Positions 1 to 64,000 of a DNA stretch of 64,000 nt are shown here, piece after piece. The position numbers were made by a program, and so were the translations under genes. Numbering within the stretch: position 1 is the first letter of the stretch; each line of letters opens with the position of its first letter. The stretch is taken from positions 123 through 64,122 of the forward strand of contig JBFMCO010000032.1 in the NCBI GenBank assembly GCA_040754495.1, in the 5' to 3' direction. This DNA comes from Candidatus Micrarchaeota archaeon. Its GTDB lineage: Archaea > Micrarchaeota > Micrarchaeia > Anstonellales > Bilamarchaeaceae. The notes beneath the pieces are model-generated. The model did no database searches and was not told the DNA's origin. It was given only the letters and a program-made list of their open reading frames with translations.

Positions 1-275
1 TGGCATCGCTGTCGGACTACATATCGCAGTCGGCCGGGCTTGCGGTCGTAAACAGCACATCGTACGACATCAACTCCAGCGAGGGGCAGGCGCTGGCCTC
101 GAAATACAATATCACGGCAGTCCCGACAGTGCTGTACTCGCCGGAGGCTTCCTACTACCCGTCTTTCACAGGGCTGTGGGTATCGCAGAACAACACCGTG
201 GAGAGCGACGGCTGGTTCGTATTCAGGGCGTATCCGCTGCTGAGCGGCGTCACCTACCGGAATATCACCGGATGA
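1..275 (+). CDS. thioredoxin-fold/DsbA-like protein, C-terminal fragment (5' end outside window)
   Basis: Frame 3 is open from the window edge to TGA at 273-275. It translates ...ALASKYNITAVPTVLYSPE..., resembling the cis-Pro loop region of thioredoxin-fold proteins. It is absent from the ORF track because no start codon lies in the window. Confidence 0.4.
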   Translation, partial: ASLSDYISQSAGLAVVNSTSYDINSSEGQALASKYNITAVPTVLYSPEASYYPSFTGLWVSQNNTVESDGWFVFRAYPLLSGVTYRNITG

Positions 276-1374
276 TTTCGGCCTCAAGGAGATAATCCGG
301 GCCGATTCTTGTCATCTTCATCCGCCTGAGCCTGATGGCCTCTCCTATCCTCCCTATGCCAATCCCGCCTACAACGCCCTTCGCTTCCCTTCCCCCGATT
401 ACCATCGGAGCTATGAACAGGGCGAGCCTGTCCACGATGCCCTCTTCAAGCGCCTTCGCGTTCAGCTCGCTGCCGCCCTCGATAAGTATCCTTTTCATCC
501 CCATCGCCCCGAGCGCATCAACAAGCTCCCCCAGGCCGACAGAATCCTTTCCGCATACGAACACCTGCGCCTCGCTATTGCGCGCGAGCTCCCCGACCTT
601 CCTCCGCGGCGCAAGCTCAGTCGTAGCGACTATCGTCTTCCCGTCCGGGTTGGCGAGGACCTTGGCGCTAACCGGAATCCTGAGCCTGCCGTCCACGACG
701 ATGCGGAACGGGTCCCTCCCCCGGCCATGGGACGTCAGCCCGGGGTCGTCGTGAATCACTGTCTCCGCGCCGACAACCACGGCGTCGCACTCAAAGCGCA
801 TCCTGTGCACGAGCGCCCTTGCCTCCGGCCCGCTTATCCACTTCGAATCCCCGGTCCTTGTGGCAGTCTTCCCGTCCGCGCTCATCGCCATCTTGAGCGT
901 GACAAGCGGCTTTTTCGAGATGTTCGCTGAATACCTCCGGTTGATGGCCGCCGCTTCAGCCGCCGCGGCCGGCCCATCGACCTTCACGCCGGCATTCCTC
1001 AGCACCGCAGCGCCGCTCACAAGCGGGTTCGGGTCGTCCATGCCATAGACCACGCGGGATATGCCGCAGCGTATTATCTCCCCGGTGCAGGGCGGAGTCC
1101 TCTTGATGGTATGCGAGCAGGGCTCGAGCGTCACATACAATGTCGCCCCTCTCGGCGCTTCCGGGTTTCCTGTCCTCCGTTTCGCGTCCTCGATTGCTTC
1201 TATCTCGGCGTGCGGCCTGCCCGGGGCCTTGTGGTACCCGCTTCCCAGCAGCCTGGTCTCCAGTTTCCCGTTCCGAGTTTTGAACTCCTTTACCAGCACC
1301 GCACCCACGCGCGGATTCGGGAAAGGATTCGCCCGCCTCGCAAGCGAGAGCGCCATCCTCATGAACCTGTCCAT
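265..1374 (-). CDS. ribD: bifunctional riboflavin biosynthesis protein RibD (pyrimidine deaminase / uracil reductase)
   Basis: 369-aa ORF with the deaminase zinc motif HAEIEAI...TLEPCSH..PPC, followed by a reductase half ([15 protein letters not shown]...). Confidence 0.9.
   Translation of the reverse strand: [369 protein letters not shown]
1161..1186. repeat. heptamer-family repeat copy inside ribD
   Basis: + strand reads GTTTCCT GTCCTCC GTTTCGC, 7-nt period. It encodes RRTGNPE in RibD. Confidence 0.4.
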
Positions 1375-1424
1375 GACAGTAAGAGCGCCCCAAGGCTTGA
1401 AAGCTTTTTGCTCGTAGATAGTGC

Positions 1425-2357
1425 ATGCCCCGCTACAAGGATACGTCCGGGCTTTTCGATGCGCTGAAGATAGTCGCCCTGATGGCGTTCCTTGTCTTCA
1501 TGGCAGCCCTCATCCTGCTCGGCCCGATTCTTCTCGAGCGCCTCCGGCCGGCCCCGGAGCAGGCGCCGGTGGAAGTGCCGGAAAACGCGACGCCGCAGCC
1601 CCCTCCCGGTGCCGCGCTTTATTACAAGCTGAAGAACAAGTCCTGCAAGACGCTCTCGAATGATTTCCTGATAGAGACGCTCGACGTTTCGGACGGCTAT
1701 TTCTCCGGCCTTATGAATCCGTCCGAAGAGGAAAGGTACGCTGCGGACCTCGTCGCATCCCGGTACGACTCGAACCAGACCACCCGGACGTATGTGCGAG
1801 GGGCCGCGATGAAGAAGGTCATCATAACCCCGGAGGGCAACCACACGACCATATGGAAGGACGGCCGCATCTACCAGTGCAACCCTGAATGCACGATGCA
1901 TCTTCTTGGCGATGCCGGCTGGCAGGCCCACCTGGACGAACTCGGCAGGATTCGGTCCGGCTGCGCGTATTTCGGCCGCACCGCCCTTCCGGACGCTGTC
2001 AACATGAGCCGGCTCATCTCAATCCGGGCCCTCGGGATTTCGCAGATGAACGGCTTCAGGTGCGAACGCTTCAGGATTTACGGCAACAAGACGTACGCGC
2101 AGTCGCTGCTTTCCAGCATGAGTCTCTCAGCGGGGCAGCGCGACCTCCTGATAGCCATCAGCCACATGCACGGCCCGGCCGAGGAATGCCTGGACGACGG
2201 TGCGGGCCTGACGGTGTACCGGAACATCACGCTGGATTTGAGCAATTCGTACCGGCTCGATTACGTCGCCGGAGGCGGCATGTTCGCCACCCAGCAGACC
2301 GATATGACCTATTACACATCGAGCGTCCCGGAATCCTTCCTCGCCCTGCCGAAATAA
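1425..2357 (+). CDS. hypothetical membrane-anchored extracellular protein (sequon-rich)
   Basis: 310-aa ORF with an N-terminal hydrophobic helix (LKIVALMAFLVFMAALILLGPILL) and several N-x-S/T sequons. I recognise no family. Confidence 0.6.
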   Translation: MPRYKDTSGLFDALKIVALMAFLVFMAALILLGPILLERLRPAPEQAPVEVPENATPQPPPGAALYYKLKNKSCKTLSNDFLIETLDVSDGYFSGLMNPSEEERYAADLVASRYDSNQTTRTYVRGAAMKKVIITPEGNHTTIWKDGRIYQCNPECTMHLLGDAGWQAHLDELGRIRSGCAYFGRTALPDAVNMSRLISIRALGISQMNGFRCERFRIYGNKTYAQSLLSSMSLSAGQRDLLIAISHMHGPAEECLDDGAGLTVYRNITLDLSNSYRLDYVAGGGMFATQQTDMTYYTSSVPESFLALPK

Positions 2358-2936
2358 TCAGAGGATGTGGTTCATCTTCTTCCTTTTGGTCTCGAGATAC
2401 CTCTTGTTGTATCTGTTCACCTTCGTCACGATGGGAATCCTTTTCGCCACCCTTATGCCGTGGCGCTCCAGGTCCTTTATCTTGGCCGGGTTGTTGGTCA
2501 TGAGGGCTATGTCGTTCAGGCCGAAGCTCCTGAGTATCTCGGCGGCGACCGAATAGTCGCGCTGGTCCTCGCCGAATCCGAGATGGACGTTGGCCTCCAC
2601 GGTGTCCATGCCGCCGTCCTGGAGCGAATACGCCTTTATCTTGTTGGCAAGGCCTATCCCGCGCCCTTCCTGGTCCAGGTAAATCAGGATGCCGCATCCC
2701 CTCTCCTCCATGTAGCCCATGGCGGCCTCGAGCTGGTCCCTGCAGTCGCACCTGAGGGACGTGAGCGTGTCCCCGGTCAGGCACCTCGAATGCACCCTCA
2801 CCGGGACCTCCCCGTGCGGCGGGTGGTCGCATCTAGTCAGCGCCAGGTGCTCGCCCCCGTTTCCGTCCAGGAACGCATGAACCGTGAACTTGCCGAACCT
2901 CGTCGGGAAGAACGCCTGCGCTACCTTCTCCACCAT
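2358..2936 (-). CDS. ribA: GTP cyclohydrolase II
   Basis: 192-aa ORF with HSRCLTGDTLTSLRCDCRDQLEAAM and EGRGIGLANKIKAYSLQDGGMDTVEAN, characteristic of GTP cyclohydrolase II. Confidence 0.9.
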   Translation of the reverse strand: MVEKVAQAFFPTRFGKFTVHAFLDGNGGEHLALTRCDHPPHGEVPVRVHSRCLTGDTLTSLRCDCRDQLEAAMGYMEERGCGILIYLDQEGRGIGLANKIKAYSLQDGGMDTVEANVHLGFGEDQRDYSVAAEILRSFGLNDIALMTNNPAKIKDLERHGIRVAKRIPIVTKVNRYNKRYLETKRKKMNHIL

Positions 2937-2939
2937 GAT

Positions 2940-3812
2940 TCATCCCTCCAAGGTCTTAAGCATCCCGAGCGCGGCCTCGACCGCACGCTGCGCGTACTCG
3001 TCCGCCCTGGCCCCGGCGTTCTCCCACGACACGCCATGGCCGATTATTCCGAGCGTTACCGGCTTGCGGAATTCCAGCGACAGTTCCCCCAGCCTGCGGG
3101 CCGCATCCTTGGTTATCACTTCGTCGTGGGCAGTCTCTCCCTTGACGACCGCGCCGAGCGTTACTACGGCATCAATGCTTTTATCCATGAGCAGCTTCTT
3201 GGCTACGAGCGGGACGTCGAACACCCCCGGAGCCTCGAGCACCCTGGCCTCCGCGCCCATGGAGGCTGCCGTCTCGAGCGCCGTCTTCCTCATCCTGCCG
3301 GTTATCTCGCCGTTGAACATCGCGACCACGATTCCGAGCGTGGGCGCCTTGCGCCCCGCCAGCGTCCCTTCGTCGCCTTTGCCCTGCCTGACGCCGCGCC
3401 CGGCATTCGCGACCAGGGTTTCGGGTTTTGTGGCAAGCATGACTGCGTTGCGCACATGCTTGCGGGTTCGGTCCTCAAATATCCCTGCAAGCTCGGCCGC
3501 GCTCCATGCCTCGTTCTCATGGACGAACACCTCGATTATGTGCTTGCCGGTCATTAGCTTGGCCTGCTGGATGCCCAGCGACGCCTCGTGCGCGCACTGC
3601 GTGTCTATGGGTGCGCCTCCAACCATGCCCAGCGCCATCGCTATGTCGCATCCGGAGTCAAGGAGCCTCTTGCATTCCACCGCGAGGTCCTTGATGCCGG
3701 GCACCGTGCGCCTTTCCGCCAGGACTTCAGGAAAACCCTTCCTCAGCTCGTCGAGCGCGATTGCGCCCATGTCCACCCTTGAGAATGTGGTGTCGACTAT
3801 GCCGATTTTCAT
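2940..3812 (-). CDS. fusion protein: archaeal-type riboflavin synthase (N-terminal) + 6,7-dimethyl-8-ribityllumazine synthase (C-terminal)
   Basis: 290-aa ORF. The N-half (MKIGIVDTTFSRVDMG...VPGIKDL...CAHEASLG...HIIEVFVHE) matches the archaeal riboflavin synthase pattern. The C-half (GIVVAMFNGEITGRM...PGVFDVPLVAKKLL...VVTLGAVVKGETAHDE) matches lumazine synthase. Confidence 0.85.
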   Translation of the reverse strand: MKIGIVDTTFSRVDMGAIALDELRKGFPEVLAERRTVPGIKDLAVECKRLLDSGCDIAMALGMVGGAPIDTQCAHEASLGIQQAKLMTGKHIIEVFVHENEAWSAAELAGIFEDRTRKHVRNAVMLATKPETLVANAGRGVRQGKGDEGTLAGRKAPTLGIVVAMFNGEITGRMRKTALETAASMGAEARVLEAPGVFDVPLVAKKLLMDKSIDAVVTLGAVVKGETAHDEVITKDAARRLGELSLEFRKPVTLGIIGHGVSWENAGARADEYAQRAVEAALGMLKTLEG

Positions 3813-3821
3813 GATAACGCC

Positions 3822-4487
3822 TCAGCCTGACGGCTCCGGCTGGCCCAAAAAGTGCGCCACTACGTCCTTCCCCTCTACGAATGCGAGCCCGCGCTCCCGG
3901 GCGTAAGACGCCGCCTCTTCTTTCGAAAGAGCCCTTCCGGGACCAAGCATCTCGCACAGCACCATGGCGCCATCCAGCCCCGCGCCGCGCCCAAGCTCAA
4001 GCGCAAGCTCGGTGTGCCCCTTCCGGTTCCCGATTCCGCGGCCTATCAGCAGGAACACATGGCCCGGAGAATAGAACTGGGCGTGGAAATCCTTCATCCG
4101 GCCCCTTATCGTCTCGTCGAGCATGCGCAATGTGAGCGAGCGGTCGTTGTCTGTTATCCCGGTATAGACGTTGCAGTGGTTTATGGGGAGCGAGAACGCC
4201 GGCTTGTCGCCGTAGGCGGTCTTGCGGCAGACAAGGCTGCTGAGCCGGACATCCGCCTTCTCGAGCATGTCCGTGAAGAATGGGAGCCCCGCCTCCTTCG
4301 CCTTCTCAAGGCTGATTGCCGCGCATATCAGGCCGCCCGCGTCCTTCCTCAGGGTTTCGATGGTTTCGGGTTTTGCGTACCGCGCGCTGAGCACGAGGTC
4401 GGCCTCGCCCTCGCGCTCGTCTCCGTCGTAGACCACGACCATCGAGCCTTTTGCGAGCTCGGCCATGGCTCTTTCTGCAGGATTCAT
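3822..4487 (-). CDS. ribB: 3,4-dihydroxy-2-butanone 4-phosphate synthase
   Basis: 221-aa ORF with DGDEREGEADLV, LRKDAGGLIC and GHTELALELG motifs typical of RibB. Confidence 0.9.
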   Translation of the reverse strand: MNPAERAMAELAKGSMVVVYDGDEREGEADLVLSARYAKPETIETLRKDAGGLICAAISLEKAKEAGLPFFTDMLEKADVRLSSLVCRKTAYGDKPAFSLPINHCNVYTGITDNDRSLTLRMLDETIRGRMKDFHAQFYSPGHVFLLIGRGIGNRKGHTELALELGRGAGLDGAMVLCEMLGPGRALSKEEAASYARERGLAFVEGKDVVAHFLGQPEPSG

Positions 4488-4510
4488 GCTATCAGCACCA
4501 TTTTGCGGTC

Positions 4511-4565
4511 CTACTTATATATAGGTAACTACCATTTATTTGGTAACACACGTTATTTAAAGGTT
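4511..4565. promoter_or_regulatory. bidirectional AT-rich promoter region (ribB operon / 4593 gene)
   Basis: TATA-like CTTATATATAGG (4515-4526) lies about 33 nt from the ribB ATG. GTTATTTAAAGG (4552-4563) lies about 35 nt from ATG 4593, which is preceded by the SD-like AAAGGGGATGAT. Confidence 0.4.
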
Positions 4566-4592
4566 GGACACAATATAAAAGGGGATGATAAT

Positions 4593-5708
4593 ATGGCGAG
4601 AGGCAGTGCAGCCAAGTCAAGGGCCGGAGAGGAGAACGAATTGCTCAGGCAGCGCAGCGCCGTGAAGCCACTCGGCTCCCACACCGTCGTGGGGCACCTG
4701 CACGAACTCGGCAAATGGAAGGACATCCCGTACCTCCGCGAGAACAACGGCATGCTCCCGCCGTTCATCATAGCGGTCGGCAGCAGGGTCCGCGTGATGA
4801 AGGCGCAATCCCTCCTGAAGCTCAAGGACGCGGTGATGATTGACGAAGAAGCACGCGGGCGCTTCGGCCTCTCCTGTTACGGCCGCGTGGCGATGCTTGT
4901 AGGCAAGATGAGCTATCGCGGCCTTGATGTCCCCCTTGCAGTCGTCGAGACGCAGATGGGCTGCTCGGCCACCCAGATAAACCTCAAGGAGACGCTCTAT
5001 TTCGCGAGGCATGACGGGTACCAGACAGATACTGGCGGTGTCAAAAGCGATGCCGCTTATGTGATACGCGCCGGGACCTGCGCAGGCGTGAACAGCTTCG
5101 CCCCGAGCGAAGTGCGGGTAGGCATCGGCGACATCCTCATCGCCACAGAAAGCTACGGCTCGATAGGCGCGCTCATACAATCAACGATGCAGTCCCTGAA
5201 CTACACCGGCATCAATATCGCGGAGAAGGCGGACCTGCTCAGGAAAATGATATCCCAGTATGGTGCGTTGCGGCTCAGCCACGACGCCCAGAGCCTCGCG
5301 ACTTCGTGCTCCACCCGCCTGGTCCTCAGGCTGCAGGAGGCTGCTGATGTCATGAACATCAGGAACTTCGTCGGCCCGAACTTCACCAAGGACTCGCTTT
5401 ATGCCGAGATAGGGGAGGACGGATTCGCGATGCTTAGGGACACCTACGGCATAATGAGCACCGAGATGGAGGAGCCGGTGATAGACGTCCTTGCCGGGGA
5501 ATTCCGGAAGGCCGGCGTGCCGGTTTACAGCGCGCTCATCTCGGCGGCCATAGGCGCGATACCAGGCAAATCATTCGCCGAAACGCCCCAAGAGAAGAAG
5601 ATGGCCGCGGATGCCGAATCGAACGCGGTGAAAATAGCGGCAAGGGCCCTGTGCAATGTTGCCCTCTCTATCCATAAATCAGGCATCCGCGAAGGTCCTT
5701 CGCGCTAA
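4593..5708 (+). CDS. nucleoside phosphorylase family protein (PNP/UDP family 1, uridine-phosphorylase-like)
   Basis: In-frame ATG at 4593 inside the 618-aa ORF. The upstream part of that ORF is antisense to ribB. Motifs: VETQMGCSATQINLKE, IRAGTCAGV, GDILIATES. Confidence 0.65.
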   Translation: MARGSAAKSRAGEENELLRQRSAVKPLGSHTVVGHLHELGKWKDIPYLRENNGMLPPFIIAVGSRVRVMKAQSLLKLKDAVMIDEEARGRFGLSCYGRVAMLVGKMSYRGLDVPLAVVETQMGCSATQINLKETLYFARHDGYQTDTGGVKSDAAYVIRAGTCAGVNSFAPSEVRVGIGDILIATESYGSIGALIQSTMQSLNYTGINIAEKADLLRKMISQYGALRLSHDAQSLATSCSTRLVLRLQEAADVMNIRNFVGPNFTKDSLYAEIGEDGFAMLRDTYGIMSTEMEEPVIDVLAGEFRKAGVPVYSALISAAIGAIPGKSFAETPQEKKMAADAESNAVKIAARALCNVALSIHKSGIREGPSR

Positions 5709-6625
5709 AGCGGCCTCTCGAACTCTGCAAGGCTCTGCCTGGTCTCCTTCTCCATCTGCGAAATTACGTCCCTTGCCTTGCCATCCATCCCAGCCTTCTT
5801 GATTTCCTCTACGAACTCCAGGAACTCGTTGTAATGCTTGAGCGGGTTCTTGCACCTTGTGCCCCAGTCGAAAACCGCGCACTTCATCTCTTTGGCGAGG
5901 AACGGCCCGTAATCAGCCAGCACCCGCTCCCGCGTCTCGTCCGGGATGATGGCATCATCGTAAAGGAACCTCAGGTCCGTCCCGTCGGGCATCAGGTGGA
6001 ACAGCTCCTCTGCGACGAAAAGATGGACCTTCGCGCCCGGGAAGTCCTTCTGCACCTTCCTCTCGATTTCCTTCATCAGCCTGGCGCCGTTGATTGAGCA
6101 GGCGAGGGAGCACACTACAAGGTTCTCCAGCCGGTAGCCCTTGGTTTCCAGCGCGTCCAGCAGGTGGTATATCCCCTTCTGCAATGTCGCGCCTGTGGCG
6201 ATGGTGTCCCCGATTATTACTGTCGCATTGTCCGGAAGCGACTCGAAATTCTCGTATGTCGCCACGGCAGTAAAGGCGCCCTCCGAGCCCTCCACCCTCT
6301 GCCTCTTAATGCCAAGGAAGCACTGCGGGATGGCGAACCCGAAATTCCTCTTGAAGCCGTGGTTGAGCTGGTAGTACAAACCGCCAGCCAGGAAGATTAG
6401 CTCGGTGATGTTGGCCTGTTTCTTGCCCTTGAGGACGAGCCTGCCGACGGCGTCCATGAATATCTCGGCCATCCTGCCCATCCTGTCCTGAAGCTCCCTG
6501 CCGGCTATGTGAGGCCTGAGCAGGATGCCGCTGCCCGCGTCCGAGCATATTATATAAGTGTTCTCCGGGCATCCCTTGTCCGCCACCCTGTACATCCTGT
6601 ATCCGTTGCTGTATATGCGCTCCAT
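5705..6625 (-). CDS. type-I phosphoribosyltransferase-like protein (UPRT-like)
   Basis: 306-aa ORF with the PRPP-binding-loop-like VIIGDTIATGATL and a uracil-PRT-like layout. The 3' end overlaps the convergent 4593 gene by 4 nt. Confidence 0.55.
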   Translation of the reverse strand: MERIYSNGYRMYRVADKGCPENTYIICSDAGSGILLRPHIAGRELQDRMGRMAEIFMDAVGRLVLKGKKQANITELIFLAGGLYYQLNHGFKRNFGFAIPQCFLGIKRQRVEGSEGAFTAVATYENFESLPDNATVIIGDTIATGATLQKGIYHLLDALETKGYRLENLVVCSLACSINGARLMKEIERKVQKDFPGAKVHLFVAEELFHLMPDGTDLRFLYDDAIIPDETRERVLADYGPFLAKEMKCAVFDWGTRCKNPLKHYNEFLEFVEEIKKAGMDGKARDVISQMEKETRQSLAEFERPL

Positions 6626-6656
6626 ACTCCCGCCCTCACAGGTTCTTCCCAGCCTC

Positions 6657-6666
6657 CTTTAAAAAC
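6657..6666 (+). promoter_or_regulatory. TATA-like box for 6690 gene (leaderless-type spacing)
   Basis: CTTTAAAAAC is centred about 28 nt upstream of ATG 6690. Confidence 0.4.
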
Positions 6667-6689
6667 ACTTTTACACTAATATACACATT

Positions 6690-7304
6690 ATGCCAGATTC
6701 TACCAGAGCAGCCCGCGCCCTCGCGAGAAGGAGCGTCGCTGAGCGCGACGGCCCGGAGTTCCCGTCATCTTTCGCCAAGACGCCCGAATCGCGCAGGCTC
6801 ATGGAGGAGATGATTTTCCACGACCGCTACTTGGACGGATATTCTGCAAGGACAGTACTTGCCGGCCTGAACGAGGCCAGGGCGGTTTCCGCCAAAGAAG
6901 AAAAGCACTGCGTGGGGACGACCTCGCTCCTCTGCTGCGCTGGCATAGCCATCTACGACCCGTCAAGGAAGGTCGCAGCGGCCGCGCACCTGCTTCTCCC
7001 TGCCGCGATGCCCCGGGAGCCGAACCCTGTCTCCGGGCTTGCAAAAATTCTTGCGGATGCCATCTCAGCCGCGGACGCCCTCGGCGGCTCGGCTTATCTC
7101 CTTACGGCGTTCAACTTCAGGGGAGGGGCCAGGGACGAGCAGCTCTCACGGATGCTCTGCCGCAAGGCTGAAGAGATAGCCGCATTCCTGAGGAGGACCG
7201 GCAAGCTCATCGGTGTCAGGCAGCGCCACGAGAGGCAGTTCGTCTTGGATTCCCGGACAGGCGGGTTCTACACCGGCTCTGAACAGTCCGGCTCTGCGGG
7301 GTAG
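6690..7304 (+). CDS. hypothetical protein, CheD-like deamidase pattern
   Basis: 204-aa ORF. TTSLLCCAGIAIYDPSRKVAAAAHLLLP resembles the CheD Cys/His core (GSCVAVC..DP..KVG.M.H.MLP). Confidence 0.45.
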   Translation: MPDSTRAARALARRSVAERDGPEFPSSFAKTPESRRLMEEMIFHDRYLDGYSARTVLAGLNEARAVSAKEEKHCVGTTSLLCCAGIAIYDPSRKVAAAAHLLLPAAMPREPNPVSGLAKILADAISAADALGGSAYLLTAFNFRGGARDEQLSRMLCRKAEEIAAFLRRTGKLIGVRQRHERQFVLDSRTGGFYTGSEQSGSAG

Positions 7305-7310
7305 TGTATC

Positions 7311-8099
7311 ATGGTATCACTTAAGCGCCCTGAATTCCGGAGCACTCCGAATTACGGAGCGCTGGATGAAGAGACATATAAGGCAAAAATCAACACGCCT
7401 GCGAAAAACCCGCTCTATTTCGAACGCTTCCACAAGCCGCTTGTGGACCGCGCAGCGGGTGCATCACCGTCCGGCAAGGTCGTCCTTCTAGATGTCGCTT
7501 GCGGCCATGCGCTCGAGCTCGATTTCTTCAAAGACGATTTGCGCGTATCGCTGGTCGGGGTTGATATGGACACAGCTTCCCTGGCTTCGGCCTCAAGGCG
7601 CCTGCCCGGCGCCAGGTTCATCGCTTACGATGTCAGGAACGCGCCGCCGCTTCCGCTCCCGTCCGGCTTCGCAGATGCCGGCATTGCCCTTAATGCTGTC
7701 GTCTACGTTCCGGAGCGGATGCTTGCCGCACTTGAGTGGGGACTCAAGCCCGGGGCGGAATGCTCGGTCAATTTCAGAATATACGGCAACCCGTTCAACC
7801 GGCGCTTCTATGAATATTACACGGAGCGGGGCGCAATCATCCGCGACGAGGCCCTCATCGTGAGCTCGGGCGGCCGCTTCTGGCATTTTACGCTGGCCGC
7901 CCTTGATTATTCGAAATGCGATGACCAGGATATCAGGAATCTTGCGGTGCAGCTCTATTTCAAATCAAAAAAAGACGCGGAGAAGCTCGTGGCCTTGGCT
8001 GGACTGGAAATCGTGAACGTGGCGGCGTTCCATTTCGCATCCCCTGTCAACCCTGATAACGAGATCGAGGTATATGCCCTCAGGAAATCCACGGCTTAA
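7311..8099 (+). CDS. class I SAM-dependent methyltransferase
   Basis: 262-aa ORF with motif-I-like VVLLDVACGHALE and a downstream D-rich strand (LVGVDMD). The start lies 7 nt after the preceding stop. Confidence 0.75.
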   Translation: MVSLKRPEFRSTPNYGALDEETYKAKINTPAKNPLYFERFHKPLVDRAAGASPSGKVVLLDVACGHALELDFFKDDLRVSLVGVDMDTASLASASRRLPGARFIAYDVRNAPPLPLPSGFADAGIALNAVVYVPERMLAALEWGLKPGAECSVNFRIYGNPFNRRFYEYYTERGAIIRDEALIVSSGGRFWHFTLAALDYSKCDDQDIRNLAVQLYFKSKKDAEKLVALAGLEIVNVAAFHFASPVNPDNEIEVYALRKSTA

Positions 8100-8117
8100 G
8101 CCCGGAAAGCCGGTCAA

Positions 8118-8990
8118 TCACAGCTTGTGCGAAAGTCCCGCCGCGTCCCTGTGCGACGAACCGAACTCGGCAAGCGAGAGGGCCTCCTCCCCGCTCATGA
8201 CCGGCCCGTCCACGCACGCGAACCTTCCGTCAATCGCGCACGAGCCGCACACGCCCATGCCGCATTTCATGTAGCGCTCCACGCTGAGCTGGCACGGGAT
8301 TCCATGCTGCTTGCAGAGTTTCGCCACGGCCTCCATCATCCTCTCCGGCCCGCACGCATATACGCAGTCCACGTGCTTGCCCTCGACCAGCCACTGCACC
8401 TCGGCCATGACATTCCCCTTCTTGCCGCGCGAGCCGTCGTCCGTAGTGATGAAGACCTCCTTGCAGACAGTGAACAGCTGCTTCTCCCAGACGATGTCCT
8501 TTTCGCTGCGTCCGCCTATCACTGCCACGGACTCGATGCCCTGCCCCTTGGCCTCCTTTGAAAGGAAGTACATGGGCACCACTCCGTAGCCGCCGCCCAC
8601 GCACAGGATGCGCCTCCTACCTCCGGCCTCCGGTTTCGGGCTATTGGTTTCGCGTTCTGGATACTGTGTGCCCGATGCGGGGTGCGGCAGCGTGAATCCC
8701 TTCCCGAACGGCCCGCGGTACGAGATGACATCCCCCTCCTTCAGCCTGCAAATCTCCGATGAGACCCTGCCGACGCCCGCGACCGAAATGGTCAGGGGGA
8801 GGTTGTTGCCTATGCTCATCGGCCGCTCGCCCGCGCCCGGCACCCAAACCATCAGGAACTGGCCGGGCATCGCGGAGAGCATGTCGTGGTCTATCTCCAG
8901 CGTCCTGACGCGGTAGTTTTCCTCTATGACCTTCCGCACCCGGCTAGTATATATCGGATTTGTGATCCCGAACCTTTTCATGCGCAGCAC
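8118..8990 (-). CDS. pyrK: dihydroorotate dehydrogenase electron-transfer subunit
   Basis: 290-aa ORF with a C-terminal 2Fe-2S motif (CGMGVCGSCAIDG...C) and an FAD/NAD-binding layout (ILCVGGGYGVVP). The start may be M4 at 8981. Confidence 0.85.
   Translation of the reverse strand: MLRMKRFGITNPIYTSRVRKVIEENYRVRTLEIDHDMLSAMPGQFLMVWVPGAGERPMSIGNNLPLTISVAGVGRVSSEICRLKEGDVISYRGPFGKGFTLPHPASGTQYPERETNSPKPEAGGRRRILCVGGGYGVVPMYFLSKEAKGQGIESVAVIGGRSEKDIVWEKQLFTVCKEVFITTDDGSRGKKGNVMAEVQWLVEGKHVDCVYACGPERMMEAVAKLCKQHGIPCQLSVERYMKCGMGVCGSCAIDGRFACVDGPVMSGEEALSLAEFGSSHRDAAGLSHKL
8631..8660. repeat. heptamer-family repeat copy inside pyrK
   Basis: CGGTTTC GGGCTAT TGGTTTC GCGTTCT. It encodes ...ERETNSPKPEAGG..., an apparent extra loop before the GGGxG strand. 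Confidence 0.4.
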
Positions 8991-9921
8991 CTATTACGTC
9001 CCTTATGTCCTTGCAGCCTGTTCCGTCCATCCACGCTCTCATCTCGTCCGCAATCATCCCAAAAGCCTTCGGCCCGCGGTAATACGCCGCGGTGCCCACG
9101 CTCACCCAGCTCGCCCCGGCCATCATCATCTCTATCGCGTCATCGCCGCATGTGATTCCGCCGGTCCCGATTATGGGTATCTCCACGCTCTTGTATATGT
9201 CGTATACGGCGCGGATGATGACCGGCCTGATGGCAGGTCCTGTCAGCCCGCCCACCCCGAAACCAAGGACGGGCTTCCTCCTCGCGATGTCGATCTTCAT
9301 CCCAGGACCCAGCGAGTTGCCCATGTTGATTGCGTCCGCGCCTGCCTTCTCGGCCGCCTGCGCAGCCTTCCCCTCGCCCGGCACTGAAGGGGAGAGCTTT
9401 ATTATGAGCGGTAGGGAGCACGCGTCCTTTATCGCCTTCGTAATTTCGCTCACGGATTCCGGCGTCCCCTGCCCGGCCATGGTTCCGTATCCTGGAGTGT
9501 GGGGGCAGGAGATGACGGCCTCCAGGGCTGTCGCCCCCAGTTTCCGGTTCCCGGTTTCGGGTTTCGGGTCCCGCGCCTCCTCGACTTTCGTCGCGAGCAG
9601 GCCGAACTCGTTCGCGTCCTTCCCTACTATACTTATTATGAGGGCCTCGCTCCGCGTCCATCCGCCGAACTCTGCGAGCCCCTCCCCTATGCCGGGATTC
9701 GGGTAGCCCATGGCATTCAGCATCCCGCATTCGGTCTCCACGATGTTCGGGCCCTCGTGGCCCTTGCGCGGCTCCATGGTGAGGGATTTCGCTATCACCG
9801 CCCCGCAGCCGTTCTCGCATCCAGCCTCGAGGCTTCCCTTCGTCATGCCGAGTATGCCGGATGCGAGGATTATGGGGTTCTTGAGCTTCTTCCTGAACAA
9901 TGAGCACTCCAGTCCTCCCAT
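8944..9921 (-). CDS. pyrD: dihydroorotate dehydrogenase catalytic subunit (class 1B type)
   Basis: Start placed at the internal ATG 9921 (MGGLECSLFRKKLKNPIILASGILG). Motifs: ISCPHTPG, IIKLSP, IIGTGGI. The longer ORF to 10059 reads through the heptamer repeat in the leader. Confidence 0.9.
   Translation of the reverse strand: MGGLECSLFRKKLKNPIILASGILGMTKGSLEAGCENGCGAVIAKSLTMEPRKGHEGPNIVETECGMLNAMGYPNPGIGEGLAEFGGWTRSEALIISIVGKDANEFGLLATKVEEARDPKPETGNRKLGATALEAVISCPHTPGYGTMAGQGTPESVSEITKAIKDACSLPLIIKLSPSVPGEGKAAQAAEKAGADAINMGNSLGPGMKIDIARRKPVLGFGVGGLTGPAIRPVIIRAVYDIYKSVEIPIIGTGGITCGDDAIEMMMAGASWVSVGTAAYYRGPKAFGMIADEMRAWMDGTGCKDIRDVIGAAHEKVRDHKSDIY
9535..9574. repeat. heptamer-family repeat array inside pyrD
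   Basis: TTTCCGG TTCCCGG TTTCGGG TTTCGGG TCCCG, strict 7-nt period. It encodes DPKPETGNRKLG. Confidence 0.6.
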
Positions 9922-9926
9922 AAGCT

Positions 9927-9960
9927 GTCTCCGGTTCCCGGTCTCCAGTTTCCGGTTTTG
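9927..9960. repeat. heptamer-family repeat array in pyrD 5' leader
   Basis: GTCTCCG GTTCCCG GTCTCCA GTTTCCG GTTTTG lies immediately upstream of the pyrD ATG (minus strand). A TATA-like TTTTTATTTTAT on the minus strand lies at about 9988-9999. Confidence 0.6.
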
Positions 9961-10058
9961 ATTGCCTGTCTGCGGATTCGGGCCGATAAAATAAAAACAT
10001 GCGCGAATTGCGCAAGATGGTCTTTCATGTGCGTTTCCATCGAGAGGGAGGCACCACA

Positions 10059-10069
10059 CTTTAAAAATG
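10059..10069 (+). promoter_or_regulatory. TATA-like box for lipoprotein gene 10090
   Basis: CTTTAAAAATG is centred about 26 nt upstream of ATG 10090. Confidence 0.4.
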
Positions 10070-10089
10070 TTAATCTTGATTGCAAAACC

Positions 10090-10776
10090 ATGAGAGAGGC
10101 GAAATTCGTTGCGGCCATCCTTGTGGCCATGCTATTTGTATTCGGTTGCACGTCTCCACAGCCCCCTGCCGGGGCCGGAGGCCAGAACAACACGTCCGGG
10201 GGAGGGCCAACGGCCCCTTCCGGCGCCGGAGCAGGCGCTGAGACCGGCGCGGCTGGAGGAGCTGGTGCGGAGACGAACGTTTCCGGCGGAGCAGGAGCCG
10301 GCACCAATGTGTCCGGCGGCGTCGGCACCGGGGGGAGCGGCGGAACCGACTCTTTCACGGGCAAGGACTGGGCAGGCCTCATGGCGCTCGGGGTGCCCAT
10401 GCAGTGCGATGTCTCCGCAGACGGCTCCACCACTACGATGTACGTGGTCGACCAGGGCAGGAAAATCCGCATGGAAGCGTCCAGCGAGGGCTGCTCCCAG
10501 ACCGTCATAATCATCAAGGACCAGAAAATGTACATGAAATGCGTAGACGAGCCGATGTTCGAGGGCTGCGACTGGATACAATACGACGTGTCCGCGCAGG
10601 GCCCGAGCGGCGGAACGGGCCAGGGCTCGCAGGTGACAGACTACGAGAACGCTCCTGCGTCCAGCCTGGACTGCGCCGCCTGGGTCCCGGACAACTCGAA
10701 ATTCGACACCCCCGGGAATGTCTGCAACCTTCAGGACATGATGGGCGGAGGAGCATATCCCGGAGGATACAACTGA
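10090..10776 (+). CDS. secreted lipoprotein-like Cys-rich protein (paralog 1)
   Basis: Internal ATG at 10090. Signal peptide plus lipobox-like LFVFGC, a Gly/Ala-rich low-complexity linker, and a C-terminal domain with conserved Cys (GCDW..., CAAW.PD.SKFDTPG..C). Confidence 0.65.
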   Translation: MREAKFVAAILVAMLFVFGCTSPQPPAGAGGQNNTSGGGPTAPSGAGAGAETGAAGGAGAETNVSGGAGAGTNVSGGVGTGGSGGTDSFTGKDWAGLMALGVPMQCDVSADGSTTTMYVVDQGRKIRMEASSEGCSQTVIIIKDQKMYMKCVDEPMFEGCDWIQYDVSAQGPSGGTGQGSQVTDYENAPASSLDCAAWVPDNSKFDTPGNVCNLQDMMGGGAYPGGYN

Positions 10777-10870
10777 AGCTCATGGCGGGGAACCACCATT
10801 CCACCCACCCATCCCTCCTTCTGGTTGGTGGCAATCCCCCCATTCTCTTCATCTTATACCTCTCTGACGC

Positions 10871-10911
10871 GGTTTTGGGTTCCCGGTCACTGGTTTCGGG
10901 TTTTGGGTTTT
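10871..10911. repeat. heptamer-family repeat array immediately upstream of lipoprotein gene 10915
   Basis: GGTTTTG GGTTCCC GGTCACT GGTTTCG GGTTTTG GGTTTTG: six units of 7-nt period, ending 4 nt before the ATG. Confidence 0.6.
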
Positions 10912-10914
10912 GAA

Positions 10915-11499
10915 ATGAAGCTTTTGGCGCTTGGCCTCTTTGCAATCCTGCTGCTCGGATGCGTTTCACAGCAGCCTTCATCTCCACAACAGAACGCCCC
11001 TTCGGCTCCGGCGATGCAAGGTAACGCAACCGAACCTGAGGGGCAACCTCCTGCCGGCAATGCAACACCCGCGCCGGCCCAGATGCCTCCTTCCCCACCG
11101 CCCCAGCCATCAGCTCCGAATCCATATGCCGGCATGACGCTCGAATCAATCGCCGCATCCGGGGAGCCGGTGGAATGCAACGTCACTTTCACATACCAGA
11201 ACAAGCCCGCGCAGGCCCGCTTCTACATGAAAGGCACGGCTGAGATGCGTTTCGAGGAAACGGCGTCCGGCCTCGCGCAGTGCTCGGGAAAGACCATCAC
11301 AATCATCCGGGATACGAGGCGCTACGCAGGCTGCGACGGGAAGACGATATTCCCGGGCTGCGACTGGTTCCGCTCCGACCATTCCGGCGGCCTTCCGTCC
11401 CAGTTCAGGGACCTGCCGGCAACGGACGTCGGCTGCGCCGCCTGGCCTTACGACAAGGCGAAATTCCAGACCCCTGGGCAGTCGTGCAGCATGAATTGA
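10915..11499 (+). CDS. secreted lipoprotein-like Cys-rich protein (paralog 2)
   Basis: Internal ATG at 10915. MKLLALGLFAILLLGC lipobox-like signal and a Pro/Gln-rich linker. The C-terminal domain aligns with the upstream paralog (GCDW, CAAWPYDKAKFQTPGQSC). Confidence 0.65.
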   Translation: MKLLALGLFAILLLGCVSQQPSSPQQNAPSAPAMQGNATEPEGQPPAGNATPAPAQMPPSPPPQPSAPNPYAGMTLESIAASGEPVECNVTFTYQNKPAQARFYMKGTAEMRFEETASGLAQCSGKTITIIRDTRRYAGCDGKTIFPGCDWFRSDHSGGLPSQFRDLPATDVGCAAWPYDKAKFQTPGQSCSMN

Positions 11500-11578
11500 T
11501 GAAAGCCGTCCGGTGCCGGGGAACGCAGGGCATCCGACAAAGGCGGCCGCCGCCATGTTTTCCACCTCGACCAGCGGG

Positions 11579-11588
11579 CTATATATTC
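11579..11588 (+). promoter_or_regulatory. TATA-like box for ftsZ
   Basis: CTATATATTC lies about 50 nt upstream of ATG 11636. The SD-like GGGTGAT sits at 11625-11631. Confidence 0.4.
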
Positions 11589-11635
11589 TTTTTCTTAGTA
11601 TTACCCAAGAGGGAACGAGCGACAGGGTGATTCTG

Positions 11636-12703
11636 ATGTTCGATGACATCATCAAAGCCGCCAAGGACGATTTGCCTGCGACGGCGCCGGCCGCGGACTT
11701 GGACAACGCTTCCATACGGATATCCGTCATAGGGGTGGGCGGCGCAGGCTGCAACTGCGTCAACAGGCTTTACCAGAACGGGATAAAGAGCGCGAAGACC
11801 TTCGCCATCAACACCGACGGGAAGCACCTGAACATGGTCGGGGCGCACAAGAAAATACTCCTCGGAAAGACCATAACCCGGGGCCTCGGCGCCGGCGGGG
11901 ACATGGCAATAGCGAAGAAATCTGCGGACGTCGACCGCGACATGCTCAAGAAGGAAATCGGCGAGAACGAGCTCGTCTTCCTCTGCGCGGGCATGGGCGG
12001 CGGCACAGGCGGCGGAGCCTCGCCGGCCATAGCACAGATAGCCCGGGAGCAGGGCGCGATAGTCGTCGCGATGGTCACATACCCCTTCGCCCTCGAGCGC
12101 GTGCGCCTCAAGAAGGCGCAGCAGTCCCTGCACGAGCTGGTCAAGGTGTGCGACACCGTAGTCGTTGTGGACAACAACCGGCTCGCCTCTTACGTGCCGA
12201 ACCTGCCTGTCAACAAGGCGTTCGAGCTGGCCGACTCCATCACCACCCGCGCCGTTACCGGCATATCCGACACCATCATGTTCCCGAGCCTCATCAACGT
12301 CGATTACGCCGACGTGAAGGCCGTCATGGAGGGCGGAGGCCTGTCCATGATATCCCTCGGCAGCGGCAATGGCCACAACAAGGTCGAGGACGTAGTCAAG
12401 GACACCCTCGAGCACCCGCTGCTGGACGTGAATTACGAGGGGGCGAAGGGATGCCTCATCCACCTCGAAGGCGGGCCGGACCTGAGCCTCGGGGACGCCA
12501 TCAGGGCCGGCGAGCTGCTCACGCAGAGCTTCGACGAGACTGCGAACGTGAAGATGGGCGCGAGAATCAGCCCGACGCTCAAGGATTCCGTGAGGATAAC
12601 CGCGATAATAACCGGGGTGAAGTCCCCGTACATACTCGGTAAAGGCACCACGGATGAGCCCTCATCGTCCGGAGGGGGCCACGGCGAGCTCGAATACCTT
12701 TGA
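11636..12703 (+). CDS. ftsZ: cell division GTPase FtsZ
   Basis: Internal ATG 11636 follows GGTGAT. Motifs: GVGGAGCNCVNRL, tubulin signature GMGGGTGGGASP, NTD... Confidence 0.95.
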   Translation: MFDDIIKAAKDDLPATAPAADLDNASIRISVIGVGGAGCNCVNRLYQNGIKSAKTFAINTDGKHLNMVGAHKKILLGKTITRGLGAGGDMAIAKKSADVDRDMLKKEIGENELVFLCAGMGGGTGGGASPAIAQIAREQGAIVVAMVTYPFALERVRLKKAQQSLHELVKVCDTVVVVDNNRLASYVPNLPVNKAFELADSITTRAVTGISDTIMFPSLINVDYADVKAVMEGGGLSMISLGSGNGHNKVEDVVKDTLEHPLLDVNYEGAKGCLIHLEGGPDLSLGDAIRAGELLTQSFDETANVKMGARISPTLKDSVRITAIITGVKSPYILGKGTTDEPSSSGGGHGELEYL

Positions 12704-12715
12704 ATTGGTGAAGAT

Positions 12716-15700
12716 GTGTTTGTATCCTTCGACTTAGCTGCATTCCTGGCATGGCTATTCATATCCACGTTCCTCCCCGGGGCGCTGCTGTCCCTGGCAA
12801 TTTTCCGGAAGGAGGAGTCGTTCAACCTGCTGGAGAAGGTTTTCATCGGCTTCGCGCTGGGGTTCTTCCTCCTGCCCATGCTGCCGTTCCTGCTCTACCT
12901 GTTCCTCGGGGTGAAATTCAGCAGCTCCATCGCCCTCCTCTCGGTCGCCGTTCTCTATGCAGTCGCCGGCGCGGCATTCGTCGTCTCGAAGGCCTACGAG
13001 GACCTCAAGCTCCCGAAGGAATTGCGTCCGGAGCTCTCGCCCGCATCAGCGGTGCCGGCCCTGCTAATCCTCCTCCTGGTGTTCGTGTACCTCTCCAGGA
13101 TAGGCTCCTACAGCCCTGTTTTCCAGGAACTCGACCCGTACTTCTACACCTACCCGGCATACCAGCTCCTCACGCTGGGCGAGAACCCCATCAACGCGCA
13201 GACCGCCTGGTATCCTGAGGTCAATGTCAGCCACCGCATAGTCCCGGCCCTCTCGTACCTCGAGTCGTCATGGTATTCCCTCTACACGGGCGGAGGGGAC
13301 GCAAGCAACATGCTGCTCGCAATCATCGCCTCGATGTATCCGCCGGTGGCCGCGGTCCTCGCAGTGTTCTTCGTCTATCTCTTCGTGTCGGTTGCGACAA
13401 AGCGGGAATGGGGGCTCCTTGCGGCCGCGCTTGCCGCATTCGTCCCGGTCTTCGTCTACAAGACCGCCGCGGGCGAGCAGGAGGTCCAGCCATACGCGTT
13501 CTTCGCACTCTTCTTCTTCTACTCGATGTACGTGCTCTCGCTGAGGCGCAGGGACGTCGTCTCTTTCGGGAAGGGCGGCCTCGTCATAGGAAAGGACATC
13601 GTGTTCCCGCTCATGGCCGGCATCGCGTTTTCCGCCCTCGCGCTCGGAAGCGCGTCCCAGATACTGGCCGTGGTGTCGCTCGTCATATTCATCATCTCGC
13701 TGTCCATCCTCTATTTCCTCAGGGACGATGACGGCGAGGAGCTCAAGCACCTCCTCGTCTCGAACTCCATCATATTCGTCATCGGCCCGCTGCTTGCGAG
13801 CGCGATTATCAAGCCCATGTTCGACTCGGGGGCCCCGTCCTTCAGCCTGGCAATCGCATACGCCCTCGCGCTGGCCTTCTGCGGCGTCCTGTACGCGATG
13901 AAGTCGAAGGTTCCGGACAAATCCATGGGCGCGGCGCTCCTTGGCGCGATAATGGTGCTCGGGCTGGCCCTTTATGTGGCGACGCCAGCAGGCGACTACA
14001 TAAGGAGCGTCGGCAGGTCCGGCTTCGAGATAGCCCAGTACAACCAGCCCCTCGACCGCACGATAGCCGAGCAGGGGACCGCCGCGACGACATTCGATGG
14101 ACAGATGGGCTTCATAGCATCGAGCTTCTTCATCCCGCCGTCCCTGGAGCGGGCCGGGGATTTCATCAGCATCCTCATGTTCGTGCTCCTGCTCCCCTTC
14201 GCCGTGCTGGGGAACCTGCTGCTCGGCATCTTCGTGGGCGCAGTCAACCTCTTCCTCGGCACCGAAGTCGAGTTCACCGAGAAAGCCGTAAGCTTCCTGC
14301 TTTTCTGGGTCAGCCTGCTCTGGCTGGCAGCCGCCTACGGCCTCTGGAAGTTCGTGAAAAAGGAGGACGACGGGCTCTTCCTGCTTCTCCTGGCAATCGT
14401 CATGCCGCCGCTTGTCGTCGGCCTGATAAAGGCCAAGTTCACGATATACGCCGGCATGATGCTCGCGGCCGCGATAGGCTTCACCTTCGCCCAGGCCGAT
14501 GGCATCTCCGGGCTCCTCAAGGACAAGGGCGTGCGCATGCTCATTTTCCGCTCGCTGCTCCTCCTCGGCGTGCTGTTCGCGCTGCTGCAGTTCTTCTACC
14601 AGGGCTTCGCCCCGTCACTGGTGTGGGGCTCCGCCCTGACATTATACCAGAATAACCCCGCGGCGCTTGCGCCGAAGTTTCAGGCGTTCTGCGATTCGAG
14701 CGGCGACGCATCGGTCTGCGCTGCGGCCGCGGACCCGGCCGGCTTCGCGGGGAAGGGCACCAACTACCAGTACGATTACAAGCTCTGCCTGCTTTCCGTT
14801 TTCTCGAAATACGAATACATCCAGAACCCCGGCGCGGCCCCCGGATACGAATCCCAGGCCGCGTTCTTCAGGTGCCAGAGGCTCTCCGACTACTGGATAG
14901 ACTCCATGGAATGGGTAAGCCAGAGCACCGAGCCTGGCGCGCGCATAACGAGCTGGTGGGACTACGGCCACTGGATAAACTATTTCGGATTGCGCAACGC
15001 GGTCATCAGGAACGAGCACGCGTCCAGCAAGATGATAGGCGATGTTGCCCATGGCTACACGGACGCCTCGCCTGCCGAGCTGAAGCAGTGGATGGAGGAG
15101 CACGGCAGCGAGTACGCGCTCTTCGACATCGAGCTGATTTCGAGCGGTGACGGCCTCGGGGGCAAATACGGCGCCCTCAACTACCTCTCCTGCGCAAGGG
15201 ACAACGACACCAGCGTGGAGAGCGCGCCGGGCGAGTCGCAATGCGAGATGGACCACCTGTGGGAGACCGTTTTCATGACTGCAAATCCCTGCACGATATC
15301 ATCCCTCACGAACAAGACCGGCTACACCGCATACAAGCTCTATTCCGGGGCGTCCTACCTCACTGACTATCCGAGCTACTGCATCGCACCGACCGACCCG
15401 AACGTGGTGGCCTTCTGCCGCGACGGAATCAGGGCCGTGCCGGCCTACTGCGTAGGCAACGCCACCCTCGCGACCGGCGAGACCATATACGGCACGTACT
15501 ACCTCAACCAGACCTATCCCAACGGCGACCTGAAGCTGAACAAGGGCGTCATACAGCTGCCCTACACCTACCCGACCACATACAACTTCGGCCCGGCCAC
15601 CCGTCTGACGCTCTTCTACACCGAAGACGCGGTATGGCTCGAGAACGGTCAGATAAAGAGCGGCTTCGAGGACCGCAAGGGGAAGTTCTACGACTCGGCC

Positions 15701-15793
15701 ATCTACAAGGCCATATTCCTCAACGACCTGCCGGGCTTCAGGCTCGTCTATCAGACGCCGGGCGGGGAGGTCAAGATATACAAGATAGAGTGA
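12716..15793 (+). CDS. aglB: archaeal oligosaccharyltransferase AglB (STT3 family)
   Basis: 1025-aa polytopic ORF with the WWDYGHWI catalytic-site motif. GTG start at 12716 is preceded by GGTGA. Confidence 0.9.
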   Translation: MFVSFDLAAFLAWLFISTFLPGALLSLAIFRKEESFNLLEKVFIGFALGFFLLPMLPFLLYLFLGVKFSSSIALLSVAVLYAVAGAAFVVSKAYEDLKLPKELRPELSPASAVPALLILLLVFVYLSRIGSYSPVFQELDPYFYTYPAYQLLTLGENPINAQTAWYPEVNVSHRIVPALSYLESSWYSLYTGGGDASNMLLAIIASMYPPVAAVLAVFFVYLFVSVATKREWGLLAAALAAFVPVFVYKTAAGEQEVQPYAFFALFFFYSMYVLSLRRRDVVSFGKGGLVIGKDIVFPLMAGIAFSALALGSASQILAVVSLVIFIISLSILYFLRDDDGEELKHLLVSNSIIFVIGPLLASAIIKPMFDSGAPSFSLAIAYALALAFCGVLYAMKSKVPDKSMGAALLGAIMVLGLALYVATPAGDYIRSVGRSGFEIAQYNQPLDRTIAEQGTAATTFDGQMGFIASSFFIPPSLERAGDFISILMFVLLLPFAVLGNLLLGIFVGAVNLFLGTEVEFTEKAVSFLLFWVSLLWLAAAYGLWKFVKKEDDGLFLLLLAIVMPPLVVGLIKAKFTIYAGMMLAAAIGFTFAQADGISGLLKDKGVRMLIFRSLLLLGVLFALLQFFYQGFAPSLVWGSALTLYQNNPAALAPKFQAFCDSSGDASVCAAAADPAGFAGKGTNYQYDYKLCLLSVFSKYEYIQNPGAAPGYESQAAFFRCQRLSDYWIDSMEWVSQSTEPGARITSWWDYGHWINYFGLRNAVIRNEHASSKMIGDVAHGYTDASPAELKQWMEEHGSEYALFDIELISSGDGLGGKYGALNYLSCARDNDTSVESAPGESQCEMDHLWETVFMTANPCTISSLTNKTGYTAYKLYSGASYLTDYPSYCIAPTDPNVVAFCRDGIRAVPAYCVGNATLATGETIYGTYYLNQTYPNGDLKLNKGVIQLPYTYPTTYNFGPATRLTLFYTEDAVWLENGQIKSGFEDRKGKFYDSAIYKAIFLNDLPGFRLVYQTPGGEVKIYKIE

Positions 15794-15833
15794 CCTCTTT
15801 TCGGATTTCCGCTCCGCCCTAAACAGCGCGCCA

Positions 15834-15847
15834 TTTTTAAATAAAAA
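15834..15847 (+). promoter_or_regulatory. strong TATA-like box
   Basis: TTTTTAAATAAAAA. Its centre lies about 24-27 nt upstream of position 15863, the 5' end of the structured element. Confidence 0.45.
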
Positions 15848-15862
15848 CCAGCAGATTATCCA

Positions 15863-15984
15863 CAACGACCAAGGGTGCGCGGGAGCCCATGCTTTCAAGC
15901 GTGGGAGAAGCGCACCCGACTCGGCTTGCGGGTCCCCGCCTAAAGCGGCTTCCGCAAGCCAAGGGCTTTAGCCCTTGGTCGTTG
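15863..15984 (+). ncRNA. structured 122-nt RNA element: candidate stand-alone sRNA (5S-like size and topology) or gatDE 5' leader
   Basis: A perfect 13-bp closing helix (15863-15875 with 15972-15984) encloses two hairpin arms. Arm 1 pairs 15876-15880 with 15910-15914, plus 15886-15892 with 15899-15905. Arm 2 pairs 15923-15931 with 15952-15960, plus 15936-15939 with 15945-15948. Strand is assigned from the upstream TATA box. Confidence 0.3.
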
Positions 15985-15997
15985 ACAAGGAGAGGCC

Positions 15998-17305
15998 ATG
16001 TATTCCAAGCAGACGCTCGAGGAGTTCGCGAAGAAAGGCATTGCCATAGGCGACAGGATACGCGTCGTATCGTCCGGCTCGGCATTCGAGGGCCTGCTCA
16101 TGCCCAGGCCCTACTCGGGCGACCCGTCCATCGTGGTCCTGAAGCTCGACAACGGCTACAACACCGGCCTGAAGGCCGACTCCATAGAGCTTGTGGAGAA
16201 GGCCGTTCCCCGCCCGCCACAGCCAGGGGACAAGGAGGCCCAGAAGAAAGGCGGCGTCGCAATCCTGGGCTGCGGCGGCACCATCGCATCCAAGATAGAA
16301 TACAAGACCGGCGCGGTCTACCCGTCCATAACCCCGCGCGAGCTGCGGACCGCGTTCCCTGCACTCGAGAGGTGGAGCATACACTCCAGGCAGCTCTTTT
16401 CGCTTTTCTCCGAGGACATGAACGCCACGCACTGGATGATGCTCGCCGACGCCATCGAGGATGAGATAAAGGACGGCAGCGAGGGCATCGTCGTCATGCA
16501 CGGCACCGACACCATGACATACACCTCGGCCGCCATAAGCTACATGTTCCAGGGCCTTCCGGCGCCCGTGATATTCGTAGGCTCGCAGAGGAGCTCGGAC
16601 CGGCCCTCCAGCGAGAACGAGATGAACCTGCTGAACGCCGTCTTCTCCGCTACGCAGGACATGGGGGAGGTCGCGGTGTGCATGCATGCCGGCACCGACG
16701 ACTCGTCCTGCCACATCCACCGCGGCTGCCGCGTCCGGAAGATGCACACCTCGCGCAGGGACGCCTTCCGCTCCATGAACTCCCTCCCGCTCGCCGCTGC
16801 CGACTACCGTACTGAGCGATTCGAAGCCCTTTCCCAGTTCAGGGGAAGGCAGAAGAGGATGGAGGTGAAGAAGGCGCTCAACGACAACGTCGCTCTCATC
16901 TACGTCCATCCGAACATAAAGCCGGAGCTCATATCGTCCCTGGACAAGTACGACGGGGTGGTGCTCGCGGGCACCGGCCTCGGGCACGTGCCCACCGACG
17001 CCTTCAGCGACAAGACGGTGAAGGGCATTTTCAAGCCCATAACAGAGCTCATCTCATCAGGCATACCTGTTGTGATGAGCAGCCAGTGCATGTCGGGCCG
17101 CGTGTGCATGCGCGTCTATACGAACGGCCGCCTGCTGCGCGATGCAGGGGTAATCGGGGACGGTGCTGACTGGACGCCCGAGGCGGCATACGCCAAATTG
17201 TGCTGGGTGCTCGGCCAGACGAAGGACATGAAGGAGACGGCCCGGCTCATGATGACGAGCGTCGCGGGCGAGATAAGCGAGCGCTCGGTCCTGGAAGACT
17301 ACTGA
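15998..17305 (+). CDS. gatD: Glu-tRNA(Gln) amidotransferase subunit D
   Basis: 435-aa ORF with the asparaginase-type motif ILGCGGTIASK and HGTDTMTYT. It is directly followed by gatE. Confidence 0.95.
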   Translation: MYSKQTLEEFAKKGIAIGDRIRVVSSGSAFEGLLMPRPYSGDPSIVVLKLDNGYNTGLKADSIELVEKAVPRPPQPGDKEAQKKGGVAILGCGGTIASKIEYKTGAVYPSITPRELRTAFPALERWSIHSRQLFSLFSEDMNATHWMMLADAIEDEIKDGSEGIVVMHGTDTMTYTSAAISYMFQGLPAPVIFVGSQRSSDRPSSENEMNLLNAVFSATQDMGEVAVCMHAGTDDSSCHIHRGCRVRKMHTSRRDAFRSMNSLPLAAADYRTERFEALSQFRGRQKRMEVKKALNDNVALIYVHPNIKPELISSLDKYDGVVLAGTGLGHVPTDAFSDKTVKGIFKPITELISSGIPVVMSSQCMSGRVCMRVYTNGRLLRDAGVIGDGADWTPEAAYAKLCWVLGQTKDMKETARLMMTSVAGEISERSVLEDY

Positions 17306-17317
17306 CGAGGGTTTCAA

Positions 17318-19096
17318 ATGAAAATCGGCATAGAGATTCACCAGCGGCTTGATTCGCACAAGCTGTTCTGCGACTGCCCATCAGCCCTGGCTGGCGAGGA
17401 AGATTTGCCCGTGCTGACAATCACCCGCAGGCTGCACCCTGTTTTCAGCGAGCTGGGCGAGGCCGACGAGGCGTCGCAGGCCGAGTTCGCGAAAGACCGC
17501 GTCTTCGAGTACCAGGCATTCAAAAACAACTGCCTCGTGGAAACCGACGAGGAGCCGCCGAAGCTCCTCAACCGGGAGGCGCTCCAGATATGCCTGCAGG
17601 TGGCAGCCGAGCTTAACGCCGCGCCGGTGAACGAGGTCCAGGTGATGAGGAAGATGGTGATAGACGGGAGCAACACGTCCGGCTTCCAGCGCACGGCGAT
17701 AATCGCCATGGGCGGCCATCTTGAAAGCTCGAAGGGGACGATCGGGATACCGCTGATTGCGCTGGAGGAGGAGAGCGCCGGCATCGTCTCGGCAACTGAA
17801 GGCAAGGCGACATACAGGCTCGACCGCCTCGGCATACCGCTAATCGAGATATCCACCGCACCAGACATCAAGGACGGGGCCCACCTCTCGGAGGTCGCTG
17901 AGAAAATCGGCCTCATACTGAGGGCGACCGGCAAGGTGGCCCGCGGGCTCGGGACCATCCGGCAGGACGTAAACATATCCACGGAAGGCGGCGCGAGGGT
18001 GGAGATAAAAGGCGCCCAGGACCTGAAGCTGCTCCCGGCTTTTGTCGAGAACGAGGAGAAGCGCCAGCTCGCCCTGCTGAAGCTCCTCTACGAGTTGCGG
18101 CGCAGGAAGGCCCTGCCGGTGAAAACCCACCCCGCGGAAGTCACCCAGGTATTCAAGGTCACGGGCGCGGCCCTCATCTCGGCCGGGCTCAAGGCAGGCT
18201 CAATAGTCCTTGCGCAGAAGCTCCCGGAGCACAAGGGCATTCTCGGGACCGAGCTGCAATCCGGCCGCCGCTACGGCACCGAGCTGAGCGACTATGCCAA
18301 GCGCGCGGGCGTGAAGGGAATAATCCACAGCGACGAGAACCTCTCGAAATACGGGATAATTCCGCAGGAGGAGGAGCAGGTGCGCAAGCTCCTGGATTGC
18401 GGCCTCAATGACGCGTTCATCATGGTCGTGGCGCAAAAGGACCCGGCCAGGAAGGCGCTCACCTTCGCAATCAGCCGGGCGAACATGGATGCGGTTCCGG
18501 CCGAGACGCGCAGGGCGAATCCGGATGGCACGTCCTCCTACATGAGACCGCTGCCGGGAAGGGCGAGGCTGTACCCGGAAACGGACGTGCCGCCATTTCC
18601 CATAACCCCGGAACTCCTCTCCTTTGCCGGCAGCGCCGAGTCGCTCGAGGACAAGAAGGCAAAACTTGCAAAACTCCTAAACAAGGAGATGGCCGGCCGT
18701 ATGCTGAAATCCAGGAACCTGCACATTTTCGAGAAACTCGTTGAGGAGGGGGCCGACCCGATGCTGGCCGCGACCACGCTCGAGGACACCCTGGTCGCGC
18801 TCCGCAGGGAAGGCGTGGAGTTTGCCGACCTGGAAAAAGCGCTCACGGAGCTCTTTGGCGAATACCGCAAGGGCAGCTTCGTCAAGGCCGCTATCCCAGA
18901 TGTCCTCAAGGGCATGGCAAAGGGCGCCCGCGTGGAGGCGGTCCTCAAGGTCTTCCGCCTGCAGAGGGTAAGCGGGGAGCAGCTCGGGAAGCTCGCCGAG
19001 GAGTGCGGCTACGATATGAAGACGCTCATGCAGAAATACCGCCTCCAGGTGGACCCGCAGGAGGCCGCAGAGCTCCTGAAGAAGCGCAAGTCGTGA
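17318..19096 (+). CDS. gatE: Glu-tRNA(Gln) amidotransferase subunit E
   Basis: 592-aa ORF with MKIGIEIHQRL...KLFCDC and an N-terminus and length typical of GatE. Confidence 0.95.
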   Translation: MKIGIEIHQRLDSHKLFCDCPSALAGEEDLPVLTITRRLHPVFSELGEADEASQAEFAKDRVFEYQAFKNNCLVETDEEPPKLLNREALQICLQVAAELNAAPVNEVQVMRKMVIDGSNTSGFQRTAIIAMGGHLESSKGTIGIPLIALEEESAGIVSATEGKATYRLDRLGIPLIEISTAPDIKDGAHLSEVAEKIGLILRATGKVARGLGTIRQDVNISTEGGARVEIKGAQDLKLLPAFVENEEKRQLALLKLLYELRRRKALPVKTHPAEVTQVFKVTGAALISAGLKAGSIVLAQKLPEHKGILGTELQSGRRYGTELSDYAKRAGVKGIIHSDENLSKYGIIPQEEEQVRKLLDCGLNDAFIMVVAQKDPARKALTFAISRANMDAVPAETRRANPDGTSSYMRPLPGRARLYPETDVPPFPITPELLSFAGSAESLEDKKAKLAKLLNKEMAGRMLKSRNLHIFEKLVEEGADPMLAATTLEDTLVALRREGVEFADLEKALTELFGEYRKGSFVKAAIPDVLKGMAKGARVEAVLKVFRLQRVSGEQLGKLAEECGYDMKTLMQKYRLQVDPQEAAELLKKRKS

Positions 19097-19220
19097 ATGT
19101 TCTTTCTCACAGTTTTCTTATCAAGCTAAGGCTATTTTTGTGAAAATTACTTAATAACCAAAAAACCCGATGGCACGGAACACAAATTCCTTATTTTTCG
19201 CTAATTATGTATAAATGTGG

Positions 19221-19233
19221 TAAATATATAAAC
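19221..19233 (+). promoter_or_regulatory. TATA-like box in AT-rich intergenic region
   Basis: TAAATATATAAAC is centred about 27 nt upstream of ATG 19254. The whole 19097-19253 spacer is conspicuously AT-rich. Confidence 0.45.
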
Positions 19234-19253
19234 TTTGACTGCGCAAATAAGGC

Positions 19254-20720
19254 ATGGACCAGGCCAGGCCTCAGAACAGCCAGAGAACGGCTTACCTCCA
19301 CTTTGCGAGCCGCTTCCCGTTCCCCGTGAATCCTATATTCTTCGGGCAGACGTTCGTGATAGGCAATCTCACCGCCGCCACCCGCTACGCCAACCCCTAC
19401 ACTGAGAAGCCCGCGAGTCCTTATGCGGCAAACCCCTACAAGAAAAGGAACTACGTCTTCCTCCGCGATGCCGACCCGCTGTCCGAGCCGCTCCTGGGCG
19501 AGAAGGCCCAGAAGCTTTCACGGGCCAGGTTCAACGCCACGCTGAAAGTCGGCTACAGCATCGAGGCAATAGACCAGATGGCCTCTTTCGTGAGGAAGCA
19601 GGCCGAAGAGGGCTACCACAGCGTGATGCTCTTCCACTTCCCGGTTAGCCCGGACACCGAGTTCGCCTACGCCCTGCGCAGGGCGCTTGAGGCTGGCGGC
19701 CTCTCCAGGGAGCATTCTGTGATATTCTACCTCCACACCAACGCCGACAGCCACTACCACCGGCCGGAGGACGAGGCGTTCTCCAGATACCACCTTGCCA
19801 TGTGCAGGGCCGCAGACGGCGTTATCGGAGTGAGCCAGGCCGTCCGCGACAACTTCGTGAAGATACGCGTCCGGGACGGGGAGGGCGAAGTGTCTCTCAA
19901 TCCGGACACGTCTCTCGTTGTCAGGAACGGCATAGACCCCCACATTTACACGATAAGGGACGAGAAGGAGATATGCGAGGCCCGGCGCGAGCTCGGGCTC
20001 GCCGACGGCCTTGAGAAGGTAGTCTCCTTCGTCGGCAGGATGGACAGGCTCAAGGGCAGCGATTACCTCATCAAGGTGCTCGAGCACTTCGAGGCGAGCA
20101 CGGACCAGGCAGACGCCAAGGTCGGCTTCGTCATAGCGACCCCGCATGTGCTCAACATAGACATGGCATCAAAGCCGTTCAGGGGCCTTCTCCGCATGAA
20201 GAGGCTGATTTCCGAGAACCGGCTCAAGGTTGTCCTGGACATATCCAAGTTCACAAGAGGCGACGAGCGCTTCAGGGACGACGTGGAAGGCATCCTCAGG
20301 GGCTACGCCGAGAAACGCGGCCTCTCATCCGCGCTCGGAGACCCGCTCTTCAGGAGCCTTTACGGCGGCATGACCAACATCCCCATCCAGACCATCTCGG
20401 ACGTCTACCTCCACCCGTCAAGAAGCGAGGCATTCGGGCTTGCCGTCCTGGAAGGCGTCTTCTCCGGCGCGTACGTAGTCTCTACCCGGGTGGGTGGCAT
20501 CCCGGAAATCGTGGTGGACCCGCGCCTAGGCACCCTCGTGCCATTAGATAGCGATAAAAACGTTTTCGTAAAAAAGCTGATAATGGCGATTTGTGGTGCG
20601 GAACCGCCGCGGTCATTCGACAGGGCCGGTCTCGAAGCCTACTTCGCGTCATACACCGACAGGAGCATGTTCGACGGCTTCGAGTCTGCCGTATCAAGGA
20701 TAAGGGGGGTGCGCTCATGA
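19254..20720 (+). CDS. glycosyltransferase (GT4/GT-B fold) with N-terminal extension
   Basis: 488-aa ORF with HPSRSEAFGLAVLEGVFSGAYVVSTRVGGIPEIV, the EX7E-type GT4 C-terminal motif. Confidence 0.8.
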   Translation: MDQARPQNSQRTAYLHFASRFPFPVNPIFFGQTFVIGNLTAATRYANPYTEKPASPYAANPYKKRNYVFLRDADPLSEPLLGEKAQKLSRARFNATLKVGYSIEAIDQMASFVRKQAEEGYHSVMLFHFPVSPDTEFAYALRRALEAGGLSREHSVIFYLHTNADSHYHRPEDEAFSRYHLAMCRAADGVIGVSQAVRDNFVKIRVRDGEGEVSLNPDTSLVVRNGIDPHIYTIRDEKEICEARRELGLADGLEKVVSFVGRMDRLKGSDYLIKVLEHFEASTDQADAKVGFVIATPHVLNIDMASKPFRGLLRMKRLISENRLKVVLDISKFTRGDERFRDDVEGILRGYAEKRGLSSALGDPLFRSLYGGMTNIPIQTISDVYLHPSRSEAFGLAVLEGVFSGAYVVSTRVGGIPEIVVDPRLGTLVPLDSDKNVFVKKLIMAICGAEPPRSFDRAGLEAYFASYTDRSMFDGFESAVSRIRGVRS

Positions 20721-21100
20721 AAGCCGCTCTGAGGCCGCACGATTTCGACAGGACCTGCAGTCTCGTCCGCCTCCGCCTGCGTGGCGACAGCATATCCTAC
20801 GAGGAGAAGCTCGCCATAGTGGGCGACATCCGCAAGGCGGCCAATGACAGGAACGTTCCCTGGGGCAGCTCCAACCGGGTTATAACCGACCTGCTCGCGA
20901 TTATTAACGGCCGGCGCATGCGCGATGAGAGACCGGACATGGACCAGGAAGACCTTTTGCGCGCCACCGAGCTCTATCTTGCCGGGAACCGGAAGGACCC
21001 GCGGGTGGAAGAGCTTCTCGACGCGCTCTCGAACCTGCGCGAAGCCCGGCTCGGCATAAAGAAAGTTCCCCTTGCCGAGGATTTGAAGAGGACCGCCTGA
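20717..21100 (+). CDS. hypothetical protein
   Basis: 127-aa reading frame from ATG 20717, which overlaps the GT stop in an ATGA junction. I recognise no family. Confidence 0.5.
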   Translation: MKAALRPHDFDRTCSLVRLRLRGDSISYEEKLAIVGDIRKAANDRNVPWGSSNRVITDLLAIINGRRMRDERPDMDQEDLLRATELYLAGNRKDPRVEELLDALSNLREARLGIKKVPLAEDLKRTA

Positions 21101-21131
21101 TTTTTTTAAACTGTCCCCAGCTATTCTTTCC

Positions 21132-21674
21132 GTGCTCAATCCCTGCTCGATGTGCCCGGCGCACTGCTGCAAGAGCTACACCATCACGCTGACCGCCTTC
21201 GATGTCCTGCGCGCGATGCAGGCTACTGCAAGGCCGTTCTCCGAATTCGCCGTCCTCCACCAGGCCCGCCTGCTAGCCTTCGACCCGGACACCACGCTCG
21301 ACATGGAAGACGATTCCTGGGTCTATATCCTGGGATTCAAGTCCCACCCATGCGTCTTCCTCGGGAAGGACAACCTCTGCACGATTCATGAGAACGCCCC
21401 GATGTCGTGCCGCCGCTACCCCTTCCAGCTGGACGGAAAGCTCAACACCCGCTTCTGCCCCCTGCCTTCACAGCTCGTTTTCAGGCTAAAGGGAGCCGAC
21501 ATCCGGACGGAGCCCCTCGTGCGCGAACTCGAGGCTTACAAGAAAATAGTCAAGGAATGGAACAGGAAGCCGGGAAAGCTGGCCGAATGCATCCCGTTCC
21601 TCCTCAAGATGGCGGAAGCGGCCGAGGCCGGCCTCCGCTCCTCAGCCAGTCCCCCCGAGGAACGTGGCATATAA
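21132..21674 (+). CDS. YkgJ-family Cys-cluster (CxxCxxCC) protein
   Basis: 180-aa ORF with CSMCPAHCC near the N-terminus and HPCVFL...NLCTIHENAPMSCRRYPF. GTG start at 21132, with an alternative ATG at 21150. Confidence 0.7.
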   Translation: MLNPCSMCPAHCCKSYTITLTAFDVLRAMQATARPFSEFAVLHQARLLAFDPDTTLDMEDDSWVYILGFKSHPCVFLGKDNLCTIHENAPMSCRRYPFQLDGKLNTRFCPLPSQLVFRLKGADIRTEPLVRELEAYKKIVKEWNRKPGKLAECIPFLLKMAEAAEAGLRSSASPPEERGI

Positions 21675-22916
21675 GAGGTAGGCGTTGAATGCGAGGATTA
21701 TCAGCGCGAAAAGCGTTGCCACCACGGTCGTAAGCTTCCTGTTCGCGAACTCGCCCATTAGCTTCTTATCCGAGCTGTAGTATATCAGCGGAATCAGGGG
21801 GAGCGGTATGAGGAGGCTGAGCGCGACCTGGCTGTACACGAGCACCTGCAGCGGCTCTATGCCGAGCACGATGGCGACAAGGAGCGGTATGACGTTTATC
21901 ACCCTTGTTATCACCCTCCTCAGCGTCGGGCTGAGCTTGAAATCAGTAAGGCTCTCCATAATGCTCTGCCCGGCCAGCGTGCCGGTGATAGAGGAGGAGA
22001 TTCCGGCCGATAGCAGCGCCACGGCGAAGACAATTGAGGCAAGGGGCCCAAAGAGCGGAGTGAGCGTCCTATACGCCTCGTCTATGGTCGCAACCTGGAA
22101 CCCGGAGTTGTAGAACGCCGCAGCCGCCATGATGAGTATCGCCGCGTTTATGAGGCCCGCGATGAACAGCGACATCACGTTGTCGACGATATGGTATCTC
22201 AGCGCCGTCTTCTTGTCCACTTTCCTGTCGTTCTCCTCCATCTTGTTCTTCAGCAGCCAGGAATGCACGAAAAGCGCGTGGGGCATCACGGTTGCGCCTA
22301 TTATCCCAACCGCGAAGAGCACTGTTTCCGGAGTCAGCTTCGGCGTGATTGAGCCCGCGGCGAGGAGGCCGAGGTCCGGCCGGGTGATGAAAAGCTCGTA
22401 GACGTAACCTATGCCGATGACGGAGACAAACAGTATGAACGCGTACTCGAGCGTCCTGAACGTCTTGCTCGCGAGGAACAGCAGGAGAAGCACGTCGGCT
22501 ATAGCGAGGAACGTGCCAATCAGCATCGGTATGCCGAAGAGCAGGTTCAGCGCTACCACTATCCCGAGGAACTCGGCCAGGTCTGTTGCCAGTATCGCTA
22601 TCTCCGCGAGCAGCCAGTAGACGAAGACAAGGCCCTTGCTCTTCCATCTGGAGCGGACCGCTCCCGCGACCGTGTGGCCCGCTATGCCCATCTTTCCCGA
22701 GAGGTACTGGAACAGCATGGCCATGATGCTGGACAGCCAGACCACCCAGAGCAGGTCGTAGTTGAACGAGGCGCCGCTGCTTATCGAGGTGCCCCAGTTT
22801 CCCGGGTCCATATATGCGACGCTCACGATAAGGCCGGTGCCGAAGAAGGCCCAGAACTTCCGGTCCGTGATGTGCTTCGCAGCCCCGATGACGTCTTTCA
22901 GTCCATGGATTGGCAT
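21642..22916 (-). CDS. mntH: NRAMP-family divalent metal (Mn2+/Fe2+) transporter
   Basis: Start placed at ATG 22916 (MPIHGLKD...), preceded by GGTGGA and 9 nt downstream of the regulator stop. Contains the AYMDPGNWGTSISSGA motif and is polytopic. Confidence 0.9.
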   Translation of the reverse strand: MPIHGLKDVIGAAKHITDRKFWAFFGTGLIVSVAYMDPGNWGTSISSGASFNYDLLWVVWLSSIMAMLFQYLSGKMGIAGHTVAGAVRSRWKSKGLVFVYWLLAEIAILATDLAEFLGIVVALNLLFGIPMLIGTFLAIADVLLLLFLASKTFRTLEYAFILFVSVIGIGYVYELFITRPDLGLLAAGSITPKLTPETVLFAVGIIGATVMPHALFVHSWLLKNKMEENDRKVDKKTALRYHIVDNVMSLFIAGLINAAILIMAAAAFYNSGFQVATIDEAYRTLTPLFGPLASIVFAVALLSAGISSSITGTLAGQSIMESLTDFKLSPTLRRVITRVINVIPLLVAIVLGIEPLQVLVYSQVALSLLIPLPLIPLIYYSSDKKLMGEFANRKLTTVVATLFALIILAFNAYLLYATFLGGTG

Positions 22917-22924
22917 GTTTCCAC

Positions 22925-23317
22925 CTATGATATGGCCCTTCCGTGAGGGTCGGTCTTCGGCTTCCCGATGAACAGGTAGAGCCTCCTTATCATCTCGTCG
23001 CTCGCCCAGTGCTCCATAGCGCATGCCTCGCCATGGACCTTGTCCCTGCCCATCTTCAGCTTGTCCACGAGGAACGCCTCTATCACGCGGTGCTTGAAAT
23101 TCATCTTCCTCGCTATATCCGCGCCCTTCCCTGCAAGATGCACCTTCCCGTAGCGCTCCATCTCGACAAAGCCCTCAGAGGCAAGCTTGCGGAGCGTGAG
23201 GGCGACCGTGTTCTTCGACAGTGCCAGGGCCTTGGCTATGTCCACAGACCTGACGCCATCCCCCGCGTCCATCTTGTCGATGGCGCGGCAGTAATCCTGT
23301 ATCGTCTTCTCGTGCAT
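22925..23317 (-). CDS. mntR: DtxR/MntR-family metal-dependent transcriptional regulator
   Basis: Start at ATG 23317 (MHEKTIQDYCRAI...). wHTH region (SVDIAKALALSKNTVALTLRKLASEGFV) and metal-site region (FKHRVIEAFL...HGEACAMEH). Confidence 0.85.
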   Translation of the reverse strand: MHEKTIQDYCRAIDKMDAGDGVRSVDIAKALALSKNTVALTLRKLASEGFVEMERYGKVHLAGKGADIARKMNFKHRVIEAFLVDKLKMGRDKVHGEACAMEHWASDEMIRRLYLFIGKPKTDPHGRAIS

Positions 23318-23344
23318 AGAGAACAAAAGTTCTATGCATAGAAC
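23314..23344. promoter_or_regulatory. candidate MntR operator (perfect 16-bp palindrome plus third half-site)
   Basis: GTTCTATGCATAGAAC (23329-23344) is a perfect palindrome. A related half-site CATAGAGAAC overlaps the mntR start codon. Both lie between a TATA-like box (23345-23356, minus strand CCTTTAAAAATG) and the ATG. Confidence 0.45.
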
Positions 23345-23422
23345 ATTTTTAAAGGTTTTCGGCGAGCCGAAAATCTTCCCCGCCCCACGCCGATAACCAT
23401 GGTATTCTGTGTTCAAAAATGG

Positions 23423-23436
23423 CTATTTATAAATAG
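23423..23436 (+). promoter_or_regulatory. palindromic TATA-like box for 23460 gene
   Basis: CTATTTATAAATAG is centred 30 nt upstream of ATG 23460. Confidence 0.45.
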
Positions 23437-23459
23437 TTCGCGGCTTATATGGGATTCTA

Positions 23460-24257
23460 ATGAATCAGCTTCAACATGAGCGGCTGCATGCTCCTGCAGT
23501 ACTTCCAGCCATCGCCATGGCACAGGGCAGGTTCGGCAAATACAAGAAAGAGGATTCGCACGGAATTCGGCAGGCAGAAACCAGCGGCGGCGAAATCCAG
23601 CGCCTGAGGCAGCTCCGGGAAATGCTCCGGAGCATGACCCCGGGGCAGGCGATGCAGGTAATGGAGTTTTACCTCGGATTGAACGTGTTTGAAGCCTTGG
23701 CCCTTGCCAAAAAAGAAGGCGCACTGATAGTTCCGAATTACGTTCATGACAGGATTCTGACTGAGAGCGAGGACAAGGCATTTGTCAGGAATTGCGCGGT
23801 TTGGACAGGAACCGCGGTAATTCATGAAGCCAAGGGGAAGGCATTTGGGGAAACGGCCGTTTTCCGCTGGAACTATGCAGATGCTGCCCAACACGCCATA
23901 TCATTCGTCGTCCCAGCCGCCTTCAGAGGCAAAAAAGACTGCGCGCTTGTAGTCGAGCATCCTGATTTTGATTTCATCTCTCTCGGAAGCCGGAGCTACG
24001 GACTCCGGGTCTCCGATGAAGGCAGGATTCATTTGCTGAAAAACTTCCCGCGCGAATACGGATGGTACCACTACGATGAAAAATCCAGAATACCCGCAGG
24101 TGATCAAGTCCGTGCTGGGGGCCGCTACCTTCGGAGAAATAACGGTTCCTATCTGGGCCTTGTTGCCCGCGGCGACTGGGGCGGCGACGGCAACGGGCGG
24201 GACGTCCTCCTCGGCGCCGAGCCGTCCGTCGGTATCAGGGTGGCCGTCGTTCGCTAA
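23460..24257 (+). CDS. hypothetical protein, paralog A of 28407 gene
   Basis: 265-aa ORF, collinear with the 271-aa product of 28407-29222 (for example QGRFGKYKK.../RQAETSG..., LRQLREMLRSMTP, GALIVPN.VHDRILTE, KDC.LVVEHPDF). Confidence 0.65.
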   Translation: MNQLQHERLHAPAVLPAIAMAQGRFGKYKKEDSHGIRQAETSGGEIQRLRQLREMLRSMTPGQAMQVMEFYLGLNVFEALALAKKEGALIVPNYVHDRILTESEDKAFVRNCAVWTGTAVIHEAKGKAFGETAVFRWNYADAAQHAISFVVPAAFRGKKDCALVVEHPDFDFISLGSRSYGLRVSDEGRIHLLKNFPREYGWYHYDEKSRIPAGDQVRAGGRYLRRNNGSYLGLVARGDWGGDGNGRDVLLGAEPSVGIRVAVVR

Positions 24258-24283
24258 GCTCACTCATTTCCATTTCTTATAAC

Positions 24284-24295
24284 CATTTATAAATT
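24284..24295 (+). promoter_or_regulatory. TATA-like box for kinase gene
   Basis: CATTTATAAATT lies about 20-26 nt upstream of ATG 24310/24316. Confidence 0.4.
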
Positions 24296-24309
24296 CTTCC
24301 AGGCACAAT

Positions 24310-25314
24310 ATGTTCATGACTCACAGGCTCAGGCATTCCCATGCCCCTTCGCGTCCCGCCCCGTACTCGGGCCCGCTGGAGGAATTCCGCAGGCATTTCG
24401 ATTCAGACGTGAGTGCCCTCGGCCTCCCATCCGTTCCGGGATACAGGCTGCACCGTGAGATAGGCAAGGGCGGCATGGGCCGGGTGTATCTCGCCAGCGA
24501 TGAGTCAGGCCGGGAATGCGCGCTGAAACTGTTCCCGAACTTCCCGGAGTGGGACGAGAGCGCGTATCTGAAGGAGTGGTTCCTGAGGGAGTGCGCAGCG
24601 CTTCTCGCGATATCGCACCCCAACGTGGTTTCGAGCTTCGAGGCTGGCGCAACCGAGGATTTCCTCTATCTTTCGATGGAGGTCGTCCGGGGCAGGACGC
24701 TCCACCGCCTGCTCCAGGAAGAGGGGCCCCTGCCATGGCCGGCTGCCAAATCAGTCATGGACGGCGTCTGCGCAGGGCTGCACGCCGCGCATGAAACCGG
24801 CGTGGTGCACCGCGACATAAAGCCCGAAAACGTCCTTGTAGTCGAGAGCAACGGGGGCATCAGCGTGAAGGTGATAGATTTCGGCCTGTGCCACATCGAC
24901 GGATACGAAGAGATATACTCCTATGTTCATTCGCTGGAACATCCGTTCGCGCCGCAGATATCCCCTGTGGACGGCGACTTCGGCACGCCGGAATTCCGCC
25001 CGCCCGAGTTCGATGAGCCTGGCATGAACAAGCGCAGGACGTTCGACGTCTATTCCGCAGGCGTGCTCCTCTTCGAGATGGTCTGCGGGCGGCACCCCCT
25101 TCACCCGGGCTCGCCAGGAGGGGCAGTCCTCCCGGGTTTCCTCCGCTCGCTCCAGTTCAGCGGCCTGCACAAGAACGGAAAGGTCCCGAAGCCGTCCGAG
25201 CTGGGCATCCGGATGCCGGAGAAGGCCGAATCAGCCCTCATGCGCTCTCTCGAGAAAAGCCCAGCGCACCGCTTCGCGTCGATGGAAGAGATGCGCGATG
25301 CCATGGCGCTTTAG
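24310..25314 (+). CDS. Hanks-type Ser/Thr protein kinase
   Basis: 334-aa ORF with GKGGMGRVYLA, ALK, HRDIKPENVLV and DFGLC motifs. Confidence 0.85.
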   Translation: MFMTHRLRHSHAPSRPAPYSGPLEEFRRHFDSDVSALGLPSVPGYRLHREIGKGGMGRVYLASDESGRECALKLFPNFPEWDESAYLKEWFLRECAALLAISHPNVVSSFEAGATEDFLYLSMEVVRGRTLHRLLQEEGPLPWPAAKSVMDGVCAGLHAAHETGVVHRDIKPENVLVVESNGGISVKVIDFGLCHIDGYEEIYSYVHSLEHPFAPQISPVDGDFGTPEFRPPEFDEPGMNKRRTFDVYSAGVLLFEMVCGRHPLHPGSPGGAVLPGFLRSLQFSGLHKNGKVPKPSELGIRMPEKAESALMRSLEKSPAHRFASMEEMRDAMAL

Positions 25315-25940
25315 CCCCTGCACCGCTCCAGTATCGCGATTGCCTCCTCGTCCTCGACCTGCGCGAAATTCTCGTAGAACTGGCCTATGGCGAAGAACAG
25401 GTCAGGCGTGAGCAGGCACACCGTTTCGTCGGCTTCCCGGGCTATGCGTGCAACGCTGTCCGGCGGCCCGACCGGCACTGCCACCACCACCTTCGCGGGC
25501 TGCTGCTTGCGTACGACGTGGATGGCCGCAAGCATGGTGCTCCCGGTCGCGATGCCATCATCCACGATGATGACCGTCTTGCCCTTGAAATCAGGCTTCG
25601 GGCGCCTCCCCCGATAGCGCACGTATTTCTCCTCCACGGCGGCCTCGAGCCTCTTCCTGTGGCCTTCAATATACGCCGGCGGCACGTCTGCGGAGGCGAG
25701 CGCATCCACGAAGTATTCCCCGCCCGGTCCGACAGCCCCGATGGCGTACTCTTCGCTCATCGGATGCGGTATCTTCTTCGTGACGATGATATCCAGCGGC
25801 GCGCCGAGCCTCTCATGAAGCACCTGCCCTATCCGGAGCGCCCCGCGCGGTATGGCTAGTATTATGACGTCCTTCCTGCCCGCGTACTTGACGAGCGCCC
25901 TGGCGAGCTGCTCCGCTGCATCGTATCTGTCCCGGAACAC
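25311..25940 (-). CDS. phosphoribosyltransferase-family protein
   Basis: 209-aa ORF with the PRPP-binding motif VIIVDDGIATGSTM. Convergent with the kinase gene, overlapping it by 4 nt. Confidence 0.8.
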   Translation of the reverse strand: MFRDRYDAAEQLARALVKYAGRKDVIILAIPRGALRIGQVLHERLGAPLDIIVTKKIPHPMSEEYAIGAVGPGGEYFVDALASADVPPAYIEGHRKRLEAAVEEKYVRYRGRRPKPDFKGKTVIIVDDGIATGSTMLAAIHVVRKQQPAKVVVAVPVGPPDSVARIAREADETVCLLTPDLFFAIGQFYENFAQVEDEEAIAILERCRG

Positions 25941-25949
25941 GCTCCATAC

Positions 25950-26519
25950 CTACCGCTTCACCCTTTTATCCTTTCCCTGCCTGGCCAGGAGGGCGCTCAT
26001 GGCAAGGCTCAGGATGAATACATATACGGGATATGACGCTATGGCGACGGTCCATTCCCCTATCGCAAAAAGGTTCAGCGTGTTCGCGGCCAGGAACATG
26101 AGCCAGGTGAGCCTGTCCTCGCTTTCAGGCCTCTCGTGAGCCTTCTTCAGCGTCGGAACCCCCCCGAGCGCATCCACCGCGATGGTAAGGTATAGCGCGA
26201 AGAGCGGCTCGCTTGTCAGGGCCCAGAGCAGGAGCCCTATGGCCGCCCCGGCCAGGCAGAACAGGTCCAGCGGAGTCCATCCGCCTTCCCCATACCTCAG
26301 CGAAAGCCCGGCCACGAAGACGAGCCCGACGGCGTAAGCAATCGGCACCCACGCGCTCTCCCTTGCCCCGGCAGAGTAGTAGCTGGCGGCGATGATGATG
26401 CCGAGCACCGCCCAGATGAGCCATGTGGCGCGGTTCGGCGTGGTCTTTTTCGCGAGGATGGATTTGATGTAGGGGGCGAAGGCAAGGAAGCCGATGGCGC
26501 CTGCTATGAGGCCGAGCAT
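25950..26519 (-). CDS. integral membrane protein (about 6 predicted TM segments)
   Basis: Start placed at ATG 26519 (MLGLIAGAIGFLAF...), with an alternative at 26558. The rest of the 443-aa ORF is antisense to the CapA-like gene. The product is hydrophobic throughout. Confidence 0.55.
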   Translation of the reverse strand: MLGLIAGAIGFLAFAPYIKSILAKKTTPNRATWLIWAVLGIIIAASYYSAGARESAWVPIAYAVGLVFVAGLSLRYGEGGWTPLDLFCLAGAAIGLLLWALTSEPLFALYLTIAVDALGGVPTLKKAHERPESEDRLTWLMFLAANTLNLFAIGEWTVAIASYPVYVFILSLAMSALLARQGKDKRVKR

Positions 26520-26556
26520 GCAACTGATATAAATCGCGCCGCTTAAGAAACCAATC

Positions 26557-27537
26557 ATGGTGCGGCTCGCATTCACCGGAGACGTCATGCTCGGAAGGCT
26601 CATGAACGAGGCCGCAGCGGTGAACAGCCCGGAATACTTCTGGGGCGACACGCTCCCGGTCCTGAAGGAGGCGGACCTGCGCCTGATTAACCTGGAGTGC
26701 GTGATTTCGGACCGGGGCAGCGAATGGACCAGGACGCCGAAGGTCTTCCATTTCAGGGCGCTTCCATGGGCGATAGGGGCGCTGAAGGCGGCCAAAATAG
26801 ATTGCGTATCGCTGGCCAACAACCACACGCTCGATTTCAGCGAGGAAGCCATGCTCGACATGCTTGAGAGGCTTGACTCTGCCGGGATAAAGCACGCCGG
26901 GGCAGGAAGGGATATGGAAGAGGCCCGGGAGCCGGCCATGCTTGAAGCCGGCGGCCTCAGGTTCGGCGTTGTATCCGCTTCAGACAACGAATCTGCGTGG
27001 CTGGCAGGAAAGGAAAAGCCGGGAATAAATTTCATACCCACCCTCATGCGGCCCGAAGTCCTCGAAAACGTCGCCAGGCAGATAAAAAAAGCCCGCGACA
27101 AGTCCGAAATCGTCATATTCTCGGACCACTGGGGGCCCAACATGCGCCAGCGGCCGGTTTCCCTGTTCGTGAGCTTCGCCCGCCAGGTAGTGGAGCTTGG
27201 CGCGGACATCTTCCACGGCCACAGCGCCCACCTTTTCCAGGGGATTGAAGCATGGCAGAAGAGACCCATCCTGTTCGACACGGGTGATTTCGTCGACGAC
27301 TATGCCGTGGACACCGAGCTCCGGAACGACTGGTCGTTCATTTTTCTTCTGGATATAAGCCGGAGGTACAAGCGGGTTGAGAAAATAACCCTCGTCCCGA
27401 CATACATCGAGCGGTTCCAGGCGCATCTCGCTCCGGATTTCCTTGCCGATGCCATATGCGAGAGGATGCGGGTCCTTTGCGGGGAGATGGGAACCGGGAC
27501 AGTGCGGGAGGGGCGTAATCTTGTCATTCATTTATAA
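26557..27537 (+). CDS. CapA/PGA-synthesis family metallophosphatase-like protein
   Basis: 326-aa ORF with FTGDVMLGR, NLECVIS and ANNHTLDF motifs. Confidence 0.8.
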   Translation: MVRLAFTGDVMLGRLMNEAAAVNSPEYFWGDTLPVLKEADLRLINLECVISDRGSEWTRTPKVFHFRALPWAIGALKAAKIDCVSLANNHTLDFSEEAMLDMLERLDSAGIKHAGAGRDMEEAREPAMLEAGGLRFGVVSASDNESAWLAGKEKPGINFIPTLMRPEVLENVARQIKKARDKSEIVIFSDHWGPNMRQRPVSLFVSFARQVVELGADIFHGHSAHLFQGIEAWQKRPILFDTGDFVDDYAVDTELRNDWSFIFLLDISRRYKRVEKITLVPTYIERFQAHLAPDFLADAICERMRVLCGEMGTGTVREGRNLVIHL

Positions 27538-27561
27538 ACATGTCCATACACACCTCTTTCC

Positions 27562-28401
27562 ATGGCAGGAGCAGCAATGGGGGCCAGGCAGCCCGGCACG
27601 GCCCTTCCTCATTATGAGACTTTCGACGCGGTCGCGTCATTCCGCAAGATGGAGTTTTTGTGCACGCGCTACGGGCTGAAACCTGAAACCATCCGGAAAG
27701 TGGTGCTGGAGCCTGTCCTCCGAGATGGGGAGGTCGTATCATTCCGCGGCGACGGGCCGCTTTTCGCCTATGCCTGCTCCAAGTCGGCGGCCGAGATTGG
27801 CATGCTTGCAAATTCGGTCATTGCCGAGGGCGGCATTTCCGGAAATGAGGCCCACCAGGCGAAGCAGGACCTGTGGGCGATTCTCAGGGACTTCTCCATG
27901 GGATACTCCCCGGTTGCCGAGGAGAAGCTCGGCCTCGTCTCCAGGACGAGGCTCAGGGCCTGGCTCAACCTCCAGGCAGTGAACGCACTATACACCGGGG
28001 GCCTCACATGGGACCTTTCGGCCATGCTCGCGCAACCCCAAATCTCCTCAGCCGCGAAGTCGCTGCTGGGCGAGGTGAAGGATGCGGGCTTCCGCATCGC
28101 GCCTGCCGAGCAGGGGGAAGGGACGTTCAAGGTCGCATTCAGCGTGTCCCTGCGGGGGCAGGCTGCGCAGATGCGGGAGGATGGCGCAGTCCTGTGGAGC
28201 TTCCCGGTCCATTCGCGCACGCTCCTCTCGCCCGCGCTCAAGCCCGACATGCCTTACGTGGTCTCCACCGCTGCGGCCGAGAGCGTGCTTTCGATAGCAG
28301 ACATCCTTCCGGACTTCATGCGGGGAATGAGGCGGGACTTCATAGTAATGCACAAGGAGAATACTCTCATTGTCGCTGATGTTACGGGCTCGTTCGGGTA
28401 G
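27562..28401 (+). CDS. hypothetical protein
   Basis: 279-aa ORF whose stop lies 5 nt before the start of paralog B. I recognise no motif. Confidence 0.55.
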   Translation: MAGAAMGARQPGTALPHYETFDAVASFRKMEFLCTRYGLKPETIRKVVLEPVLRDGEVVSFRGDGPLFAYACSKSAAEIGMLANSVIAEGGISGNEAHQAKQDLWAILRDFSMGYSPVAEEKLGLVSRTRLRAWLNLQAVNALYTGGLTWDLSAMLAQPQISSAAKSLLGEVKDAGFRIAPAEQGEGTFKVAFSVSLRGQAAQMREDGAVLWSFPVHSRTLLSPALKPDMPYVVSTAAAESVLSIADILPDFMRGMRRDFIVMHKENTLIVADVTGSFG

Positions 28402-28406
28402 ATCGG

Positions 28407-29222
28407 ATGAGCCAGCTCCATCATGCCCGGCACGCTCCTTCAATCCCCCCGGCCATTACCCTCGCGCAGGGCAGGTTCGGCAGATACAAGAAAGACAACG
28501 CACAACCGATACGTCAAGCGGAAACCAGCGGCGACGAGCTCCAGGAGCTGAGGCAGCTCAGGGAAATGCTCAGAAGCATGACGCCGGAACAGGCTATACA
28601 GGTGATAGAGTTTCGCCGCGGCCTCAATGCGTTTGAAGCCTTAGCCAAAAGGGAGGGCGCGCTGATAGTGCCGAATTTTGTGCATGACCGGATTCTTACT
28701 GAAACGGACTATGCATTTTTATCCAAAAATTATCCATTGTATCCCGTGTGGACAGGGACTGCCGTCCTCTACAAGCCGGGCGGCAAGCCGTTCGGGAAGC
28801 GCTTCGTTTTCAGCTGGCGGGAAGATGATGCCAGATACTCGGTCTCGTACAATGTCCCGCACCGGTTCCAGGGCAGGAAAGACTGCGTGCTGGTCGTCGA
28901 GCACCCGGATTTCGAGCTGGTGCCGATAGGTAACAACCGTTTCAAGTTCATAGCCAGCCCTGATTCGGTTCATCTGCTGGATGATTTCCCTCCCAAGCCG
29001 GTTCCCATAGGCAGCCTGCACTACTTTCCTTTCGATGAACGTTTTCGGATACCTGCCGGGACCGAAACAAGCCTTTCAGCCTATTCGCGGTGCTTGTCTA
29101 GGCAAAATGGCGGCTATATAGGCCTTATAGCCAGGAGATACGCCGGCAGGGACCAGTCGACAGTCGGGCTTGGCCTCGAGCCTTCCAGCGAATGCGGCGT
29201 GGCCCTCGCCCGCCTGAAATGA
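28407..29222 (+). CDS. hypothetical protein, paralog B of 23460 gene
   Basis: 271-aa ORF collinear with the 23460 product. Nucleotide similarity is visible over the 5' third. Confidence 0.65.
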   Translation: MSQLHHARHAPSIPPAITLAQGRFGRYKKDNAQPIRQAETSGDELQELRQLREMLRSMTPEQAIQVIEFRRGLNAFEALAKREGALIVPNFVHDRILTETDYAFLSKNYPLYPVWTGTAVLYKPGGKPFGKRFVFSWREDDARYSVSYNVPHRFQGRKDCVLVVEHPDFELVPIGNNRFKFIASPDSVHLLDDFPPKPVPIGSLHYFPFDERFRIPAGTETSLSAYSRCLSRQNGGYIGLIARRYAGRDQSTVGLGLEPSSECGVALARLK

Positions 29223-29228
29223 ACCGGG

Positions 29229-31679
29229 CTACGGGGTTTTCCGTTCAGTGTTTTGGGTTTCCGGTTTCGGCTCTGCCGGCTCGCTCTTGGGCACTACCGC
29301 GAAACTGGCCACCTTCTCGCCCTCGCCGAGCCGGATTATCGTCACGCCCTGCGTGTTCCTGCCGATTACCGATATATCCTTCAGGTAAGTCCGGATGGCC
29401 TGCCCCTTCGAGCTCATGACTATGATTTCATCTTCATCGTCCGCGGCCCTGATGCCGACAACGGCCCCGTTCCTGCCCTCGGTCTTGATGTTTATCACTC
29501 CGGAACCACCACGACCCTGAACACGATACTCATCAATGTGCGTCCTTTTCCCGAATCCGTTCTCGGTGATTGTCAGGATGGTGGGCTTGCGGCAGGCGGC
29601 TATGCCTACGACCTCGTCCTCGCCCTCCTTGAACCGGATGCCGATTACGCCCTGGCCGGTCCTGCCGATTTCGCGGGCTTCCTCTTCCTTGAAGCGGATG
29701 GCCTGCCCTTTCCTCGTGGCAATCAGCAGCTCCTGTTTCCCGTCGGTCTTGATGACCTCGACGAGCCCGTCGCCCTCCTTGAGGGTAATCGCTATGATGC
29801 CGCTCTTGCGGACGTTGCCGAAGTTCTCGAGCGCGGTCCTCTTTATGGTGCCGTTCCTTGTCACCATGGACAGGAATTCGCCGGAATCGAAGCGGTCCAC
29901 GCTTATCCACGAGGTAACCTTCTCGTCCTTGAGGTCGAGCAGTGAAACAAGCGTCTTTCCGGTCGAGTAGCGGCTGCCTTCTGGCGTGCGCCAAACTTTC
30001 AGCCAGAATGCCCTGCCCTTGTCTGTGAACAGCAGCAGATAGTTGTGGTTTTTCGTGACGATGACGTCCTGTACGAAGTCCTCTTCCTTGGTCTCAGTCC
30101 CTATCACGCCCTTGCCGCCGCGGTGCTGGGAGCGGTATTCGTCCAGGCCGACCCTCTTGACGTAGCCGCGCGAGCTTATCACGACCACCACGTCGTCGTT
30201 CGGTATGAGCGACTCGATGTCCAGCTCCCCTTCCTCGCCGTCGGTTATCTCTGTCCTTCTCGCATCGCCGTACTTCTCCTTTATCTCCGTGAGCTCGGCC
30301 TTGATGATGTCCAGTATCATTTTCACGTCGGCGAGCACTTCCTGGAGCCAGGCTATTTTTTTGACAAGCTCCCGGTATTCACTCTCGATTTTCTCGCGCT
30401 CAAGGGCAATCAGCCTTGAGAGCCTCATCTCGAGGATGGCATTGGCCTGTATCTCGCTCAGCGCATACCTCTTCATGAGGCCGGCCCGCGCCTCTTCGAC
30501 GTCCTTCGACTTCCGCAGGAACTCCACGATGGGGTCTATGTTCTGCAGGGCGATCCTCAGCCCCTCAAGCACGTGCGCCCTCTCCTTGGCCTGCTTCAGC
30601 TCGAACTCGCTCCTTTTCCTGACTATCTGCTTGCGGAACTCTATGAACTCGCTTATCATGCCATGCAGGCTCATGACCTTCGGCTGCTTGCCAACAATCG
30701 CCAGGTTGATGATGCCGAATGTCGTCTGGAGCTGGGTGTGCGCGTATAGCTGGTTCAGGACGATGTCGGCGTCGTAGCCCTTCTTCAGCTCTATTATGAC
30801 CTCCATCCCGTCCTTGTCCGAGCGGTCGTGGACCCCGTTTATTCCATCGACCCTCTTGTTCCGGACGGCCTCGACTATGGATTCGATTATCGTGGTCTTC
30901 GTGACCTGGTAGGGGATTTCCCTTATGATAATGGCGTTCTTCTTTTCGTCCTTCTCGGTCCTGGCCCGGACCTTCAAGGCGCCCCTTCCGGTCTTGTACG
31001 CATCCAGTATGCCCCGCCTCCCGACGATTATGCCGCCTGTCGGAAAGTCGGGCCCGGTGACCAGCCTGATCATCTCCTCCTCGCCGGCCCCGTCTATGAG
31101 GGCGACCGTGGCGTCTATGACCTCGCCGAGGTTGTGCGGCGGCATGTTAGTCGCCATCCCCACCGCGATGCCGGACGACCCGTTGATGAGGAGGTTAGGT
31201 ATCTTCGCCGGAAGCACGGTCGGCTCCTTGAGCGTGCCGTCGAAATTGTCGGTGAAGGAGACGGTCTCCTTGTCTATATCGGAAAGCATCTCCGCGGTGA
31301 TCTTCGCCATCCTCACCTCCGTGTACCTCATCGCAGCAGGCGAATCCCCGTCTATGGAGCCCATGTTGCCCTGCCCGTCGACCAGCGTGTACCGCAGCGA
31401 GAACGGCTGTGCCATCCTGACCAGCGCATCGTAGACGGCGAGGTCGCCATGGGGATGGTATTTGCCCAGCACCTCGCCGACTATGCGCGCGCTTTTCTTG
31501 GTGGGCTTGCCATAGACGTTGCCGAGGTCCTGCATCCCGAAAAGTATCCTCCTGTGGACCGGCTTGAGCCCGTCCCGCACATCTGGGATCGCCCGCCCGA
31601 TTATGACCGACATCGCGTAATCAAGGTAGCTCTCCTTCATGTCGGCTTCAATCGGTCTGTTGGTGATTATTTCAGGCAT
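29229..31679 (-). CDS. gyrA: DNA gyrase subunit A
   Basis: 816-aa ORF with [26 protein letters not shown] and beta-pinwheel C-terminal repeats. It lies downstream of gyrB. Confidence 0.97.
29233..29272. repeat. heptamer-family repeat array forming the gyrA 3' end
   Basis: GGTTTTC CGTTCAG TGTTTTG GGTTTCC GGTTTCG. It encodes the tail ...[14 protein letters not shown]. Confidence 0.55.
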
Positions 31680-31686
31680 ATGACCA

Positions 31687-33576
31687 CTAGATATCCAGGT
31701 TCTTCACGGTCGCGGCGTGCTGCTCGATGAAATTCCTCCTCGGTTCGACCTGGTCCCCCATGAGGATGGTGAAAAGCTCGTCTGCGACCATCGCGTCCTC
31801 TATCGTCACCTTCTTAAGCGTCCGCGTCTCCGGGTTCATCGTGGTTTCCCAGAGCTGCTCTGCGTTCATCTCGCCCAGGCCCTTGTACCTCTGGATGTTC
31901 GCCCCTTCGCCCACCTGCTTCATCAGGCCGGCGAGCTCCGCGTCGCTGTAGGCGTAGTTCACGCTCTTGCCCTTGGCGACCCTGTAGAGGGGGGGCTGGG
32001 CGGCGTAAAGGTAGCCCTTCTCTATTACCTCCTTGAAATAGCGGTAGAAGAGCGTAAGGATGAGCGTCCGGATGTGCGAGCCGTCCACGTCGGCATCGCT
32101 CATTATGATTATCTTGTGGTACCTCACCTTTGCGATGTCGAAGTCGTCCTTGAAGCCGGCGCCGATGGACACCACGATGTTCCTTATCTGCTCGCTCTCA
32201 AGCACCTTATGCATCGGGGCCTTTTCCACGTTCAGTATCTTGCCGCGCAAGGGCAGTATCGCCTGGTGCTGGCGGTCGCGGGCCATCTTGCTGCTCCCGC
32301 CGGCAGAATCCCCCTCGACGAAGAATATCTCGGATTTGGCCGGGTCCTCCTCGCTGCAGTCTGCCAGCTTGCCCGGGAGCACCGAGCTCTCGAAGACGTT
32401 CTTCCTGCGTATGAGGTCCTTGGCCTTCTGCGCAGCCTCGCGCGCCTCCATGGCATTCACAATCTTGTCCATGACGCGCTTGGCTTCCGGCGGGTGCTCC
32501 TCGAAGTACGTCTTGAGGGCGTCATAGATTATGCTGTCGACCTGGCCCCTGATTTCGCTGTTGCCGAGCTTCGTCTTCGTCTGGCCCTCGAACTGGGGTT
32601 CGGGAACCTTGAGGCTCAGTATCGCTGTCAGCCCCTCTATGGAGTCGTCACCGGTTATCTTGTGGTCCTCCTTGACTATCTTGTTCGACTTCGCGTAGTC
32701 GTTCACCACGCGCGTGAGGGCGGTCCTGAACCCGACCATGTGCGTGCCGCCCTCGATGGTCTTGATGTCGTTCACGAATGAGTATATCATCTCGTTGTAG
32801 CTGTCCGTGTACTGGATGGCGGCCTCTATCTCCACATGGTCCGTCCTCTTTGAGATGTAAAACGGCTCGTGGAGCTTGTTCCTGGCCTGGTTGAGGTACC
32901 CGACGAACTCCACTATGCCGCCTTCGTACCGGAACTCCTCTTTCTTCCCGTCCCGCTCGTCCTCCAGCGCCATGCGCAGGCCCTTGTTCAGGAAGGCCAG
33001 CTCCATTATGCGCTCCTTGAGGTATTCGTAGTCGAAATCGGCAGACTGGAATATCTGGGGGTCCGGCTTGAACGACACCACCGTGCCGTGGGACGGGCTG
33101 TCCCCGACGACTTTGACCGGCTCCTTGACCTTTCCCCGCGCATATACCAGGGAGTGCCTCTTGCCGTCCCTGTTGACCTCGATTAGCATCCATTCCGAGA
33201 GCGCGTTCACCACGCTCATGCCCACCCCGTGGAGGCCGCCGGAGACCTTGTACGCCTTCTTCTCGAACTTCCCGCCGGCGTGCAGCGAGCTCGAAACGAC
33301 CTCCATGGCGGATTTCCCCGACGCGTGCCTGTCCGTGGGTATGCCCCTGCCGTCGTCGGCCACGGTCACGGAGCCGTCCTTGCGGAGGGTTATTGTTATG
33401 CTCTTGCAGTAGCCGGCGAGGGCCTCGTCTATGGAGTTGTCGACGATTTCGTAGATGAGGTGGTGGAGGCCCCTCTTGTAGGTGTCCCCTATGTACATTC
33501 CGGGCCTTCTGCGGACCCCCTCTAAGCCTTCAAGGACCTGTATCTCCTTGGCCGTATAACCCGTTTCGCCATGCAT
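31687..33576 (-). CDS. gyrB: DNA gyrase subunit B
   Basis: Motifs: [42 protein letters not shown] 33576 is preferred over the GTG at 33609 that opens the tracked ORF. Confidence 0.97.
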
Positions 33577-33682
33577 ATTACTACCACTAATCCACGGTGC
33601 TAAATCCACGTCGTAGAGGAATGAGTTTTTTCAGTGAAAATCTATTGCTCAAAAGGCTTTAAATTCGTATGTTTTGGGGCGC

Positions 33683-33937
33683 CTAGACGGCCCTTGCGCA
33701 GGCCATCCGGATGGCCTCGGCGGCCCTCAGCATGACCACGCTGTTCTGGTCGGAAACGAGCCCTGCAACGGCCCCCATCTCGGCCGGGGAAGCCCGCAGT
33801 ATCCCTGCGACCTCTTCGAGCCGGCCCTCCAGGAGCATGCTCCGGTAGGCCGGCACCCTGGATATCGTCTCCTCGAGCGGCGCGAAGCGGCCTGTAGCGG
33901 GCTCTTTTGGCGCCTCCGGGGCTTTCAATGCCTGCAT
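33683..33937 (-). CDS. small hypothetical protein
   Basis: 84-aa ORF whose ATG lies 1 nt after the stop of the upstream 759-aa gene, a spacing consistent with translational coupling. Confidence 0.4.
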   Translation of the reverse strand: MQALKAPEAPKEPATGRFAPLEETISRVPAYRSMLLEGRLEEVAGILRASPAEMGAVAGLVSDQNSVVMLRAAEAIRMACARAV

Positions 33938-33938
33938 G

Positions 33939-36218
33939 TCATCCTGCCTCGAAAAGCTTCATCTTGGCCTTCCACTGCTCGATGGCGTCCCTGAACTTGT
34001 CCTTGCTGATGAAAAGCATGGATTCCACGGTGCGGCCCTTCATCATCACCATGACGTTTTTCTCCCCTACCGCCACGAACGACTGGGGCGGGTGCTGCCC
34101 CAGGTTCTTGGCCATGGAGCGCAGGTATGCCGTCAGCTTGAGCGTGAGCGCGGTCATGACGGTCCCGCTCCCCTCTGCGAACTCTGTGAGCACGACCTTC
34201 TCCTGCTTCATCACGATGGCGCCCTTGAGCAGCCCCTTGCGTATCATATCCTGCACGAGCTGCTCCGGAGAGACCTTCCGTTTCTTGACCGCGTCCCTCT
34301 CGAAAACCAGGTTCTCGGCCCCGGCCTCCTTCACATAGCGCCCGAGGGCCCACGAGCGCAGGGAGGCCGGTATGGTCACGAGGGACGACAGATATACCTC
34401 GTCCTGCTCGTCGAGCATCTTGCCTATGCTCTCCTTCCACTTGGGCCAGCTCTCGTCAGCCAGTTTCTTCCTCTCCTTCACGCTTCCGATGGCGGTCTCG
34501 ACCTTGGCCAAATGATCGTCTACGAGGGCCTTGCTCCTTGCCGTCATCTCCTTGGCGAGCGTGTCGACCTTCTCGGCCTTCATGGCGGTCAGGATGTCGT
34601 ATTCCTTGCTCACGTCGAAGTCGTCCTTGGTATATTCCTCGAGGAGCGCCTCCAGCTCCTTTATCCTGTCCTTGAGGGAGGCCGCCCTGGCAAGGAACAG
34701 GTCCTTCTCCTGCCTTATCACCATGCCATAGGCCTTCTCGAGGATGGTGATTTTGGCCATGTTCTCCGCGGCGAAGTACGCCATCACGACTCCAACCAAG
34801 GTGAGTGCGATGCCGATTATTCCCATGTCGCTCTTGAGCAGGAAATCCACGGACTCGAGGAGCGGGGGCGTCGTCGTAGGCTGCGTAGCCATCGCGGACG
34901 ACACGTAATAGCCGGCGCCGAGGAAGATGATGGCCACGACGATGTCCGTCTTCCAGCGCACATCCGTCCTTCCGAACGCCTTCCTGAACCCTGTCGTGAT
35001 GCTTGCGCCCGCGGCCCGCTCGCTCACCATGGTGAAAAGCAGGACGAGGACGTTGTAGATGAGGAGGAGCACTGCCAGCGTCAGCCCGAAGGCCGCGCCC
35101 ATGGAAATGAAGTAGTTGCCGGTCGCCCCCTGCATGATGCCTAACATCGCGTTCGTGGGGGCGAGGACCGCGAGGTTCACGCTTTTGACCTTCAGGTCCG
35201 GCGTCCTCATGGCCGCAAGAAGCGCCTCGGGCGGCTGGTCGGATTCGAACTCGTAATAGAACAGGTAGCCCTCCTTGCTGGATTTGGCCGAGCTCCAGTT
35301 GATTGTCACGTAGCCGCCGCCGGTGGATGCGGAAAACGGCTGGATGGAGGAGATGTCCTCGCTCGGGTTAGGGAGCGCGGTTGCGGCTATCCTGTCCGTG
35401 AGGCTGACGCCCGCCACTTCGGTCCCTGGCTGGCCGCTTCCGCCCTTCTGCACGGGCTTGGCCGAGAGCGTCATCTTGTAGTGGTAGCTCGTGTTCTGGA
35501 CCTCGTATCTGCCCACCTTCCTCGCCGCCTCGAGCAGGTACGCGACTCCGTAATCGGAGTGCTGGCAGAGGGAAAGGTCGCCGTTCGTGTAGAGCGGGTT
35601 CGAGTTTATGTCCGCTATCGCGTGGATAATCTCGCGCGTCTTTCCGAGGAATATCGTCCTCTCGTCGTCTGTGGCGGTCCTGAGCCCGAGCACCATCCTC
35701 CTCGCGTCGAGCAGGAGGTTGCGTATCTCCCCGTTCGATGAGACATAGGATATCATGGAGCCGGCAAGGGCATCGCCGTTGACGTCCGCGATTCTCCTGC
35801 ATTTCAGGGAGGCGGCCGAGCAGAGCCTGCTGCACGTGCTGACATCCGAGCAGACGACGTTGCTGAGGCCTATTGCCTGGCTGCATGCGGCATCCGCCTG
35901 TATCCTGGATTTCGAGAATTCCTCGAGGTTCTGGTCGGCAACAAGCATGTCCACGTCGGTCAGGTTGGGGTCGACCTCCGTGTAAGCGCCGCTTGTCACG
36001 ACAGAGACCGTCATCTGCCTCTGCACGCTCATGCCGGAGGCCTCGTATGAAGATGGCGAGAAGTCGTACACGATGTAGTCCGAGGAGCCGTCCTCGTCAA
36101 GGTCGACTTCGAGCGTGTTCGTCAGCTGCTCGCTTTTCGCTCCCTGGAACGCCTTCTCCTCAAGGCAGCCGAACCCCAGAAGGAATATCGCTAGCAATAT
36201 GACGACGTGCAGACGCAT
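33939..36218 (-). CDS. large membrane protein: extracellular N-domain, TM bundle, coiled coil, C-terminal Roadblock/LC7-like domain
   Basis: 759-aa ORF. Lipobox-like signal (LLAIFLLGFGC), hydrophobic segments mid-protein, a heptad-rich region, and a C-terminus (LLKGAIVMKQEKVVLTEF...VAVGEKNVMVMMKGRTV.SMLFI) resembling Roadblock/LC7. Confidence 0.7.
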   Translation of the reverse strand: MRLHVVILLAIFLLGFGCLEEKAFQGAKSEQLTNTLEVDLDEDGSSDYIVYDFSPSSYEASGMSVQRQMTVSVVTSGAYTEVDPNLTDVDMLVADQNLEEFSKSRIQADAACSQAIGLSNVVCSDVSTCSRLCSAASLKCRRIADVNGDALAGSMISYVSSNGEIRNLLLDARRMVLGLRTATDDERTIFLGKTREIIHAIADINSNPLYTNGDLSLCQHSDYGVAYLLEAARKVGRYEVQNTSYHYKMTLSAKPVQKGGSGQPGTEVAGVSLTDRIAATALPNPSEDISSIQPFSASTGGGYVTINWSSAKSSKEGYLFYYEFESDQPPEALLAAMRTPDLKVKSVNLAVLAPTNAMLGIMQGATGNYFISMGAAFGLTLAVLLLIYNVLVLLFTMVSERAAGASITTGFRKAFGRTDVRWKTDIVVAIIFLGAGYYVSSAMATQPTTTPPLLESVDFLLKSDMGIIGIALTLVGVVMAYFAAENMAKITILEKAYGMVIRQEKDLFLARAASLKDRIKELEALLEEYTKDDFDVSKEYDILTAMKAEKVDTLAKEMTARSKALVDDHLAKVETAIGSVKERKKLADESWPKWKESIGKMLDEQDEVYLSSLVTIPASLRSWALGRYVKEAGAENLVFERDAVKKRKVSPEQLVQDMIRKGLLKGAIVMKQEKVVLTEFAEGSGTVMTALTLKLTAYLRSMAKNLGQHPPQSFVAVGEKNVMVMMKGRTVESMLFISKDKFRDAIEQWKAKMKLFEAG

Positions 36219-36353
36219 GAGGGAGATTCAATCAGAAAAGTTATAATATCTACTCCGCTGGCAAAAAAGCGAGAGGACCGCAATCCCCGTGGTCATTCAT
36301 CCCGTAGTGAACTCTTTTGGTCGGTTCGTTTCTGCGCAACTCCTCGCCTTTAG

Positions 36354-36366
36354 GCATTTAAATATT
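36354..36366 (+). promoter_or_regulatory. TATA-like box for cca
   Basis: GCATTTAAATATT is centred about 30 nt upstream of ATG 36392. Confidence 0.45.
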
Positions 36367-36391
36367 GCCTGGGACGGCACAACGACCGCAT

Positions 36392-37693
36392 ATGAAAACC
36401 ATCCTCTCCCGCGCCATAGCCGCGATCAAGCCGACGCAGGAGGAGCTCTCGCGCGAGCTCGGCTTCGCGGACCTGCTGATTGCGCACGTGAGGGAGAACG
36501 CCCCGGCAGGGTGCGACGTCGTCCTCACCGGCTCCATGGCCAAGCGCACGTTCCTGCGCGACAAGCGCGACATCGACATCTTCGTGCTCTTCGACCGCTC
36601 CGTGCCCAAGGAAAAGCTCGAGCCTTTCATGAAGGACGTGATGGAGGCCGCGTTCCCGGGCCTGGGCTACCAGCTCAGCTACGCCGAGCACCCGTACGTG
36701 CGCTTCCATTTCGAAGGCAGGCGCATAGACCTGGTCCCGGCTTACAAGATAGCGGACGCGTCAGAGCGCGTGAGCGCGGTCGACCGCTCGGTCCTCCACA
36801 CGAGATTCGTCCTCCGCTCGCTCAGGAAGGGCATGGTCGAGGATGTCCTCCTGCTCAAGCAGTTCCTCCGGGCGAACTCGCTTTACGGGGCCGAGATAAA
36901 AATCGAGGGCTTCTCGGGCTATCTCTGCGAGCTCCTGATTATAAGATACGGAAGCTTCCCGAAGCTCCTGCGCGCCGCATCGAAATGGAAGCAGCCGGTT
37001 TTCATCGACATATCCGGCCATCATGCGGGGAAGAAGGCGCAGGCCGAAACCCTGAAGCGGTTTGGCAGCGGCTTCGCGGTCGTGGACCCGACGGACGGGA
37101 ACAGGAACGTGGCGGCTGCCGTTTCCGAATCCAATTTCAGGCGTTTCGTTTCGCTCTCAAAATCATTCCTCAAGAAGCCCTCGGAATCGTTCTTCTTCCG
37201 CAAGGCCGAGACGTTCGAGGAGCAGGCAGGGAAGGCCTCGCGTAAAAGAAAGCTTTTCATGCTCTCGATGCCCCGGCCCGACGTGGTGGACGACATCCTC
37301 TGGGGCCAGCTCCACAAGATGCTCGGCCAGCTTCGGGCGCACCTGTTGGAATTCGGGCCCAAAGACATCATTGCCGACGACAGCAGGCACCTGGTCCGCC
37401 TCGCAATCATACTGGAAAAGGACCGCCTCCCGGAAAAAATGCTGGTCGCCGGGCCTCCCCTGGAGATGAAAAAGCACGTTGCTCAGTTCAAAAAGAGCCA
37501 CAGGAAGGCGAAGTTCATAGTCAAAAAGAAGAAGCTCTTCGCGGAGGTCAAGAGGCCGGTCTGGAGGGCGCAGGACGCCATGCGCTCCTTCTTCCGCGCA
37601 TACGCGGCCACTCGCTCGCACCTTGCTTATCCGGAGGAGATGCTGGTCCTCGAAACCCCGAAGATGGCTGTCAAGCGAAAGGCTTATAAGTAA
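36392..37693 (+). CDS. cca: CCA-adding enzyme (archaeal class I tRNA nucleotidyltransferase)
   Basis: Start at ATG 36392. Motifs: GSMAKRTFLRDKRDIDIFVLF (class I NT motif) and RSVLHTRF. Confidence 0.9.
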   Translation: MKTILSRAIAAIKPTQEELSRELGFADLLIAHVRENAPAGCDVVLTGSMAKRTFLRDKRDIDIFVLFDRSVPKEKLEPFMKDVMEAAFPGLGYQLSYAEHPYVRFHFEGRRIDLVPAYKIADASERVSAVDRSVLHTRFVLRSLRKGMVEDVLLLKQFLRANSLYGAEIKIEGFSGYLCELLIIRYGSFPKLLRAASKWKQPVFIDISGHHAGKKAQAETLKRFGSGFAVVDPTDGNRNVAAAVSESNFRRFVSLSKSFLKKPSESFFFRKAETFEEQAGKASRKRKLFMLSMPRPDVVDDILWGQLHKMLGQLRAHLLEFGPKDIIADDSRHLVRLAIILEKDRLPEKMLVAGPPLEMKKHVAQFKKSHRKAKFIVKKKKLFAEVKRPVWRAQDAMRSFFRAYAATRSHLAYPEEMLVLETPKMAVKRKAYK

Positions 37694-37696
37694 GAA

Positions 37697-37713
37697 AGTA
37701 AGAATATCTTACT
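37697..37713. promoter_or_regulatory. inverted repeat abutting antitoxin start (candidate operator)
   Basis: AGTAAGA-ATA-TCTTACT has perfect 7-bp arms and ends 1 nt before ATG 37714. Confidence 0.35.
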
Positions 37714-37995
37714 ATGTCCGATGTCGAGATAACGCACATGACCTCGAAAGGCCAGGTCGTAATCCCCTCAGCTATCCGCAGGGAAATCAGCGCCGCTGAA
37801 GGCACGGTTTTTGCTGTGTTCGGCAGCGGCGACACCATAGTCCTGAAGAAAATCCGCACCCCGAGCGCAGAGCAGTTCAAGAGGGATTGGACCGCCTTGG
37901 TCCGGGAAGGCTCCGGGAAGGTCAAAGCGCTGGGCATTCATGAGGCCGATGCCGCGAAAATCGTACGGAAGCGTCGCGCAAAAAGGCGCGGCTAG
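37714..37995 (+). CDS. AbrB/SpoVT-family antitoxin (VapB-like)
   Basis: 93-aa ORF. TSKGQVVIPSAIRREI...GDTIVLKKI matches the swapped-hairpin AbrB domain pattern. Confidence 0.7.
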   Translation: MSDVEITHMTSKGQVVIPSAIRREISAAEGTVFAVFGSGDTIVLKKIRTPSAEQFKRDWTALVREGSGKVKALGIHEADAAKIVRKRRAKRRG

Positions 37996-38042
37996 CCGCA
38001 GGCAGATGGTTTCCGCGGAAATCCGGCCTCCATCACCTTAAA

Positions 38043-38465
38043 ATGGCCAGTGCGCTCTCCTTCTCGATGCCGCGGCTTTTCCTGGATACCAACGTGCTCA
38101 TATCAGCGACTTTCTGGGAGGGCAGTTCGTATAATCTGCTGCTCAAGATAGCCGATGCCGCAGCATCCGGCTTCACGACCCGCGACGTCCTCCAGGAATA
38201 CCGCATAGTGCTCAAGCGTGACTTCGCTCTGAGCGAGGAAGGAGCGGACACCCGTATTGAAATGCTGCTCCGGATTTTAACCGTCGTGTCTCCGCACGAT
38301 AAAATAGATATGATACGCGAAGACCCATCAGACAACAGGATTCTGGAAGGCGCGCTGGAATCCAGAGCTGACTTCATCGTCTCTTACGACGAGCACCTTC
38401 TGAAGCTGGAATCCTTTCGGGGCATGGAGGTTGTGAAACCCGAGGATGCTTTGAAACGGCTCTAG
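38043..38465 (+). CDS. PIN-domain toxin (VapC-like)
   Basis: 140-aa ORF with LFLDTNVLISA (first acidic residue), later D/E residues (PSDNRILEGA, IVSYDEHL), and a typical size. Confidence 0.75.
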   Translation: MASALSFSMPRLFLDTNVLISATFWEGSSYNLLLKIADAAASGFTTRDVLQEYRIVLKRDFALSEEGADTRIEMLLRILTVVSPHDKIDMIREDPSDNRILEGALESRADFIVSYDEHLLKLESFRGMEVVKPEDALKRL

Positions 38466-38542
38466 AGCATCACCCTCCCGCCAAGAAGCGGGGCGGGCGT
38501 TTAAGCATATCATTTTAATCGCATTGCACCATGATTTAACAT

Positions 38543-38983
38543 ATGGATACAAGTGCAAAAACCGGGCAGCCGAAGGTTGCCGATGCCCCTGCCAGGAAAG
38601 GCAGCGGAAGAAACCGGTTCCTCAGCGCCACAGTCCTCACAGCATCCATTTTCGGCTCATGCGCATCAGGAGTGAGCCCCACTATAAGCTGCACGAATAA
38701 TCACAGCCTCAGGAGCGCCAGCCTGACCCTGCGGCTTCCTTACGGACGGGCGGCCATGGCCAGCTGCGGGTATAGCGGAATCAAAGATCCGGATTTTGTT
38801 CAAGGGGAATACTGCAGTTTAGGGATAGGAAAAGCCACGGGCCATAAGATAGCAGGCACTCTGGATGGGCGCATAGAGAAACGGGAGATTTACGATTTTG
38901 GCTTTTTCCATACCAGCAATTTTCTTTCAGGCTTCCCAAAGTTCGGGAGGGATAACGCCTCCCTGCCGCTTCGAGAGCGTTAA
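38543..38983 (+). CDS. hypothetical ORF (doubtful)
   Basis: 146-aa ORF in a stretch that looks lower in GC. It has no motif and its 3' end overlaps the convergent beta-CASP gene. Confidence 0.2.
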   Translation: MDTSAKTGQPKVADAPARKGSGRNRFLSATVLTASIFGSCASGVSPTISCTNNHSLRSASLTLRLPYGRAAMASCGYSGIKDPDFVQGEYCSLGIGKATGHKIAGTLDGRIEKREIYDFGFFHTSNFLSGFPKFGRDNASLPLRER

Positions 38984-40248
38984 AGCATTACCCTTTCCCC
39001 TGGCAGCGGAGCCAAGGCATCAAAACCATGCTCCTCCCCGAGCTCCTGCGCGAACTCCTCGGGCTTGTCACCGTGGACGAGCAGGATTCTCTCAGGGTTC
39101 GCCTTCTTTATGAAAGAAAGTATGTCGCTGCGCCCGGCATGCGCGGAGAAATCCAGGTATTCCACTGGCAAATCAATCTGCAGCTCCTGGTCGTCCTTCA
39201 TTATGCATCCCTTGTTCTGGAGCAGCCAGCCGTTCGTGCCTTCCACGCAGTATCCGGTGAATATCAGCTTCGAGTCGCTGTTCGCATTGAACATGTAGTT
39301 CAGGATGGGGCCCCCGTTCATCATGCCCGCGCTGGATATTATGACCGAGGGCTCCCTTGTCGCCGCCTTCTTGTCCGCCACAGAGCCGACCATGGTGACG
39401 CTGCGCACGGCCTTCCTGAACGATTCCGCGTCCCGAATGTACTTCGGATACTGGAGATACACCTTCGTGATGTCCCGCCCCATCCCGTCCACGAACACGG
39501 GGACCTCCTTGTCATAGGCGCGGATGAGCGCTACCAGCTCCTGCGTGCGGCCGAGCGCGAACGAGGGCAGGAGCGCGTTGCCGCCGCCCTCCAGCGTCTC
39601 GTATATCTCCTCCATCAGCTTCTCCTCTATCTCTTTTCTCGGCGGATGCTCCCGCTTCGAGTAGGTGCTCTCCATAACAAGGATGTCCACTCCGTCCGGG
39701 GCCTTGGCGCCGCGGTGCATGAGCGTGTCCTCGCACTTGAAGTCTCCGGTATAAAGCAGGCTCTTGTTGCGGTATTCCACCTCGACCATGGCCGAGCCGC
39801 TGATGTGGCCGGCGTCATGAAGCGCAATTGTCGTCTCGCCGCTCCGTATGGGGTGGTCATATAACAGCGGGTCCCAGCTCCGCATCGCCTTCTTCAGGTG
39901 CGGCAGGCGGTAGGGGAGCCCGTCGCCCATGATTTTCATGGAATCCGCCCAGAGGATTTCGCAGATGTCCTTCGTCGGGGGCGTGGAGTACCAAATCAGG
40001 TTGTTGTGGGTTTTGGGTTTCGTGTCCTGGTTGTAGAGCGCCGGGAGGCATCCGCTGTGGTCGAGGTGCGCGTGCGAGAGCACCATCATGTCGGGCTTCA
40101 GAGGCGTCTCAAGCGGGAACTTCGCCTTGCCGCTCTCGTCGAATATCTTTATGCCATAATCGAGCATGACGTTCCTGTCGGTGTGGAGAAGGAACGCGCT
40201 CCGCCCCACCTCGCGCGACGCGCCCAGGCATTCGACGAAGAAGTCCAT
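38980..40248 (-). CDS. metallo-beta-lactamase / beta-CASP family RNase (aCPSF2/RNase J-like)
   Basis: 422-aa ORF with the HAHLDHSG motif, downstream D/H motifs (HDAGHISGS, FSAHAG) and a length typical of archaeal beta-CASP proteins. Confidence 0.85.
   Translation of the reverse strand: MDFFVECLGASREVGRSAFLLHTDRNVMLDYGIKIFDESGKAKFPLETPLKPDMMVLSHAHLDHSGCLPALYNQDTKPKTHNNLIWYSTPPTKDICEILWADSMKIMGDGLPYRLPHLKKAMRSWDPLLYDHPIRSGETTIALHDAGHISGSAMVEVEYRNKSLLYTGDFKCEDTLMHRGAKAPDGVDILVMESTYSKREHPPRKEIEEKLMEEIYETLEGGGNALLPSFALGRTQELVALIRAYDKEVPVFVDGMGRDITKVYLQYPKYIRDAESFRKAVRSVTMVGSVADKKAATREPSVIISSAGMMNGGPILNYMFNANSDSKLIFTGYCVEGTNGWLLQNKGCIMKDDQELQIDLPVEYLDFSAHAGRSDILSFIKKANPERILLVHGDKPEEFAQELGEEHGFDALAPLPGERVML
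39999..40030. repeat. heptamer-family repeat copy inside beta-CASP gene
   Basis: GGTTGTT GTGGGTT TTGGGTT TCGTGTC. It encodes QDTKPKTHNN just after the HxHxDH motif. Confidence 0.4.
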
Positions 40249-40261
40249 GGGGCGGAATCAC

Positions 40262-40290
40262 ATATAAGATTAAATAAACGTATAGAAAAA
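40262..40290. promoter_or_regulatory. bidirectional AT-rich promoter element (beta-CASP gene / K+ channel operon)
   Basis: ATATAAGATTAAATAAACGTATAGAAAAA. Its TATA-like core lies about 23 nt from ATG 40248 (minus strand) and about 30 nt from ATG 40301 (plus strand). Confidence 0.4.
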
Positions 40291-40300
40291 AACAGTATTC

Positions 40301-40741
40301 ATGCCGAATTCGACGACCAAGCCGCTCATCATCCCGCTTGTCATACTGTCGATAATCTATGCGGTTTCCGTCCTGTTCTTCCATTACGTCGAGGGCTGGA
40401 ATTTCCTCGACGCCGCCTATTACACCACGGTAACGCTGGCCACCGTAGGATATGGTGATTTCACCCCCAAATCCGACCTGGGCAAAGTCGGGACTATAAT
40501 CCTCATTTTCACGGGCGTATCCACCGCGCTTTATGTCATAACCCACCTTGGATTAATCCGGGAGAGGACAATCGACCCGCACGTCCAGCGCAGGCTGGAA
40601 GTGCTCCGCAACCTGACCGCGCTCCAGACCGGCGGCGTGAAGAAGGAGGAGCTGAAGAAGATACGGGAGAAGATAAACGCCAAGGACGAGCCTGCCCCGA
40701 AAGAGAGGGACGCGCGCTCGCAAGGGTTCGGTAAGCTATGA
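40301..40741 (+). CDS. two-TM potassium channel (KcsA-type pore, no RCK domain)
   Basis: 146-aa ORF with selectivity filter TLATVGYGDFTP flanked by two hydrophobic helices. Confidence 0.85.
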   Translation: MPNSTTKPLIIPLVILSIIYAVSVLFFHYVEGWNFLDAAYYTTVTLATVGYGDFTPKSDLGKVGTIILIFTGVSTALYVITHLGLIRERTIDPHVQRRLEVLRNLTALQTGGVKKEELKKIREKINAKDEPAPKERDARSQGFGKL

Positions 40742-41421
40742 GCCTCTATGGGGAGAAATTCCTCAGGAACCCGCTTTCGGAAAGGGAGCAGGCCAGGATA
40801 AGGAAGGCGCGCTTTGCAATCGTCGGCCTCGGCGGCACCGGCGGCTTCATGCTCGAGAACCTCCTGCGCATGGGTGCGGAGCGGCTTCTCGTCTTCGACC
40901 ACGACCGCTTCGAGCTCTCAAACTTCAACCGCCAGCCCCTGGCCACGGAGGAATTCCTGGACATGCCTAAGGTGCATGCGGCACTGGCGCGCGCGAAGGC
41001 CATAAACAACGGCATACGGCTCGAGACGCGCGAAAAATTCGACGAGAGCTCCAGCCTGCGCGGCGCGGACATCGTGCTTGACGGGACGGACAATATCTGC
41101 TCGAAGCTTCTCATGGCGCGCGCGGCGAGGAAAGCCAAGCTCCCCTACGTCTTCTCCTCGGCGCAGGGGAGCCGCGGCATCGTCAGCGTCTTCACGTCCT
41201 ACCGATTCGAGAAGGCTTTCCAGCTTCCGCCGGACACGGGCGCCCTAGAGGCTTACGGGCGCTGCTCGAGCATCATCTGCCCGGCCGCGTCCCTTGCCGG
41301 CACGCTTGCCGCCTCGCAGGCCGCGAGCGTCCTTCTAAAAAAGCCGTTCGTTAAGGCGCCGCAGGCGCTATTCTTCGACCTTTTCAGGAAGGACGTCTTC
41401 TGGAGGGCGAAGCTCGGATGA
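40738..41421 (+). CDS. ThiF/MoeB/HesA-family E1-like adenylyltransferase
   Basis: 227-aa ORF with a Rossmann motif (FAIVGLGGTGGFMLENLLRMG) and DHDRFELSNFNRQ. ATGA overlap with the channel gene. Confidence 0.8.
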   Translation: MSLYGEKFLRNPLSEREQARIRKARFAIVGLGGTGGFMLENLLRMGAERLLVFDHDRFELSNFNRQPLATEEFLDMPKVHAALARAKAINNGIRLETREKFDESSSLRGADIVLDGTDNICSKLLMARAARKAKLPYVFSSAQGSRGIVSVFTSYRFEKAFQLPPDTGALEAYGRCSSIICPAASLAGTLAASQAASVLLKKPFVKAPQALFFDLFRKDVFWRAKLG

Positions 41422-41699
41422 AATACTACGTGGTCGAGCCCTGCACGACTGCCGGAGGCATAGAGATAAAGCTCCAGGATAAGAGGATAGACCTGAAGAA
41501 GGCCGAGAAGGCGTTCTCCAGGCTGGGAGAAGTGGTGGGCAGCAGCGCGGTGGTCCTGCTCGTCCGGCTCGAAGGATGCTCCATAAGCGTTTATGGTAGC
41601 GGGCGCATGATGGTGAAGGGAAAAATATCGCAAAAAGAAGGGCAGAAGCTTGCGGACAGGCTGATTGAGGCCCTGGAAAAGGCGGGTGCCGTATCATGA
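41418..41699 (+). CDS. small protein with TBP-fold-like half-domain pattern
   Basis: 93-aa ORF with ATGA overlaps on both sides. CSISVYGSGRMMVKGKISQKEGQKLADRLIEALEKAG resembles the TBP-repeat pattern ..IFSSGK.V.TGAKS.ED...A...I...L. Confidence 0.55.
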   Translation: MKYYVVEPCTTAGGIEIKLQDKRIDLKKAEKAFSRLGEVVGSSAVVLLVRLEGCSISVYGSGRMMVKGKISQKEGQKLADRLIEALEKAGAVS

Positions 41700-42352
41700 A
41701 AATAGACCTCCACGTCCACACGAAATACTCCACAGACGCGCTCATCGAGCCGAAGGCCCTTGCCAAAAAATCCCGTGAGTGCAGAGTCATCCCGGCGATT
41801 ACCGAGCACAACAACATGGATTCGCACAGGGAGCTGCGCTCGCTGAAAACCGACTTCATACCTGGCGAGGAGATAAGGACCGACAGGGGCGACCTCATCG
41901 GCCTCTATCTTTCAGAGCCGATAGCCAAGAACACGCCCTTCATGGAGGCAATAGACAAAATCCATTCACAGAGCGGCCTCGCCTACCTCCCGCACATGTA
42001 CGACAAGTCGCGCAAGGGCGTCGTTCCTTCCAAGAGGGAGGCGCGGAAGCTCGACATAATCGAGGCCTTCAACGCGCGTTGCCCGCTGGAGTCGTTCAAT
42101 GCGAGGGCTGCGGCTTTCGCAGAAGAGCACAAGCTCCCCAAAGCCTGCGGGAGCGACTCTCATTTCCTGATGGAGTTCGGCCATACATATGCGGAGCTGC
42201 CCGACTTCGACCCCGGGAATCCGAAAGCCCTTATCAAGGCGCTCAAAACCGGGAACCCTAAACTCAGGACCCGCAAGGCCGCGCTTTATCTGCGGGGCAC
42301 GACCACGTTCGTGGCCCTCGGAAGAAAACTAATTCACATGCTGAAGTTTTAA
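41696..42352 (+). CDS. PHP-domain metal-dependent phosphoesterase
   Basis: 218-aa ORF with MKIDLHVHTKYSTDA at the N-terminus, later His/Asp motifs (ITEHN, LPHMYD, GSDSH). Confidence 0.8.
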   Translation: MKIDLHVHTKYSTDALIEPKALAKKSRECRVIPAITEHNNMDSHRELRSLKTDFIPGEEIRTDRGDLIGLYLSEPIAKNTPFMEAIDKIHSQSGLAYLPHMYDKSRKGVVPSKREARKLDIIEAFNARCPLESFNARAAAFAEEHKLPKACGSDSHFLMEFGHTYAELPDFDPGNPKALIKALKTGNPKLRTRKAALYLRGTTTFVALGRKLIHMLKF

Positions 42353-42379
42353 ATTTCCGCGCCGCGCATTCAGCCCGAT

Positions 42380-43090
42380 ATGGCCGAGGTAACGATTCTA
42401 GTCGCTCTTGTCGCCGGGCTTGTCTCCTTCCTCAGCCCCTGCGTCCTTCCGCTCGTTCCGGCCTACCTGACTTTCCTTGCAGGGACCGCAGTGCAGAAGG
42501 AATACTCCGCGACGCAGCGCGCCAGGATATTCCTCTCCAGCGCCTTCTTCGTCCTGGGGTTCTCCCTGGTCTTCTCGCTCCTCGGCGTGCTCCTGCAGGG
42601 CATCCTCAGGGGCGCAGCATACGGCATACAGACATACCTGGGCTATGTCGGCGGCCTCATGATAATCGTCTTCGGCCTGACGATGACCGGCCTCATACGA
42701 ATAGAGGCACTCGAGACCGAGCGGAGGCTCAGGCTGAAGCCCACGTCGGTGCCCTACCTGACCTCGTTCCTGTTCGGGGCGGCATTCGCGGTCGGCTGGA
42801 CGCCCTGCGTCGGCGCGGCTCTAGGCACGATACTCACGCTGGCAGCGACCGAGCCGGCCTCAGCGTTCCCCCTCCTGCTTTCATACTCGGCCGGCCTCGG
42901 CATCCCGTTCCTCCTGGCCGGCCTTTTCGTCTCGCAGGCTGCCGGCGCGATAAAGCTCATCGGCCCGTACCTGAAGTGGCTGAACGTCATATTCGGCATA
43001 ATCATCATCGCGCTCGGCATCCTCGTCTTCACCGGCTCGCTCCCGCTGATAGCGAACCTTGGCTTCCTGAACGACTTCCTGCTCCAGTGA
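42380..43090 (+). CDS. ccdA: cytochrome c biogenesis/thiol-disulfide transporter CcdA (DsbD family)
   Basis: 236-aa polytopic ORF with LSPCVLPLVPAYL and a second conserved Cys (GWTPCVG). Confidence 0.85.
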   Translation: MAEVTILVALVAGLVSFLSPCVLPLVPAYLTFLAGTAVQKEYSATQRARIFLSSAFFVLGFSLVFSLLGVLLQGILRGAAYGIQTYLGYVGGLMIIVFGLTMTGLIRIEALETERRLRLKPTSVPYLTSFLFGAAFAVGWTPCVGAALGTILTLAATEPASAFPLLLSYSAGLGIPFLLAGLFVSQAAGAIKLIGPYLKWLNVIFGIIIIALGILVFTGSLPLIANLGFLNDFLLQ

Positions 43091-43094
43091 TTTT

Positions 43095-44192
43095 ATGATA
43101 AAGGCCGAAAATCCCATCGCGCTCGCAATCGTGCTCTTCCTGATAGCCTCGGCAATCCTGCTGCTCCTGTCGTTGCGGCCGTCCGCGCTTCCGCCCGGGA
43201 GCGCCGATGCGGAAGGCCCTGCCAAATCCGGCCTTTACCAAAAGGCGCCTGAGCTCTCAGGCATCGAGGGCTATGTCAACGCGCCGGAAGGCTTCAGCCT
43301 GGCCGATGCAAAAGGCAAGGTCGTCCTGATAGACTTCTGGACCTATTCGTGCATCAACTGCATCAGGACGCTTCCGTATCTCACGGCATGGGACGAGAAA
43401 TACCGCGACAAGGGGCTGGTAATCGTCGGCGTCCACACGCCGGAGTTCGAGTTCGAGAAGGACTACCCGAACGTGTTGGCCGCGGCCGAAAAATTCGGCA
43501 TCAAGTACCCGGTCGTGCTTGACAACTCCTACTCGACGTGGCAGGCCTACGGCAACCACTTCTGGCCGCACAAATACCTCATCGATTCCGACGGCTTCAT
43601 ACGCTACGACCACATCGGCGAGGGCGGGTACGAGGAGACCGAGACGGAGATACAAAAGCTGCTTGCAGAGAGGGACGCGAAGGCAGAGATGGGCGGTCTG
43701 GTCTCGGAAAACATCACAGAGAGGACGCCGGCCGGCTTCACGACGCCGGAGATATACCTCGGGTACTCGTACGCGCTCCCGCGCGGGCAGGACATCGGCA
43801 ACATCGGCGGCCTCAGGCCCGGCGAGACTGCGGACTATGCGCTGCCCGCTTCGTTCCAGCCGCATGCAGCCTACCTTGAAGGGACATGGAAGAGCGGGCC
43901 CGAGTATGTGGAGCTTGCCTCGGACGAGGGGGTGGTCGTCCTCGTATACAGGGCCAAGAACGTGAACATCGTCGCAGAAGGCAACTCGACGATTACCATC
44001 ACGCTGGACGGCACGGTCCCGCAGGCCGAAGTCATCGGCTCGGACGGGATACTGGAGGGCGGCAGGGCGGAATTCAACGTAACGGACGAGCGGCTCTACG
44101 AAATCGTGGACGATGAGGGCTATTTCGAGAAGACTCTCGTGATGAATGTCCGCGGGAAGGGTTTCCGCCTCTACACGTTCACGTTCGGATAG
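43095..44192 (+). CDS. membrane-anchored thioredoxin-like (TlpA/ResA/DipZ-C-like) oxidoreductase
   Basis: 365-aa ORF with an N-terminal anchor, a redoxin domain carrying WTYSCINCIRTLP (CxxC), and an extra C-terminal beta-rich domain as in DipZ-type proteins. Confidence 0.8.
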   Translation: MIKAENPIALAIVLFLIASAILLLLSLRPSALPPGSADAEGPAKSGLYQKAPELSGIEGYVNAPEGFSLADAKGKVVLIDFWTYSCINCIRTLPYLTAWDEKYRDKGLVIVGVHTPEFEFEKDYPNVLAAAEKFGIKYPVVLDNSYSTWQAYGNHFWPHKYLIDSDGFIRYDHIGEGGYEETETEIQKLLAERDAKAEMGGLVSENITERTPAGFTTPEIYLGYSYALPRGQDIGNIGGLRPGETADYALPASFQPHAAYLEGTWKSGPEYVELASDEGVVVLVYRAKNVNIVAEGNSTITITLDGTVPQAEVIGSDGILEGGRAEFNVTDERLYEIVDDEGYFEKTLVMNVRGKGFRLYTFTFG

Positions 44193-44198
44193 CGCAAA

Positions 44199-44210
44199 CT
44201 ATTTAAGATT
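44199..44210 (+). promoter_or_regulatory. TATA-like box for 44230 gene
   Basis: CTATTTAAGATT is centred about 26 nt upstream of ATG 44230. Confidence 0.4.
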
Positions 44211-44229
44211 AGGATAACCATCTCCTCCG

Positions 44230-45294
44230 ATGGCAGAATCCTTCGTTGGCATAGAGATAGCCGTGTTCGTGGTCACGGCCTCCATCGCGCTTGCCGGCAT
44301 CCTCTGGGGCGTTGGCAGGGCATTCGGCTGGAAGAAGCTCGAGCTGTTCGGCGTGGAGGAACTCATGCAATCCATCATAAACGCGGCCATCATCGGCTCT
44401 TTTGCTGCCGTCATAGAGCTTGTCGGTCTGGTCAGCTCCGAGGTCGTCGGGGAATCATGCAAGGAAGGCAACGTCATCGCCCAGCTCACATGCACCATGC
44501 AGGGCCTCAACGACTCGCTGTTCGTCATGCTCCAGGAGCTCCTCCGGACGCTCAACCTCATCGGCTACTACCAGGGGCTCTCGCTCGACTTCGGGCAGTT
44601 CGCGGTGGCCCCGTTCGCGAACCTCGGCCCGGTTTCTGACAGCCTCTCCCTCCAGCTCCTTTCCCTGAACTGGCTCATGATACTCGTCGAGCTGAACACC
44701 CAGATTGCGCTTTTCATCTCGCAGAACGCGCTCGGGCTGCTGTTCCCGGTCGGCCTCGTCCTGCGCACGCTGTTCGCCACGCGCAAGGTCGGCGGGTTCC
44801 TGATAGCCCTCGCCATCGGCCTCTACATATTCTACCCGACGTTCATACTCGTGTTCCCAAACCCCCAGCCGGACGTGGAGCGGGCCGCGCTCACGATGGG
44901 CAACTTCACGAACAACACCTTCTACGCGACCGCGCCGCTCATAGACCTGAACGACAACTACGCCATCGCCGCGAAGCTGGACATCCTGAGCATGCGCTGC
45001 AACCCCCACGCCTTCAACATAACCAACGTGACCAACGTGACGAACACCACGACCGCGTGCGACGATTTCCTGCAGGCACAGAACATGACCTCGAACGTGA
45101 CGCAGAACATGACCTTCGACTTCACCGGCGACATCACCGTGGCCGTGCAGAGCAACAGCAACGCCATCTCGAAGACGTCGCTCTACGCGGTCGTCGCGCC
45201 CATATTCTCTCTCGTGATATCCATCGTTTTCGTGAAGGAGCTGGCCAACATCCTCGGCAGCGAAATAGGCCTCCGGACGATAGCATCCATCTGA
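44230..45294 (+). CDS. polytopic membrane protein (possible VirB6/CedA-like) with sequon-dense loop
   Basis: 354-aa ORF with multiple hydrophobic helices and the extracellular loop NITNVTNVTNTTTAC...NMTSNVTQNMTF. Confidence 0.65.
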   Translation: MAESFVGIEIAVFVVTASIALAGILWGVGRAFGWKKLELFGVEELMQSIINAAIIGSFAAVIELVGLVSSEVVGESCKEGNVIAQLTCTMQGLNDSLFVMLQELLRTLNLIGYYQGLSLDFGQFAVAPFANLGPVSDSLSLQLLSLNWLMILVELNTQIALFISQNALGLLFPVGLVLRTLFATRKVGGFLIALAIGLYIFYPTFILVFPNPQPDVERAALTMGNFTNNTFYATAPLIDLNDNYAIAAKLDILSMRCNPHAFNITNVTNVTNTTTACDDFLQAQNMTSNVTQNMTFDFTGDITVAVQSNSNAISKTSLYAVVAPIFSLVISIVFVKELANILGSEIGLRTIASI

Positions 45295-45325
45295 ATTTTA
45301 AAGACGACAACACAAAGTGAGGTAT

Positions 45326-46111
45326 ATGTTCATGAACAGGGCCGTCACCGCGGCCTCCCTCCTGGGAGGCATCCTGGCCGTCGTCATATCGCTCGTTTAC
45401 GGCAACCCCATACTACCGGTCATCGCGGCCGTGTTCTTCTTCATGACGCTGCTGCTCTGGAAATACGGCTACCTGCTAATCCCGTTCTTCACCCGGGCCA
45501 CCAACATCGTGGAGGTGCACAGCGGCGGGTACGAAGTTCCGCCCACCAGGGACTACATAATCAAGAAGACCGAGGGCGGCTACTACGCGACCAGGTTCCT
45601 GGAAGTGCGCTTCTACGAGAGCTCGATGGACAAGAGCCAGGACGAGAAGAGGACGATGTTCGATTCCTTCGAGAAGGCTGTGAGCTCGCTCAAGTACATC
45701 GTCCGCGTTACGCTCATGATAAGCACCCTCGACCTGTCCAGGCATATAGAGGAGATAAAGACCAAGCGCGGGGTCGTCGAGGCGAAGAAGGCCAAGGAGG
45801 CCAAGCTCGCGGCGGACGAGAGCATGAGGATGGACCGCGAACTGGCCTACTGGAACCGCCTCTTGGACCGCATCACGCAGGGCGAGAGGCCCGTGGAGAT
45901 AGTGGCTTTCGCATCGACGACCGCATTCGGGCTTACGCGCGACGAGGCCCTGGGGCGCGTGAGCAGGCAGGCCAAGGAACTGAAGACCATCCTTTCCAGC
46001 TCGCTGGGGTGCGACATACGCGACCTCTCGGACATAGAGATGCTCAAATGCTTCGAGTGGGAGTATTTCTTCCCGACCACGCAGGAAGAGATAAAGGACG
46101 CGCTATTTTGA
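45326..46111 (+). CDS. two-TM protein with VirB4/TrbE N-terminal-domain-like region
   Basis: ORF opens at GTG 45317, with ATGs at 45326 and 45332 following GAGGT. Two N-terminal TM helices are followed by ...YYATRFLEVRFYESSMDKSQDEKRTMFDSFEKAVSSLKYIVRVTLMISTLD, a pattern like VirB3-VirB4 N-terminal regions. Confidence 0.6.
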   Translation: MFMNRAVTAASLLGGILAVVISLVYGNPILPVIAAVFFFMTLLLWKYGYLLIPFFTRATNIVEVHSGGYEVPPTRDYIIKKTEGGYYATRFLEVRFYESSMDKSQDEKRTMFDSFEKAVSSLKYIVRVTLMISTLDLSRHIEEIKTKRGVVEAKKAKEAKLAADESMRMDRELAYWNRLLDRITQGERPVEIVAFASTTAFGLTRDEALGRVSRQAKELKTILSSSLGCDIRDLSDIEMLKCFEWEYFFPTTQEEIKDALF

Positions 46112-46129
46112 GGGGATTGCGATTCGTGT

Positions 46130-48913
46130 TCAGCCCAGGGCATTCCTCACAATCCTGGCCGGCACTCTGGTCAGATGGCCGGGACGCACAAAGATTCTCT
46201 CCCTGAATGACTTGTCAAGCAGCTTGACTGAAAGCTCGCCAAGTTCAGGATTTTCTAGGACCGGTTTTTCGGAGGACCAGACTTCGACTGTTCTCGGCGT
46301 TTTCCGGTCCATGTCATAGCCGACGACATGCCGCTCGTCATACCCCGAATCGGCAAGGACCGAAAGCATGAATGCTTCATCCAGACCCGCGGTCCTTTTC
46401 TGGAAAGCCGATGAAAGCTCCAGAAGCGCATAAAGCGGCGTGTCTATCTCCCCCATCGAAGGGACGAAACCCCCGTTCCCACCAGGAGGTTTCGCAAGGA
46501 CGAATCCATCCAGCTCTTTCCCTACTGCCGGCCGCGTTTTAACGAACACCATCAGGTTAGTGGCCTGCTCAATTTTTTGTTTGAGCCGCACCGGCTCTTC
46601 CACGCCGAGTCCGGCAAGCTCTTCCAGGGTCAAGGTGCTTGTATATAGCGTCCCTTCGGCAATGATCTCGAATCCGAAATACTGCACCTGCGTCTTGAAG
46701 TGGGCAGTTCTTGAATATTCGACCGGCAGGGAAACAAGCACCGTGCCGGTTTCCACCAGAATCCTGTTCGCTTCGTTGAACACATTTGCCAGCGCTTCGG
46801 TTGTGAGGCGGTGGCAGAATTGTATCATGGCGATGGCATCGAATTCCCCTTCCACCCTGAAACCGGCCTTTTTCACCTCGTGCGCCTTGATATACCTGTG
46901 CACTAGCTGGATGCCCAGCATATCCGCAGCCTTTCCCAGGGGTTCAGGGTAGAATGACATCTCAAGCGTTTTTCTGTTACCAAGAAGCTCCCTGAACTGC
47001 CTCAGGATGGCGAGGGCTTCCCTGAAGACCCTTGTGTTGGCTAGCCTCCTTTTGATACTTTCAATGAGCGCGGGGGAGGGGTTCTCCTGCTCTATCTCAA
47101 GTGCGTTTATGCGATCTTCGGTAAGGCCTCTTTTAGAGTATAAGGCCCTTCTGAGCACCGGGTTTTCCTTCAGGCGCTCCGAAATTGTCCCCGGGCTATA
47201 TGCAAGGGGTCCTCCGTTGGCGTTGCTGAGATTTTTTGCACTGGGAATCCCATCGAAAGATGTGATTGCTTCGAGGATGTGCCTGTCAAGGCGCCGGTCT
47301 ATGGCCGCCCTTGCGTTTCCTTTCGTGCTTATCCAATGTTTGGAGGTAAACTCCCTGTCGAAGACTGCCCTGTCGCATGATTCAACGAACGCTATGCCCC
47401 TCTCTTCCAATGCCTGCTGAAGCCCTGGGTTTTCCTTCAGGCGCTTTGAAATTATCTCCGGGCCATATGCAAGCGGCCCTTCGCCCTCTTTGCCGAGATT
47501 TCCTGCAGCGGGAATCCCATCGAAAGATGTGATTGCTTCGAGGATGTGCCTGTCAAGGCGCCGGTCTATGGCCGCACTTGCCGTTCCTGTCGTACTTGTC
47601 CACTGAGCGGAGGTAAGTTCCCTGTCGAAAATATCCCTGTTGCAGGTTTCAACAAATATTACGCCTTTTTCTTCCAGAGTCTTTCGGAGCCCCGGATTTT
47701 TCTTTAGCCGGTGAGAGATTAGTTTCAGGCTATATGCAAGCGGCCCTTCGCCCTCTTTGCCGAGATTTCCTGCAGCGGGAATCCCATCGAAAGATGTGAT
47801 TGCTTCGAGGATGTGCCTGTCAAGGCGCTTGTCTATCGCCACCCTTGCCTTCCTTATCGCGCCTGTCCACTGTTTGGAGGTAATATTCCTGTCGAAGACC
47901 GCCCTATCGCAGGTTTCAACGTATGCCGCGCCTTTTTCTTCCAATGCCTTCTGGAGTTCCGGGTTTTTCTTCAGATACCTTGAGATTGTTGTTGCGCTGT
48001 ATTCAAGCGGCCCTCCATTGTGTCTGCTGAGATTGTGGGGGTTGGGAATCCCGTCATATAATTCAATTGCCTCGGGGATATGGCTCTCAAGGCGCCGGTC
48101 TATGGCAGCGTTTATTTTCCCTGTTGCTCTGGTCCACCGTCCAGAGATAAATTCCCTGTCGAAGACCGCCCTCTCGCAGGTTTCAACGAATGCAATGCCT
48201 TTCTCTTCCAACGCTTTCTTGAGTTCCGGGTTTTCCTTCAGGCGTCCCAAGATTGTCACCGGATCATATGCAAGCGGCCCTCCGCTGGTTTTGCTGAGGT
48301 TTGTTGCATTCGGAATCCCATTGTATGATTCAATTGCCTCGAGGATATGGCTGTCAAGGCGCCGGTCTATGGCAATCCTTACTTTTTTTCGCGGTTGTTT
48401 TAACCTTCCAGAGATAAATTCCCTGTCGAAGACCGCCCTCTCGCAGGTTTCAACGAACGCAATGCCTTTCTCTTCCAACGCCTCCCGGAGCAGTGGATTT
48501 TTCAATAACCGGTCCCCGATTAGCTTAGTACTATATTCGAGCGGCCCCTTGCCCTCTTTGCTGAGATTTTTAACACTTGGAATCCCATCGTATGATTCGA
48601 TTGCCTCGAGGATGTGCCTGTCAAGGCGCAAGTCTATGGCACCCCTAATCCTCCCAGACGCGTTTACCCATCGATGAGAGGTAATTTCACTGTCGAAGAC
48701 CGCCCTATCGCAGGCTTCAACGAACGAGATGCCCTTTTCTTCCAATGCCTTCTGAAGCCCCGGATTTTCCTTCAGGCGCTCCGAGATAATGTGATGGCCA
48801 CACGCCATCGGTCCTCCGCCATCTTTGCTGAGAGTATGAGCGCTGGGGATTCCGTTGCATGAGCGGATATACTGAAGTATCTCATTATCTATCTCGGAAT
48901 AGGTTTTCCCCAT
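46130..48913 (-). CDS. repeat protein: about 6.7 tandem 89-aa modules plus a roughly 330-aa C-terminal domain (weak methyltransferase-fold-like pattern)
   Basis: 927-aa ORF. The repeated module is IDRRLDRHILEAI.S.DGIP...NL.K...GPL.Y....I..RLK.NP.L..ALEEKGIAFVETC.RAVFDREF.S..W. The C-terminal FDAIAMIQFCHRL...NRILVETGTVLVSLP weakly recalls class I MTases. Confidence 0.75.
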   Translation of the reverse strand: MGKTYSEIDNEILQYIRSCNGIPSAHTLSKDGGGPMACGHHIISERLKENPGLQKALEEKGISFVEACDRAVFDSEITSHRWVNASGRIRGAIDLRLDRHILEAIESYDGIPSVKNLSKEGKGPLEYSTKLIGDRLLKNPLLREALEEKGIAFVETCERAVFDREFISGRLKQPRKKVRIAIDRRLDSHILEAIESYNGIPNATNLSKTSGGPLAYDPVTILGRLKENPELKKALEEKGIAFVETCERAVFDREFISGRWTRATGKINAAIDRRLESHIPEAIELYDGIPNPHNLSRHNGGPLEYSATTISRYLKKNPELQKALEEKGAAYVETCDRAVFDRNITSKQWTGAIRKARVAIDKRLDRHILEAITSFDGIPAAGNLGKEGEGPLAYSLKLISHRLKKNPGLRKTLEEKGVIFVETCNRDIFDRELTSAQWTSTTGTASAAIDRRLDRHILEAITSFDGIPAAGNLGKEGEGPLAYGPEIISKRLKENPGLQQALEERGIAFVESCDRAVFDREFTSKHWISTKGNARAAIDRRLDRHILEAITSFDGIPSAKNLSNANGGPLAYSPGTISERLKENPVLRRALYSKRGLTEDRINALEIEQENPSPALIESIKRRLANTRVFREALAILRQFRELLGNRKTLEMSFYPEPLGKAADMLGIQLVHRYIKAHEVKKAGFRVEGEFDAIAMIQFCHRLTTEALANVFNEANRILVETGTVLVSLPVEYSRTAHFKTQVQYFGFEIIAEGTLYTSTLTLEELAGLGVEEPVRLKQKIEQATNLMVFVKTRPAVGKELDGFVLAKPPGGNGGFVPSMGEIDTPLYALLELSSAFQKRTAGLDEAFMLSVLADSGYDERHVVGYDMDRKTPRTVEVWSSEKPVLENPELGELSVKLLDKSFRERIFVRPGHLTRVPARIVRNALG
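47126..48892. repeat. coding tandem repeat, period 267 bp, about 6.7 copies
   Basis: The landmark GGGAATCCC recurs at 47243, 47510 and 47777, exactly 267 bp apart. A 97-nt stretch is identical between two adjacent copies (about 47465-47561 and 47732-47828). Confidence 0.85.
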
Positions 48914-48965
48914 TTTATTCGTTATAATATATGTAAGAAAAGGTTATAAACGGGCCAGTTAGCGA

Positions 48966-49140
48966 AAAAACCGGGACCGGAAACCGGGAACCCGAGACTG
49001 CAGCCTGGAAACAGGAATCCGGATGCCGGTATTCCAGAACCCCAAACGGGAAACCAAGCTTCCAAGACCGGAAACCATACGGCTGCTACCGCAAGTTTCC
49101 CGGTTCCTCCCGGAACCGAGAACCGGGAACTGGGAACCAC
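48966..49140. repeat. largest array of the 7-nt-period repeat family (SGAAACC orientation on + strand)
   Basis: CCGGGAC CGGAAAC CGGGAAC CCGAGAC ... GACCGGAAACC ... GGAACCG AGAACCG GGAACTG GGAACCA. There is a short inverted segment GTTTCCCGGTTCC. The array is intergenic, between divergent genes. Confidence 0.75.
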
Positions 49141-49265
49141 CGACGCCAGGACGTTATTTCCGGAGCATAACGTTTATATACCGCCAACGAGATACTTACT
49201 CTCGACATGCCTCATGAAGTTTTGATGAAACTTTTATCTGTCGTTTCATCGGAGGAAAAGTCTCA

Positions 49266-50840
49266 ATGAAGCCATCATACATGCTCTCCAAGGAGATTGC
49301 GCGCAAGATGATTCTCGTGCACCCTCCTGAGCCGAGGAAGGAGCTCCTGCTCTCGCTTCCGTCGCAGGGGGTGTACATCGGCAAGACCAGGTTCCTGCGC
49401 ACGCCGGTCTTCTGGGACCCGAGCAAGCTCATCAATCCGCACCTCGCCATAATAGGCATAACCGGCTCGGGCAAATCCTACACAGTGAAGACGTTCCTCA
49501 CGAGGGCCTCCCTCATCTGGGACACGAACGCCATCATCCTGGACTGGGTGGGCGAGTACAAGGAGTGGGTGACACAGGCCGGGGGCCGCGTCATAGACCT
49601 GTCCAAGGAGAAGCTGAACATACTCGACCTTGCGGGCCTTCCCAAGCGGAGCAGGATAAAGCAGATAATCTCGGCGCTCGACATCCTCCTCGACCTGAAA
49701 AGCTACCCTAACGAGAGGGACGAGATAGAGGAAGCCCTCGAATACGTCTACTACAGGTCCGGAAGCCAGAAACCGACCCTGAAGGAGCAGGTCAAGGCCA
49801 TGAACCTGGAGAAGGCGCGGGCGCAGAGGAAGCTCGGAAAGCAGGAGGTCGAGGAGGCCCTGGAGGAGCTCTGCTATGACGGGAAATGCGAGAGGCCGAC
49901 GCTCGCGCATGTCGTCCATGTGCTCGAGAGGAGCAACAAGAGGAAGGCCGCCCGCCTGCTCAAGCGCTTCACCGCAGAGGGCACGGACTTCTTCGCCGGC
50001 TCATCGACGCTGGATATCGGGAAGCTGACCACCAGCGGCCTCGTCTGCATCGACCTGCACGGCCTGCCGAGCGAGGAGATAAGGAGCCTTGCAGGCCTCA
50101 CTATACTCCAGTACATCAAGGAGCTGATGCGCGCCGAGGGCATGCAGAAGGACAACAAGCACGTCCGCCTCTTCGTGGTGCTGGACGAGGCGTGGAAAAT
50201 CGCGCAGGACGAGCGAAGCGACGTCATAACCATAGTCCGCGAGGGCCGCAAGTATAATTTTTCCCTCGTCATCGCGACGCAGAACCCGAGCGACATGCAC
50301 AAGACGATATTCAGCAACATCGGCACGGTGTTCGTCCTAAGGCTGATACTCAAGGAATACCGGGACTACGTCCGCAACTCCATCGGCTACTCCGACTTCA
50401 TAGACGGCGAGATTTCCAAGTTCGGCGTCGGAGACGCGGCCGTGAACATGATTTTCGCGGAGAGGCAGTCGCGTGTCATGACCTTCCTCATGGAAAAAAT
50501 TGACGGCGAGGAGCCTCTCCTCATATACAAGATAAGAGGTGGGGAGATGATAGTGGAAATCGAGCGCGAGCAGTTCGTCAGGATGCTCTACGAAATCGGC
50601 CTGAACGAGAGCCAGCTCAACCTCATCAAGGGCGAGTTCGAGAAGGGCGACGGCCTCCTCGACGGGGAGCAGCTCGTCGCGGTCCTGGAGAAGTTCGGAT
50701 ACTCCAAGCCCTCCATAATCTCGTTCCTGAGGCAGCTCGGCATTGACGAGAAGAACCTCATCCGCGTGTTCTCGCTTGTCCGGATGAGGAAGGCAACGAA
50801 GGGCGTGGTCAACGTGGTCCTCGAGGACGGACACGTCTGA
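49266..50840 (+). CDS. VirB4/TrbE/HerA-superfamily ATPase (C-terminal ATPase module type)
   Basis: 524-aa ORF with Walker A (IIGITGSGKSYTVK), Walker B (RLFVVLDEAWKIA), and REGRKYNFSLVIATQNPSDM, typical of the VirB4/HerA-FtsK clade. GGAGG sits upstream of the ATG. Confidence 0.8.
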   Translation: MKPSYMLSKEIARKMILVHPPEPRKELLLSLPSQGVYIGKTRFLRTPVFWDPSKLINPHLAIIGITGSGKSYTVKTFLTRASLIWDTNAIILDWVGEYKEWVTQAGGRVIDLSKEKLNILDLAGLPKRSRIKQIISALDILLDLKSYPNERDEIEEALEYVYYRSGSQKPTLKEQVKAMNLEKARAQRKLGKQEVEEALEELCYDGKCERPTLAHVVHVLERSNKRKAARLLKRFTAEGTDFFAGSSTLDIGKLTTSGLVCIDLHGLPSEEIRSLAGLTILQYIKELMRAEGMQKDNKHVRLFVVLDEAWKIAQDERSDVITIVREGRKYNFSLVIATQNPSDMHKTIFSNIGTVFVLRLILKEYRDYVRNSIGYSDFIDGEISKFGVGDAAVNMIFAERQSRVMTFLMEKIDGEEPLLIYKIRGGEMIVEIEREQFVRMLYEIGLNESQLNLIKGEFEKGDGLLDGEQLVAVLEKFGYSKPSIISFLRQLGIDEKNLIRVFSLVRMRKATKGVVNVVLEDGHV

Positions 50841-50857
50841 TAAGGGGGAAAACTCAT

Positions 50858-51562
50858 ATGGCGGAAGAGACGATCACAGTTCCGGCGGCGCAGAAGAAGC
50901 CCTTGAAGGGCCTGGCCTCGCTTCTCTCGGGCCTCGGCTTCACGAGGATACAGTACGGGAAGGGAACGCTCTCTGTGGAGAAGATAAAGGGGACCGACCT
51001 GCAGGGCAAGCCGTACCTGGAGTACCGGGTCGAGTTCAGGCAGGATTCGGTCGTCTTCCTCTACAGCTTCTCGGCCAAGAGGAGCCGCATCGCGAGGCTG
51101 CTGGATTTGATGCCGACGTTCCTCAACATCCTCCAGGTGGCGGAGGACTACTACGACGTGCGCCCGACCGGCATATTCACCCACATCAACGCCCTGCTCT
51201 CCGAGACCTCGAAGATAATAGACCGGGACGCGCTGGAATTCTCGACGCAGCTCTCCGAGCTGCAGGCGCGCTACAACGACATGAGCACCAAATACGACGA
51301 CCTGGTCCGCTCCGGGGAGACCAACACCCGCCTCCTGCTCGAGTGCGAGAGGAAGAGGGACGAGGTTCAGAAGAAGCTCGCCCAGCTTTCCGGCATGGGC
51401 GACGATTTGCTCAAGGAGACGCTCTACAACTGGATAAAGCTCCACGGCGGAACGATTGACGTGCGCGAGTTCGCGAAGGCGCATTCCGTCGCCGTGACGC
51501 GGGCCGAGGACGGCCTGAACATGCTCATCAAGGAAGGATACATCAGGAGGCGCTTCGAATGA
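50858..51562 (+). CDS. hypothetical coiled-coil protein with C-terminal wHTH-like region
   Basis: 234-aa ORF starting 18 nt after the ATPase stop. Central heptad-rich segment (LSELQARYNDMSTKYDDL...KRDEVQKKLAQL). The C-terminus (IDVREFAKAHSVAVTRAEDGLNMLIKEGYIRR) is wHTH-like. Confidence 0.6.
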   Translation: MAEETITVPAAQKKPLKGLASLLSGLGFTRIQYGKGTLSVEKIKGTDLQGKPYLEYRVEFRQDSVVFLYSFSAKRSRIARLLDLMPTFLNILQVAEDYYDVRPTGIFTHINALLSETSKIIDRDALEFSTQLSELQARYNDMSTKYDDLVRSGETNTRLLLECERKRDEVQKKLAQLSGMGDDLLKETLYNWIKLHGGTIDVREFAKAHSVAVTRAEDGLNMLIKEGYIRRRFE

Positions 51563-51822
51563 GCAGGCGCAGAAGAAGGGGCGGAAACGGAGGTCCGGGC
51601 GCGGGGGTCCAGATGGCAGGAAAATCCGGGCCGGAGGCCGGAAGCCGGAGACGGGATGCCGCAGAAGAGCCGCAGATGAGCCAGTACATCTTCACCTTCG
51701 AGCTCATCCGCCACTATCCGACGGTGCGCTCGTTCCTGGTGAAGCAGCCGCTCAAGCGCTCGTTCTCCGATACCTTCTCAGAGCTCCTTGGCGGGAACAA
51801 GAAAGGCATTTATAGGCTTTAG
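51559..51822 (+). CDS. small basic hypothetical protein
   Basis: 87-aa ORF with an ATGA overlap with the upstream gene and an Arg/Gly-rich N-terminus. Confidence 0.35.
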   Translation: MSRRRRRGGNGGPGAGVQMAGKSGPEAGSRRRDAAEEPQMSQYIFTFELIRHYPTVRSFLVKQPLKRSFSDTFSELLGGNKKGIYRL

Positions 51823-51848
51823 CCCCCTCTTTTCTCCAGGGTTTCCTT

Positions 51849-53150
51849 ATGAAAGTGCTGCTTGTCGGGAACGGTGCCAGGGAGCATGCCATAGCCGAGC
51901 ACCTGGCACGGGATTGCGAGCTATATGCGCTTATGTCCAAGAAGAACCCGGCCATAGCCCAGCTCTCGAAAGAGCACTGGCTCTGCGACATCGAGGACGC
52001 GGAGGCGGTATCGAAGGCCATTTCCGGGCGCGGGTTCGACCTCGGTTTCGCGAGCCCGGATGCCGTGCTCGCCGCAGGGGTGAGCGACGTCCTCGAGAAG
52101 GCGGGCATGCTCGTCGCCTCCCCGCTGAAGGCGGCGGCCCGGATTGAGTGGGACAAGTCCTTCATGCGGAATCTCCTGGAGCGGCACAGGATAAAGGGGC
52201 AGCCGCGGCACGCGGTCGTAACGGATTCCGGCAATGCCCGCCGCGCGATATCGGATTTCGGCCAGGTCGCGGTCAAGCCGCTCGGCCTCACGGGAGGAAA
52301 AGGCGTCAAGGTGAGCGGAGACCACTTCAATCACATAGACGAGAAGGTGGAATACGCGGAGAGCCTCATAAGGAAGGACGGAAAGGTCCTAATCGAGGAG
52401 AAGCTGGTCGGCGAGGAATTCACGCTCCAGGGATTCTCGGACGGCTCCCGCATAGCGGCGATGCCTCCCGTGCAGGACCACAAGCGCGCGTATGCAGGAG
52501 ATTTGGGGCCCAACACGGGCGGCATGGGCAGCTACTCATCGGGCGAGCGCCTCCCCTTCATGGAAAGCGGCGAGCTGGAGGAGGCGAAGAAAATCCTCCA
52601 GGGCGTGATACACGCGATGAAAAAGGAAGGCGTCCCCTTCAGGGGCGTGCTTTACGGCCAGTTCATCCTGACCGCGGGCGGCGTGAAGGTAATAGAGTTC
52701 AACGCCCGCTTCGGGGACCCGGAGGCCATGAACGTGCTCGCCCTCCTGCAGGACTCCCTCTCCAACGTCTTCCTGTCGATGGCCGAGGGCGACCTCCGCC
52801 CCCCGCGCTTCCTTGACGACTCGACCGTAGTCAAGTATCTCGTGCCGGAGGGCTATCCGGACAAGCCGGTGAAAGACGCGCCGGTGGAGATAGACGCCCG
52901 GGGCATAGAAGACAGCGGCGCGAAGCTATACTACGCCTCAGTGTACGAAAAGGGCGGCAGGATACTCACGACCGGCTCCCGCGCTTTCGGCGTTCTCGGC
53001 AGGGCAGGGTCTCTCGAGGAAGCCGAAAGGGTGGCAGAAGAAGGGTGCAGGCACATCCGCGGGCCGGTCTGGCACCGCAGTGACATCGGCAAAAAGTCGC
53101 TCCTTGAGGCCAAGGTCGCACGCATGCGCTCCCTGCGCGGGAAACCATGA
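51849..53150 (+). CDS. purD: phosphoribosylamine-glycine ligase
   Basis: 433-aa ORF with MKVLLVGNGAREHAIA and ATP-grasp motifs (GKGV, EFNARFGDPE). Confidence 0.95.
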   Translation: MKVLLVGNGAREHAIAEHLARDCELYALMSKKNPAIAQLSKEHWLCDIEDAEAVSKAISGRGFDLGFASPDAVLAAGVSDVLEKAGMLVASPLKAAARIEWDKSFMRNLLERHRIKGQPRHAVVTDSGNARRAISDFGQVAVKPLGLTGGKGVKVSGDHFNHIDEKVEYAESLIRKDGKVLIEEKLVGEEFTLQGFSDGSRIAAMPPVQDHKRAYAGDLGPNTGGMGSYSSGERLPFMESGELEEAKKILQGVIHAMKKEGVPFRGVLYGQFILTAGGVKVIEFNARFGDPEAMNVLALLQDSLSNVFLSMAEGDLRPPRFLDDSTVVKYLVPEGYPDKPVKDAPVEIDARGIEDSGAKLYYASVYEKGGRILTTGSRAFGVLGRAGSLEEAERVAEEGCRHIRGPVWHRSDIGKKSLLEAKVARMRSLRGKP

Positions 53151-54355
53151 AGGCGGCACTCCTGCTCCTGCTGCTGCTTCCGTTCGCGCATCCTGCCAGC
53201 TTCGGCTATTCCAGGCTCATCGTCGAGAGGTCCTGGGACGTGGAAAGCGGCGCCCCATACGAATTCAGCGGCGCCCTGGTGGTCAACGACAGCAACCAGC
53301 GCGTAGTCTCGATAACGACCGAGCCGCAGATGGACGTCTTCACGGACGAGAACGGCACCGTGCGCCTGGGGTACAATGGCAACGGGAGCGCAAGTCTCAG
53401 GGCGATTGCCATAGTGGACGTGGATTACGATACGCAGATATCCTCCGACCCGGCGCTGCCACGCAAGGGCATCCCGGGCACGAACCTGACCGCCGCGGAC
53501 GAAGACATCTCGTTCCAGGCCCGGAGGCTCGCGCGGGAGGAGTCCGCGCTGCTGACCGTCCGGGACCTCGTGAACTGGGTGCACGACAATGTCGAGTACG
53601 ACATAAGCTACTGGGGCAAGGTGAAATCGGCAAGGGAGGTGTATGCCGAGAGGCGCGGCGTGTGCGTGGAATACGCCCACCTGCTGATATCCATGGCGCG
53701 CTCGCTCGGCTTCCAGACGCGATATGTGAGCGGCTACGTCATGGGGGCGTCCTGGCAGCCGCACGCCTGGGCCGAGATACTGGTCCCGGGATACGGGTGG
53801 CTCCCGGCGGACGCCACCTTCGGCCAGGTGGGAATACTCGACACGAGCCACGTGGCCATACAGAAGGGGGACGACCAGTCGCAGGCCTACGACCTCCTCC
53901 TCTCGCGCGACAAGGACGCGAACATATCGGCTACAGACAGCGTCAGCGTCAGTTTCGACGACGCGGACCCTAAGGGGGTGGCGGTTGCGCTGGACGTGGA
54001 CATCGACACCTACGTGGCCGAGACGACTATCGACAACTCCCGCGACGAATACGTGTTCGGCTCGTATTCGCTTCTTGCCCCGGAAGGCTTCGGCGGGCAG
54101 GAGCCGTCCGTCGTCCTCCTGCGCCCGTCTGAGAAACTCCGCCTCTACCGGGGCCTCAACTACTCCCTTTTCGAGGAGGGATTCCTTTACGACGTGCCGG
54201 TCACGGCATCATTCAACGACGCGGTGGACGGGGAGACGGTAAAGCCGGGCCTCGAGCGCCTGGAAGGCGGCAGGGCGCCGCAGGGCCTCTGCATCCCGGC
54301 ATCCCTGCTCGTAATACTCATCGCCCTCATCGCTCTCGCGGGCAGGAAAATATAA
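53147..54355 (+). CDS. secreted, C-terminally anchored transglutaminase-like cysteine protease-fold protein
   Basis: 402-aa ORF with a signal peptide, RGVCVEYAHLLISMARSLG...HAWAEILVPGYGWLPADAT (Cys-His-Asp core) and a C-terminal TM helix. ATGA overlap with purD. Confidence 0.8.
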   Translation: MKAALLLLLLLPFAHPASFGYSRLIVERSWDVESGAPYEFSGALVVNDSNQRVVSITTEPQMDVFTDENGTVRLGYNGNGSASLRAIAIVDVDYDTQISSDPALPRKGIPGTNLTAADEDISFQARRLAREESALLTVRDLVNWVHDNVEYDISYWGKVKSAREVYAERRGVCVEYAHLLISMARSLGFQTRYVSGYVMGASWQPHAWAEILVPGYGWLPADATFGQVGILDTSHVAIQKGDDQSQAYDLLLSRDKDANISATDSVSVSFDDADPKGVAVALDVDIDTYVAETTIDNSRDEYVFGSYSLLAPEGFGGQEPSVVLLRPSEKLRLYRGLNYSLFEEGFLYDVPVTASFNDAVDGETVKPGLERLEGGRAPQGLCIPASLLVILIALIALAGRKI

Positions 54356-54377
54356 ACACTTCCGGAGATATCAGACC

Positions 54378-55448
54378 ATGGCCAAAATTCACGTCGTAGG
54401 GGCAGGGCCGGCCGGCTCGATTGCAGCAATCAGCGCGTGCAGGAGCGGCCACGACGTCATCGTATCCGAGGAGCATGCCGTGAGCGGCCTCCCCGAGAAC
54501 TGCTCCGGCCTTTTCTCCAAGGACGGCCTGGAGTCGCTCTCCGGCTTCATGGACTATAAGCGCTTCGTAATCCGCCAGATGCGGGGAGCCGACATCTACC
54601 TTGCCGGGGAGAAGCTGGCAATCAGGCGCGATGAGGCGGTCGGCTTCGTCTGCGACAGGGCGGCCATCGACCAGGAGCTTGCCGCGCGGGCGGAGGCGGA
54701 GGGCGCCGCGGTGAATTTCGGCGAGCGCGTTACCGATTCGTTCCGTTCGGACAACATCATCGGGGCCGACGGGCCGCTCTCGTCAGTCGCGAGGCACTTC
54801 CGCTTCCCGAAAATCGCGCGTTATGCGGCCACCCTCCAGGCAACCGTCCCGTACCGTGCGGCAGAGCCTGACATAGTGGAGGTATTCCTCTCGCAAAGCA
54901 TGTTCCCGGGCTTCTTCGGCTGGGTAATACCGCATGACGAATATTGCGCCGAGCTTGGCGTCGGGGTGGCGATGGGGCAAGACCTGCAGGAAGCCTGGCG
55001 CGGCCTGCTGAGGCGCAAGGGCGTTCCCGCGGCGCTCGTGAAGCCAAGGGGCGCAAGCATCCCGATATCGGTCAGGCGCAAGACCGGCATCCGCGCCGGC
55101 CGGAAGAACATACTGCTCGCCGGAGACGCGGCCGGCCAGGTCAAGGCGACGACCGGGGGCGGCGTGATATTCGGGGGCAACTGTGCGGCCCTTGCAGGGA
55201 AACTCGCAACCGACCCGGAGCGCTACGAGCGCGAATGGCGCTCAAGGTTCGGCCTGGACTTATCCATCCACTCAGCCCTGCGCACTTACCTTGCCGGCCT
55301 CGGGGATGCACAGCTAGCCTCCCTCGGCAGAAGGCTTAAGAAGCTGAATCTCGATGGCTATCTGTCAGGCCACGGCCACATGGACCGCCCGACGCGGATG
55401 ATAAAACCGGGGCTATTCAAGCATATTTTCAGGAACATTATCGCATGA
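54378..55448 (+). CDS. geranylgeranyl reductase family flavoprotein
   Basis: 356-aa ORF with VVGAGPAGSIAA (FAD-binding) and LAGDAAGQVKATTGGG. Confidence 0.85.
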   Translation: MAKIHVVGAGPAGSIAAISACRSGHDVIVSEEHAVSGLPENCSGLFSKDGLESLSGFMDYKRFVIRQMRGADIYLAGEKLAIRRDEAVGFVCDRAAIDQELAARAEAEGAAVNFGERVTDSFRSDNIIGADGPLSSVARHFRFPKIARYAATLQATVPYRAAEPDIVEVFLSQSMFPGFFGWVIPHDEYCAELGVGVAMGQDLQEAWRGLLRRKGVPAALVKPRGASIPISVRRKTGIRAGRKNILLAGDAAGQVKATTGGGVIFGGNCAALAGKLATDPERYEREWRSRFGLDLSIHSALRTYLAGLGDAQLASLGRRLKKLNLDGYLSGHGHMDRPTRMIKPGLFKHIFRNIIA

Positions 55449-55460
55449 TTGGTGGTGCTT

Positions 55461-56240
55461 ATGGAGGGCAAGGTGGAGCGTTATATACACGAGGAGCTGG
55501 CTACGAAAAAAGGCCTGCTCTTCGCCCTCATCGACCCGCTCGACTACAAGTCGCCGGCCGATGCGATAAAGACCGCCCGCAACGCTGACGAGGGAGGGGC
55601 GGACATCATACTCATAGGCGGGAGCACGGGCGTGCAGGGCGAGGCCCTTGACATGGTCGCCAAATCCATCAAGGAGGCGGTCTCGAAGCCGGTCGTGCTC
55701 TTCCCGGGCAACATAGGCACGCTCACCAAATACGCAGATGCCGTCTATTTCATGTCCATGCTGAACTCGCGCAACACGTACTGGATAAGCGAGGCGCAGA
55801 TGCTGGCCGCCCCCATGGTGAGGCATTACGGGATAGAGCCCCTCCCGGTCGCATACGCGGTCGTGGACCCAGGAGGGACCGTGGGCTGGGTTGGCGATGC
55901 GAAGCGCATACCGCGCAACAAGCCGAAAATAGCAGCGGCCTTCGGCATGGCCGCAGAGTACATGGGATTCCGCTTCTTCATAACGGACGCCGGGAGCAAC
56001 CCCGAGAACGGCCACATACCCCTCGAGATGGTGAGCGCGGTGCGCTCCTGCATAACCATCCCGTACATCGCGGCCGGCGGCATACGGACCGCCGAGCAGG
56101 CGAAGGGCGTGATAAAGGCAGGGGCCGACATAATCCAGGTCGGCACCGCGTTCGAGAAGGAGAGCTCGGTCTCGAAGATAAAGGACATGGTGAAGGCGGT
56201 CCGCGATGGGGCAAGGGCCAGGGAGCAGCAGAAGCCTTAG
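55461..56240 (+). CDS. geranylgeranylglyceryl phosphate synthase (PcrB/GGGPS family)
   Basis: ATG 55461 follows GGTGGTG. Motifs: LFALIDP, GGSTG, FFITDAGS, IAAGGIRT. Confidence 0.9.
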   Translation: MEGKVERYIHEELATKKGLLFALIDPLDYKSPADAIKTARNADEGGADIILIGGSTGVQGEALDMVAKSIKEAVSKPVVLFPGNIGTLTKYADAVYFMSMLNSRNTYWISEAQMLAAPMVRHYGIEPLPVAYAVVDPGGTVGWVGDAKRIPRNKPKIAAAFGMAAEYMGFRFFITDAGSNPENGHIPLEMVSAVRSCITIPYIAAGGIRTAEQAKGVIKAGADIIQVGTAFEKESSVSKIKDMVKAVRDGARAREQQKP

Positions 56241-56335
56241 GCGCATCCGGTCTCCCGAGGGAAGATCGCTTCCCTGGGCACCGGGAACGGGCCGCCGTTC
56301 TCGATTGCCTGCATCCGTTCCCGGCACATCTAAAC

Positions 56336-56362
56336 GCAAAACCCACAACCGGAAACCAGACA
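56336..56362. repeat. heptamer-family repeat copy between convergent genes
   Basis: AAACGCA AAACCCA CAACCGG AAACCAG. It is flanked by short hairpins (GGGAAG-ATCG-CTTCCC at 56259-56274; GCGGGC-TGGGT-GCCCGC). Confidence 0.45.
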
Positions 56363-56400
56363 ATGCGGGCTGGGTGCCCGCTGCCGGTAACCGGCTGCCC

Positions 56401-57255
56401 CTAGTCCGGCTCCATGTGGACGCTGACTTCCTTCACCTGGGGCACGGCCCTGATTATGTTGTTTTCCACTTCGTGGGCTATCCTGTGGGCCGTCACGATG
56501 TCCGTCTTGTGCGGGAAATGTATATGGACGTCCACGAAGACGCGGCTTCCGGCCACCCTCGCCCTGAGCTTGTGGTATCTAGTTATCCGCTTCTCCGCGC
56601 CAAGCACCCCCTCTATGCGGGAGAGCGTGGATTTGTCCGGGCTGAAGTCCATGAATATCACGAACGAGCGGATTCCGAGCTCAATCGATATGTAGAGCAT
56701 CACGAGCCCGACTGCGATGGCCGAAATGGGGTCGCCGATGGGGAATCCCAGCCTAACAAAAAGCAGGCCCGCGAGCACTGCGGCAGAGCTTATCACGTCG
56801 GTCAGGAAGTGGGCCGAGTCGGCCTCCAGCGCATGGCTGCCTCCCTCCTTCCTCGCGGTATCGGAAAGATAGCGGGAAGTGAGGTATGTCACCGGTATCG
56901 AAACGGCCATCAGCGCTATGCCAAGCTCCGAGTTCTCCACCTTCCCGGGCTCCGCAATCTTCTGGAAGGCCTCGAACAGCACGACACCCGCTGTTCCCAC
57001 GATAAGCATGGCCTGGAGGAGGGAGGAGAGGTTCTCGAACTTCTCGTGCCCGAAATGGTGGGTGCGGTCGCTCGGCTCCTCGCCCTTCCTGATGCCGAGG
57101 TACGCCAGCACCGATGCGAGGAGGTCGAAAAGGGAATGGGCGGATTCGGCGTACAGCCCTATGCTGCCGGTCAGCAGGGCCGCACTGATTTTGCTGAGAA
57201 GAAGGGCGGTGTTCACGCCTATGGAGACCGCGGCCGCGCCGAGCTTCTTTCCCAT
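56401..57255 (-). CDS. cation diffusion facilitator (CDF) family metal efflux transporter
   Basis: 284-aa ORF with HSLFDLLAS and DSAHFLTDV metal-site motifs, six TM segments and a C-terminal cytoplasmic domain. Confidence 0.9.
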   Translation of the reverse strand: MGKKLGAAAVSIGVNTALLLSKISAALLTGSIGLYAESAHSLFDLLASVLAYLGIRKGEEPSDRTHHFGHEKFENLSSLLQAMLIVGTAGVVLFEAFQKIAEPGKVENSELGIALMAVSIPVTYLTSRYLSDTARKEGGSHALEADSAHFLTDVISSAAVLAGLLFVRLGFPIGDPISAIAVGLVMLYISIELGIRSFVIFMDFSPDKSTLSRIEGVLGAEKRITRYHKLRARVAGSRVFVDVHIHFPHKTDIVTAHRIAHEVENNIIRAVPQVKEVSVHMEPD

Positions 57256-57316
57256 GAAGATTGTATGGGAGGGGCACGAATTAATATCTTATCTGGATAA
57301 TCCCAGCGGTGATTGG

Positions 57317-57991
57317 TTGAACATCTCATTCATAGAATTCCTGGCGCGGCACGGGGCGATGCGTTTCGGCGAGTTCACGCTGAAAAGCGGGCGCGTCTCG
57401 CCTTATTTCATCGACCTTGGAGTCCTGACGAGCGGCTCGACCATATCCGAGCTGGGGCGCTACTACGCCTCGCGCATACACGAGTGCTTCGCGGGCCGCT
57501 TTGACGTGGTCTTCGGCCCGGCTTACAAGGGCATCCCCATCGCGCTTGCAGCCACCATGGAGCTGAACCGGAACCACAACATGGACAAGCGCTGGCTCTT
57601 CGACAGGAAGGAGAAGAAGCTCCACGGCGCGGATGCCAACAGCGTTTTCGTGGGGAGCCAGGGCCTCGACCACGGCCAGAAGGTCGTCCTCGTGGACGAT
57701 GTCCTCACGACCGGAGGGACGAAGGTCGAGGCAATCGAGAAGCTGGAGAAGGCGCTCAAGGCCGAGGTCGTCGGCATAGTGATAGCCGTGGACAGGAAGG
57801 AGATAGGCAGGCGGAAGGGGGCGCTCGAGGAATTCAGCGAGGAAACCGGCGTGCCGGTGCATTCCATAATAGACATACACATGGCATTCAACCACCTCAG
57901 GGGCAGGCCGGTCGAAGGGAAGGTCTATGTCGATGACAAAATCTATTCGGCATACCAGGGATACATGGCAAAATACGGAGTGAAATTCTAG
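57317..57991 (+). CDS. pyrE: orotate phosphoribosyltransferase
   Basis: FGEFTLKSGRVSPYFID and VVLVDDVLTTGGT motifs. The start is uncertain: TTG 57317 after GGTGAT, or ATG 57359. The upstream part of the tracked ORF is antisense to the CDF gene. Confidence 0.85.
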   Translation: MNISFIEFLARHGAMRFGEFTLKSGRVSPYFIDLGVLTSGSTISELGRYYASRIHECFAGRFDVVFGPAYKGIPIALAATMELNRNHNMDKRWLFDRKEKKLHGADANSVFVGSQGLDHGQKVVLVDDVLTTGGTKVEAIEKLEKALKAEVVGIVIAVDRKEIGRRKGALEEFSEETGVPVHSIIDIHMAFNHLRGRPVEGKVYVDDKIYSAYQGYMAKYGVKF

Positions 57992-59109
57992 CGCTTTATC
58001 GCGGCAAGGCAGAAATCCAAAAAGCCGTCGTCGATGCCGACCACTTCGAGCCGCCTGCAGACTGCGCTCATGCCAAGGAGGCCGGATACGCTCGGCTCGG
58101 TCCTCCCGCCGTCGCTGGAAATCAGCTCCTTGATGTATGTCCCGGCCTCGGCTTTTATGATTAGGGTTGCCAGTTTCGGGTTTTCCGTTTCCCGTCTGAC
58201 CACTTCGATGTGCTTCACCTTCCTGTGCCGGACAAGGTTCGCCCTCCTGTGCGCGACGCGCGTCGGCGTCTTCTGGAGGATGGTCTTCCCCTCCAGGGTG
58301 CGGATTCTGGCAAGCGCATCGTCATCCACGTCAGCGCCGAACTCGACGTCAGCCTCGTAGGTCTTGTCGAAATGCGACTCGGTCACAAGCTCGCAGAAGC
58401 CTCTTTGGACGATTCGCAGGCCGGAAACGGCGACGTCCCCCTTTTCGCCTATCTCGCGCGCTATGGAATCCAGCTCCAGCTTCCTCTCTTTCGGGCCCTT
58501 TAGCTCCATCACGAACGGCCTGCCGGCGCTGTTTGTAGCGTCCACGTCCTCCCTGCCGGAGGCGTGCATCACGTAATCATCAGCGGAGGCGGCCTTTTTC
58601 AGCGGCCCCCCCACCCTCTCCTCGACCGATTCGTAGAGCATCCCCTTCCCGTGGCAGGCCGGGCATCCCTTGCCCTCGCATTTCGGGCAGCGCCAGCGGC
58701 TCTGCGACAATCCTGCCGAGAGCTTCATGTACCTGCCGAAGACGAAAAGCTCGTTGCGCTCCAGGCTGACCGCCCCCTTCGAGTAGTCGAAGACAAGGCG
58801 GCACTCGCCGTCCGGGACGTATCGCGCGCCGGACGCCTTCTCGAGCGCGGCTGAGATGCTCTTGTTCAGGAAGCTCTTCACGCTCTCTGCGCCGGCCAGC
58901 CTCTCGTCCCATGCACGCTCCTCGCGGGCCAGCCAGTCACGGCTCATCATCGTAGAGATGGAGAAGCTGCCCGCTTTCTCGGCGGCGAGCAGGCGAGCGG
59001 CCTCCTGCACCATCGCATCTGTCTTGAGGGCCGCGCCCCCGCATACATGGCATTCGCCTTCGGAAAAATGGGAGGAATTGGCGCGACCGCATACCATGCA
59101 CAAAAACAT
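57988..59109 (-). CDS. pus10: tRNA pseudouridine(54/55) synthase Pus10
   Basis: 373-aa ORF with Zn-ribbon Cys pairs (CMVCGR...CHVCGG; RCPKCEGKGCPACHG), GREDVD...GRPFVMEL and YIKELISSDGGRTEPS. Confidence 0.85.
   Translation of the reverse strand: MFLCMVCGRANSSHFSEGECHVCGGAALKTDAMVQEAARLLAAEKAGSFSISTMMSRDWLAREERAWDERLAGAESVKSFLNKSISAALEKASGARYVPDGECRLVFDYSKGAVSLERNELFVFGRYMKLSAGLSQSRWRCPKCEGKGCPACHGKGMLYESVEERVGGPLKKAASADDYVMHASGREDVDATNSAGRPFVMELKGPKERKLELDSIAREIGEKGDVAVSGLRIVQRGFCELVTESHFDKTYEADVEFGADVDDDALARIRTLEGKTILQKTPTRVAHRRANLVRHRKVKHIEVVRRETENPKLATLIIKAEAGTYIKELISSDGGRTEPSVSGLLGMSAVCRRLEVVGIDDGFLDFCLAAIKR
58165..58197. repeat. heptamer-family-like segment inside pus10
   Basis: CAGTTTC GGGTTTT CCGTTTC CCGTCTG, encoding RRETENPKL. 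Whether it is an insertion is unclear. Confidence 0.3.
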
Positions 59110-59118
59110 AGGAGCAGC

Positions 59119-59463
59119 TCAGAGTTCGAGTTCCTTGTGCGGCTCGGAGGGCAGGGCGTTCTTTATGCGGTAACCCTCTATGATGATGGCCGCGCGCCTG
59201 ATTTTCTCGTCGAAGCCCGAGGCCTCCTTAAGGCCAGTGGCCCTCTCGACGTAAAGGCCGAAATCAGCCATCGTGCTCGTGCCGTTGTTCGTCATGAGGC
59301 GCAGGATGCCCACGACGAGCTTCTTGCCTTTCTCGTCGCTTCCCCACACGCTCAGGGCAAGCGCGACCTGGTTTATGAAGTGCGCCTTGTCCGATTCCGA
59401 CATGGACTTCCAGATGGATACTATCCTGCCCTTGGCCTCATCATCAAGGAAATCAAGCACCAT
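59119..59463 (-). CDS. hypothetical protein (pus10 operon)
   Basis: 114-aa ORF, 9 nt upstream of pus10 and 4 nt downstream of the preceding ORF. Confidence 0.5.
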   Translation of the reverse strand: MVLDFLDDEAKGRIVSIWKSMSESDKAHFINQVALALSVWGSDEKGKKLVVGILRLMTNNGTSTMADFGLYVERATGLKEASGFDEKIRRAAIIIEGYRIKNALPSEPHKELEL

Positions 59464-59467
59464 GTTA

Positions 59468-59836
59468 TCAGCCCGTAACCCATTCCCTCAGGCTGAGCCG
59501 CCGCCCCTGCGCCGCTAGCTCAATCCTCTCGCCGAGGTCCACCGCGGCTTCCACCGCGCGCTGGCTCATGTGCGGGCTGAGAAGCGTCCTCTGCTCGGTT
59601 TCCTCGCGCCTGCGCGCGACTATGTTCCCGAGCTGCCTGCTCGGCGTCGCCTCGCGGATGAGCTCCTCGCGCCTCTGCTCGGCCGGCCTCTGCTCCCTCG
59701 CCCTTCTCCCTTCGTCATAGAATTCCTGGACGACGTCGGGGGTGAAGCCGCGCCGGGTCTTGGCGGCCTGGTCGAGTATGGAATTGATGATGGAAGCGAT
59801 GTCCTCCTTCTTTTTCATCCCCTGCGTGCCGGCCAT
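59468..59836 (-). CDS. hypothetical Arg/Glu-rich protein (pus10 operon)
   Basis: 122-aa ORF. A TATA-like box lies about 25 nt upstream of its ATG. Confidence 0.5.
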   Translation of the reverse strand: MAGTQGMKKKEDIASIINSILDQAAKTRRGFTPDVVQEFYDEGRRAREQRPAEQRREELIREATPSRQLGNIVARRREETEQRTLLSPHMSQRAVEAAVDLGERIELAAQGRRLSLREWVTG

Positions 59837-59854
59837 GCATTGATATCTGCGACA

Positions 59855-59865
59855 GCATTTATAAC
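59855..59865 (-). promoter_or_regulatory. TATA-like box for the 59836-57988 operon
   Basis: The minus strand reads GTTATAAATGC, centred about 25 nt upstream of ATG 59836. Confidence 0.4.
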
Positions 59866-59894
59866 GCTAGTCCTCTCACCTCAGGAAAACTAAC

Positions 59895-59959
59895 GTGGTT
59901 CCCTGTTTCCGGTTTCGAGTCCCGCCGGCCAAAACCCGAAACTGGAAACTCTAAACCAC
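59895..59959. repeat. inverted pair of heptamer-family units forming a roughly 65-nt hairpin
   Basis: GTGGTT...GTTTCCGGTTTCG...(loop)...CGAAACTGGAAAC...AACCAC. The 13-nt arms have one G:T position, and outer 6-bp arms also pair. It lies between the polB stop and the next promoter. Confidence 0.6.
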
Positions 59960-59987
59960 CACCGCATCGCCTTGATGGCTGAAGTTT

Positions 59988-62447
59988 TCAGAAGTAGTGG
60001 TCCAGGGACTTCTGCTTCCCTCCGAACTTCATGCTGTACTCGTCGTAGCCGAGCTCCTTCATTATCTTCATCACGGCAGGGAGCACCTGGTTGTTTATGT
60101 AGTAGTCGGCGTCGTAATCCTTCGCGAGCTCCAGGGGAGCCGCCTTCTCGGAGATGGTCTTTCCGCTCCTGCCGATTACGTATGAGACGAGCGTGCCCTT
60201 CTCCACGGGAATCCCGGCCTCCCTCATCCTGTTCGCGGCCGAGAGCTCCGGGCTCTTCACCTCGTAATTCCCGGGGCTTTTCAGGAGCTGGGTGCTGATT
60301 GCGAGCTTCTCGAGCGGCACCTTCCCCTCCTGGAGGTCGGACACGACCCCGCGGATGATGGACACTGCCTTCTCCTTGCTGCCTTCCCTGAGTATGGCCT
60401 CGAGCACCTTGAGCTGCGTCTCCTTGGCTATCGAGGACCAGTCGCGGCGCACCAGCTCGAAGCCTCTTATCTTGATGCGGCCGTCCTCGCCAAGGAGCGC
60501 GTATTTCTTCTTCGCGCCCCTCTCTTCCCCGCCCTTCTTGCTCACAAACACTCCGCGCGTGTAGAATCCCTCGAGTTCCAGCTCCATCTTCGGCGGGAGC
60601 GCCGCGTTCACCGCGTTCATGAACCGTATGACGTCCTCCCTGTCCTTGTACAGCAGGAAAACGGAATCAGTGTCGGCATAAAGCACCGTGAAGCCGTCCC
60701 TCTCGGCCCGCTCTATGGTCTCCATGATGTGCTTGCGGCCCCACGCCGTGACGCTTTCCGCGCACGGGCGCGAGTACCACCTCGAGCGGGCGTAGCCCAT
60801 ATAGCCGTAGAAGCTGTTCGCGAGGATTTTGAGCGCGTGCGAGCGCGCGTTCATCCGGACATAGGCGTCGCTGGACTTGTCGAGCGTTTTCAGCTCCTTC
60901 TTGAGCTTCATCCTCATGTCTATGAGGTAGTCGAGGACGAACGGTATGAGGCCGGTCCGGTCCCTGGCGAACGTCGCCCCGGTAGGGGATACGAAGGCGG
61001 TTTCCGGGGACTGGCTGCCATGAGGCTGCGGCCTCAAGCCCTCCAGCGCTTCGCGCTGAAGGCCGGCTGCCGGATGCCGATTGCCGGATGCCGGCTGCTG
61101 CATAAGCGTGCCGGGGTCGATATTGTAAGAAACGATAATCGAGGGATACAGCCCACGGAAGTCGAGCACGGCCATCTTGTCGTATATGCCCGGCTCGGGC
61201 AGTTTCACGAACGCGCCCTGTATCGGGGCGCTCGCGCGCTCCATGATGGTGTCGCCGCCGGGCCTTGAGGGGATGAGCTCCCCCCTCTCCGTCGCATGGA
61301 ACATAAGGAGGTTCTCGACAAGCTGCCCGCTGGTCGAGAGCGTGGTTTCGAAAAGCGGCATCTTGGCGACGCCGGAGAGCTCCACCTCTATCGGCAGGAA
61401 GCGGTCGCCGAGGGCCAGCGTCAGCTCTGAATCCACGAGCGAATACTCGCAGAGGCGGTCTATGTCCCCCTTGTCCCACATCTGCCAGATGTCCTCCTTG
61501 GCTATCTTCACCTTCTTGCTGCCAAGGACGTCCTGCGCCACCGCGTCCAGGGTGAACTTCTGCGTCTTTATGAGGCCTATGAAGCCGAAGAACTTCACGG
61601 CCGGATACAGGTCGAAATGGACGCGGCCGCCTATGCGCATACCGCTGATGAGGCCTTTCTGCAGCGGCTTTATCGCGCCGCCGAAACGGCCGAGCCTGAA
61701 TGCCGCCCCGGCCCTCTGCGCCCTGGTCTTCAGGTACGGGAGGTCGAAGTTGGCCGAGTTGTAGCCGAGGAGGACGTCCGGGTCCTCGTCGCGCACGATT
61801 TTCGAGAACCGCTCCAGCATCTCCCTCTCGCCGTCGCAGGTCTGGACGAAATCCTTCCCGGATTTCTTGAACGTGAGGACGCCCTTGCTCTTCCCGCAAT
61901 AGCTTATCATGACCACCGGGTCCTTGCCCTCCCTGGGCGCTCCCATCGGGTTGTAGGTCTCGATGTCGAAGCTCATGGAGCTGAGCCTGGGCTCGCCCGG
62001 CTTTACCGAAAGGAACCGCTTTATGAGCTTCCCCTCGCGCTCGTAGGACAGGATGTGGAGCGGCGTCAGGCCCATGTCGAAAATGAAGCGCCTCGCGAAG
62101 GGGATGTTGTATTCAAAGCAGGTGAAGGGGATTGCGGCCTTGATGGCAGGCACGTGCGACGGCTCGCGGCAATAGAGCTTAAGGAGCTTTTTTTTGCCGG
62201 AGCCGACATTCCTCTCGGCTTCCTCGACCCGGATAGGCGAGACTATTTCGCCGCTCTTCTTCGCGGCCTTGAGATGCAGGAGGTCGTCCTTGCGCTCCGG
62301 CGGCGCGTCAACGTAGAAATACGGGTCGTACTGGTAGTAGCGCTTGACGGTTTTCCTGCCCTTGAGGAGCAGGGAAACGTACGTCTTCCCGTTCTTCACC
62401 GTGTAGCCGGCGTCTATGAAGAAAGCCCGCTTCCTAGAAATAGCCAT
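59988..62447 (-). CDS. polB: family B DNA polymerase
   Basis: 819-aa ORF with exo motifs (FDIETYN, YNSANFDLPYL) and polymerase motifs (DFRGLYPSII, KILANSFYGY, LYADTDSV). Confidence 0.95.
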   Translation of the reverse strand: MAISRKRAFFIDAGYTVKNGKTYVSLLLKGRKTVKRYYQYDPYFYVDAPPERKDDLLHLKAAKKSGEIVSPIRVEEAERNVGSGKKKLLKLYCREPSHVPAIKAAIPFTCFEYNIPFARRFIFDMGLTPLHILSYEREGKLIKRFLSVKPGEPRLSSMSFDIETYNPMGAPREGKDPVVMISYCGKSKGVLTFKKSGKDFVQTCDGEREMLERFSKIVRDEDPDVLLGYNSANFDLPYLKTRAQRAGAAFRLGRFGGAIKPLQKGLISGMRIGGRVHFDLYPAVKFFGFIGLIKTQKFTLDAVAQDVLGSKKVKIAKEDIWQMWDKGDIDRLCEYSLVDSELTLALGDRFLPIEVELSGVAKMPLFETTLSTSGQLVENLLMFHATERGELIPSRPGGDTIMERASAPIQGAFVKLPEPGIYDKMAVLDFRGLYPSIIVSYNIDPGTLMQQPASGNRHPAAGLQREALEGLRPQPHGSQSPETAFVSPTGATFARDRTGLIPFVLDYLIDMRMKLKKELKTLDKSSDAYVRMNARSHALKILANSFYGYMGYARSRWYSRPCAESVTAWGRKHIMETIERAERDGFTVLYADTDSVFLLYKDREDVIRFMNAVNAALPPKMELELEGFYTRGVFVSKKGGEERGAKKKYALLGEDGRIKIRGFELVRRDWSSIAKETQLKVLEAILREGSKEKAVSIIRGVVSDLQEGKVPLEKLAISTQLLKSPGNYEVKSPELSAANRMREAGIPVEKGTLVSYVIGRSGKTISEKAAPLELAKDYDADYYINNQVLPAVMKIMKELGYDEYSMKFGGKQKSLDHYF

Positions 62448-62468
62448 GGACGGGTATTTGGGGGATGA

Positions 62469-62479
62469 GAATTTAAACC
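62469..62479 (-). promoter_or_regulatory. TATA-like box for polB
   Basis: The minus strand reads GGTTTAAATTC, centred about 27 nt upstream of ATG 62447. Confidence 0.4.
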
Positions 62480-62569
62480 GATTCAGGCGTCGAAAAAGAA
62501 GATGGCCTTTTCCGGACTTCCATGCCCCCGGCTGCCGGGCGAATCGAAAAACTTAAAATGAGGAAAAAA

Positions 62570-63301
62570 TTACTTGCGCAAGGCCGATTCCTTGTCCATC
62601 AGCTCGCGCATGACGTCCTCGTGGATGAATCTCCTGCCGCCAATCTTGACGTGCGGGATTCTTCCGCGATCCAGGCGCCTCTCGAATGCGTTCCTCTTTA
62701 TCTTGATGCCGGTCTTGTGCAGCTCCTTTATCGCCTGGCTGACCGAGAAGTAGTTGGTGCTGATGTGCGTGAGCGCCTCTACCGCATCCTTCGGCACAAG
62801 CCTCCTCGTGCCGAATTTCACGCTCGGTATGGAGCCCTTCTCTATCCTGCCGATGAACGCCCTGAAGTTTATCCTCGGGTTGGATTTCCTGTACTCCTCG
62901 AAGGCCTCCTTCACGGTGAAGAACTCGGCCTTGGTGCTCGTGATGTCGTCCAGCACGCTTTTCGGGATGTACCTCTTCCTCCCGACCTTCACGAACGGCA
63001 CGGTCCCCCTCTCGATGCGGCCGCCGAAGGCCCTGAAGGATATGAACACGCCGCTGTTCTTGAGATAATCGTAGGCCGAGCGCACGGAGAAAAGCTCATG
63101 CTTCCCCTCGAGTTCCTCCTCGCTGGCTTTCTGGCGGTAAAGATTCTGGGCTACCCTGAATACGCTTGCGACCGACGTCGAGAGGCCCTTCTCCACCCTG
63201 TCGCGCTCCTTCTTTATCTCATCCAAATCGATGGACCTGAACTTGTCGACGTAGTCGTCATCAATCTCTGTTTCGATAATAATCTTCTTTCCTCGAGGCA
63301 T
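62570..63301 (-). CDS. DNA-binding protein with three tandem excisionase/MerR-type HTH modules
   Basis: ATG 63301 follows AGGTGG; the tracked ORF opens at TTG 63307. There are three roughly 50-aa repeats: F(S/T)V..A...(L/Y)...(G/N)..I..RAF..RI(E)(R/K)G.(I/V)P.VK.G.(R/K)R.(I/V). Confidence 0.7.
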   Translation of the reverse strand: MPRGKKIIIETEIDDDYVDKFRSIDLDEIKKERDRVEKGLSTSVASVFRVAQNLYRQKASEEELEGKHELFSVRSAYDYLKNSGVFISFRAFGGRIERGTVPFVKVGRKRYIPKSVLDDITSTKAEFFTVKEAFEEYRKSNPRINFRAFIGRIEKGSIPSVKFGTRRLVPKDAVEALTHISTNYFSVSQAIKELHKTGIKIKRNAFERRLDRGRIPHVKIGGRRFIHEDVMRELMDKESALRK

Positions 63302-63396
63302 GGTCAACCACCTTGCGAATATGTCAGTTTGTGATTATGAATGTTTATAGTTATAAAACACACAATTTATAAAGATAGTGTTCACTACCTCCCTCC

Positions 63397-64000
63397 TCAG
63401 GCTTTCGATTTTATACGAAACACCAAATAAACGCCCAAAATCAATACAATTACACCACCTATTATGTAGATTAGTGGTATTCCCTGTTCCTGCTGTGGCG
63501 GTGGTTGTGTATTTGTCTGGTTTTGCGTGTTGTTGGTCTGGTTGCCCGGCCCGGGCCCTGTCGCGAAGGTGGAGAACTTGCCCTCCTGCTCGGCCCTGTT
63601 GCCGGTCTTGTCCTTGAGCTCCACCCTGAAGCTCACGAGCTTGTTAGGTGGTAATTCGGGGAAATCCGCAGTGAAATTGCTGCGCCCGGCGGTGAAAACG
63701 ACCGCGCTGCTCCAGGGGGTGGAGGCGTCCGAAGGCTCTATCTTGTATTGCACCTTCACGCTGGAAACGTCCAGGCCGCTCGCGTACTGGTTCGGGTCAG
63801 TGGCCTCTATGTGCAGCTTGAACCTCCCCCCGGAATAGTCCGGCGTTATGCCTTTTATGAGCGGGGCGTTCAGGTCGTAGCGGAGCTGGACAATCGGTTC
63901 GGATGCAGGGTATAGCACGTCCTCGGTCACTATCCCGCGGTAGTCAATCGTGTACGGGACCATCTCTCCGAAGAGCCTGTCATTCCCGTAATGCCCCCCT
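63397..64000 (-). CDS. surface protein, C-terminal part (5' end outside window): Ig-like domain, Asn/Gln/Thr-rich stalk, C-terminal TM anchor
   Basis: The frame stays open beyond 64000 upstream of the listed M. The C-terminus reads ...GPGPGNQTNNTQNQTNTQPPPQQEQG-IPLIYIIGGVIVLILGVYLVF-RIKSKA. Confidence 0.6.
   Translation of the reverse strand, partial: GGHYGNDRLFGEMVPYTIDYRGIVTEDVLYPASEPIVQLRYDLNAPLIKGITPDYSGGRFKLHIEATDPNQYASGLDVSSVKVQYKIEPSDASTPWSSAVVFTAGRSNFTADFPELPPNKLVSFRVELKDKTGNRAEQEGKFSTFATGPGPGNQTNNTQNQTNTQPPPQQEQGIPLIYIIGGVIVLILGVYLVFRIKSKA

Follow-up and report, generated by a model that had tools for sequence, protein, structure and literature searches.

A Ced/Ted-like gene cluster on a Micrarchaeota chromosome with a predicted CedB/VirB4-type motor encoded in two genes

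The locus raises the question of whether a cluster of membrane-protein and ATPase genes on an archaeal chromosome encodes a T4SS-derived translocation machine, and whether its motor, which lies in two genes on either side of an opposite-strand gene, was divided by an insertion or by nature. The cluster is located in a stretch of 64 kb (hereafter, the window, meaning all the DNA that was analysed) from the chromosome of a member of Micrarchaeota (DPANN). The genes listed by the first-pass annotation were all present at the coordinates given below, and are here called A to F in their order along the window.

Gene D (49266–50840, + strand) encodes a P-loop ATPase of 524 aa, the sole ATPase recognised by Pfam and NCBIfam among the six cluster proteins. 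Its motifs were GITGSGKS (residues 64–71), VVLDEAW (residues 304–310), and REGRKYNFSLVIATQNPSD (residues 325–343). In Pfam, the protein matched DUF87 ("Helicase HerA central domain", E 6.6e-20) and AAA_10 (E 1.7e-16). The best NCBIfam matches were CedB (94.7 bits), VirB4-like CD1110 (84.6), and CedD (68.6), with the HerA models at approximately 50. The first-pass reading of D as a VirB4/HerA-type ATPase was thus confirmed, the Walker motifs being present and CedB being the top NCBIfam match. Neither B nor D reached an NCBIfam equivalog cut-off (for D, 94.7 bits against the 700 bits set for CedB), and D is therefore a distant relative of CedB and not an orthologue by NCBI's criterion. The P-loop domain begins at about residue 38, with no N-terminal domain of its own before it, and a C-terminal extension of approximately 120 aa, which gave only noise in a PDB sequence search, follows. 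Homologues of D were 67–99% identical, and the named ones were from Micrarchaeota, Bilamarchaeaceae, or Ca. ainarchaeum. D is best classified as a predicted ATPase of the CedB/VirB4/HerA superfamily, and as the putative ATPase half of a split motor.

Gene B (45326–46111, + strand; start at 45317 or 45326) encodes a protein of 261–264 aa with two N-terminal TM helices and a soluble alpha/beta domain. An HMM search of 1.84e9 representative proteins yielded 163 members of the B family, nearly all of them stand-alone proteins of 237–287 aa. Among the 150 matches listed, one was a fusion of B to an ATPase (P0509, 603 aa, E 3.6e-5). This protein originates from Desulfurococcales loci ordered CedA1–CedA–CedB, and was aligned end to end with the NCBIfam CedB model (E 1.8e-65). 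When a broad B profile was compared with P0509 by hhalign, B residues 42–249 were aligned to P0509 residues 44–240 (E 3.1e-11, probability 97.2), and a second Desulfurococcales CedB (65% identical to P0509) was matched similarly (E 7.4e-11, probability 97%). The controls, in which the B profile was compared with a CedD-like ATPase and with the ATPase Z described below, were negative. Single B-family members also matched the N-terminal regions of the NCBIfam CedB, VirB4 (VirB4_plasma), and TraC models. The search of the B profile against PDB chains gave nothing relevant. The structure model of B was of medium confidence (pLDDT 66.7), and its top Foldseek match, TrwK/VirB4 (E 0.18), was not significant and is suggestive only. 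The resemblance of the soluble part of B to the VirB4 N-terminal domain, proposed earlier, was borne out by the two CedB alignments, and B is read as an N-terminal domain of CedB/VirB4 type that is separate from its ATPase.

D residues 20–416 were aligned to P0509 residues 257–598. The matches of B and D are collinear on full-length CedB, with B covering the N-terminal domain and D the ATPase part, in line with the first-pass view that the two approximate a full VirB4-like protein. The two genes were separate in every Micrarchaeota locus examined, including those in which they are 48 bp apart or overlapping, and B and D were 64–99% identical to the listed homologues. Upstream of D, a TTTATATA box (49173–49180, + strand) was aligned with TTTATATA (TTTAAATA in locus L001) in seven related loci, and in the insert-free loci L008 and L009, the box is located 4–44 nt past the B stop codon. 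This conserved archaeal-type element would be the TATA box, and thus the candidate promoter, of a D–E–F unit. Since B is a stand-alone protein throughout the phylum and a putative TATA box for D directly follows the B stop codon, the split is old and natural. In the window, the insertion falls between the B stop codon and the box. The first-pass annotation had left the choice between a natural split at the domain boundary and disruption by insertion; the former stands, and the latter does not, because B and D are separate also where nothing has been inserted. B and D together are thus predicted to be a naturally split CedB/VirB4-type ATPase.

The ATPase domain of D, taken alone, is about as close to a CedD-like ATPase as to defence-type HerA (PADLOC, up to 92 bits; PDB HerA, E 2.9e-15, the defence-type HerA proteins being its best PDB matches). 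Together with the DUF87 match, the HerA matches would suit a HerA-type DNA repair or anti-virus module, in which D would be a HerA-like helicase or translocase working on DNA inside the cell, and the membrane proteins would be neighbours with no connection to it. HerA repair and defence ATPases have an N-terminal HAS-barrel and act with a nuclease or effector partner (NurA, Sir2, DUF4297, etc.). D, however, lacks the HAS-barrel, and none of these partner families was found in A, B, C, E, or F with Pfam, NCBIfam, and PADLOC. B, moreover, is always adjacent to D and has its specific homology to the membrane-anchored N-terminal domain of CedB, and the CedB and VirB4 models outscored the NCBIfam HerA models for D. 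A repair or defence module is accordingly rated improbable.

The segment inserted in the B–D spacer (about 46112–49140, the right border being approximate; no strand assigned) is approximately 3 kb long and low in GC3. As had been noticed, it is lower in GC than its surroundings (0.49–0.55 vs 0.58–0.63 in the flanks), and the same holds for GC3 (0.59 in gene C vs 0.86–0.89 in A, B, D, and E). Gene C (46130–48913, − strand) encodes a repeat protein of 927 aa, in which a 267-bp repeat (6.1 copies at 47147–48784) gives about six repeats of 89 aa. These are accompanied by a C-terminal domain of approximately 330 aa with no assigned function. Only faint methyltransferase-like and HTH-like matches were obtained in the family search, the C-terminal part had no PDB match, and the assembly collection has no record of a gene for this exact product. 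In the relatives, the slot between B and D contains 48–299 bp, an overlap of the two genes, or other unrelated genes in place of the C segment. One of these is an opposite-strand methyltransferase gene in L011; it was considered as a relative of C and rejected, as the two proved unrelated on comparison. No terminal direct or inverted repeats, tRNA gene, or duplicate of the B 3′ end were found at the insert in the window. L002, by comparison, has an insert with a copy of the B 3′ end on either side.

The spacer between C and D (48914–49265) holds the GGRAACC-type heptamer repeats (48969–49138, no strand assigned), which are located upstream of C. They comprise two short TRF arrays of 3.6 and 3.9 copies (48969–48992 and 49112–49138), and a 21-nt repeat family has three copies. 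Five exact GGRAACC matches were counted in the spacer, and 0.56 per kb in the whole window. The heptamer array described earlier as large does exist, but its size is modest. In the B–D slots of nine related loci, GGRAACC was absent except for one match over the D start codon in L010, and the heptamers therefore belong to the inserted segment. Their possible role as a regulatory element of D was rejected: apart from the L010 match, they do not occur before D in the nine loci, and in the window the putative D promoter lies between them and D. Gene C and the heptamers are best read as a recently acquired foreign insert, which would have no part in the system and breaks nothing.

Outside the slot, the cluster is conserved on the chromosome. 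The order PHP gene–A–B–slot–D–E–F–purD was found in six related loci (L001–L003 and L008–L010). In L011, from a ninth related genome, B–slot–D–E–F–purD is kept and A is missing next to B. The neighbours kept across genomes are the beta-CASP, ThiF, PHP, purD, geranylgeranyl reductase (GGR), and PcrB genes. The synteny check in relatives placed A, B, D, E, and F at a shared housekeeping location in eight related genomes. Homologues of D, B, and A number in the hundreds each, and those with a named source are from Micrarchaeota/Micrarchaeia, Bilamarchaeum, or Ca. ainarchaeum, the sole exception being a partial B homologue assigned to a Nitrososphaera MAG. None of the six cluster proteins matched a relaxase, VirD4-type coupling protein, or integrase in Pfam or NCBIfam, and the Rfam scan of 43500–52500 gave zero matches. 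The cluster is thus chromosomal, probably vertically inherited, and not a standard conjugative element. The first-pass annotation had likewise held that it does not look like such an element, noting the lack of relaxase, VirD4, and integrase genes, and that it may be chromosomal.

The composition of C, the use of the B–D slot as a hot spot for foreign genes, and the duplicated B end in L002 could be taken as signs that an integrated conjugative plasmid or provirus is decaying here, its VirB4 gene broken by the C insertion. Several observations speak against such a remnant: A, B, D, E, and F are all intact, their GC3 is host-like (0.76–0.89), the identities of B and D to their homologues are as given above, and the same housekeeping context recurs in many genomes. 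Furthermore, B and D are separate even where the slot is empty, integrase and relaxase were not found among the six cluster proteins, and the plasmid proteins related to D share no more than 26% identity with it. This explanation is the least credible of those considered here, and is close to dismissal.

Gene A (44230–45294, + strand) encodes a polytopic membrane protein of 354 aa with five hydrophobic segments (residues 10–28, 49–67, 159–177, 190–208, and 317–335) and a loop rich in N-x-S/T (N-glycosylation) sequons. Its AF2 model was all-helical (pLDDT 72). Approximately 211 homologues were found, and those with a named source were all from Micrarchaeota/Micrarchaeia, Bilamarchaeum, or Ca. 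ainarchaeum. Located upstream of B in L001–L003 and L006–L010, A sits where CedA or VirB6 would, directly upstream of the gene for the CedB-type N-terminal domain. The comparison of two A profiles with CedA by hhalign was not significant (E 0.037–0.11), the NCBIfam CedA and CedE models were matched by none of the 18 A-family members tested, and the A profile found nothing relevant among PDB chains. Foldseek of the A model gave no significant match, the best related one being a chain of the R388 T4SS structure (rank 16, E 1.1). One short motif, LRxxFxxRxxGxxLIAxAI, is common to A and CedA. Of the suggestion that A is a VirB6/CedA analogue, only the position and polytopic topology fit, and no significant similarity to CedA, CedE, or VirB6 was obtained by profile or fold.

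Gene E (50858–51562, + strand; 234 aa, soluble) is found at the same position and with the same size, directly downstream of D, in L001–L003 and L008–L011, and weakly matches the same-position protein in L006 and L007 (hhalign E 1e-3). It had no significant match in Pfam, NCBIfam, or PDB, where the sequence search gave noise only, and is read as a coiled coil with a winged-helix-like C-terminal end. The start of gene F (51559–51822, + strand), which encodes a small basic protein of 87 aa, overlaps the E stop codon (ATGA). F follows E in all close relatives (52–105 aa) and has a conserved C-terminal block of approximately 45 aa, YIFTFELIRQYPTVRSFLVKQPLKRSF; no family match was found in Pfam or NCBIfam. 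Judged by their sequences, E and the C-terminus of D resemble nucleic-acid-binding modules.

In the divergent Micrarchaeia loci L006 and L007, a VirB2-type pilin gene is located directly upstream of A–B–D–E. The pilin candidates matched Pfam TrbC/VirB2 (E 1.4e-5) and T4SS_pilin (E 2.6e-5 and 1.9e-4), the TrbC match and the T4SS_pilin match of E 2.6e-5 both being just under the gathering score, and an N-terminal signal sequence was read in them by eye, without a predictor. A second ATPase, Z, joins the cluster in both loci, and a surface protein of 1061 aa with a class III signal peptide adjoins it in L007. In the window, neither the pilin candidates nor Z had a tblastn match, and no pilin-like ORF of 50–170 aa with two hydrophobic segments was found; the first-pass annotation had also seen no pilin. 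In the close relatives (L001–L003 and L008–L011), none of the genes adjoining the cluster was a pilin gene.

These loci bear on two further explanations. The split motor might mainly build a VirB2-type filament or contact structure for host attachment and for exchange of proteins or metabolites: T4SS pilus biogenesis is powered by VirB4-type ATPases, and in Patescibacteria, chromosomal relaxase-less T4SSs have been linked to epibiotic growth (PMC12102498), while a pilin gene adjoins the cluster in both divergent loci and the surface protein in L007. Such a machine is considered unlikely, given the absence of the pilin gene from the window and from the cluster vicinity in close relatives, the role of the closest characterised relatives (Ced) as DNA importers, and the nucleic-acid-binding appearance of E and the D C-terminus. 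Alternatively, D could be an FtsK-like translocase for chromosome segregation or cell division, anchored to the membrane by B. D belongs to the FtsK–HerA superfamily, and the universal presence of the system on chromosomes of the phylum is what would be expected of a housekeeping function. The Pfam FtsK_SpoIIIE match is, however, faint and marginal (23.7 bits, just under the 24-bit cut-off), and the homology of the N-terminal domain to CedB/VirB4 and the T4SS pilin linked to the cluster in divergent relatives argue for a different function; this explanation is rated as very improbable, even more so than a repair or defence module.

To our knowledge, Ced and Ted are the only characterised DNA-transfer machines of archaea that are chromosomal. 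The Ced system of Sulfolobales, Desulfurococcales, and Acidilobales consists of CedA, CedA1, CedA2, and CedB, with CedD and CedE. CedA is a polytopic VirB6-homologous channel, CedB a HerA/VirB4-superfamily ATPase whose N-terminal domain is often TM-anchored, CedA1 a VirB2-like pilin, and CedD a second, VirD4-like membrane ATPase. The system imports DNA between cells and is induced by DNA damage. The Micrarchaeota cluster shares with it a membrane-anchored VirB4/HerA-type ATPase (the CedB N-terminal domain being homologous to B and the ATPase domain to D), a chromosomal location, and the lack of a relaxase. In both, moreover, a gene for a polytopic membrane protein immediately precedes the motor, an arrangement seen for Ced in the Desulfurococcales loci L004 and L005. 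The cluster differs in that the motor is encoded by two genes, and a HerA/VirB4-superfamily ATPase with a CedB-type N-terminal domain was found only as the sum of B and D. In addition, A has no detectable sequence similarity to CedA or CedE, the window has no CedA1-type pilin, and no CedD was found there (ATPase family scan of the six cluster proteins; Z by tblastn). E and F have no Ced counterpart, and the host phylum is DPANN Micrarchaeota, whereas Ced has been called "Crenarchaeal specific" (Wu et al. 2025, PMC11868833).

The Ted system of Thermoproteales consists of TedA, TedB, and TedC, the last of which has been reported with a cleaved signal peptide (Beltran et al. 2023, PMC9905601). 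By description, it is alike in being a minimal chromosomal VirB2/VirB6/VirB4 set with components too divergent for BLAST-level recognition, and in the signal peptide of TedC, comparable to that read in the L006 and L007 pilin candidates. Unlike here, TedB is a single full-length VirB4-like protein. A division of VirB4 function between two archaeal polypeptides has a precedent in CedB and CedD, whose partial VirB4 N-terminal domains complement each other (Wu et al. 2025, PMC11868833). They are, however, two complete paralogous ATPases, each with part of the N-terminal domain, in contrast to an N-terminal-domain protein without a P-loop (B) and an ATPase-only protein (D). The chromosomal relaxase-less T4SS of Patescibacteria/CPR, proposed to serve host interaction (PMC12102498), is similarly conserved and VirB4-centred in ultra-small episymbionts, but is bacterial, of the MPF-FATA type, and has a full-length VirB4; the likeness applies at the superfamily level. 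From conjugative MPF-FATA T4SSs, the cluster differs in the lack of a single VirB4 with both domains (B and D being split in all Micrarchaeota loci seen), in the lack of a VirD4 or relaxase match among the six cluster proteins, and in its chromosomal housekeeping context, as opposed to a plasmid or integrative element.

The cluster is probably a chromosomal Ced/Ted-like, T4SS-derived membrane translocation system with a two-piece CedB/VirB4-type motor, DNA being its likeliest substrate and the C segment an uninvolved insert. In such a system, B would supply two membrane helices and the VirB4/CedB-type N-terminal domain, and D the P-loop ATPase. A ring of D may assemble on membrane-anchored B, beside polytopic A in the place of the CedA/VirB6 channel, and E and F would be conserved accessory proteins, possibly handling the substrate. 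The substrate would most likely be DNA passing between cells; by analogy with Ced, the direction would be import, perhaps from the host of the episymbiont. Where a pilin gene is present, the same machine probably builds a VirB2-type pilus.

In the literature library searched, no paper linked DPANN or Micrarchaeota with CedB. The sole prior trace is the automatic label "DNA import protein CedB" on one Bilamarchaeum protein.

With a conserved relative in a phylum of DPANN, the known distribution of Ced and Ted would become wider, and the cluster would offer a candidate route by which ultra-small symbiotic archaea exchange DNA or contact their hosts. A VirB4 split naturally between its domains would allow the role of the N-terminal domain itself to be tested, e.g., membrane docking as opposed to ATP-driven work. 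A broader proposal, to which we give tentative and clearly minority weight, is that the cluster encodes a phylum-wide core-genome Ced/Ted-like machine with a two-piece motor for uptake of host DNA or as a conduit to host cells, and corresponds, in archaea, to the chromosomal T4SS on which Patescibacteria depend for growth as epibionts. If this core-genome reading is true, "domesticated conjugation machinery" would extend from Crenarchaeota to DPANN.

The cluster consists of six genes, A to F, and the ORF listing confirmed the gene set of the first-pass annotation. Gene A (44230–45294, + strand, 354 aa) encodes a protein with five hydrophobic segments and with abundant N-glycosylation sequons in one loop, and gene B (45317 or 45326 to 46111, +, 261–264 aa) encodes two transmembrane (TM) helices, both N-terminal. 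The B–D spacer, here called the slot, is occupied by gene C (46130–48913, − strand, 927 aa). Genes D (49266–50840, 524 aa), E (50858–51562, 234 aa) and F (51559–51822, 87 aa) are on the + strand, and no hydrophobic or TM segments were found in their products. D carries the motifs GITGSGKS (residues 64–71), VVLDEAW (304–310) and REGRKYNFSLVIATQNPSD (325–343).

D matched the Pfam DUF87/HerA central domain (E 6.6e-20) and AAA_10. Its NCBIfam scores, all far under the equivalog cut-offs, were 94.7 bits for CedB, 84.6 for VirB4-like CD1110, 68.6 for CedD, 67.6 for VirB4_plasma and ~45–55 for the HerA models. With PADLOC HerA models scoring up to 92 bits and defence-type HerA proteins as the top PDB sequence matches, the ATPase domain of D alone would not be decisive between the CedB/VirB4 and HerA clades. 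A HerA protein of repair or defence, as such matches might be read, is less likely, as is an FtsK-like role. D is without an N-terminal domain, its P-loop domain begins at about residue 38, and it aligned to residues 257–598 of the full-length CedB-like protein P0509 (BLASTP E 4e-16).

In a set of 1.84 billion representative proteins, an HMM made from 35 B sequences detected 163 family members, nearly all of them stand-alone proteins of 237–287 aa. Several deep subgroups were only 17–40% identical to the window B, and all named members were from Micrarchaeia. Among the 150 matches listed, P0509 (603 aa, E 3.6e-5), from uncultured Desulfurococcales, was the one long protein with a B-like domain and an ATPase: residues 18–230 match the B profile and are followed by a DUF87/AAA_10 ATPase. 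P0509 matched NCBIfam CedB end-to-end (E 1.8e-65, model positions 9–587 of 590), and its locus has the order CedA1 (124.5 bits, above cut-off), CedA (168 bits), CedB; it is a true full-length CedB relative, sited in a real Ced locus.

In hhalign, the broad B profile (73 sequences) aligned to P0509 with a probability of 97.2% (E 3.1e-11; B 42–249 to P0509 44–240), and to a second CedB, 65% identical to P0509, with E 7.4e-11. The controls, the neighbouring CedD-like ATPase (E 0.13) and another ATPase (E 0.41), gave no match, and the match of B to the CedB N-terminal domain is specific. When single family members were compared with NCBIfam, 7/73 matched CedB, 5/73 VirB4_plasma and 1/73 TraC, with N-terminal model regions where positions were checked (9–202/590, 137–272/894 and 242–352/800, respectively). 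The AF2 model of B had a pLDDT of 66.7, and its top Foldseek match in the PDB, TrwK/VirB4 (7o42_A), was weak (E 0.18); this modelled fold match is only consistent with the assignment. The resemblance of B to a VirB4-type N-terminal domain, proposed from the sequence earlier, is thus upheld by the alignments to two CedB proteins. The same applies to the proposal that B and D together approximate one full-length VirB4-type protein, since the aligned regions of P0509 make them collinear with one CedB. The break is located in the linker between the N-terminal domain and the ATPase.

B and D were two genes in all Micrarchaeota loci examined. The B–D gap was 48 bp, 205 bp and 299 bp in the related loci L009, L008 and L010, and 190 bp in L007, a locus of divergent Micrarchaeia; in a second such locus, L006, the ORFs overlapped. 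A conserved TTTATATA box (TTTAAATA in L001) was present upstream of D in all relatives aligned, lying 4–44 nt past the B stop in insert-free loci, and from this position between the B stop and D we infer a putative promoter for D-E-F. The slot cargo consists of unrelated genes: L001 and L003 carry an alpha/beta hydrolase, L002 a 106-aa ORF between duplicated B 3' ends and L011 an opposite-strand methyltransferase; the window has gene C there. Separate B and D genes without an insert, the box after the B stop and the varied cargo show that the B/D split is ancient and natural, and that the insertion is real, recent and confined to intergenic DNA. Of the two explanations offered by the first-pass annotation, a natural split at the domain boundary therefore stands, the genes being separate even 48 bp apart, and disruption by a ~3.1-kb insertion is not supported, because the split also occurs in insert-free loci.

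In L002 (L002:9836–9897 and L002:9404–9724), a 62-nt second copy (~87% identical) of the last ~20 codons of B lies directly upstream of the D promoter, and the B 3'-end copies flank an insert of ~570 bp holding the ORF. Together with the varied cargo elsewhere, this duplication suggests repeated integration at the junction of the B 3' end with the promoter of D.

The GC3 of C, 0.59 vs 0.86–0.89 in A, B, D and E, is foreign, in agreement with the earlier remark that the inserted segment is lower in GC, and the kilobase with the lowest GC in the entire window is inside C. The gene holds 6.1 copies of a 267-bp repeat; its product has about six 89-aa repeats and a C-terminal domain of ~330 aa. Family matches of C were faint only (methyltransferase-like and HTH-like), and no gene for the exact product was on record in the assembly collection. 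The C–D spacer (352 bp) carries short GGRAACC-type heptamer arrays, which are real and modest, not 'large' as first described. No heptamers were found in the slots of relatives, bar one match at the D start codon in L010, and on this ground they are assigned to the inserted segment. The D leader (window 49195–49265; L008 ~5850–6000) contains extra CATGAAGTTT(T)GATGAAACTTT copies, which resemble the D start region (GATGAAACC) and can self-pair; in the window they give a 14-codon upstream ORF ending on the D ATG. Most relatives instead have a short leader of TATA, ~25 nt, GGAGG and ATG.

D homologues were 67–99% identical, the named ones being from Micrarchaeota, Bilamarchaeaceae or 'Ca. ainarchaeum' MAGs, and one from Bilamarchaeum bears the automatic label 'DNA import protein CedB'. 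A and B matched no Pfam family and had 211 and 255 homologue matches, respectively; the named ones were from the same taxa, except one partial B homologue under a Nitrososphaera MAG. Six related genomes (L001–L003, L008–L010) share the order PHP-domain gene-A-B-[slot]-D-E-F-purD-transglutaminase-geranylgeranyl reductase-PcrB. This conserved order shows that the cluster is chromosomal, vertically inherited and not a mobile element; a chromosomal apparatus unlike standard conjugative elements had been proposed from the sequence. A decaying mobile element, which the cargo of the slot might bring to mind, is less likely; plasmid proteins matched D at ≤26% identity. ARAGORN found no tRNA genes in the 64-kb window. 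Between the PHP-domain gene and A, DsbD_TM-type and thioredoxin/redoxin-like genes are present in the window (42380–44192) and L008 (1294–3754) and missing in L001–L003 and L010; this is another variable slot, upstream of the cluster's first gene.

A lies directly upstream of B in all loci but L011, which keeps B-slot-D-E-F-purD and has an inositol-1-phosphate synthase gene and a 54-aa ORF in place of A (L011:3018–5071); A-B linkage is therefore not universal. The Desulfurococcales Ced loci L004 and L005 have the same arrangement, the polytopic CedA followed by CedB. Alignment of A to CedA by hhalign gave E 0.037 and 0.11, with one short motif in common; 18 A-family members scanned against NCBIfam had no CedA, CedE or VirB6 match, and Foldseek of the A model gave nothing significant. 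These profile and fold comparisons did not establish homology of A to CedA or VirB6.

L006 and L007 have an extended order: pilin candidate, A, B, D, E, a TM protein (217–234 aa), a 97-aa two-TM protein and a second P-loop ATPase. The pilin candidate (125–126 aa), read from its sequence as a putative signal peptide and two hydrophobic helices, matched Pfam TrbC/VirB2 (E 1.4e-5) and T4SS_pilin (E 2.6e-5 and 1.9e-4), slightly under gathering scores. Its match to helix 1 of A was weak (hhalign E 0.0065); this and the motif shared with CedA recall the reported CedA1/CedA-N relationship (PMC9905601), and are not proof of homology between A and CedA. The second ATPase, the last gene (L006:13878–16160; L007:14142–16367; 741–760 aa), shows faint matches (HerA_C, Zot, CedB-like) and begins with a ~280-aa domain of unassigned type; it might be a coupling-protein (CedD/VirD4) counterpart. 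No counterpart of the pilin candidate or of this ATPase was found in the window. Given such a pilin candidate, a plausible alternative is an apparatus used mainly to build pili or to make contact with a host. The VirB2-type pilin gene of L007 adjoins a gene (5179–8364, −) for a surface protein of 1061 aa, whose signal peptide is of class III (type IV pilin-like).

Ced has been described as Crenarchaeota-specific (PMC11868833), VirB4-like domains have been discussed in giant proteins of Nanohaloarchaeota (PMC10266531), and Patescibacteria have a chromosomal T4SS (PMC12102498); our literature search found no paper linking CedB with DPANN or Micrarchaeota. The evidence best supports reading the cluster as a Ced/Ted-like translocation apparatus that is chromosomal, derives from a T4SS and has a motor in two pieces. 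By analogy with Ced (PMC9905601, PMC11868833, PMC11823120), its substrate would be DNA and the direction import.

Follow-up and report, generated by a model that had tools for sequence, protein, structure and literature searches.

The window, which is the whole 64,000-nucleotide stretch of Candidatus Micrarchaeota DNA that was analysed, carries on its minus strand (46130..48913) a real gene encoding an uncharacterised archaeal protein of 927 amino acids, laid out as six full and one truncated 89-aa modules followed by a 333-aa C-terminal region. Each module is, by a sequence link that runs transitively through relatives, a divergent AsnC/Lrp-type (HTH_24) helix-turn-helix (HTH) extended by two helices, and the core of the C-terminal region has, with certainty as modelled, a class I methyltransferase fold. 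The best explanation, in which we place moderate confidence, would be a cytoplasmic accessory protein that couples a multivalent nucleic-acid-binding HTH array to a non-canonical methyltransferase-like effector. A search of the full-text literature returned nothing on a tandem HTH-module plus methyltransferase-fold architecture, and this combination of an HTH array with a methyltransferase fold whose SAM loop is replaced appears to be undescribed, both of its building blocks being familiar.

The gene and its tandem array

The gene is an open reading frame with an ATG start and a stop codon at 46130-46132. Its neighbours from 40738 to 57300 all lie on the opposite strand, and its GC is 0.524 versus 0.595 for the window, with a GC3 of 0.59 versus 0.81-0.89 in every neighbour and housekeeping gene tested. 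An earlier note on this DNA had reported the reversed orientation and the lower GC, and both observations hold, as does its description of a real 927-aa gene with about 6.7 modules and a 267-bp period, on which open reading frame, TRF and HMM segmentation agree. TRF reports one array at 47147-48784 (period 267, 6.1 copies, 75% matches, score 1369); the GIP motif recurs at residues 21, 110, 199, 288, 377, 466 and 555, a spacing of exactly 89 aa; and GGGAATCCC stands at the three positions already noticed, 267 bp apart (47243, 47510 and 47777), as well as at a fourth, 48044, that had been overlooked. HMM segmentation divides residues 3-594 into six full modules and a seventh cut to about 58 aa, giving 6.65 modules as assembled. 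Following the protein along the minus strand, these are module 1 (aa 3-91, 48641..48907; the protein N terminus falls at module position ~5), module 2 (aa 92-180, 48374..48640), module 3 (aa 181-269, 48107..48373; the copy used for the AF2 model), module 4 (aa 270-358, 47840..48106), module 5 (aa 359-447, 47573..47839), module 6 (aa 448-536, 47306..47572) and the truncated module 7 (aa 537-594, 47132..47305), which keeps the HTH half alone.

Whole modules share 64-82% of their DNA and 51-74% of their protein sequence in pairwise comparison, so that the near-identity of adjacent copies described earlier is confined to a patch: 97 nt at 47732-47828 (module 5) are identical to 47465-47561 (module 6), as had been seen, and the final 52 nt of this run recur in module 7 at 47243-47294. 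Between modules, synonymous divergence is about 0.9 and dN/dS 0.35, which argues that the repeat is a selected coding array and not a product of chance. Amid such divergence, a perfect run of 97 nt requires recent gene conversion; of the two origins first proposed, recent duplication or gene conversion, it is a gene-conversion patch that the run supports. The dN/dS of about 0.9 in a variable 'patch' of the module is circular, the patch having been picked after its variability was seen. Modules resemble one another more within a protein than between proteins, and module 7 is the sole one with clear orthologues in other proteins.

Identity of the modules and of the C-terminal domain

Searched against Pfam, the window protein has no match at E<=0.1, and NCBIfam and PDB sequences gave nothing usable. 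The earlier impression that the module is unlike known families therefore stands for the window sequence in these three databases but does not stand for the module as such, which belongs, in derived form, to the HTH superfamily. The connection is made through relatives: an HMM built from the window subfamily alone matches residues 506-580 of the relative P0014 (2.4e-14), and the same residues match Pfam HTH_24 (6.6e-13; 48.5 bits, cut-off 21.9), with HTH_AsnC-type and HTH_IclR also above cut-off on them. A second relative, P0025, matches HTH_AsnC-type at 31.5 bits (cut-off 27), two of the 42 subfamily modules match HTH_24 alone, weakly (best E=0.0057), and the family profile aligns with residues 6-41 of Pyrococcus furiosus LrpA (1i1g) at E=0.024. 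The module profile found nothing significant in the PDB.

The AF2 model of module 3 (pLDDT 91) is all-alpha, with five helices at module positions 2-16, 23-26, 38-47, 49-65 and 68-77; it contains the three-helix HTH core and has no beta-hairpin wing. Together with the relatives' modules that pass the HTH_24 and HTH_AsnC-type thresholds, this helical model supports the small HTH-like unit that had been suspected from the sequence. A Foldseek search of the model against PDB and BFVD found nothing significant (PDB best E=2, TM 0.43; BFVD E=0.7). The highest-ranking entries repeatedly include HTH domains of phage small terminases, at non-significant scores.

The first ~45 residues of the module (D-x-x-I-L-x-x-I ... 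G-I-P ... L-S ... T-I-x-x-R-L) resemble the Lrp/AsnC HTH (PF13412, PF13404; LrpA 1i1g). Unlike Lrp/AsnC proteins, the module protein lacks the RAM/ACT ligand domain and the beta-wing; the turn of every module is longer by four residues (GGPL), and two further post-HTH helices and a basic linker take the place of the usual wing. The domain occurs 2-10 times per chain here, whereas Lrp/AsnC proteins assemble as dimers or octamers, and the window's own modules fall below the Pfam thresholds. Sequence entropy within the module peaks at positions 24, 29, 38, 39 and 42, the most variable residues lying at the end of helix 2 and in the first turns of the recognition helix, which bears positions 38, 39 and 42. 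Arg44, Lys46/47 and Asn48 are kept, R44 and N48 being invariant or nearly so. The module envelopes are near neutral or acidic (net charge -5 to +4) and the array pI is 8.85, values that do not describe a strongly basic DNA binder, and the four-residue insertion and the loss of the wing could mark the end of DNA binding.

The C-terminal region begins on the minus strand with a helical cap or linker (aa 595-647, 46973..47131) carrying the family-wide motif GLTEDRINALE ... FRE, in which the R is near-invariant and the E invariant. It continues with the class I (Rossmann) methyltransferase-fold core (aa 648-792, 46538..46972), delineated by AF2, Foldseek and conserved columns, and ends with a beta-rich subdomain (aa 827-927, 46133..46435) that AF2 and the alignment indicate is kept across the family. 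The AF2 model of the region has a pLDDT of 92 and a pTM of 0.75, and Foldseek against the PDB returned 504 matches at E<=1e-3, the best 50 of these 504 all being of class I methyltransferase fold at probability 1.00. What had been described as a faint class I methyltransferase-like pattern is thus, by AF2 and Foldseek, a genuine class I fold.

The motifs of this fold are unusual. Motif I reads S-F-Y-P-E-P without GxGxG (E-M-S-F-Y-P-E-P-L in the window; family consensus L-E-V-S-L-Y-P-x-P-L, whose Y is found in every member and whose S and P are found in at least 90%), and no family member has a glycine-rich motif I. An H-R pair follows strand 4; across the columns of the C-terminal domain Y69 is invariant, and S67/P70 and H115/R116 are near-invariant. 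The core has no obvious acidic residue after strand 2. One relative, P0047, matches Methyltransf_11 over profile positions 54-95 only (26.2 bits, cut-off 21.2); the window protein has no methyltransferase match in Pfam or NCBIfam, nor do the C-terminal and family profiles in the PDB. The non-canonical motif I makes methyl transfer from SAM doubtful, and catalysis is, judged from these sequence motifs, unsupported. Known fusion regulators join a single ArsR/SmtB-type wHTH to Methyltransf_11/25 with a canonical GxGxG SAM loop. The domain order is the same here, an HTH part preceding a class I methyltransferase fold, but the window protein differs in its array of seven modules, its S-x-Y-P-x-P loop and the beta-rich subdomain added at its C terminus.

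Family, promoter and presence/absence at the locus

Six homologue clusters at 44-56% identity are the close relatives of the protein, and the wider family has 49 representatives (about 50 clusters among 1.84 billion representatives). Complete members have 2-10 modules of 84-99 aa followed by the same C-terminal domain; one homologue (L004, in a genome MAG) has 1.6 modules, and two tandem paralogues in one genome have 6 and 3. Copy number, whose variation among strains the earlier note had proposed to survey, ranges from 1.6 to 10 modules among homologues. All four of the named clusters are annotated as 'hypothetical protein' from Candidatus Micrarchaeota, and the family is apparently confined to Micrarchaeota-type DPANN archaea. 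IMG/VR contained no relative, and a viral origin is accordingly not backed.

The gene has its own promoter and leader (48914..48960, minus strand), kept in the window and in five homologous loci of 40-57% GC, with a TATA box, TTTATAA, at 48944-48950 (plus-strand coordinates) and a conserved element, ACATATATTATAACGA, at 48919-34, ending 5 nt ahead of the ATG. Gene, promoter and ~135 bp of heptamer repeats form a presence/absence segment of ~3 kb (46112..49100). It is missing in two relatives of 96-97% identity (X1 and L013) and present in one of 79% (L009), which is collinear with the window over 45425-47128. The X1 contig runs from 46101 straight to 49157, L013 has a 155-nt spacer at the site of the gene, and read coverage of 46106-49147 is zero in the runs that hold relatives. 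The indel boundaries have no transposon-like ends in the form of terminal inverted repeats; near the two junctions there is only a 6-bp microhomology, AGGACG, which does not reproduce the exact junction, and a proposed X1 junction restoring an ATGA stop/start overlap proved wrong on manual check. As to the direction of the indel, presence of the gene at the same site in the 79%-identical relative points toward loss in L013 and X1; GC3 points toward recent gain.

The gene lies within a heptamer-repeat spacer, splitting an otherwise contiguous cluster of membrane-protein and HerA-VirB4-like ATPase genes. Homologues stand in differing genomic contexts, with no neighbour kept across the family. 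Only L005 and L007 have neighbours in common (a 145/175-aa protein, two unknown proteins and ERCC4), which looks like synteny of related genomes and not a family-wide link. The foreign codon composition and the absence in close relatives suggest a recently acquired, dispensable gene, probably acquired horizontally; with the varied contexts, the absence in relatives of 96-97% identity and the GC3 of 0.59 mark it as an accessory gene and not a T4SS component.

Possible functions and their rivals

In the explanation we favour, the HTH modules would sit side by side on nucleic acid, most probably double-stranded DNA, and the array would provide multivalent, extended recognition while positioning the C-terminal domain, whose part would be that of an effector, a ligand sensor or an oligomerisation unit. 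On this reading the arrays evolve by gene conversion and unequal recombination, which gives the 1.6-10 modules found in different proteins. Against a DNA-binding array, the sequence evidence suggests an HTH link that is only transitive, and there are the neutral or acidic envelopes and the absence of a significant structural neighbour.

The earlier note had placed the gene inside a putative T4SS-like cluster, next to the largest heptamer array. A role in this adjacent T4SS/Ced-like cluster of membrane proteins and a HerA/VirB4/CedB-like ATPase, as a component or as a regulator that binds the heptamer array, would fit the 352-bp divergent intergenic region common to the gene and the ATPase gene, the densest GGRAACY cluster of the window lying in that region (7/49 matches) and the ~135 bp of extra heptamers in the gene-specific segment. 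Yet L013 and X1 keep the whole cluster and a heptamer array without the gene, further heptamer arrays persist in gene-less strains, the homologous loci examined have neither a VirB4/HerA-like ATPase neighbour nor heptamers upstream, and GC3 sets the gene apart from the cluster as foreign. On these observations the gene is not part of the cluster and no functional tie to the heptamer array emerges, the array is unsupported as the protein's target, and we regard this alternative as largely refuted and highly improbable. It is also unlikely that the gene is real but its assembled module number wrong through short-read repeat collapse or expansion. The identical runs of 97 and 52 nt among modules 5-7 and the apparent origin of the sequence in a metagenome-assembled contig of 66.9 kb would invite such an error, but DNA divergence between modules is 18-36% and no identical run exceeds 97 nt, so that most module junctions are unique for reads of 100-150 nt; the array stays in frame at a spacing of exactly 267 bp, and the same design, with 1.6-10 modules, recurs in independently assembled homologues.

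Winged-helix and HTH domains serve as protein-interaction domains in cullins, ESCRT-II and RNA polymerase III C82/C34, and the array could likewise be a protein-protein scaffold, its methyltransferase-like domain acting on, or regulated by, a recruited protein. The lost beta-wing and enlarged turn, the roughly neutral or acidic envelopes and the lack of a significant structural match to a DNA-bound HTH are consistent with this; R44, K46 and K47 of the recognition helix, however, are conserved as inherited from AsnC-type HTHs, variability sits at the base-reading positions of HTH proteins, the linkers are basic and no conserved neighbour points to a partner, and we consider a scaffold rather unlikely. 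Were the protein an RNA-binding, RNA-modifying enzyme, with modules that grip structured RNA and an unusual yet active methyltransferase, the predicted fold, itself certain, would be accounted for, and S67, Y69, P70, H115, R116, R45 and E46 lie in motifs that line the canonical class I active site, which suggests that a functional site is kept. But motif I is glycine-rich in no member, AsnC-type HTHs bind DNA, and a gene that is dispensable in near-identical strains, patchy and variable in module number is unlike core RNA-modification enzymes, all of which makes such an enzyme quite improbable.

Returning to the multivalent HTH array as the favoured reading, its closest parallels in overall design are systems that string recognition units along one chain. 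As in TAL effectors (3ugm), head-to-tail modules are homogenised by recombination, copy number varies among homologues and variation is limited to a few positions per module; the motif L-W-x-A-Y-Y-x-K-x-G-L-T-x-D-Q-A-v-E-L-A, found once per protein at the junction of array and C-terminal region, resembles the TALE repeat LLPVLCQAHGLTPDQVVAIA. The TALE unit, however, is a two-helix hairpin of 33-35 aa, whereas the module has 89 aa and an HTH core; a 33-35-aa repeat with a repeat-variable di-residue was not found, the period being 89 aa. An apparent homology to TAL effectors (E=5.7e-15) was rejected as an artefact, since it adds up 16 matches, each insignificant by itself, to a single short motif of ~20 aa. 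Like Myb/SANT R1R2R3 proteins, the array has several HTH units per chain that could occupy successive major grooves, but Myb repeats are ~52 aa long, occur in 1-4 copies, belong to eukaryotes and are not joined to any methyltransferase fold; Myb/SANT and the modules showed no detected similarity in sequence. A far-reaching version of DNA recognition, which we regard as a long shot, is a natural 'programmable' system built from HTH modules in place of TALE or zinc-finger units. In such a system a short DNA step would be read by each 89-aa module via the hypervariable positions 24, 29, 38, 39 and 42, the target's length and sequence would follow from how many modules there are and in what order, and within-array recombination would give rise to new specificities; the effector so delivered would be the degenerate methyltransferase-fold domain, and the 3- and 6-module paralogues and the 1.6-10 range would correspond to different 'addresses'.

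A recombining tandem array of as many as ten HTH-containing modules that runs into a methyltransferase fold with a replaced SAM loop is apparently undescribed, and it comes from a tiny family in Micrarchaeota-type DPANN archaea, organisms whose lineage-specific genes mostly lack an assigned function. The presence/absence polymorphism in the heptamer-repeat spacer illustrates concretely how a gene is gained or lost in these reduced genomes. Should the array bind DNA, it would represent a new route to extended recognition surfaces and a possible scaffold on which to engineer DNA-binding proteins; otherwise it would clearly exemplify the re-use of HTH modules as a structural repeat.

Anatomy and identity of the module array

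The repeat gene (46130-48913, minus strand) starts with ATG and encodes 927 aa, and both the ORF call and Tandem Repeats Finder, which detects one array only, spanning 47147-48784 (period 267 bp, 6.1 copies, 75% matches, score 1369), bear out the minus-strand frame and the period described in an earlier note. GIP tripeptides stand at residues 21, 110, 199, 288, 377, 466 and 555, a spacing of exactly 89, and an HMM built from the repeats segments residues 3-594 into six complete modules plus one more, the seventh, ending after about 58 residues, in agreement with the roughly 6.7 modules of 89 aa first proposed. The landmark GGGAATCCC is found at the three sites recorded previously at 267-bp spacing (47243, 47510 and 47777) and at a fourth, 48044, which had been overlooked. 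The description of adjacent copies as near-identical holds for a 97-nt patch, in which two neighbouring copies are indeed identical (47732-47828 and 47465-47561) and whose final 52 nt occur a third time at 47243-47294, but not for whole modules, whose identity is 64-82% at the DNA level and 51-74% at the protein level. The patch indicates recent gene conversion. Synonymous divergence between modules is about 0.9 and dN/dS is 0.35 (0.26 in the fold core), so the array is a selected coding repeat, under purifying selection. Antisense ORFs on the plus strand (47757-48677 and 47007-47420) are by-products of the periodicity, homologues existing for the minus-strand frame only.

The window protein has no match in Pfam, NCBIfam or PDB sequences. 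Of the two tools that the earlier note advised for one module, AlphaFold2 gave a confident helical model from an alignment of 42 modules (pLDDT 91; helices at 2-16, 23-26, 38-47, 49-65 and 68-77, with no beta-hairpin), and Foldseek found no structure in PDB or BFVD that resembles it significantly; its best matches, all weak, were to HTH domains (phage small terminases, Zur, HmgR and AdeR). Modules of relatives are more telling. A module of the homologue P0014 matches Pfam HTH_24 at 6.6e-13 (48.5 bits, cut-off 21.9) and also exceeds the cut-offs for HTH_AsnC-type and HTH_IclR, another homologue (P0025) exceeds the Pfam cut-off for HTH_AsnC-type with 31.5 bits, and an HMM from the window subfamily alone matches the same P0014 residues, 506-580, at 2.4e-14. 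Residues 6-41 of P. furiosus LrpA align with the family profile. Because relatives' modules pass Pfam and the subfamily HMM reaches the same P0014 residues, the module is, on sequence grounds, a derived AsnC/Lrp-type HTH in which two helices and a basic linker take the place of the wing. Pfam misses the modules of the window protein because of a four-residue insertion (GGPL) in the turn, which the window subfamily shows in the alignment with P0014. The initial guess of a small HTH-like unit was thus right; the impression of a module unlike any known family is true of its own sequence and not of its derivation. Column entropy peaks at module positions 24, 29, 38, 39 and 42, that is, at the end of helix 2 and in the first turns of the recognition helix, whereas R44 and N48 are invariant or nearly so and K46 and K47 are mostly retained; this pattern, with the variable set chosen post hoc, would be that expected of an HTH that reads bases through contacts particular to each module.

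A methyltransferase fold with a replaced loop

In the AlphaFold2 model of the C-terminal region (46-sequence alignment; pLDDT 92, pTM 0.75), aa 587-644 form a helical cap and aa 648-792 an alpha/beta core; a disordered loop, which is short, leads on to a beta-rich subdomain (aa 827-927). Foldseek returned 504 PDB matches at E<=1e-3, and the best 50 of these 504 are class I methyltransferase-fold proteins, including BioC, TleD, YcgJ, RebM and nucleomethylin. Given these matches and a Methyltransf_11 match above the Pfam cut-off in one relative, the modelled domain certainly has a class I methyltransferase fold, and the faint pattern noted earlier proves genuine. Its SAM-binding loop is non-canonical: the window protein has E-M-S-F-Y-P-E-P-L at the GxGxG site, with Tyr invariant across the family and Ser and Pro present in at least 90% of members, and the family alignment has no conserved acidic residue after strand 2 of the core. 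The domain is probably not a standard SAM enzyme. A functional pocket may nevertheless be retained, as further conserved residues (R45 and E46 of the cap; H115 and R116, which follow strand 4) map to sequence motifs that line the active site of canonical enzymes.

Where array and cap meet, at aa 587-612 (47078-47155), lies a junction motif with the family consensus L-W-x-A-Y-Y-x-K-x-G-L-T-x-D-Q-A-v-E-L-A. It resembles the TAL-effector repeat LLPVLCQAHGLTPDQVVAIA; this likeness is probably chance or convergence, since the score against a TAL effector in PDB (E=5.7e-15) is inflated by summing 16 weak matches.

An accessory gene and its surroundings

On one side (44230-46111) of the repeat gene, plus-strand genes encode a multi-pass membrane protein of 354 aa and a protein of 264 aa; on the other (49266-51562) lie those for a HerA/VirB4/CedB-like ATPase (DUF87, AAA_10) and a coiled-coil protein of 234 aa. 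This small cluster, bordered by housekeeping genes and conserved in the MAG contig L013, resembles a minimal archaeal system of the Ced/T4SS-like or HerA-membrane kind. In L013 the flanks are 96-97% identical and a 261-aa gene, a 155-nt spacer and the ATPase gene follow one another without the repeat gene; a groundwater-metagenome strain contig (X1) joins 46101 to 49157, with zero coverage of 46106-49147. The polymorphic segment of about 3 kb (46112-49100, compared with L013:2416-2505 and X1) contains the gene, its promoter and extra heptamers, has no terminal inverted repeats in these comparisons and has its breakpoints within a heptamer-repeat spacer. GC3 of the gene is 0.59, against 0.81-0.89 for every neighbour and housekeeping gene tested, confirming the lower GC noticed at the outset, and GC3 of homologues tends to fall below that of their hosts. 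Given its absence from X1 and L013 and its GC3, the repeat gene is accessory, compositionally foreign and dispensable, and is no T4SS component. A 79%-identical relative (L009) carries it in the same convergent position, which favours loss in the close relatives, whereas base composition favours recent gain.

The gene is preceded by a promoter of its own: a TATA box, together with the element ACATATATTATAACGA, stands immediately before the ATG (48914-48960), and both are kept in similar form in six loci (the window, L001, L003, L004, L005 and L007; GC 40-57%). The conserved placement suggests a short or absent leader, and the region is possibly an operator. Just upstream of the ATPase start, 49198-49264 (67 nt) contains a TATA-like CTTTTATC and GGAGG, gene-less relatives having only GCGAGAGGACG(A) there; this may be a promoter and RBS gained in replacement once the cluster had been split. 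The groundwater runs contain a second variant, which departs after 46076 (TGACGGCGCAGGAGATGGAAGAGAGCGTGA...) and so belongs to a further lineage, whose junction beyond the 264-aa gene differs.

The densest GGRAACY cluster of the window lies in the spacer beside the repeat gene. Seven-base periodicity is specifically enriched, with 31 windows at lag 7; lag 9 has 12, lag 12 has 2 and lags 5, 6, 8, 10 and 11 have none. Arrays of the GGRAACC / GTTTCCN type lie at 48965-49145, 9532-9580, 9927-9958, 10877-10913, 51629-51663 and 61058-61103. A T4SS- or heptamer-linked role, as the position within the cluster and next to this array had implied, is very improbable. On the T4SS side, the gene is missing from L013 and X1 and homologues elsewhere have different contexts (HEPN/MNT, CBS and LeuRS; ERCC4; a ribosomal/SecY operon; TCA-cycle genes; HEAT-repeat paralogues). 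As for the heptamers, L013 retains a shorter array, (GTTTTGN)x4 then (GGAAACN)x5, without the gene, other arrays persist in gene-less strains with heptamer-sized indels, and the homologous loci examined have none upstream; the arrays are therefore a trait of this lineage's spacers and no partner of the repeat protein. As the gene apparently sits inside one, they may be recombination-prone sites.

Family, proposed function and novelty

Only six clusters in a large protein collection are related to the window protein (44-56% identity), with 8.6, 6.6, 5.6, 4.6 and 4.6 modules and, behind a different N-terminus, 3.3. A C-terminal profile search of 1.84 billion representatives yielded 49 proteins. 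In the family, all four source-named clusters are 'hypothetical protein [Candidatus Micrarchaeota archaeon]'. Every complete member has 2-10 modules of 84-99 aa ahead of the C-terminal domain (214 modules in 53 proteins overall). Among 185,579 species-representative genomes the sole match is a MAG labelled Candidatus ainarchaeum sp., whose homologue has 484 aa and 1.6 modules, so that the survey of copy-number variation once suggested spans 1.6-10 modules. The window, which encodes gyrase, GatE, AglB, PolB, Pus10, GGGP synthase and CCA-adding enzyme, is archaeal chromosome. In four of seven close-subfamily proteins, the window's included, internal modules are closer to each other than to those of other proteins, and orthology between proteins is confined to the last, truncated module; the internal likeness reflects either independent expansion or concerted evolution. 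Two paralogues stand next to each other in one genome (L014:10001-14248), a 6-module protein of 811 aa and a 3-module protein of 553 aa; their C-terminal domains are very similar, and they are inserted among TCA-cycle genes.

The HTH module is also used in differently built proteins. P0007 (913 aa) has it after an unrelated repeat-rich N-terminus and no methyltransferase domain, and P0053 (1249 aa) combines it with a second repeat kind and a long extra C-terminus. P0005 (L005:2816-5604, L006, L011) is broken into 750-aa and 160-aa ORFs, tblastn spanning the entire C-terminal domain; the frameshift, present in both JGI and ENA contigs, reflects a pseudogene or an assembly error. L005:75-2556 and L007:7231-7758, 11666-13587 share four neighbours in differing arrangements at 48-58% identity (145/175-aa, 184/196-aa and 233/226-aa proteins and an ERCC4 nuclease), probably synteny of related genomes.

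We lean slightly towards a mechanism in which the modules would bind side by side to nucleic acid and hold the C-terminal domain in position. An array serving as a protein-interaction scaffold is unlikely, and an RNA-modifying enzyme is less likely still; an error in the assembled module number is likewise improbable. The parts of the protein are of known kinds, and a full-text literature search found no account of an HTH-module array joined to a methyltransferase-fold domain. The novelty lies in how they are combined: as many as 10 HTH modules, in an array that recombines, precede a methyltransferase fold whose SAM loop has been replaced, in a family apparently restricted to a DPANN lineage.

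Follow-up and report, generated by a model that had tools for sequence, protein, structure and literature searches.

Dispersed families of tandem heptanucleotides have been described in a few bacteria: (GGGAATC)n in Xanthomonas, (GGGGAYT)n in Nostoc PCC7120 and STRR in Calothrix PCC7601 (Rehm et al. 2015, PMC4692102). Their arrays hold 2-26 units, mostly 4, with heterogeneous units; they are mostly intergenic, form convergent inverted pairs and vary in length between relatives, and their function is not established (PMC4692102). Formation of G-quadruplexes or i-motifs has been proposed for the Xanthomonas and Nostoc heptamers (PMC4692102). We found nothing specific in the literature on heptamer repeats in archaea or Micrarchaeota. 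The heptad repeats analyzed here had been flagged in a sequence-only reading, which could not place them in a known class. Since families of this kind are already on record (PMC4692102), that statement has to be revised: the closest known kind is the bacterial dispersed heptameric simple-sequence-repeat family of Xanthomonas, Nostoc and Calothrix.

The window, that is, the whole 64-kb stretch of DNA analyzed, comes from the chromosome of a high-GC Candidatus Micrarchaeota (DPANN) archaeon and is an ordinary stretch with housekeeping genes, among them those for FtsZ, AglB, GatDE, gyrase, PolB, Pus10 and PurD. As in the bacterial families, 7-nt units follow one another head to tail, and many dispersed loci share one unit. 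Units are heterogeneous, and arrays are short (typically near 4 units, a few being long) and present on both strands, with intergenic enrichment near gene ends and convergent inverted pairs. The Micrarchaeota repeats are likewise lineage-restricted, vary in length and sequence between relatives and have no established function. They differ from the bacterial families in their host, a DPANN archaeon, in a conserved core that is GT(T) rather than a G tract, in the lack of perfect arrays of more than 2 units, in the share of arrays lying inside genes (more than half, versus 7-11% in Xanthomonas) and in the strict strand rule obeyed by coding arrays.

GGTTTCS occurs 41 times in the window versus 17.5 expected. 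Defining a strict array as at least three in-phase units with at most two mismatches each, we observed 12 arrays in the 64 kb versus 0.05 in dinucleotide shuffles, and 4 in-gene arrays versus 0.09 under codon shuffling. A comparison with a shuffled null had been proposed for the whole genome in the sequence-only reading; within the window, it confirms the genuine period-7 family, dispersed in both orientations, that had been claimed there. The same test returned no array at periods 5, 6 and 9-12, and one at period 8. When the letters of the motif were permuted, 50 of 60 cyclic classes produced 0 arrays, and the only classes with more than 2 were near-identical variants matching the same loci. 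In a PWM scan, 14 arrays scored above the maximum of 30 shuffles. Depending on the scan, the total comes to 12-16 arrays in 64 kb; TRF also lists period-7 rows.

The unit is conserved unevenly. Among 81 units in non-coding DNA, conservation reaches 100% at G2 and T3, and positions 1, 5, 6 and 7 vary by 27-47%; G2, T3 and T4 are the most conserved positions. Arrays are mosaics in which never more than 2 neighboring units are identical, and a unit resembles its neighbor hardly more than it resembles units of other arrays. The five inverted pairs all have the same, convergent polarity. Beyond the heptad, the longest sequence common to arrays measures 15 nt, versus a null median of 16, which rules out copy-paste between arrays or a longer element. 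A common consensus, on which the earlier reading had staked its hypothesis, thus exists for the heptad unit and does not extend to any longer alignment. The absence of a consensus longer than the heptad indicates a simple-sequence family rather than an element with ends.

The largest local array of the family in the 64-kb window is the tract originally flagged, about 170 nt of degenerate heptads (48972-49138) between two divergent genes. Its unit on the minus strand is N-G-T-T-Y-Y-S (GGTTYYS), with complement S-R-R-A-A-C-N. About 175 nt had been thought to separate the genes, but the intergenic region measures 352 nt, of which the repeat tract takes up only the length just given; the remainder comprises two core promoters and one 5' leader. 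The features are as follows.

46130-48913, minus strand: repeat-protein gene, flanking the intergenic region
48914-49265 (352 nt): divergent intergenic region, with the repeat-protein gene on one side and the HerA/VirB4/CedB-like ATPase gene on the other
48944-48950, minus strand: promoter/leader string on the side of the repeat-protein gene, conserved upstream of homologues in other genomes
48972-49082, minus strand: main heptad array, about 15 unit slots, 9 strong units, single phase
49095-49118: inverted junction, plus-strand units AGTTTCC and CGGTTCC opposite minus-strand units
49111-49138, minus strand: second array, 4 units (GGTTCCC AGTTCCC GGTTCTC GGTTCCG), adjoining the ATPase promoter on its upstream side
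49173-49180, plus strand: TATA box of the ATPase gene (TTTATATA), inside ATAATGTTTATATACCGCC, a string conserved in Micrarchaeota orthologues
49266-50840, plus strand: HerA/VirB4/CedB-like ATPase gene, flanking the intergenic region

The heptads quoted for this region in the sequence-only reading are all found there. Units of the main array include GGTTTCC, GGTTCCC, GGTCCCG, AGTCTCG, TGTTTCC, GGTTCTG and GGTCTTG, and the nine PWM-scored starts (49076, 49069, 49055, 49041, 49013, 48999, 48992, 48985 and 48978) all share one phase modulo 7 (chance ~7^-8), held over ~105 bp. The four units of the second array (49138-49117) are in a different phase. The hairpin noted earlier, CGGTTCC/GGAACCG, is located within the inverted junction at 49101-07/49112-18. 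The ATPase belongs to the HerA/DUF87 superfamily; matches to CedB and VirB4 are sub-threshold, so that 'VirB4-like' remains an acceptable description. Its promoter is conserved in ~25 genomes, and among these an array is found only in L006, at the position equivalent to the second array (9883-9917). The focal tract is best read as non-coding spacer DNA taking up the interval between two divergent core promoters of archaeal type.

The adjacent repeat protein consists of seven 89-aa repeats (AF2 model pLDDT 74). A fold search with this protein returned no significant match, the best being wHTH proteins at E>2, and a PHROG match to 'transcriptional regulator' reaches 2.4e-6 only when summed over repeats. 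Only six homologues were found, and their loci keep the promoter of the gene with no heptads upstream; a link between the heptads and the repeat protein is rejected.

Elsewhere in the window, eight of the loci listed in the sequence-only reading were verified (9535-9574, 9927-9960, 10871-10911, 29233-29272, 39999-40030, 56336-56362, 58165-58197 and 59895-59959, the last with two inverted arms), and two others (1161-1186 and 8631-8660) give a weaker signal, each combining two good units with degenerate ones. To that list we add arrays at 1262-1282, 4353-4382 and 42244-42264 and two arrays of variant units at 51627-51664 and 61062-61098. Non-coding DNA makes up 8% of the window and contains 7 of 16 arrays (5.5-fold enrichment, p=1e-4); the other 9 are coding. 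Individual arrays, with boundaries as refined here, are the following.

1161-1186 and 1262-1282, plus strand: two heptad stretches in RibD (minus-strand gene), encoding RTGNPE and KTRNGKLETR
4353-4382, plus strand: heptad-like stretch in the minus-strand gene 3822-4487, encoding AKPETIETL
8632-8659, plus strand: array within the minus-strand gene PyrK, contributing to a 20-aa insertion in a loop (PERETNSPKPEAGG)
9539-9573, plus strand: 5-unit array in PyrD (minus strand), encoding DPKPETGNRKLG
9926-9960, plus strand: array of 5 units that borders the start codon of PyrD (ATG 9921), presumed 5' leader
10871-10912, plus strand: array of 6 units that abuts the start codon (ATG 10915) of a lipoprotein-like gene
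29235-29269, plus strand: array encoding the C-terminal tail of GyrA (minus strand)
40002-40029, plus strand: array within the minus-strand beta-CASP/MBL nuclease gene, with a 21-nt insertion (DTKPKTH)
42244-42264, minus strand: array encoding KTGNPKL in the C-terminal portion of a PHP-domain protein (plus-strand gene)
51627-51664, minus strand: array of variant units that read CCGGARR on the plus strand, located in the disordered N-terminal end of a conserved, small and basic protein
56330-56357, minus strand: 4-unit array in the intergenic stretch 56229-56413
58165-58192, plus strand: array encoding RRETENPKLAT in Pus10 (minus strand), within a hairpin loop that is variable
59897-59957: convergent inverted array pair of 4+4 units, located 30 nt past the stop codon of PolB
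61062-61098, plus strand: second unit flavor, (GCCGGAT)5, in PolB (minus strand), a lineage-specific loop insertion of ~27 aa

Arrays inside genes were predicted in the sequence-only reading to be compatible with in-frame coding insertions, and orthologue comparison bears this out. In the beta-CASP gene, the insertion is exactly 21 nt long (3 heptads, 7 aa) and is missing from 14 orthologues, and the ancestral insertion site, CCAGAACCGGATAC, is already heptad-like. Loop insertions are seen in RibD, PyrK, PyrD and PolB. The two RibD stretches correspond to two loop insertions relative to B. subtilis RibD (PDB 2b3z), and the 8-aa insertion encoded by the array inside PyrD is shared with L031 only. 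At the PyrK loop, six lineages carry heptad-coded insertions of different lengths; lengths of +12, +33 and +60 nt do not divide evenly into 7-nt units, and relatives without an insertion have CCG GAA AAG GCG AAA CGG at the loop. Where the window's Pus10 reads RRETENPKLAT, that of L007 has FPETGNRRLA, and L006 has a canonical array where the small basic protein carries the CCGGARR variant here. Gene 3822-4487 is conserved in related metagenome loci; going by the RibB family, its stretch at 4353-4382 may be a native proto-heptad rather than an insertion.

Coding arrays follow a strand rule. In 11 of 11 coding cases in the window, and in cases from other lineages, GAAACC lies on the sense strand and the encoded peptides are P-E-T-G-N-R-K-like; one case, L037 14157, is ambiguous. 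In the array at 10871-10912, which abuts a start codon, the sense strand is the T-rich strand. Archaeal tandem repeats lying both between and within genes, and adding disordered hydrophilic segments to proteins, are also described in Borgs, the extrachromosomal elements of Methanoperedens (PMC9879509). Borg repeats are described there as recently formed and as having arisen independently at each locus; the heptads differ in having one unit at all loci, 7 nt long and thus not divisible by 3, and in being imperfect.

The family is patchily distributed. Among 28 related loci (484 kb), arrays were found in L002, L006, L007 and L027 only, and among 80 metagenome loci (695 kb), in L031, L037, L039, L046 and L051, with one probable chance match in L078 (GGTTTGT GGTTTGC GGTTACC). 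L157 also bears arrays. The related metagenome-assembled genomes that share the unit range from 39 to 60% in GC. None of the window's own proteins is on record, and the nearest relatives are at most 90% identical in the ATPase and at most 77% in PyrD. A search for presence/absence differences among related genomes, suggested in the sequence-only reading, did reveal them: arrays are gained or lost between genomes that are 90-95% identical in protein. The best reading of this distribution is that the family pervades the chromosome of a high-GC Micrarchaeota archaeon and is sparser in related Micrarchaeota.

Several known classes of repeats were correctly set aside in the sequence-only reading. 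CRISPR arrays have repeats of 24-48 nt with unique spacers between them; the units here are contiguous 7-mers. Nor are the arrays MITEs: the beta-CASP insertion has no TIR or TSD, and sequence shared between arrays is limited to ~15 nt. The mini-ORB/ORB core scores 14 versus 12.4 expected, with no match in the tract. A replication origin is also rejected, in view of this lack of ORB enrichment. No Orc1/Cdc6, transposase, reverse transcriptase or integrase is present among 46 window proteins scanned against Pfam, a set that omits about ten ORFs, including the array-bearing RibD, PyrK, PyrD, GyrA, beta-CASP and PHP genes. No Rfam model matched the window at its gathering score, and the region 48800-49400 stayed without a match even at E<=1; with weak folding z-scores, a structured RNA is rejected as well. 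Perfect (GGTTTCG)n arrays are present in 48 IMG/VR contigs; two permuted control heptads occur in 15 and 28 contigs, so this signal is only generic heptamer background and a viral origin is discarded.

On balance, we consider it probable that the heptads form a lineage-specific heptanucleotide simple-sequence-repeat family, filtered by selection, which at the focal locus makes up promoter spacer DNA. Arrays would be generated and remodeled at the DNA level, possibly by replication slippage or template switching initiated at proto-heptads that arose by chance, for instance CCG-GAA-A. Selection would then filter them: arrays may build up in unconstrained sequence such as intergenic DNA, 5' leaders and the DNA after stop codons, and survival inside a gene would require a length change that is a multiple of 3, a position in a surface loop or tail, and GAAACC on the coding strand. 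The latter would yield hydrophilic P/E/T/G/N/R/K peptides, and the opposite strand peptides of F/V/S/G/R type. The arrays as such would have no dedicated function. Plain slippage does not sit easily with all observations, however. Fresh slippage should yield homogeneous arrays rather than mosaics; neutral decay should not leave G2-T3 invariant beside variable positions 1, 5, 6 and 7; and the persistence of the unit over the whole GC range of its hosts, the single polarity of the five inverted pairs and the phase kept over ~105 bp in the focal array also speak against it. Together, these features hint at a constraint, or at a motif-specific generating process, beyond plain slippage.

Alternative explanations take up these features in different ways. 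We regard as unlikely, if less so than each of the more specific proposals below, that the heptads are the footprint of a motif-specific Micrarchaeota system, either a protein-bound tag or iteron or arrays written by templated repair or insertion. In the tag form, which would be genome-wide, a lineage-specific protein would use the invariant GT step to read each 7-bp interval once, and such a tag might conceivably identify self DNA to the conserved CedB/VirB4-like machinery encoded by the neighboring gene. In the writing form, arrays would be placed even in essential genes, analogous to interstitial repeats made by telomerase. A precedent for bound heptads is the RHH protein omega of pSM19035 and inc18 plasmids, which recognizes runs of 7-10 adjoining WATCACW heptads, whether direct or inverted, the 7-bp spacing letting dimers wrap the helix; its sites are limited to a few promoters of one plasmid, with a cognate RHH gene. 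The heptads resemble omega operators in their contiguous 7-bp units, direct and inverted, upstream of promoters, and could by analogy be iteron-like operators on which a small lineage-specific protein polymerizes with one heptad per dimer, at the focal locus co-regulating the two divergent promoters. The invariance of G2-T3 with the other positions free, the phase coherence of the focal array, a tract that exactly fills the space between two TATA boxes, other arrays that abut start codons or promoters, and a compatible geometry of direct and inverted units all suit such operators. They nevertheless appear rather unlikely. Unlike omega sites, arrays occur genome-wide, with over half inside housekeeping coding sequences; nearly all of the genomes that keep the ATPase promoter do so without an array; orientation relative to the downstream gene is inconsistent; and no candidate binding protein has been identified, the adjacent repeat protein showing only weak HTH hints and having homologues without upstream arrays. 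The location of arrays inside genes and their lack at orthologous promoters also weaken the phased protein binding that the sequence-only reading had considered.

A dedicated insertion process, such as telomerase-like templated addition at breaks or a short non-autonomous mobile element similar to the Rickettsia palindromic elements (RPEs), seems less likely still. It would account for discrete insertions at sites empty in all orthologues, as in the beta-CASP gene, for one unit set across lineages of very different GC, for heterogeneity even in arrays that are apparently lineage-specific and for array turnover between close genomes. Like RPEs, the heptads supply peptide insertions that stay in frame and are tolerated in loops of essential, conserved proteins, in an organism with a reduced genome; RPEs are, however, ~100-150 bp long with a defined palindromic consensus, whereas the arrays vary in length, lack termini and share only the 7-nt unit. 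Terminal inverted repeats, target-site duplication and fixed length are all missing, no reverse transcriptase, transposase or integrase was found among the 46 scanned proteins, the PyrK lengths are not whole units, and the proto-heptads already present at insertion sites fit in-situ expansion. Very unlikely, in our view, is a role in nucleic-acid structure, as G-quadruplex or i-motif, hairpin or T-tract terminator. Perfect (GGGTTTC)n does share the G3-N3-C type with GGGAATC, convergent inverted pairs can form hairpins (one of them just after the PolB stop), and the T-rich strand has T3-T4 runs. However, at least four G3 tracts occur in 0 of 33 arrays, which excludes the G-quadruplex heptamer subclass, and at least four G2 tracts in 2 of 33; with a conserved core of GT(T) rather than a G run, G-quadruplex formation is not available. 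The focal tract folds just slightly better than its shuffles (z = -1.6 as DNA, -2.4 as RNA). Many intergenic arrays, such as L006 9883 and 12377, place the A-rich strand downstream of the preceding gene, and this inconsistent orientation argues against oligo-T terminators. Finally, a mere by-product of base composition and K/P/E/T/G/N codon usage, with no real family, is practically untenable: some weak loci such as 4353-4382 do read as native coding motifs, but this explanation is refuted by the shuffling controls, and the permuted motifs, the arrays in non-coding DNA in both orientations and a period of 7, which is not a codon multiple, all oppose it.

Heptamer families have been known for decades in a few bacteria, with origin and function unexplained, and the repeat family described here extends them to DPANN archaea, in whose genomes of roughly 1 Mb junk DNA is unexpected. 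Because arrays lie in essential genes, individual insertions can be dated and delimited by orthologue comparison. The strict strand rule exposes a selective filter, and the invariant unit positions point to constraint beyond what simple slippage predicts. Core enzymes including PolB, GyrA, PyrD/K, RibD and Pus10 acquire lineage-specific disordered loops from the arrays, a possible source of error in alignments, phylogenies and gene calls made from Micrarchaeota metagenome-assembled genomes.

The heptad tract, built of degenerate 7-nt units that read GGTTYYS on the minus strand, lies between two divergently transcribed genes.

Features of the focal locus
46130-48913, minus strand: gene for a 927-aa repeat protein
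48914-49265: divergent intergenic gap, 352 nt
48944-48950, minus strand: TTTATAA, core promoter of the repeat-protein gene, kept upstream of its homologues
48972-49138: degenerate heptad core, GGTTYYS on the minus strand
49173-49180: TTTATATA, core promoter element of the ATPase gene
49266-50840, plus strand: ATPase gene

The 175 nt that the sequence-only reading had placed between the genes corresponds to the length of the tract; the intergenic region spans 352 nt. As the two core promoters occupy the flanks of the gap, the repeat tract fills the inter-promoter spacer. A weight matrix trained on window arrays other than the focal tract identified strong units starting at 49076, 49069, 49055, 49041, 49013, 48999, 48992, 48985 and 48978, and 9/9 fall in a single phase modulo 7 over 15 unit slots. 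Four further units (49138-49117) form a second block in a different phase, and the CGGTTCC/GGAACCG hairpin claimed earlier is indeed present, made by two inverted units between the blocks. The ATPase promoter element TTTATATA sits within a string, ATAATGTTTATATACCGCC, conserved in about 25 Micrarchaeota orthologues. The ATPase itself matches DUF87/HerA and AAA_10; its similarity to CedB DNA-import and VirB4-type ATPases stays below threshold. Within its 5' leader (49224-49255), an 8-bp hairpin, GATGAAAC/GTTTCATC, directly precedes a GGAGG Shine-Dalgarno; one orthologue leader (locus L005) has a similar but duplicated element, which other relatives lack.

The heptad feature is real, statistically robust and was correctly spotted. 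GGTTTCS occurs 41 times in the window against 17.5 expected, and arrays, defined as three or more in-phase units with no more than two mismatches apiece, number 12, where dinucleotide shuffles yield 0.05. Repeating the scan at periods 5, 6 and 9-12 returned no array, and at period 8 a single one. Codon-shuffling every gene left 0.09 in-gene arrays, compared with 4 observed, which disposes of K/P/E/T codon usage, the explanation by which the sequence-only reading proposed that the family might fail. Permuted motifs of the same letters gave no arrays in 50 of 60 cyclic classes, and any other class exceeding two was a near-identical variant matching the same loci. A motif-agnostic period-7 scan of the window recovered essentially this family alone, plus one variant flavour (CCGGARR/GCCGGAT, at 51627-51664 and 61062-61098). 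With the weight matrix, 14 arrays scored above the best score among 30 shuffles. All other loci proposed from the sequence are real, those at 1161-1186 and 8631-8660 being weak, and arrays are also found at 1262-1282, 4353-4382 and 42244-42264.

Several known classes were considered and rejected. The repeats are not CRISPR, their units being contiguous 7-mers; the lack of termini and target duplication contradicts a MITE or RPE-type element; and the mini-ORB pattern typical of a replication origin scores 14 where 12.4 is expected, and matches nowhere in the tract. The earlier dismissal of CRISPR, MITE and ORB dyad therefore stands. The longest sequence common to any two arrays is 15 nt, as random concatenation of units gives. 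A known RNA was discarded (neither Rfam nor tRNA matches occur in the window), as were a stable structure (fold z-score -1.6 as DNA and -2.4 as RNA) and a G-quadruplex (four G3 tracts in 0/33 arrays). A viral origin was likewise rejected in favour of a generic heptamer-SSR background: perfect (GGTTTCG)n arrays are present in 48 IMG/VR contigs and two permuted control heptads in 15 and 28, and since the permuted heptads are just two to three times rarer, viromes in general appear to contain heptamer SSRs at a low level. Five such contigs, unrelated viral sequences of 31-72% GC (L125, L110, L114, L112 and L137), each carry several perfect arrays, (GGTTTCG)n or (AGTTTCG)n, with as many as 10 units.

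The arrays inside genes are the most informative result, and the proposal that arrays are compatible with in-frame coding insertions proved right. In the beta-CASP nuclease gene, an exact 21-nt insertion of three heptads encodes DTKPKTH and is found in 0/14 orthologues; the uninterrupted site in relatives, CCAGAACCGGATAC, is already heptad-like. The PyrK loop from RGPxGKPF to RILxxGGGYG holds heptad-coded insertions of differing lengths in the window and in related loci L046, L037, L031, L049 and L050, and insertion-free relatives have CCG-GAA-AAG-GCG-AAA-CGG at the loop, that is, two proto-heptads (chance heptad-like sequences at sites without an array). In L049, a cysteine-rich insertion of about 45 aa (..CKTTQCVSTENSKFENKCDCCCG..) precedes the heptad-coded segment of this loop. 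PyrD has an 8-aa insertion (DPKPETGN..) common to the window and L031 only, and RibD has insertions of 9 and 6 aa in alignment gaps against B. subtilis RibD (PDB 2b3z). Further arrays lie in the GyrA C-terminal tail, a Pus10 hairpin loop, the PHP-protein tail and the disordered N-terminus of a small basic protein. In PolB (59988-62447, minus strand), (GCCGGAT)5 at 61062-61098 falls within an insertion of about 27 aa, specific to the lineage, in a loop that is short and variable in orthologues.

The sense strand is GAAACC in every coding case (11 in the window, more in other lineages), a single one, at L037 14157, being ambiguous. (CCGGAAA)3 encodes P-E-T-G-N-R-K; the opposite strand would give F-P-V-S-G-F-R. 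The two orientations initially reported for the family are seen in non-coding DNA. Arrays are 5.5-fold enriched in non-coding sequence, which makes up 8% of the window and holds 7/16 of them (p=1e-4). Since 7 is not a multiple of the codon length and the unit also occurs in non-coding DNA, the heptad repeat is a DNA-level phenomenon filtered by selection, not a peptide repeat. Between PyrD and a lipoprotein-like gene, 993 nt devoid of a confident gene (9922-10914) have an array at either end, each abutting a start codon.

The window is ordinary chromosome. Its genes include FtsZ, AglB, GatD/E, gyrase A/B, CCA-adding enzyme, PurD, Pus10 and PolB, together with RibD, PyrD and PyrK, identified from sequence or, for RibD, a PDB match; a minus-strand gene at 3822-4487 looks RibB-like. 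A Pfam scan of 46 ORFs detected no transposase, reverse transcriptase, integrase or Orc1/Cdc6, in a set leaving out about 10 others (including the RibD, PyrK, PyrD, GyrA, beta-CASP and PHP genes). A MazE/AbrB-type antitoxin and PIN-domain toxin (VapBC-like pair) lie amid housekeeping genes at 37714-38465. ATPase orthologues of 60-90% identity occur in 28 MAG contigs, almost every one of which bears the label Candidatus Micrarchaeota, and 39-61 kb of the window is syntenic with MAG loci. A gene string at 44230-51822, conserved across Micrarchaeota, comprises two unknown proteins, the HerA/VirB4/CedB-like ATPase, a 234-aa protein and the small basic protein with its disordered N-terminus; the string may serve these symbionts for DNA translocation or secretion. 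Immediately upstream of the ATPase promoter, most relatives have a conserved gene ending ..EEIKDALF*. In the window the repeat-protein gene and the large array stand between that gene and the promoter, as a lineage-specific addition of about 3.1 kb.

The repeat protein consists of seven exact-period 89-aa repeats and a C-terminal domain of about 330 aa; the only hints, of an HTH and of a transcription regulator, are faint. Among 5.8 billion proteins, the repeat protein has only six homologues (at loci including L157-L161); their genomic context differs each time and the promoter/leader string is the same, which suggests a rare mobile orphan gene. None of the six has heptads upstream: homologues keep the promoter alone, and we rejected a tie between the heptads and this protein.

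Arrays occur in few of the compared loci. Among related MAG loci (484 kb) they are present in L002, L006, L007 and L027 only, and among metagenome loci retrieved with PyrD (695 kb) in L031, L037, L039, L046 and L051 (39% GC), a further match in L078 being probably due to chance. L157 (48% GC) has three. Arrays are by far the most abundant in the window's genome, and no other period-7 family was found in these compared loci. Array presence changes over a short evolutionary scale. The presence/absence polymorphism looked for in related genomes is seen at the ATPase promoter: L006 has a 5-unit array just upstream, in a position matching window block 49111-49138, whereas its sisters L002, L003 and L004 (90-95% protein identity to L006) have none. 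The PHP-gene array is intact in L002 and, at the same length, heavily remodelled in L004 (95% identical).

We lean, if only slightly, towards a heptanucleotide simple-sequence family in which arrays would be born at chance proto-heptads, expanded and remodelled by slippage or template switching, and kept wherever harmless. The focal tract would be the largest accumulation, in an unconstrained promoter spacer next to a recently inserted gene. Four observations are hard to reconcile with such a mechanism: arrays mix about six unit variants as mosaics, with never more than two identical neighbours; among 81 non-coding units, G2 and T3 are invariant and positions 1, 5, 6 and 7 vary by 27-47%; the unit is constant across genomes of 39 to 60% GC; and 5/5 inverted pairs share one polarity.

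All four keep two other readings alive, heptad iterons bound by a lineage-specific protein with omega-repressor-like geometry and motif-specific templated insertion, although we judge the two unlikely even when taken jointly. Iterons sit badly with arrays inside coding sequence and with array-free orthologous promoters. Templated insertion has to contend with proto-heptads at insertion sites, insertion lengths that do not amount to whole numbers of units, and the lack of a candidate enzyme in the available sequence.

The sequence-only reading could place the repeats in no known class; dispersed heptamer families of bacteria nevertheless match their architecture point by point. These are (GGGAATC)n in Xanthomonas, at about 185 loci per genome, and (GGGGAYT)n in Nostoc (Rehm et al. 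2015, PMC4692102). They comprise 2-26 heterogeneous units, mostly four, use both strands, are 89-93% intergenic and close to gene ends, form about 70 convergent inverted pairs and vary in length between sister species, with no established function (PMC4692102). The same authors cite tandem heptanucleotides in Calothrix and earlier work in which many bacteria showed an excess of heptamer SSRs, for which polymerase slippage was put forward (PMC4692102). Convergent inverted pairs likewise occur at 59897-59957 and in L007, L027 and L046. Unlike its bacterial counterparts, the Micrarchaeota family has an archaeal host, no G4 potential and no perfect arrays, with a much larger coding fraction and a strict strand rule. 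Rickettsia palindromic elements and Borg tandem repeats have a like effect on proteins (hydrophilic loop insertions); the heptad family is a member of neither. We regard an archaeal, non-G4, gene-invading heptad family as new; the kind of repeat that it represents is already known but unexplained.
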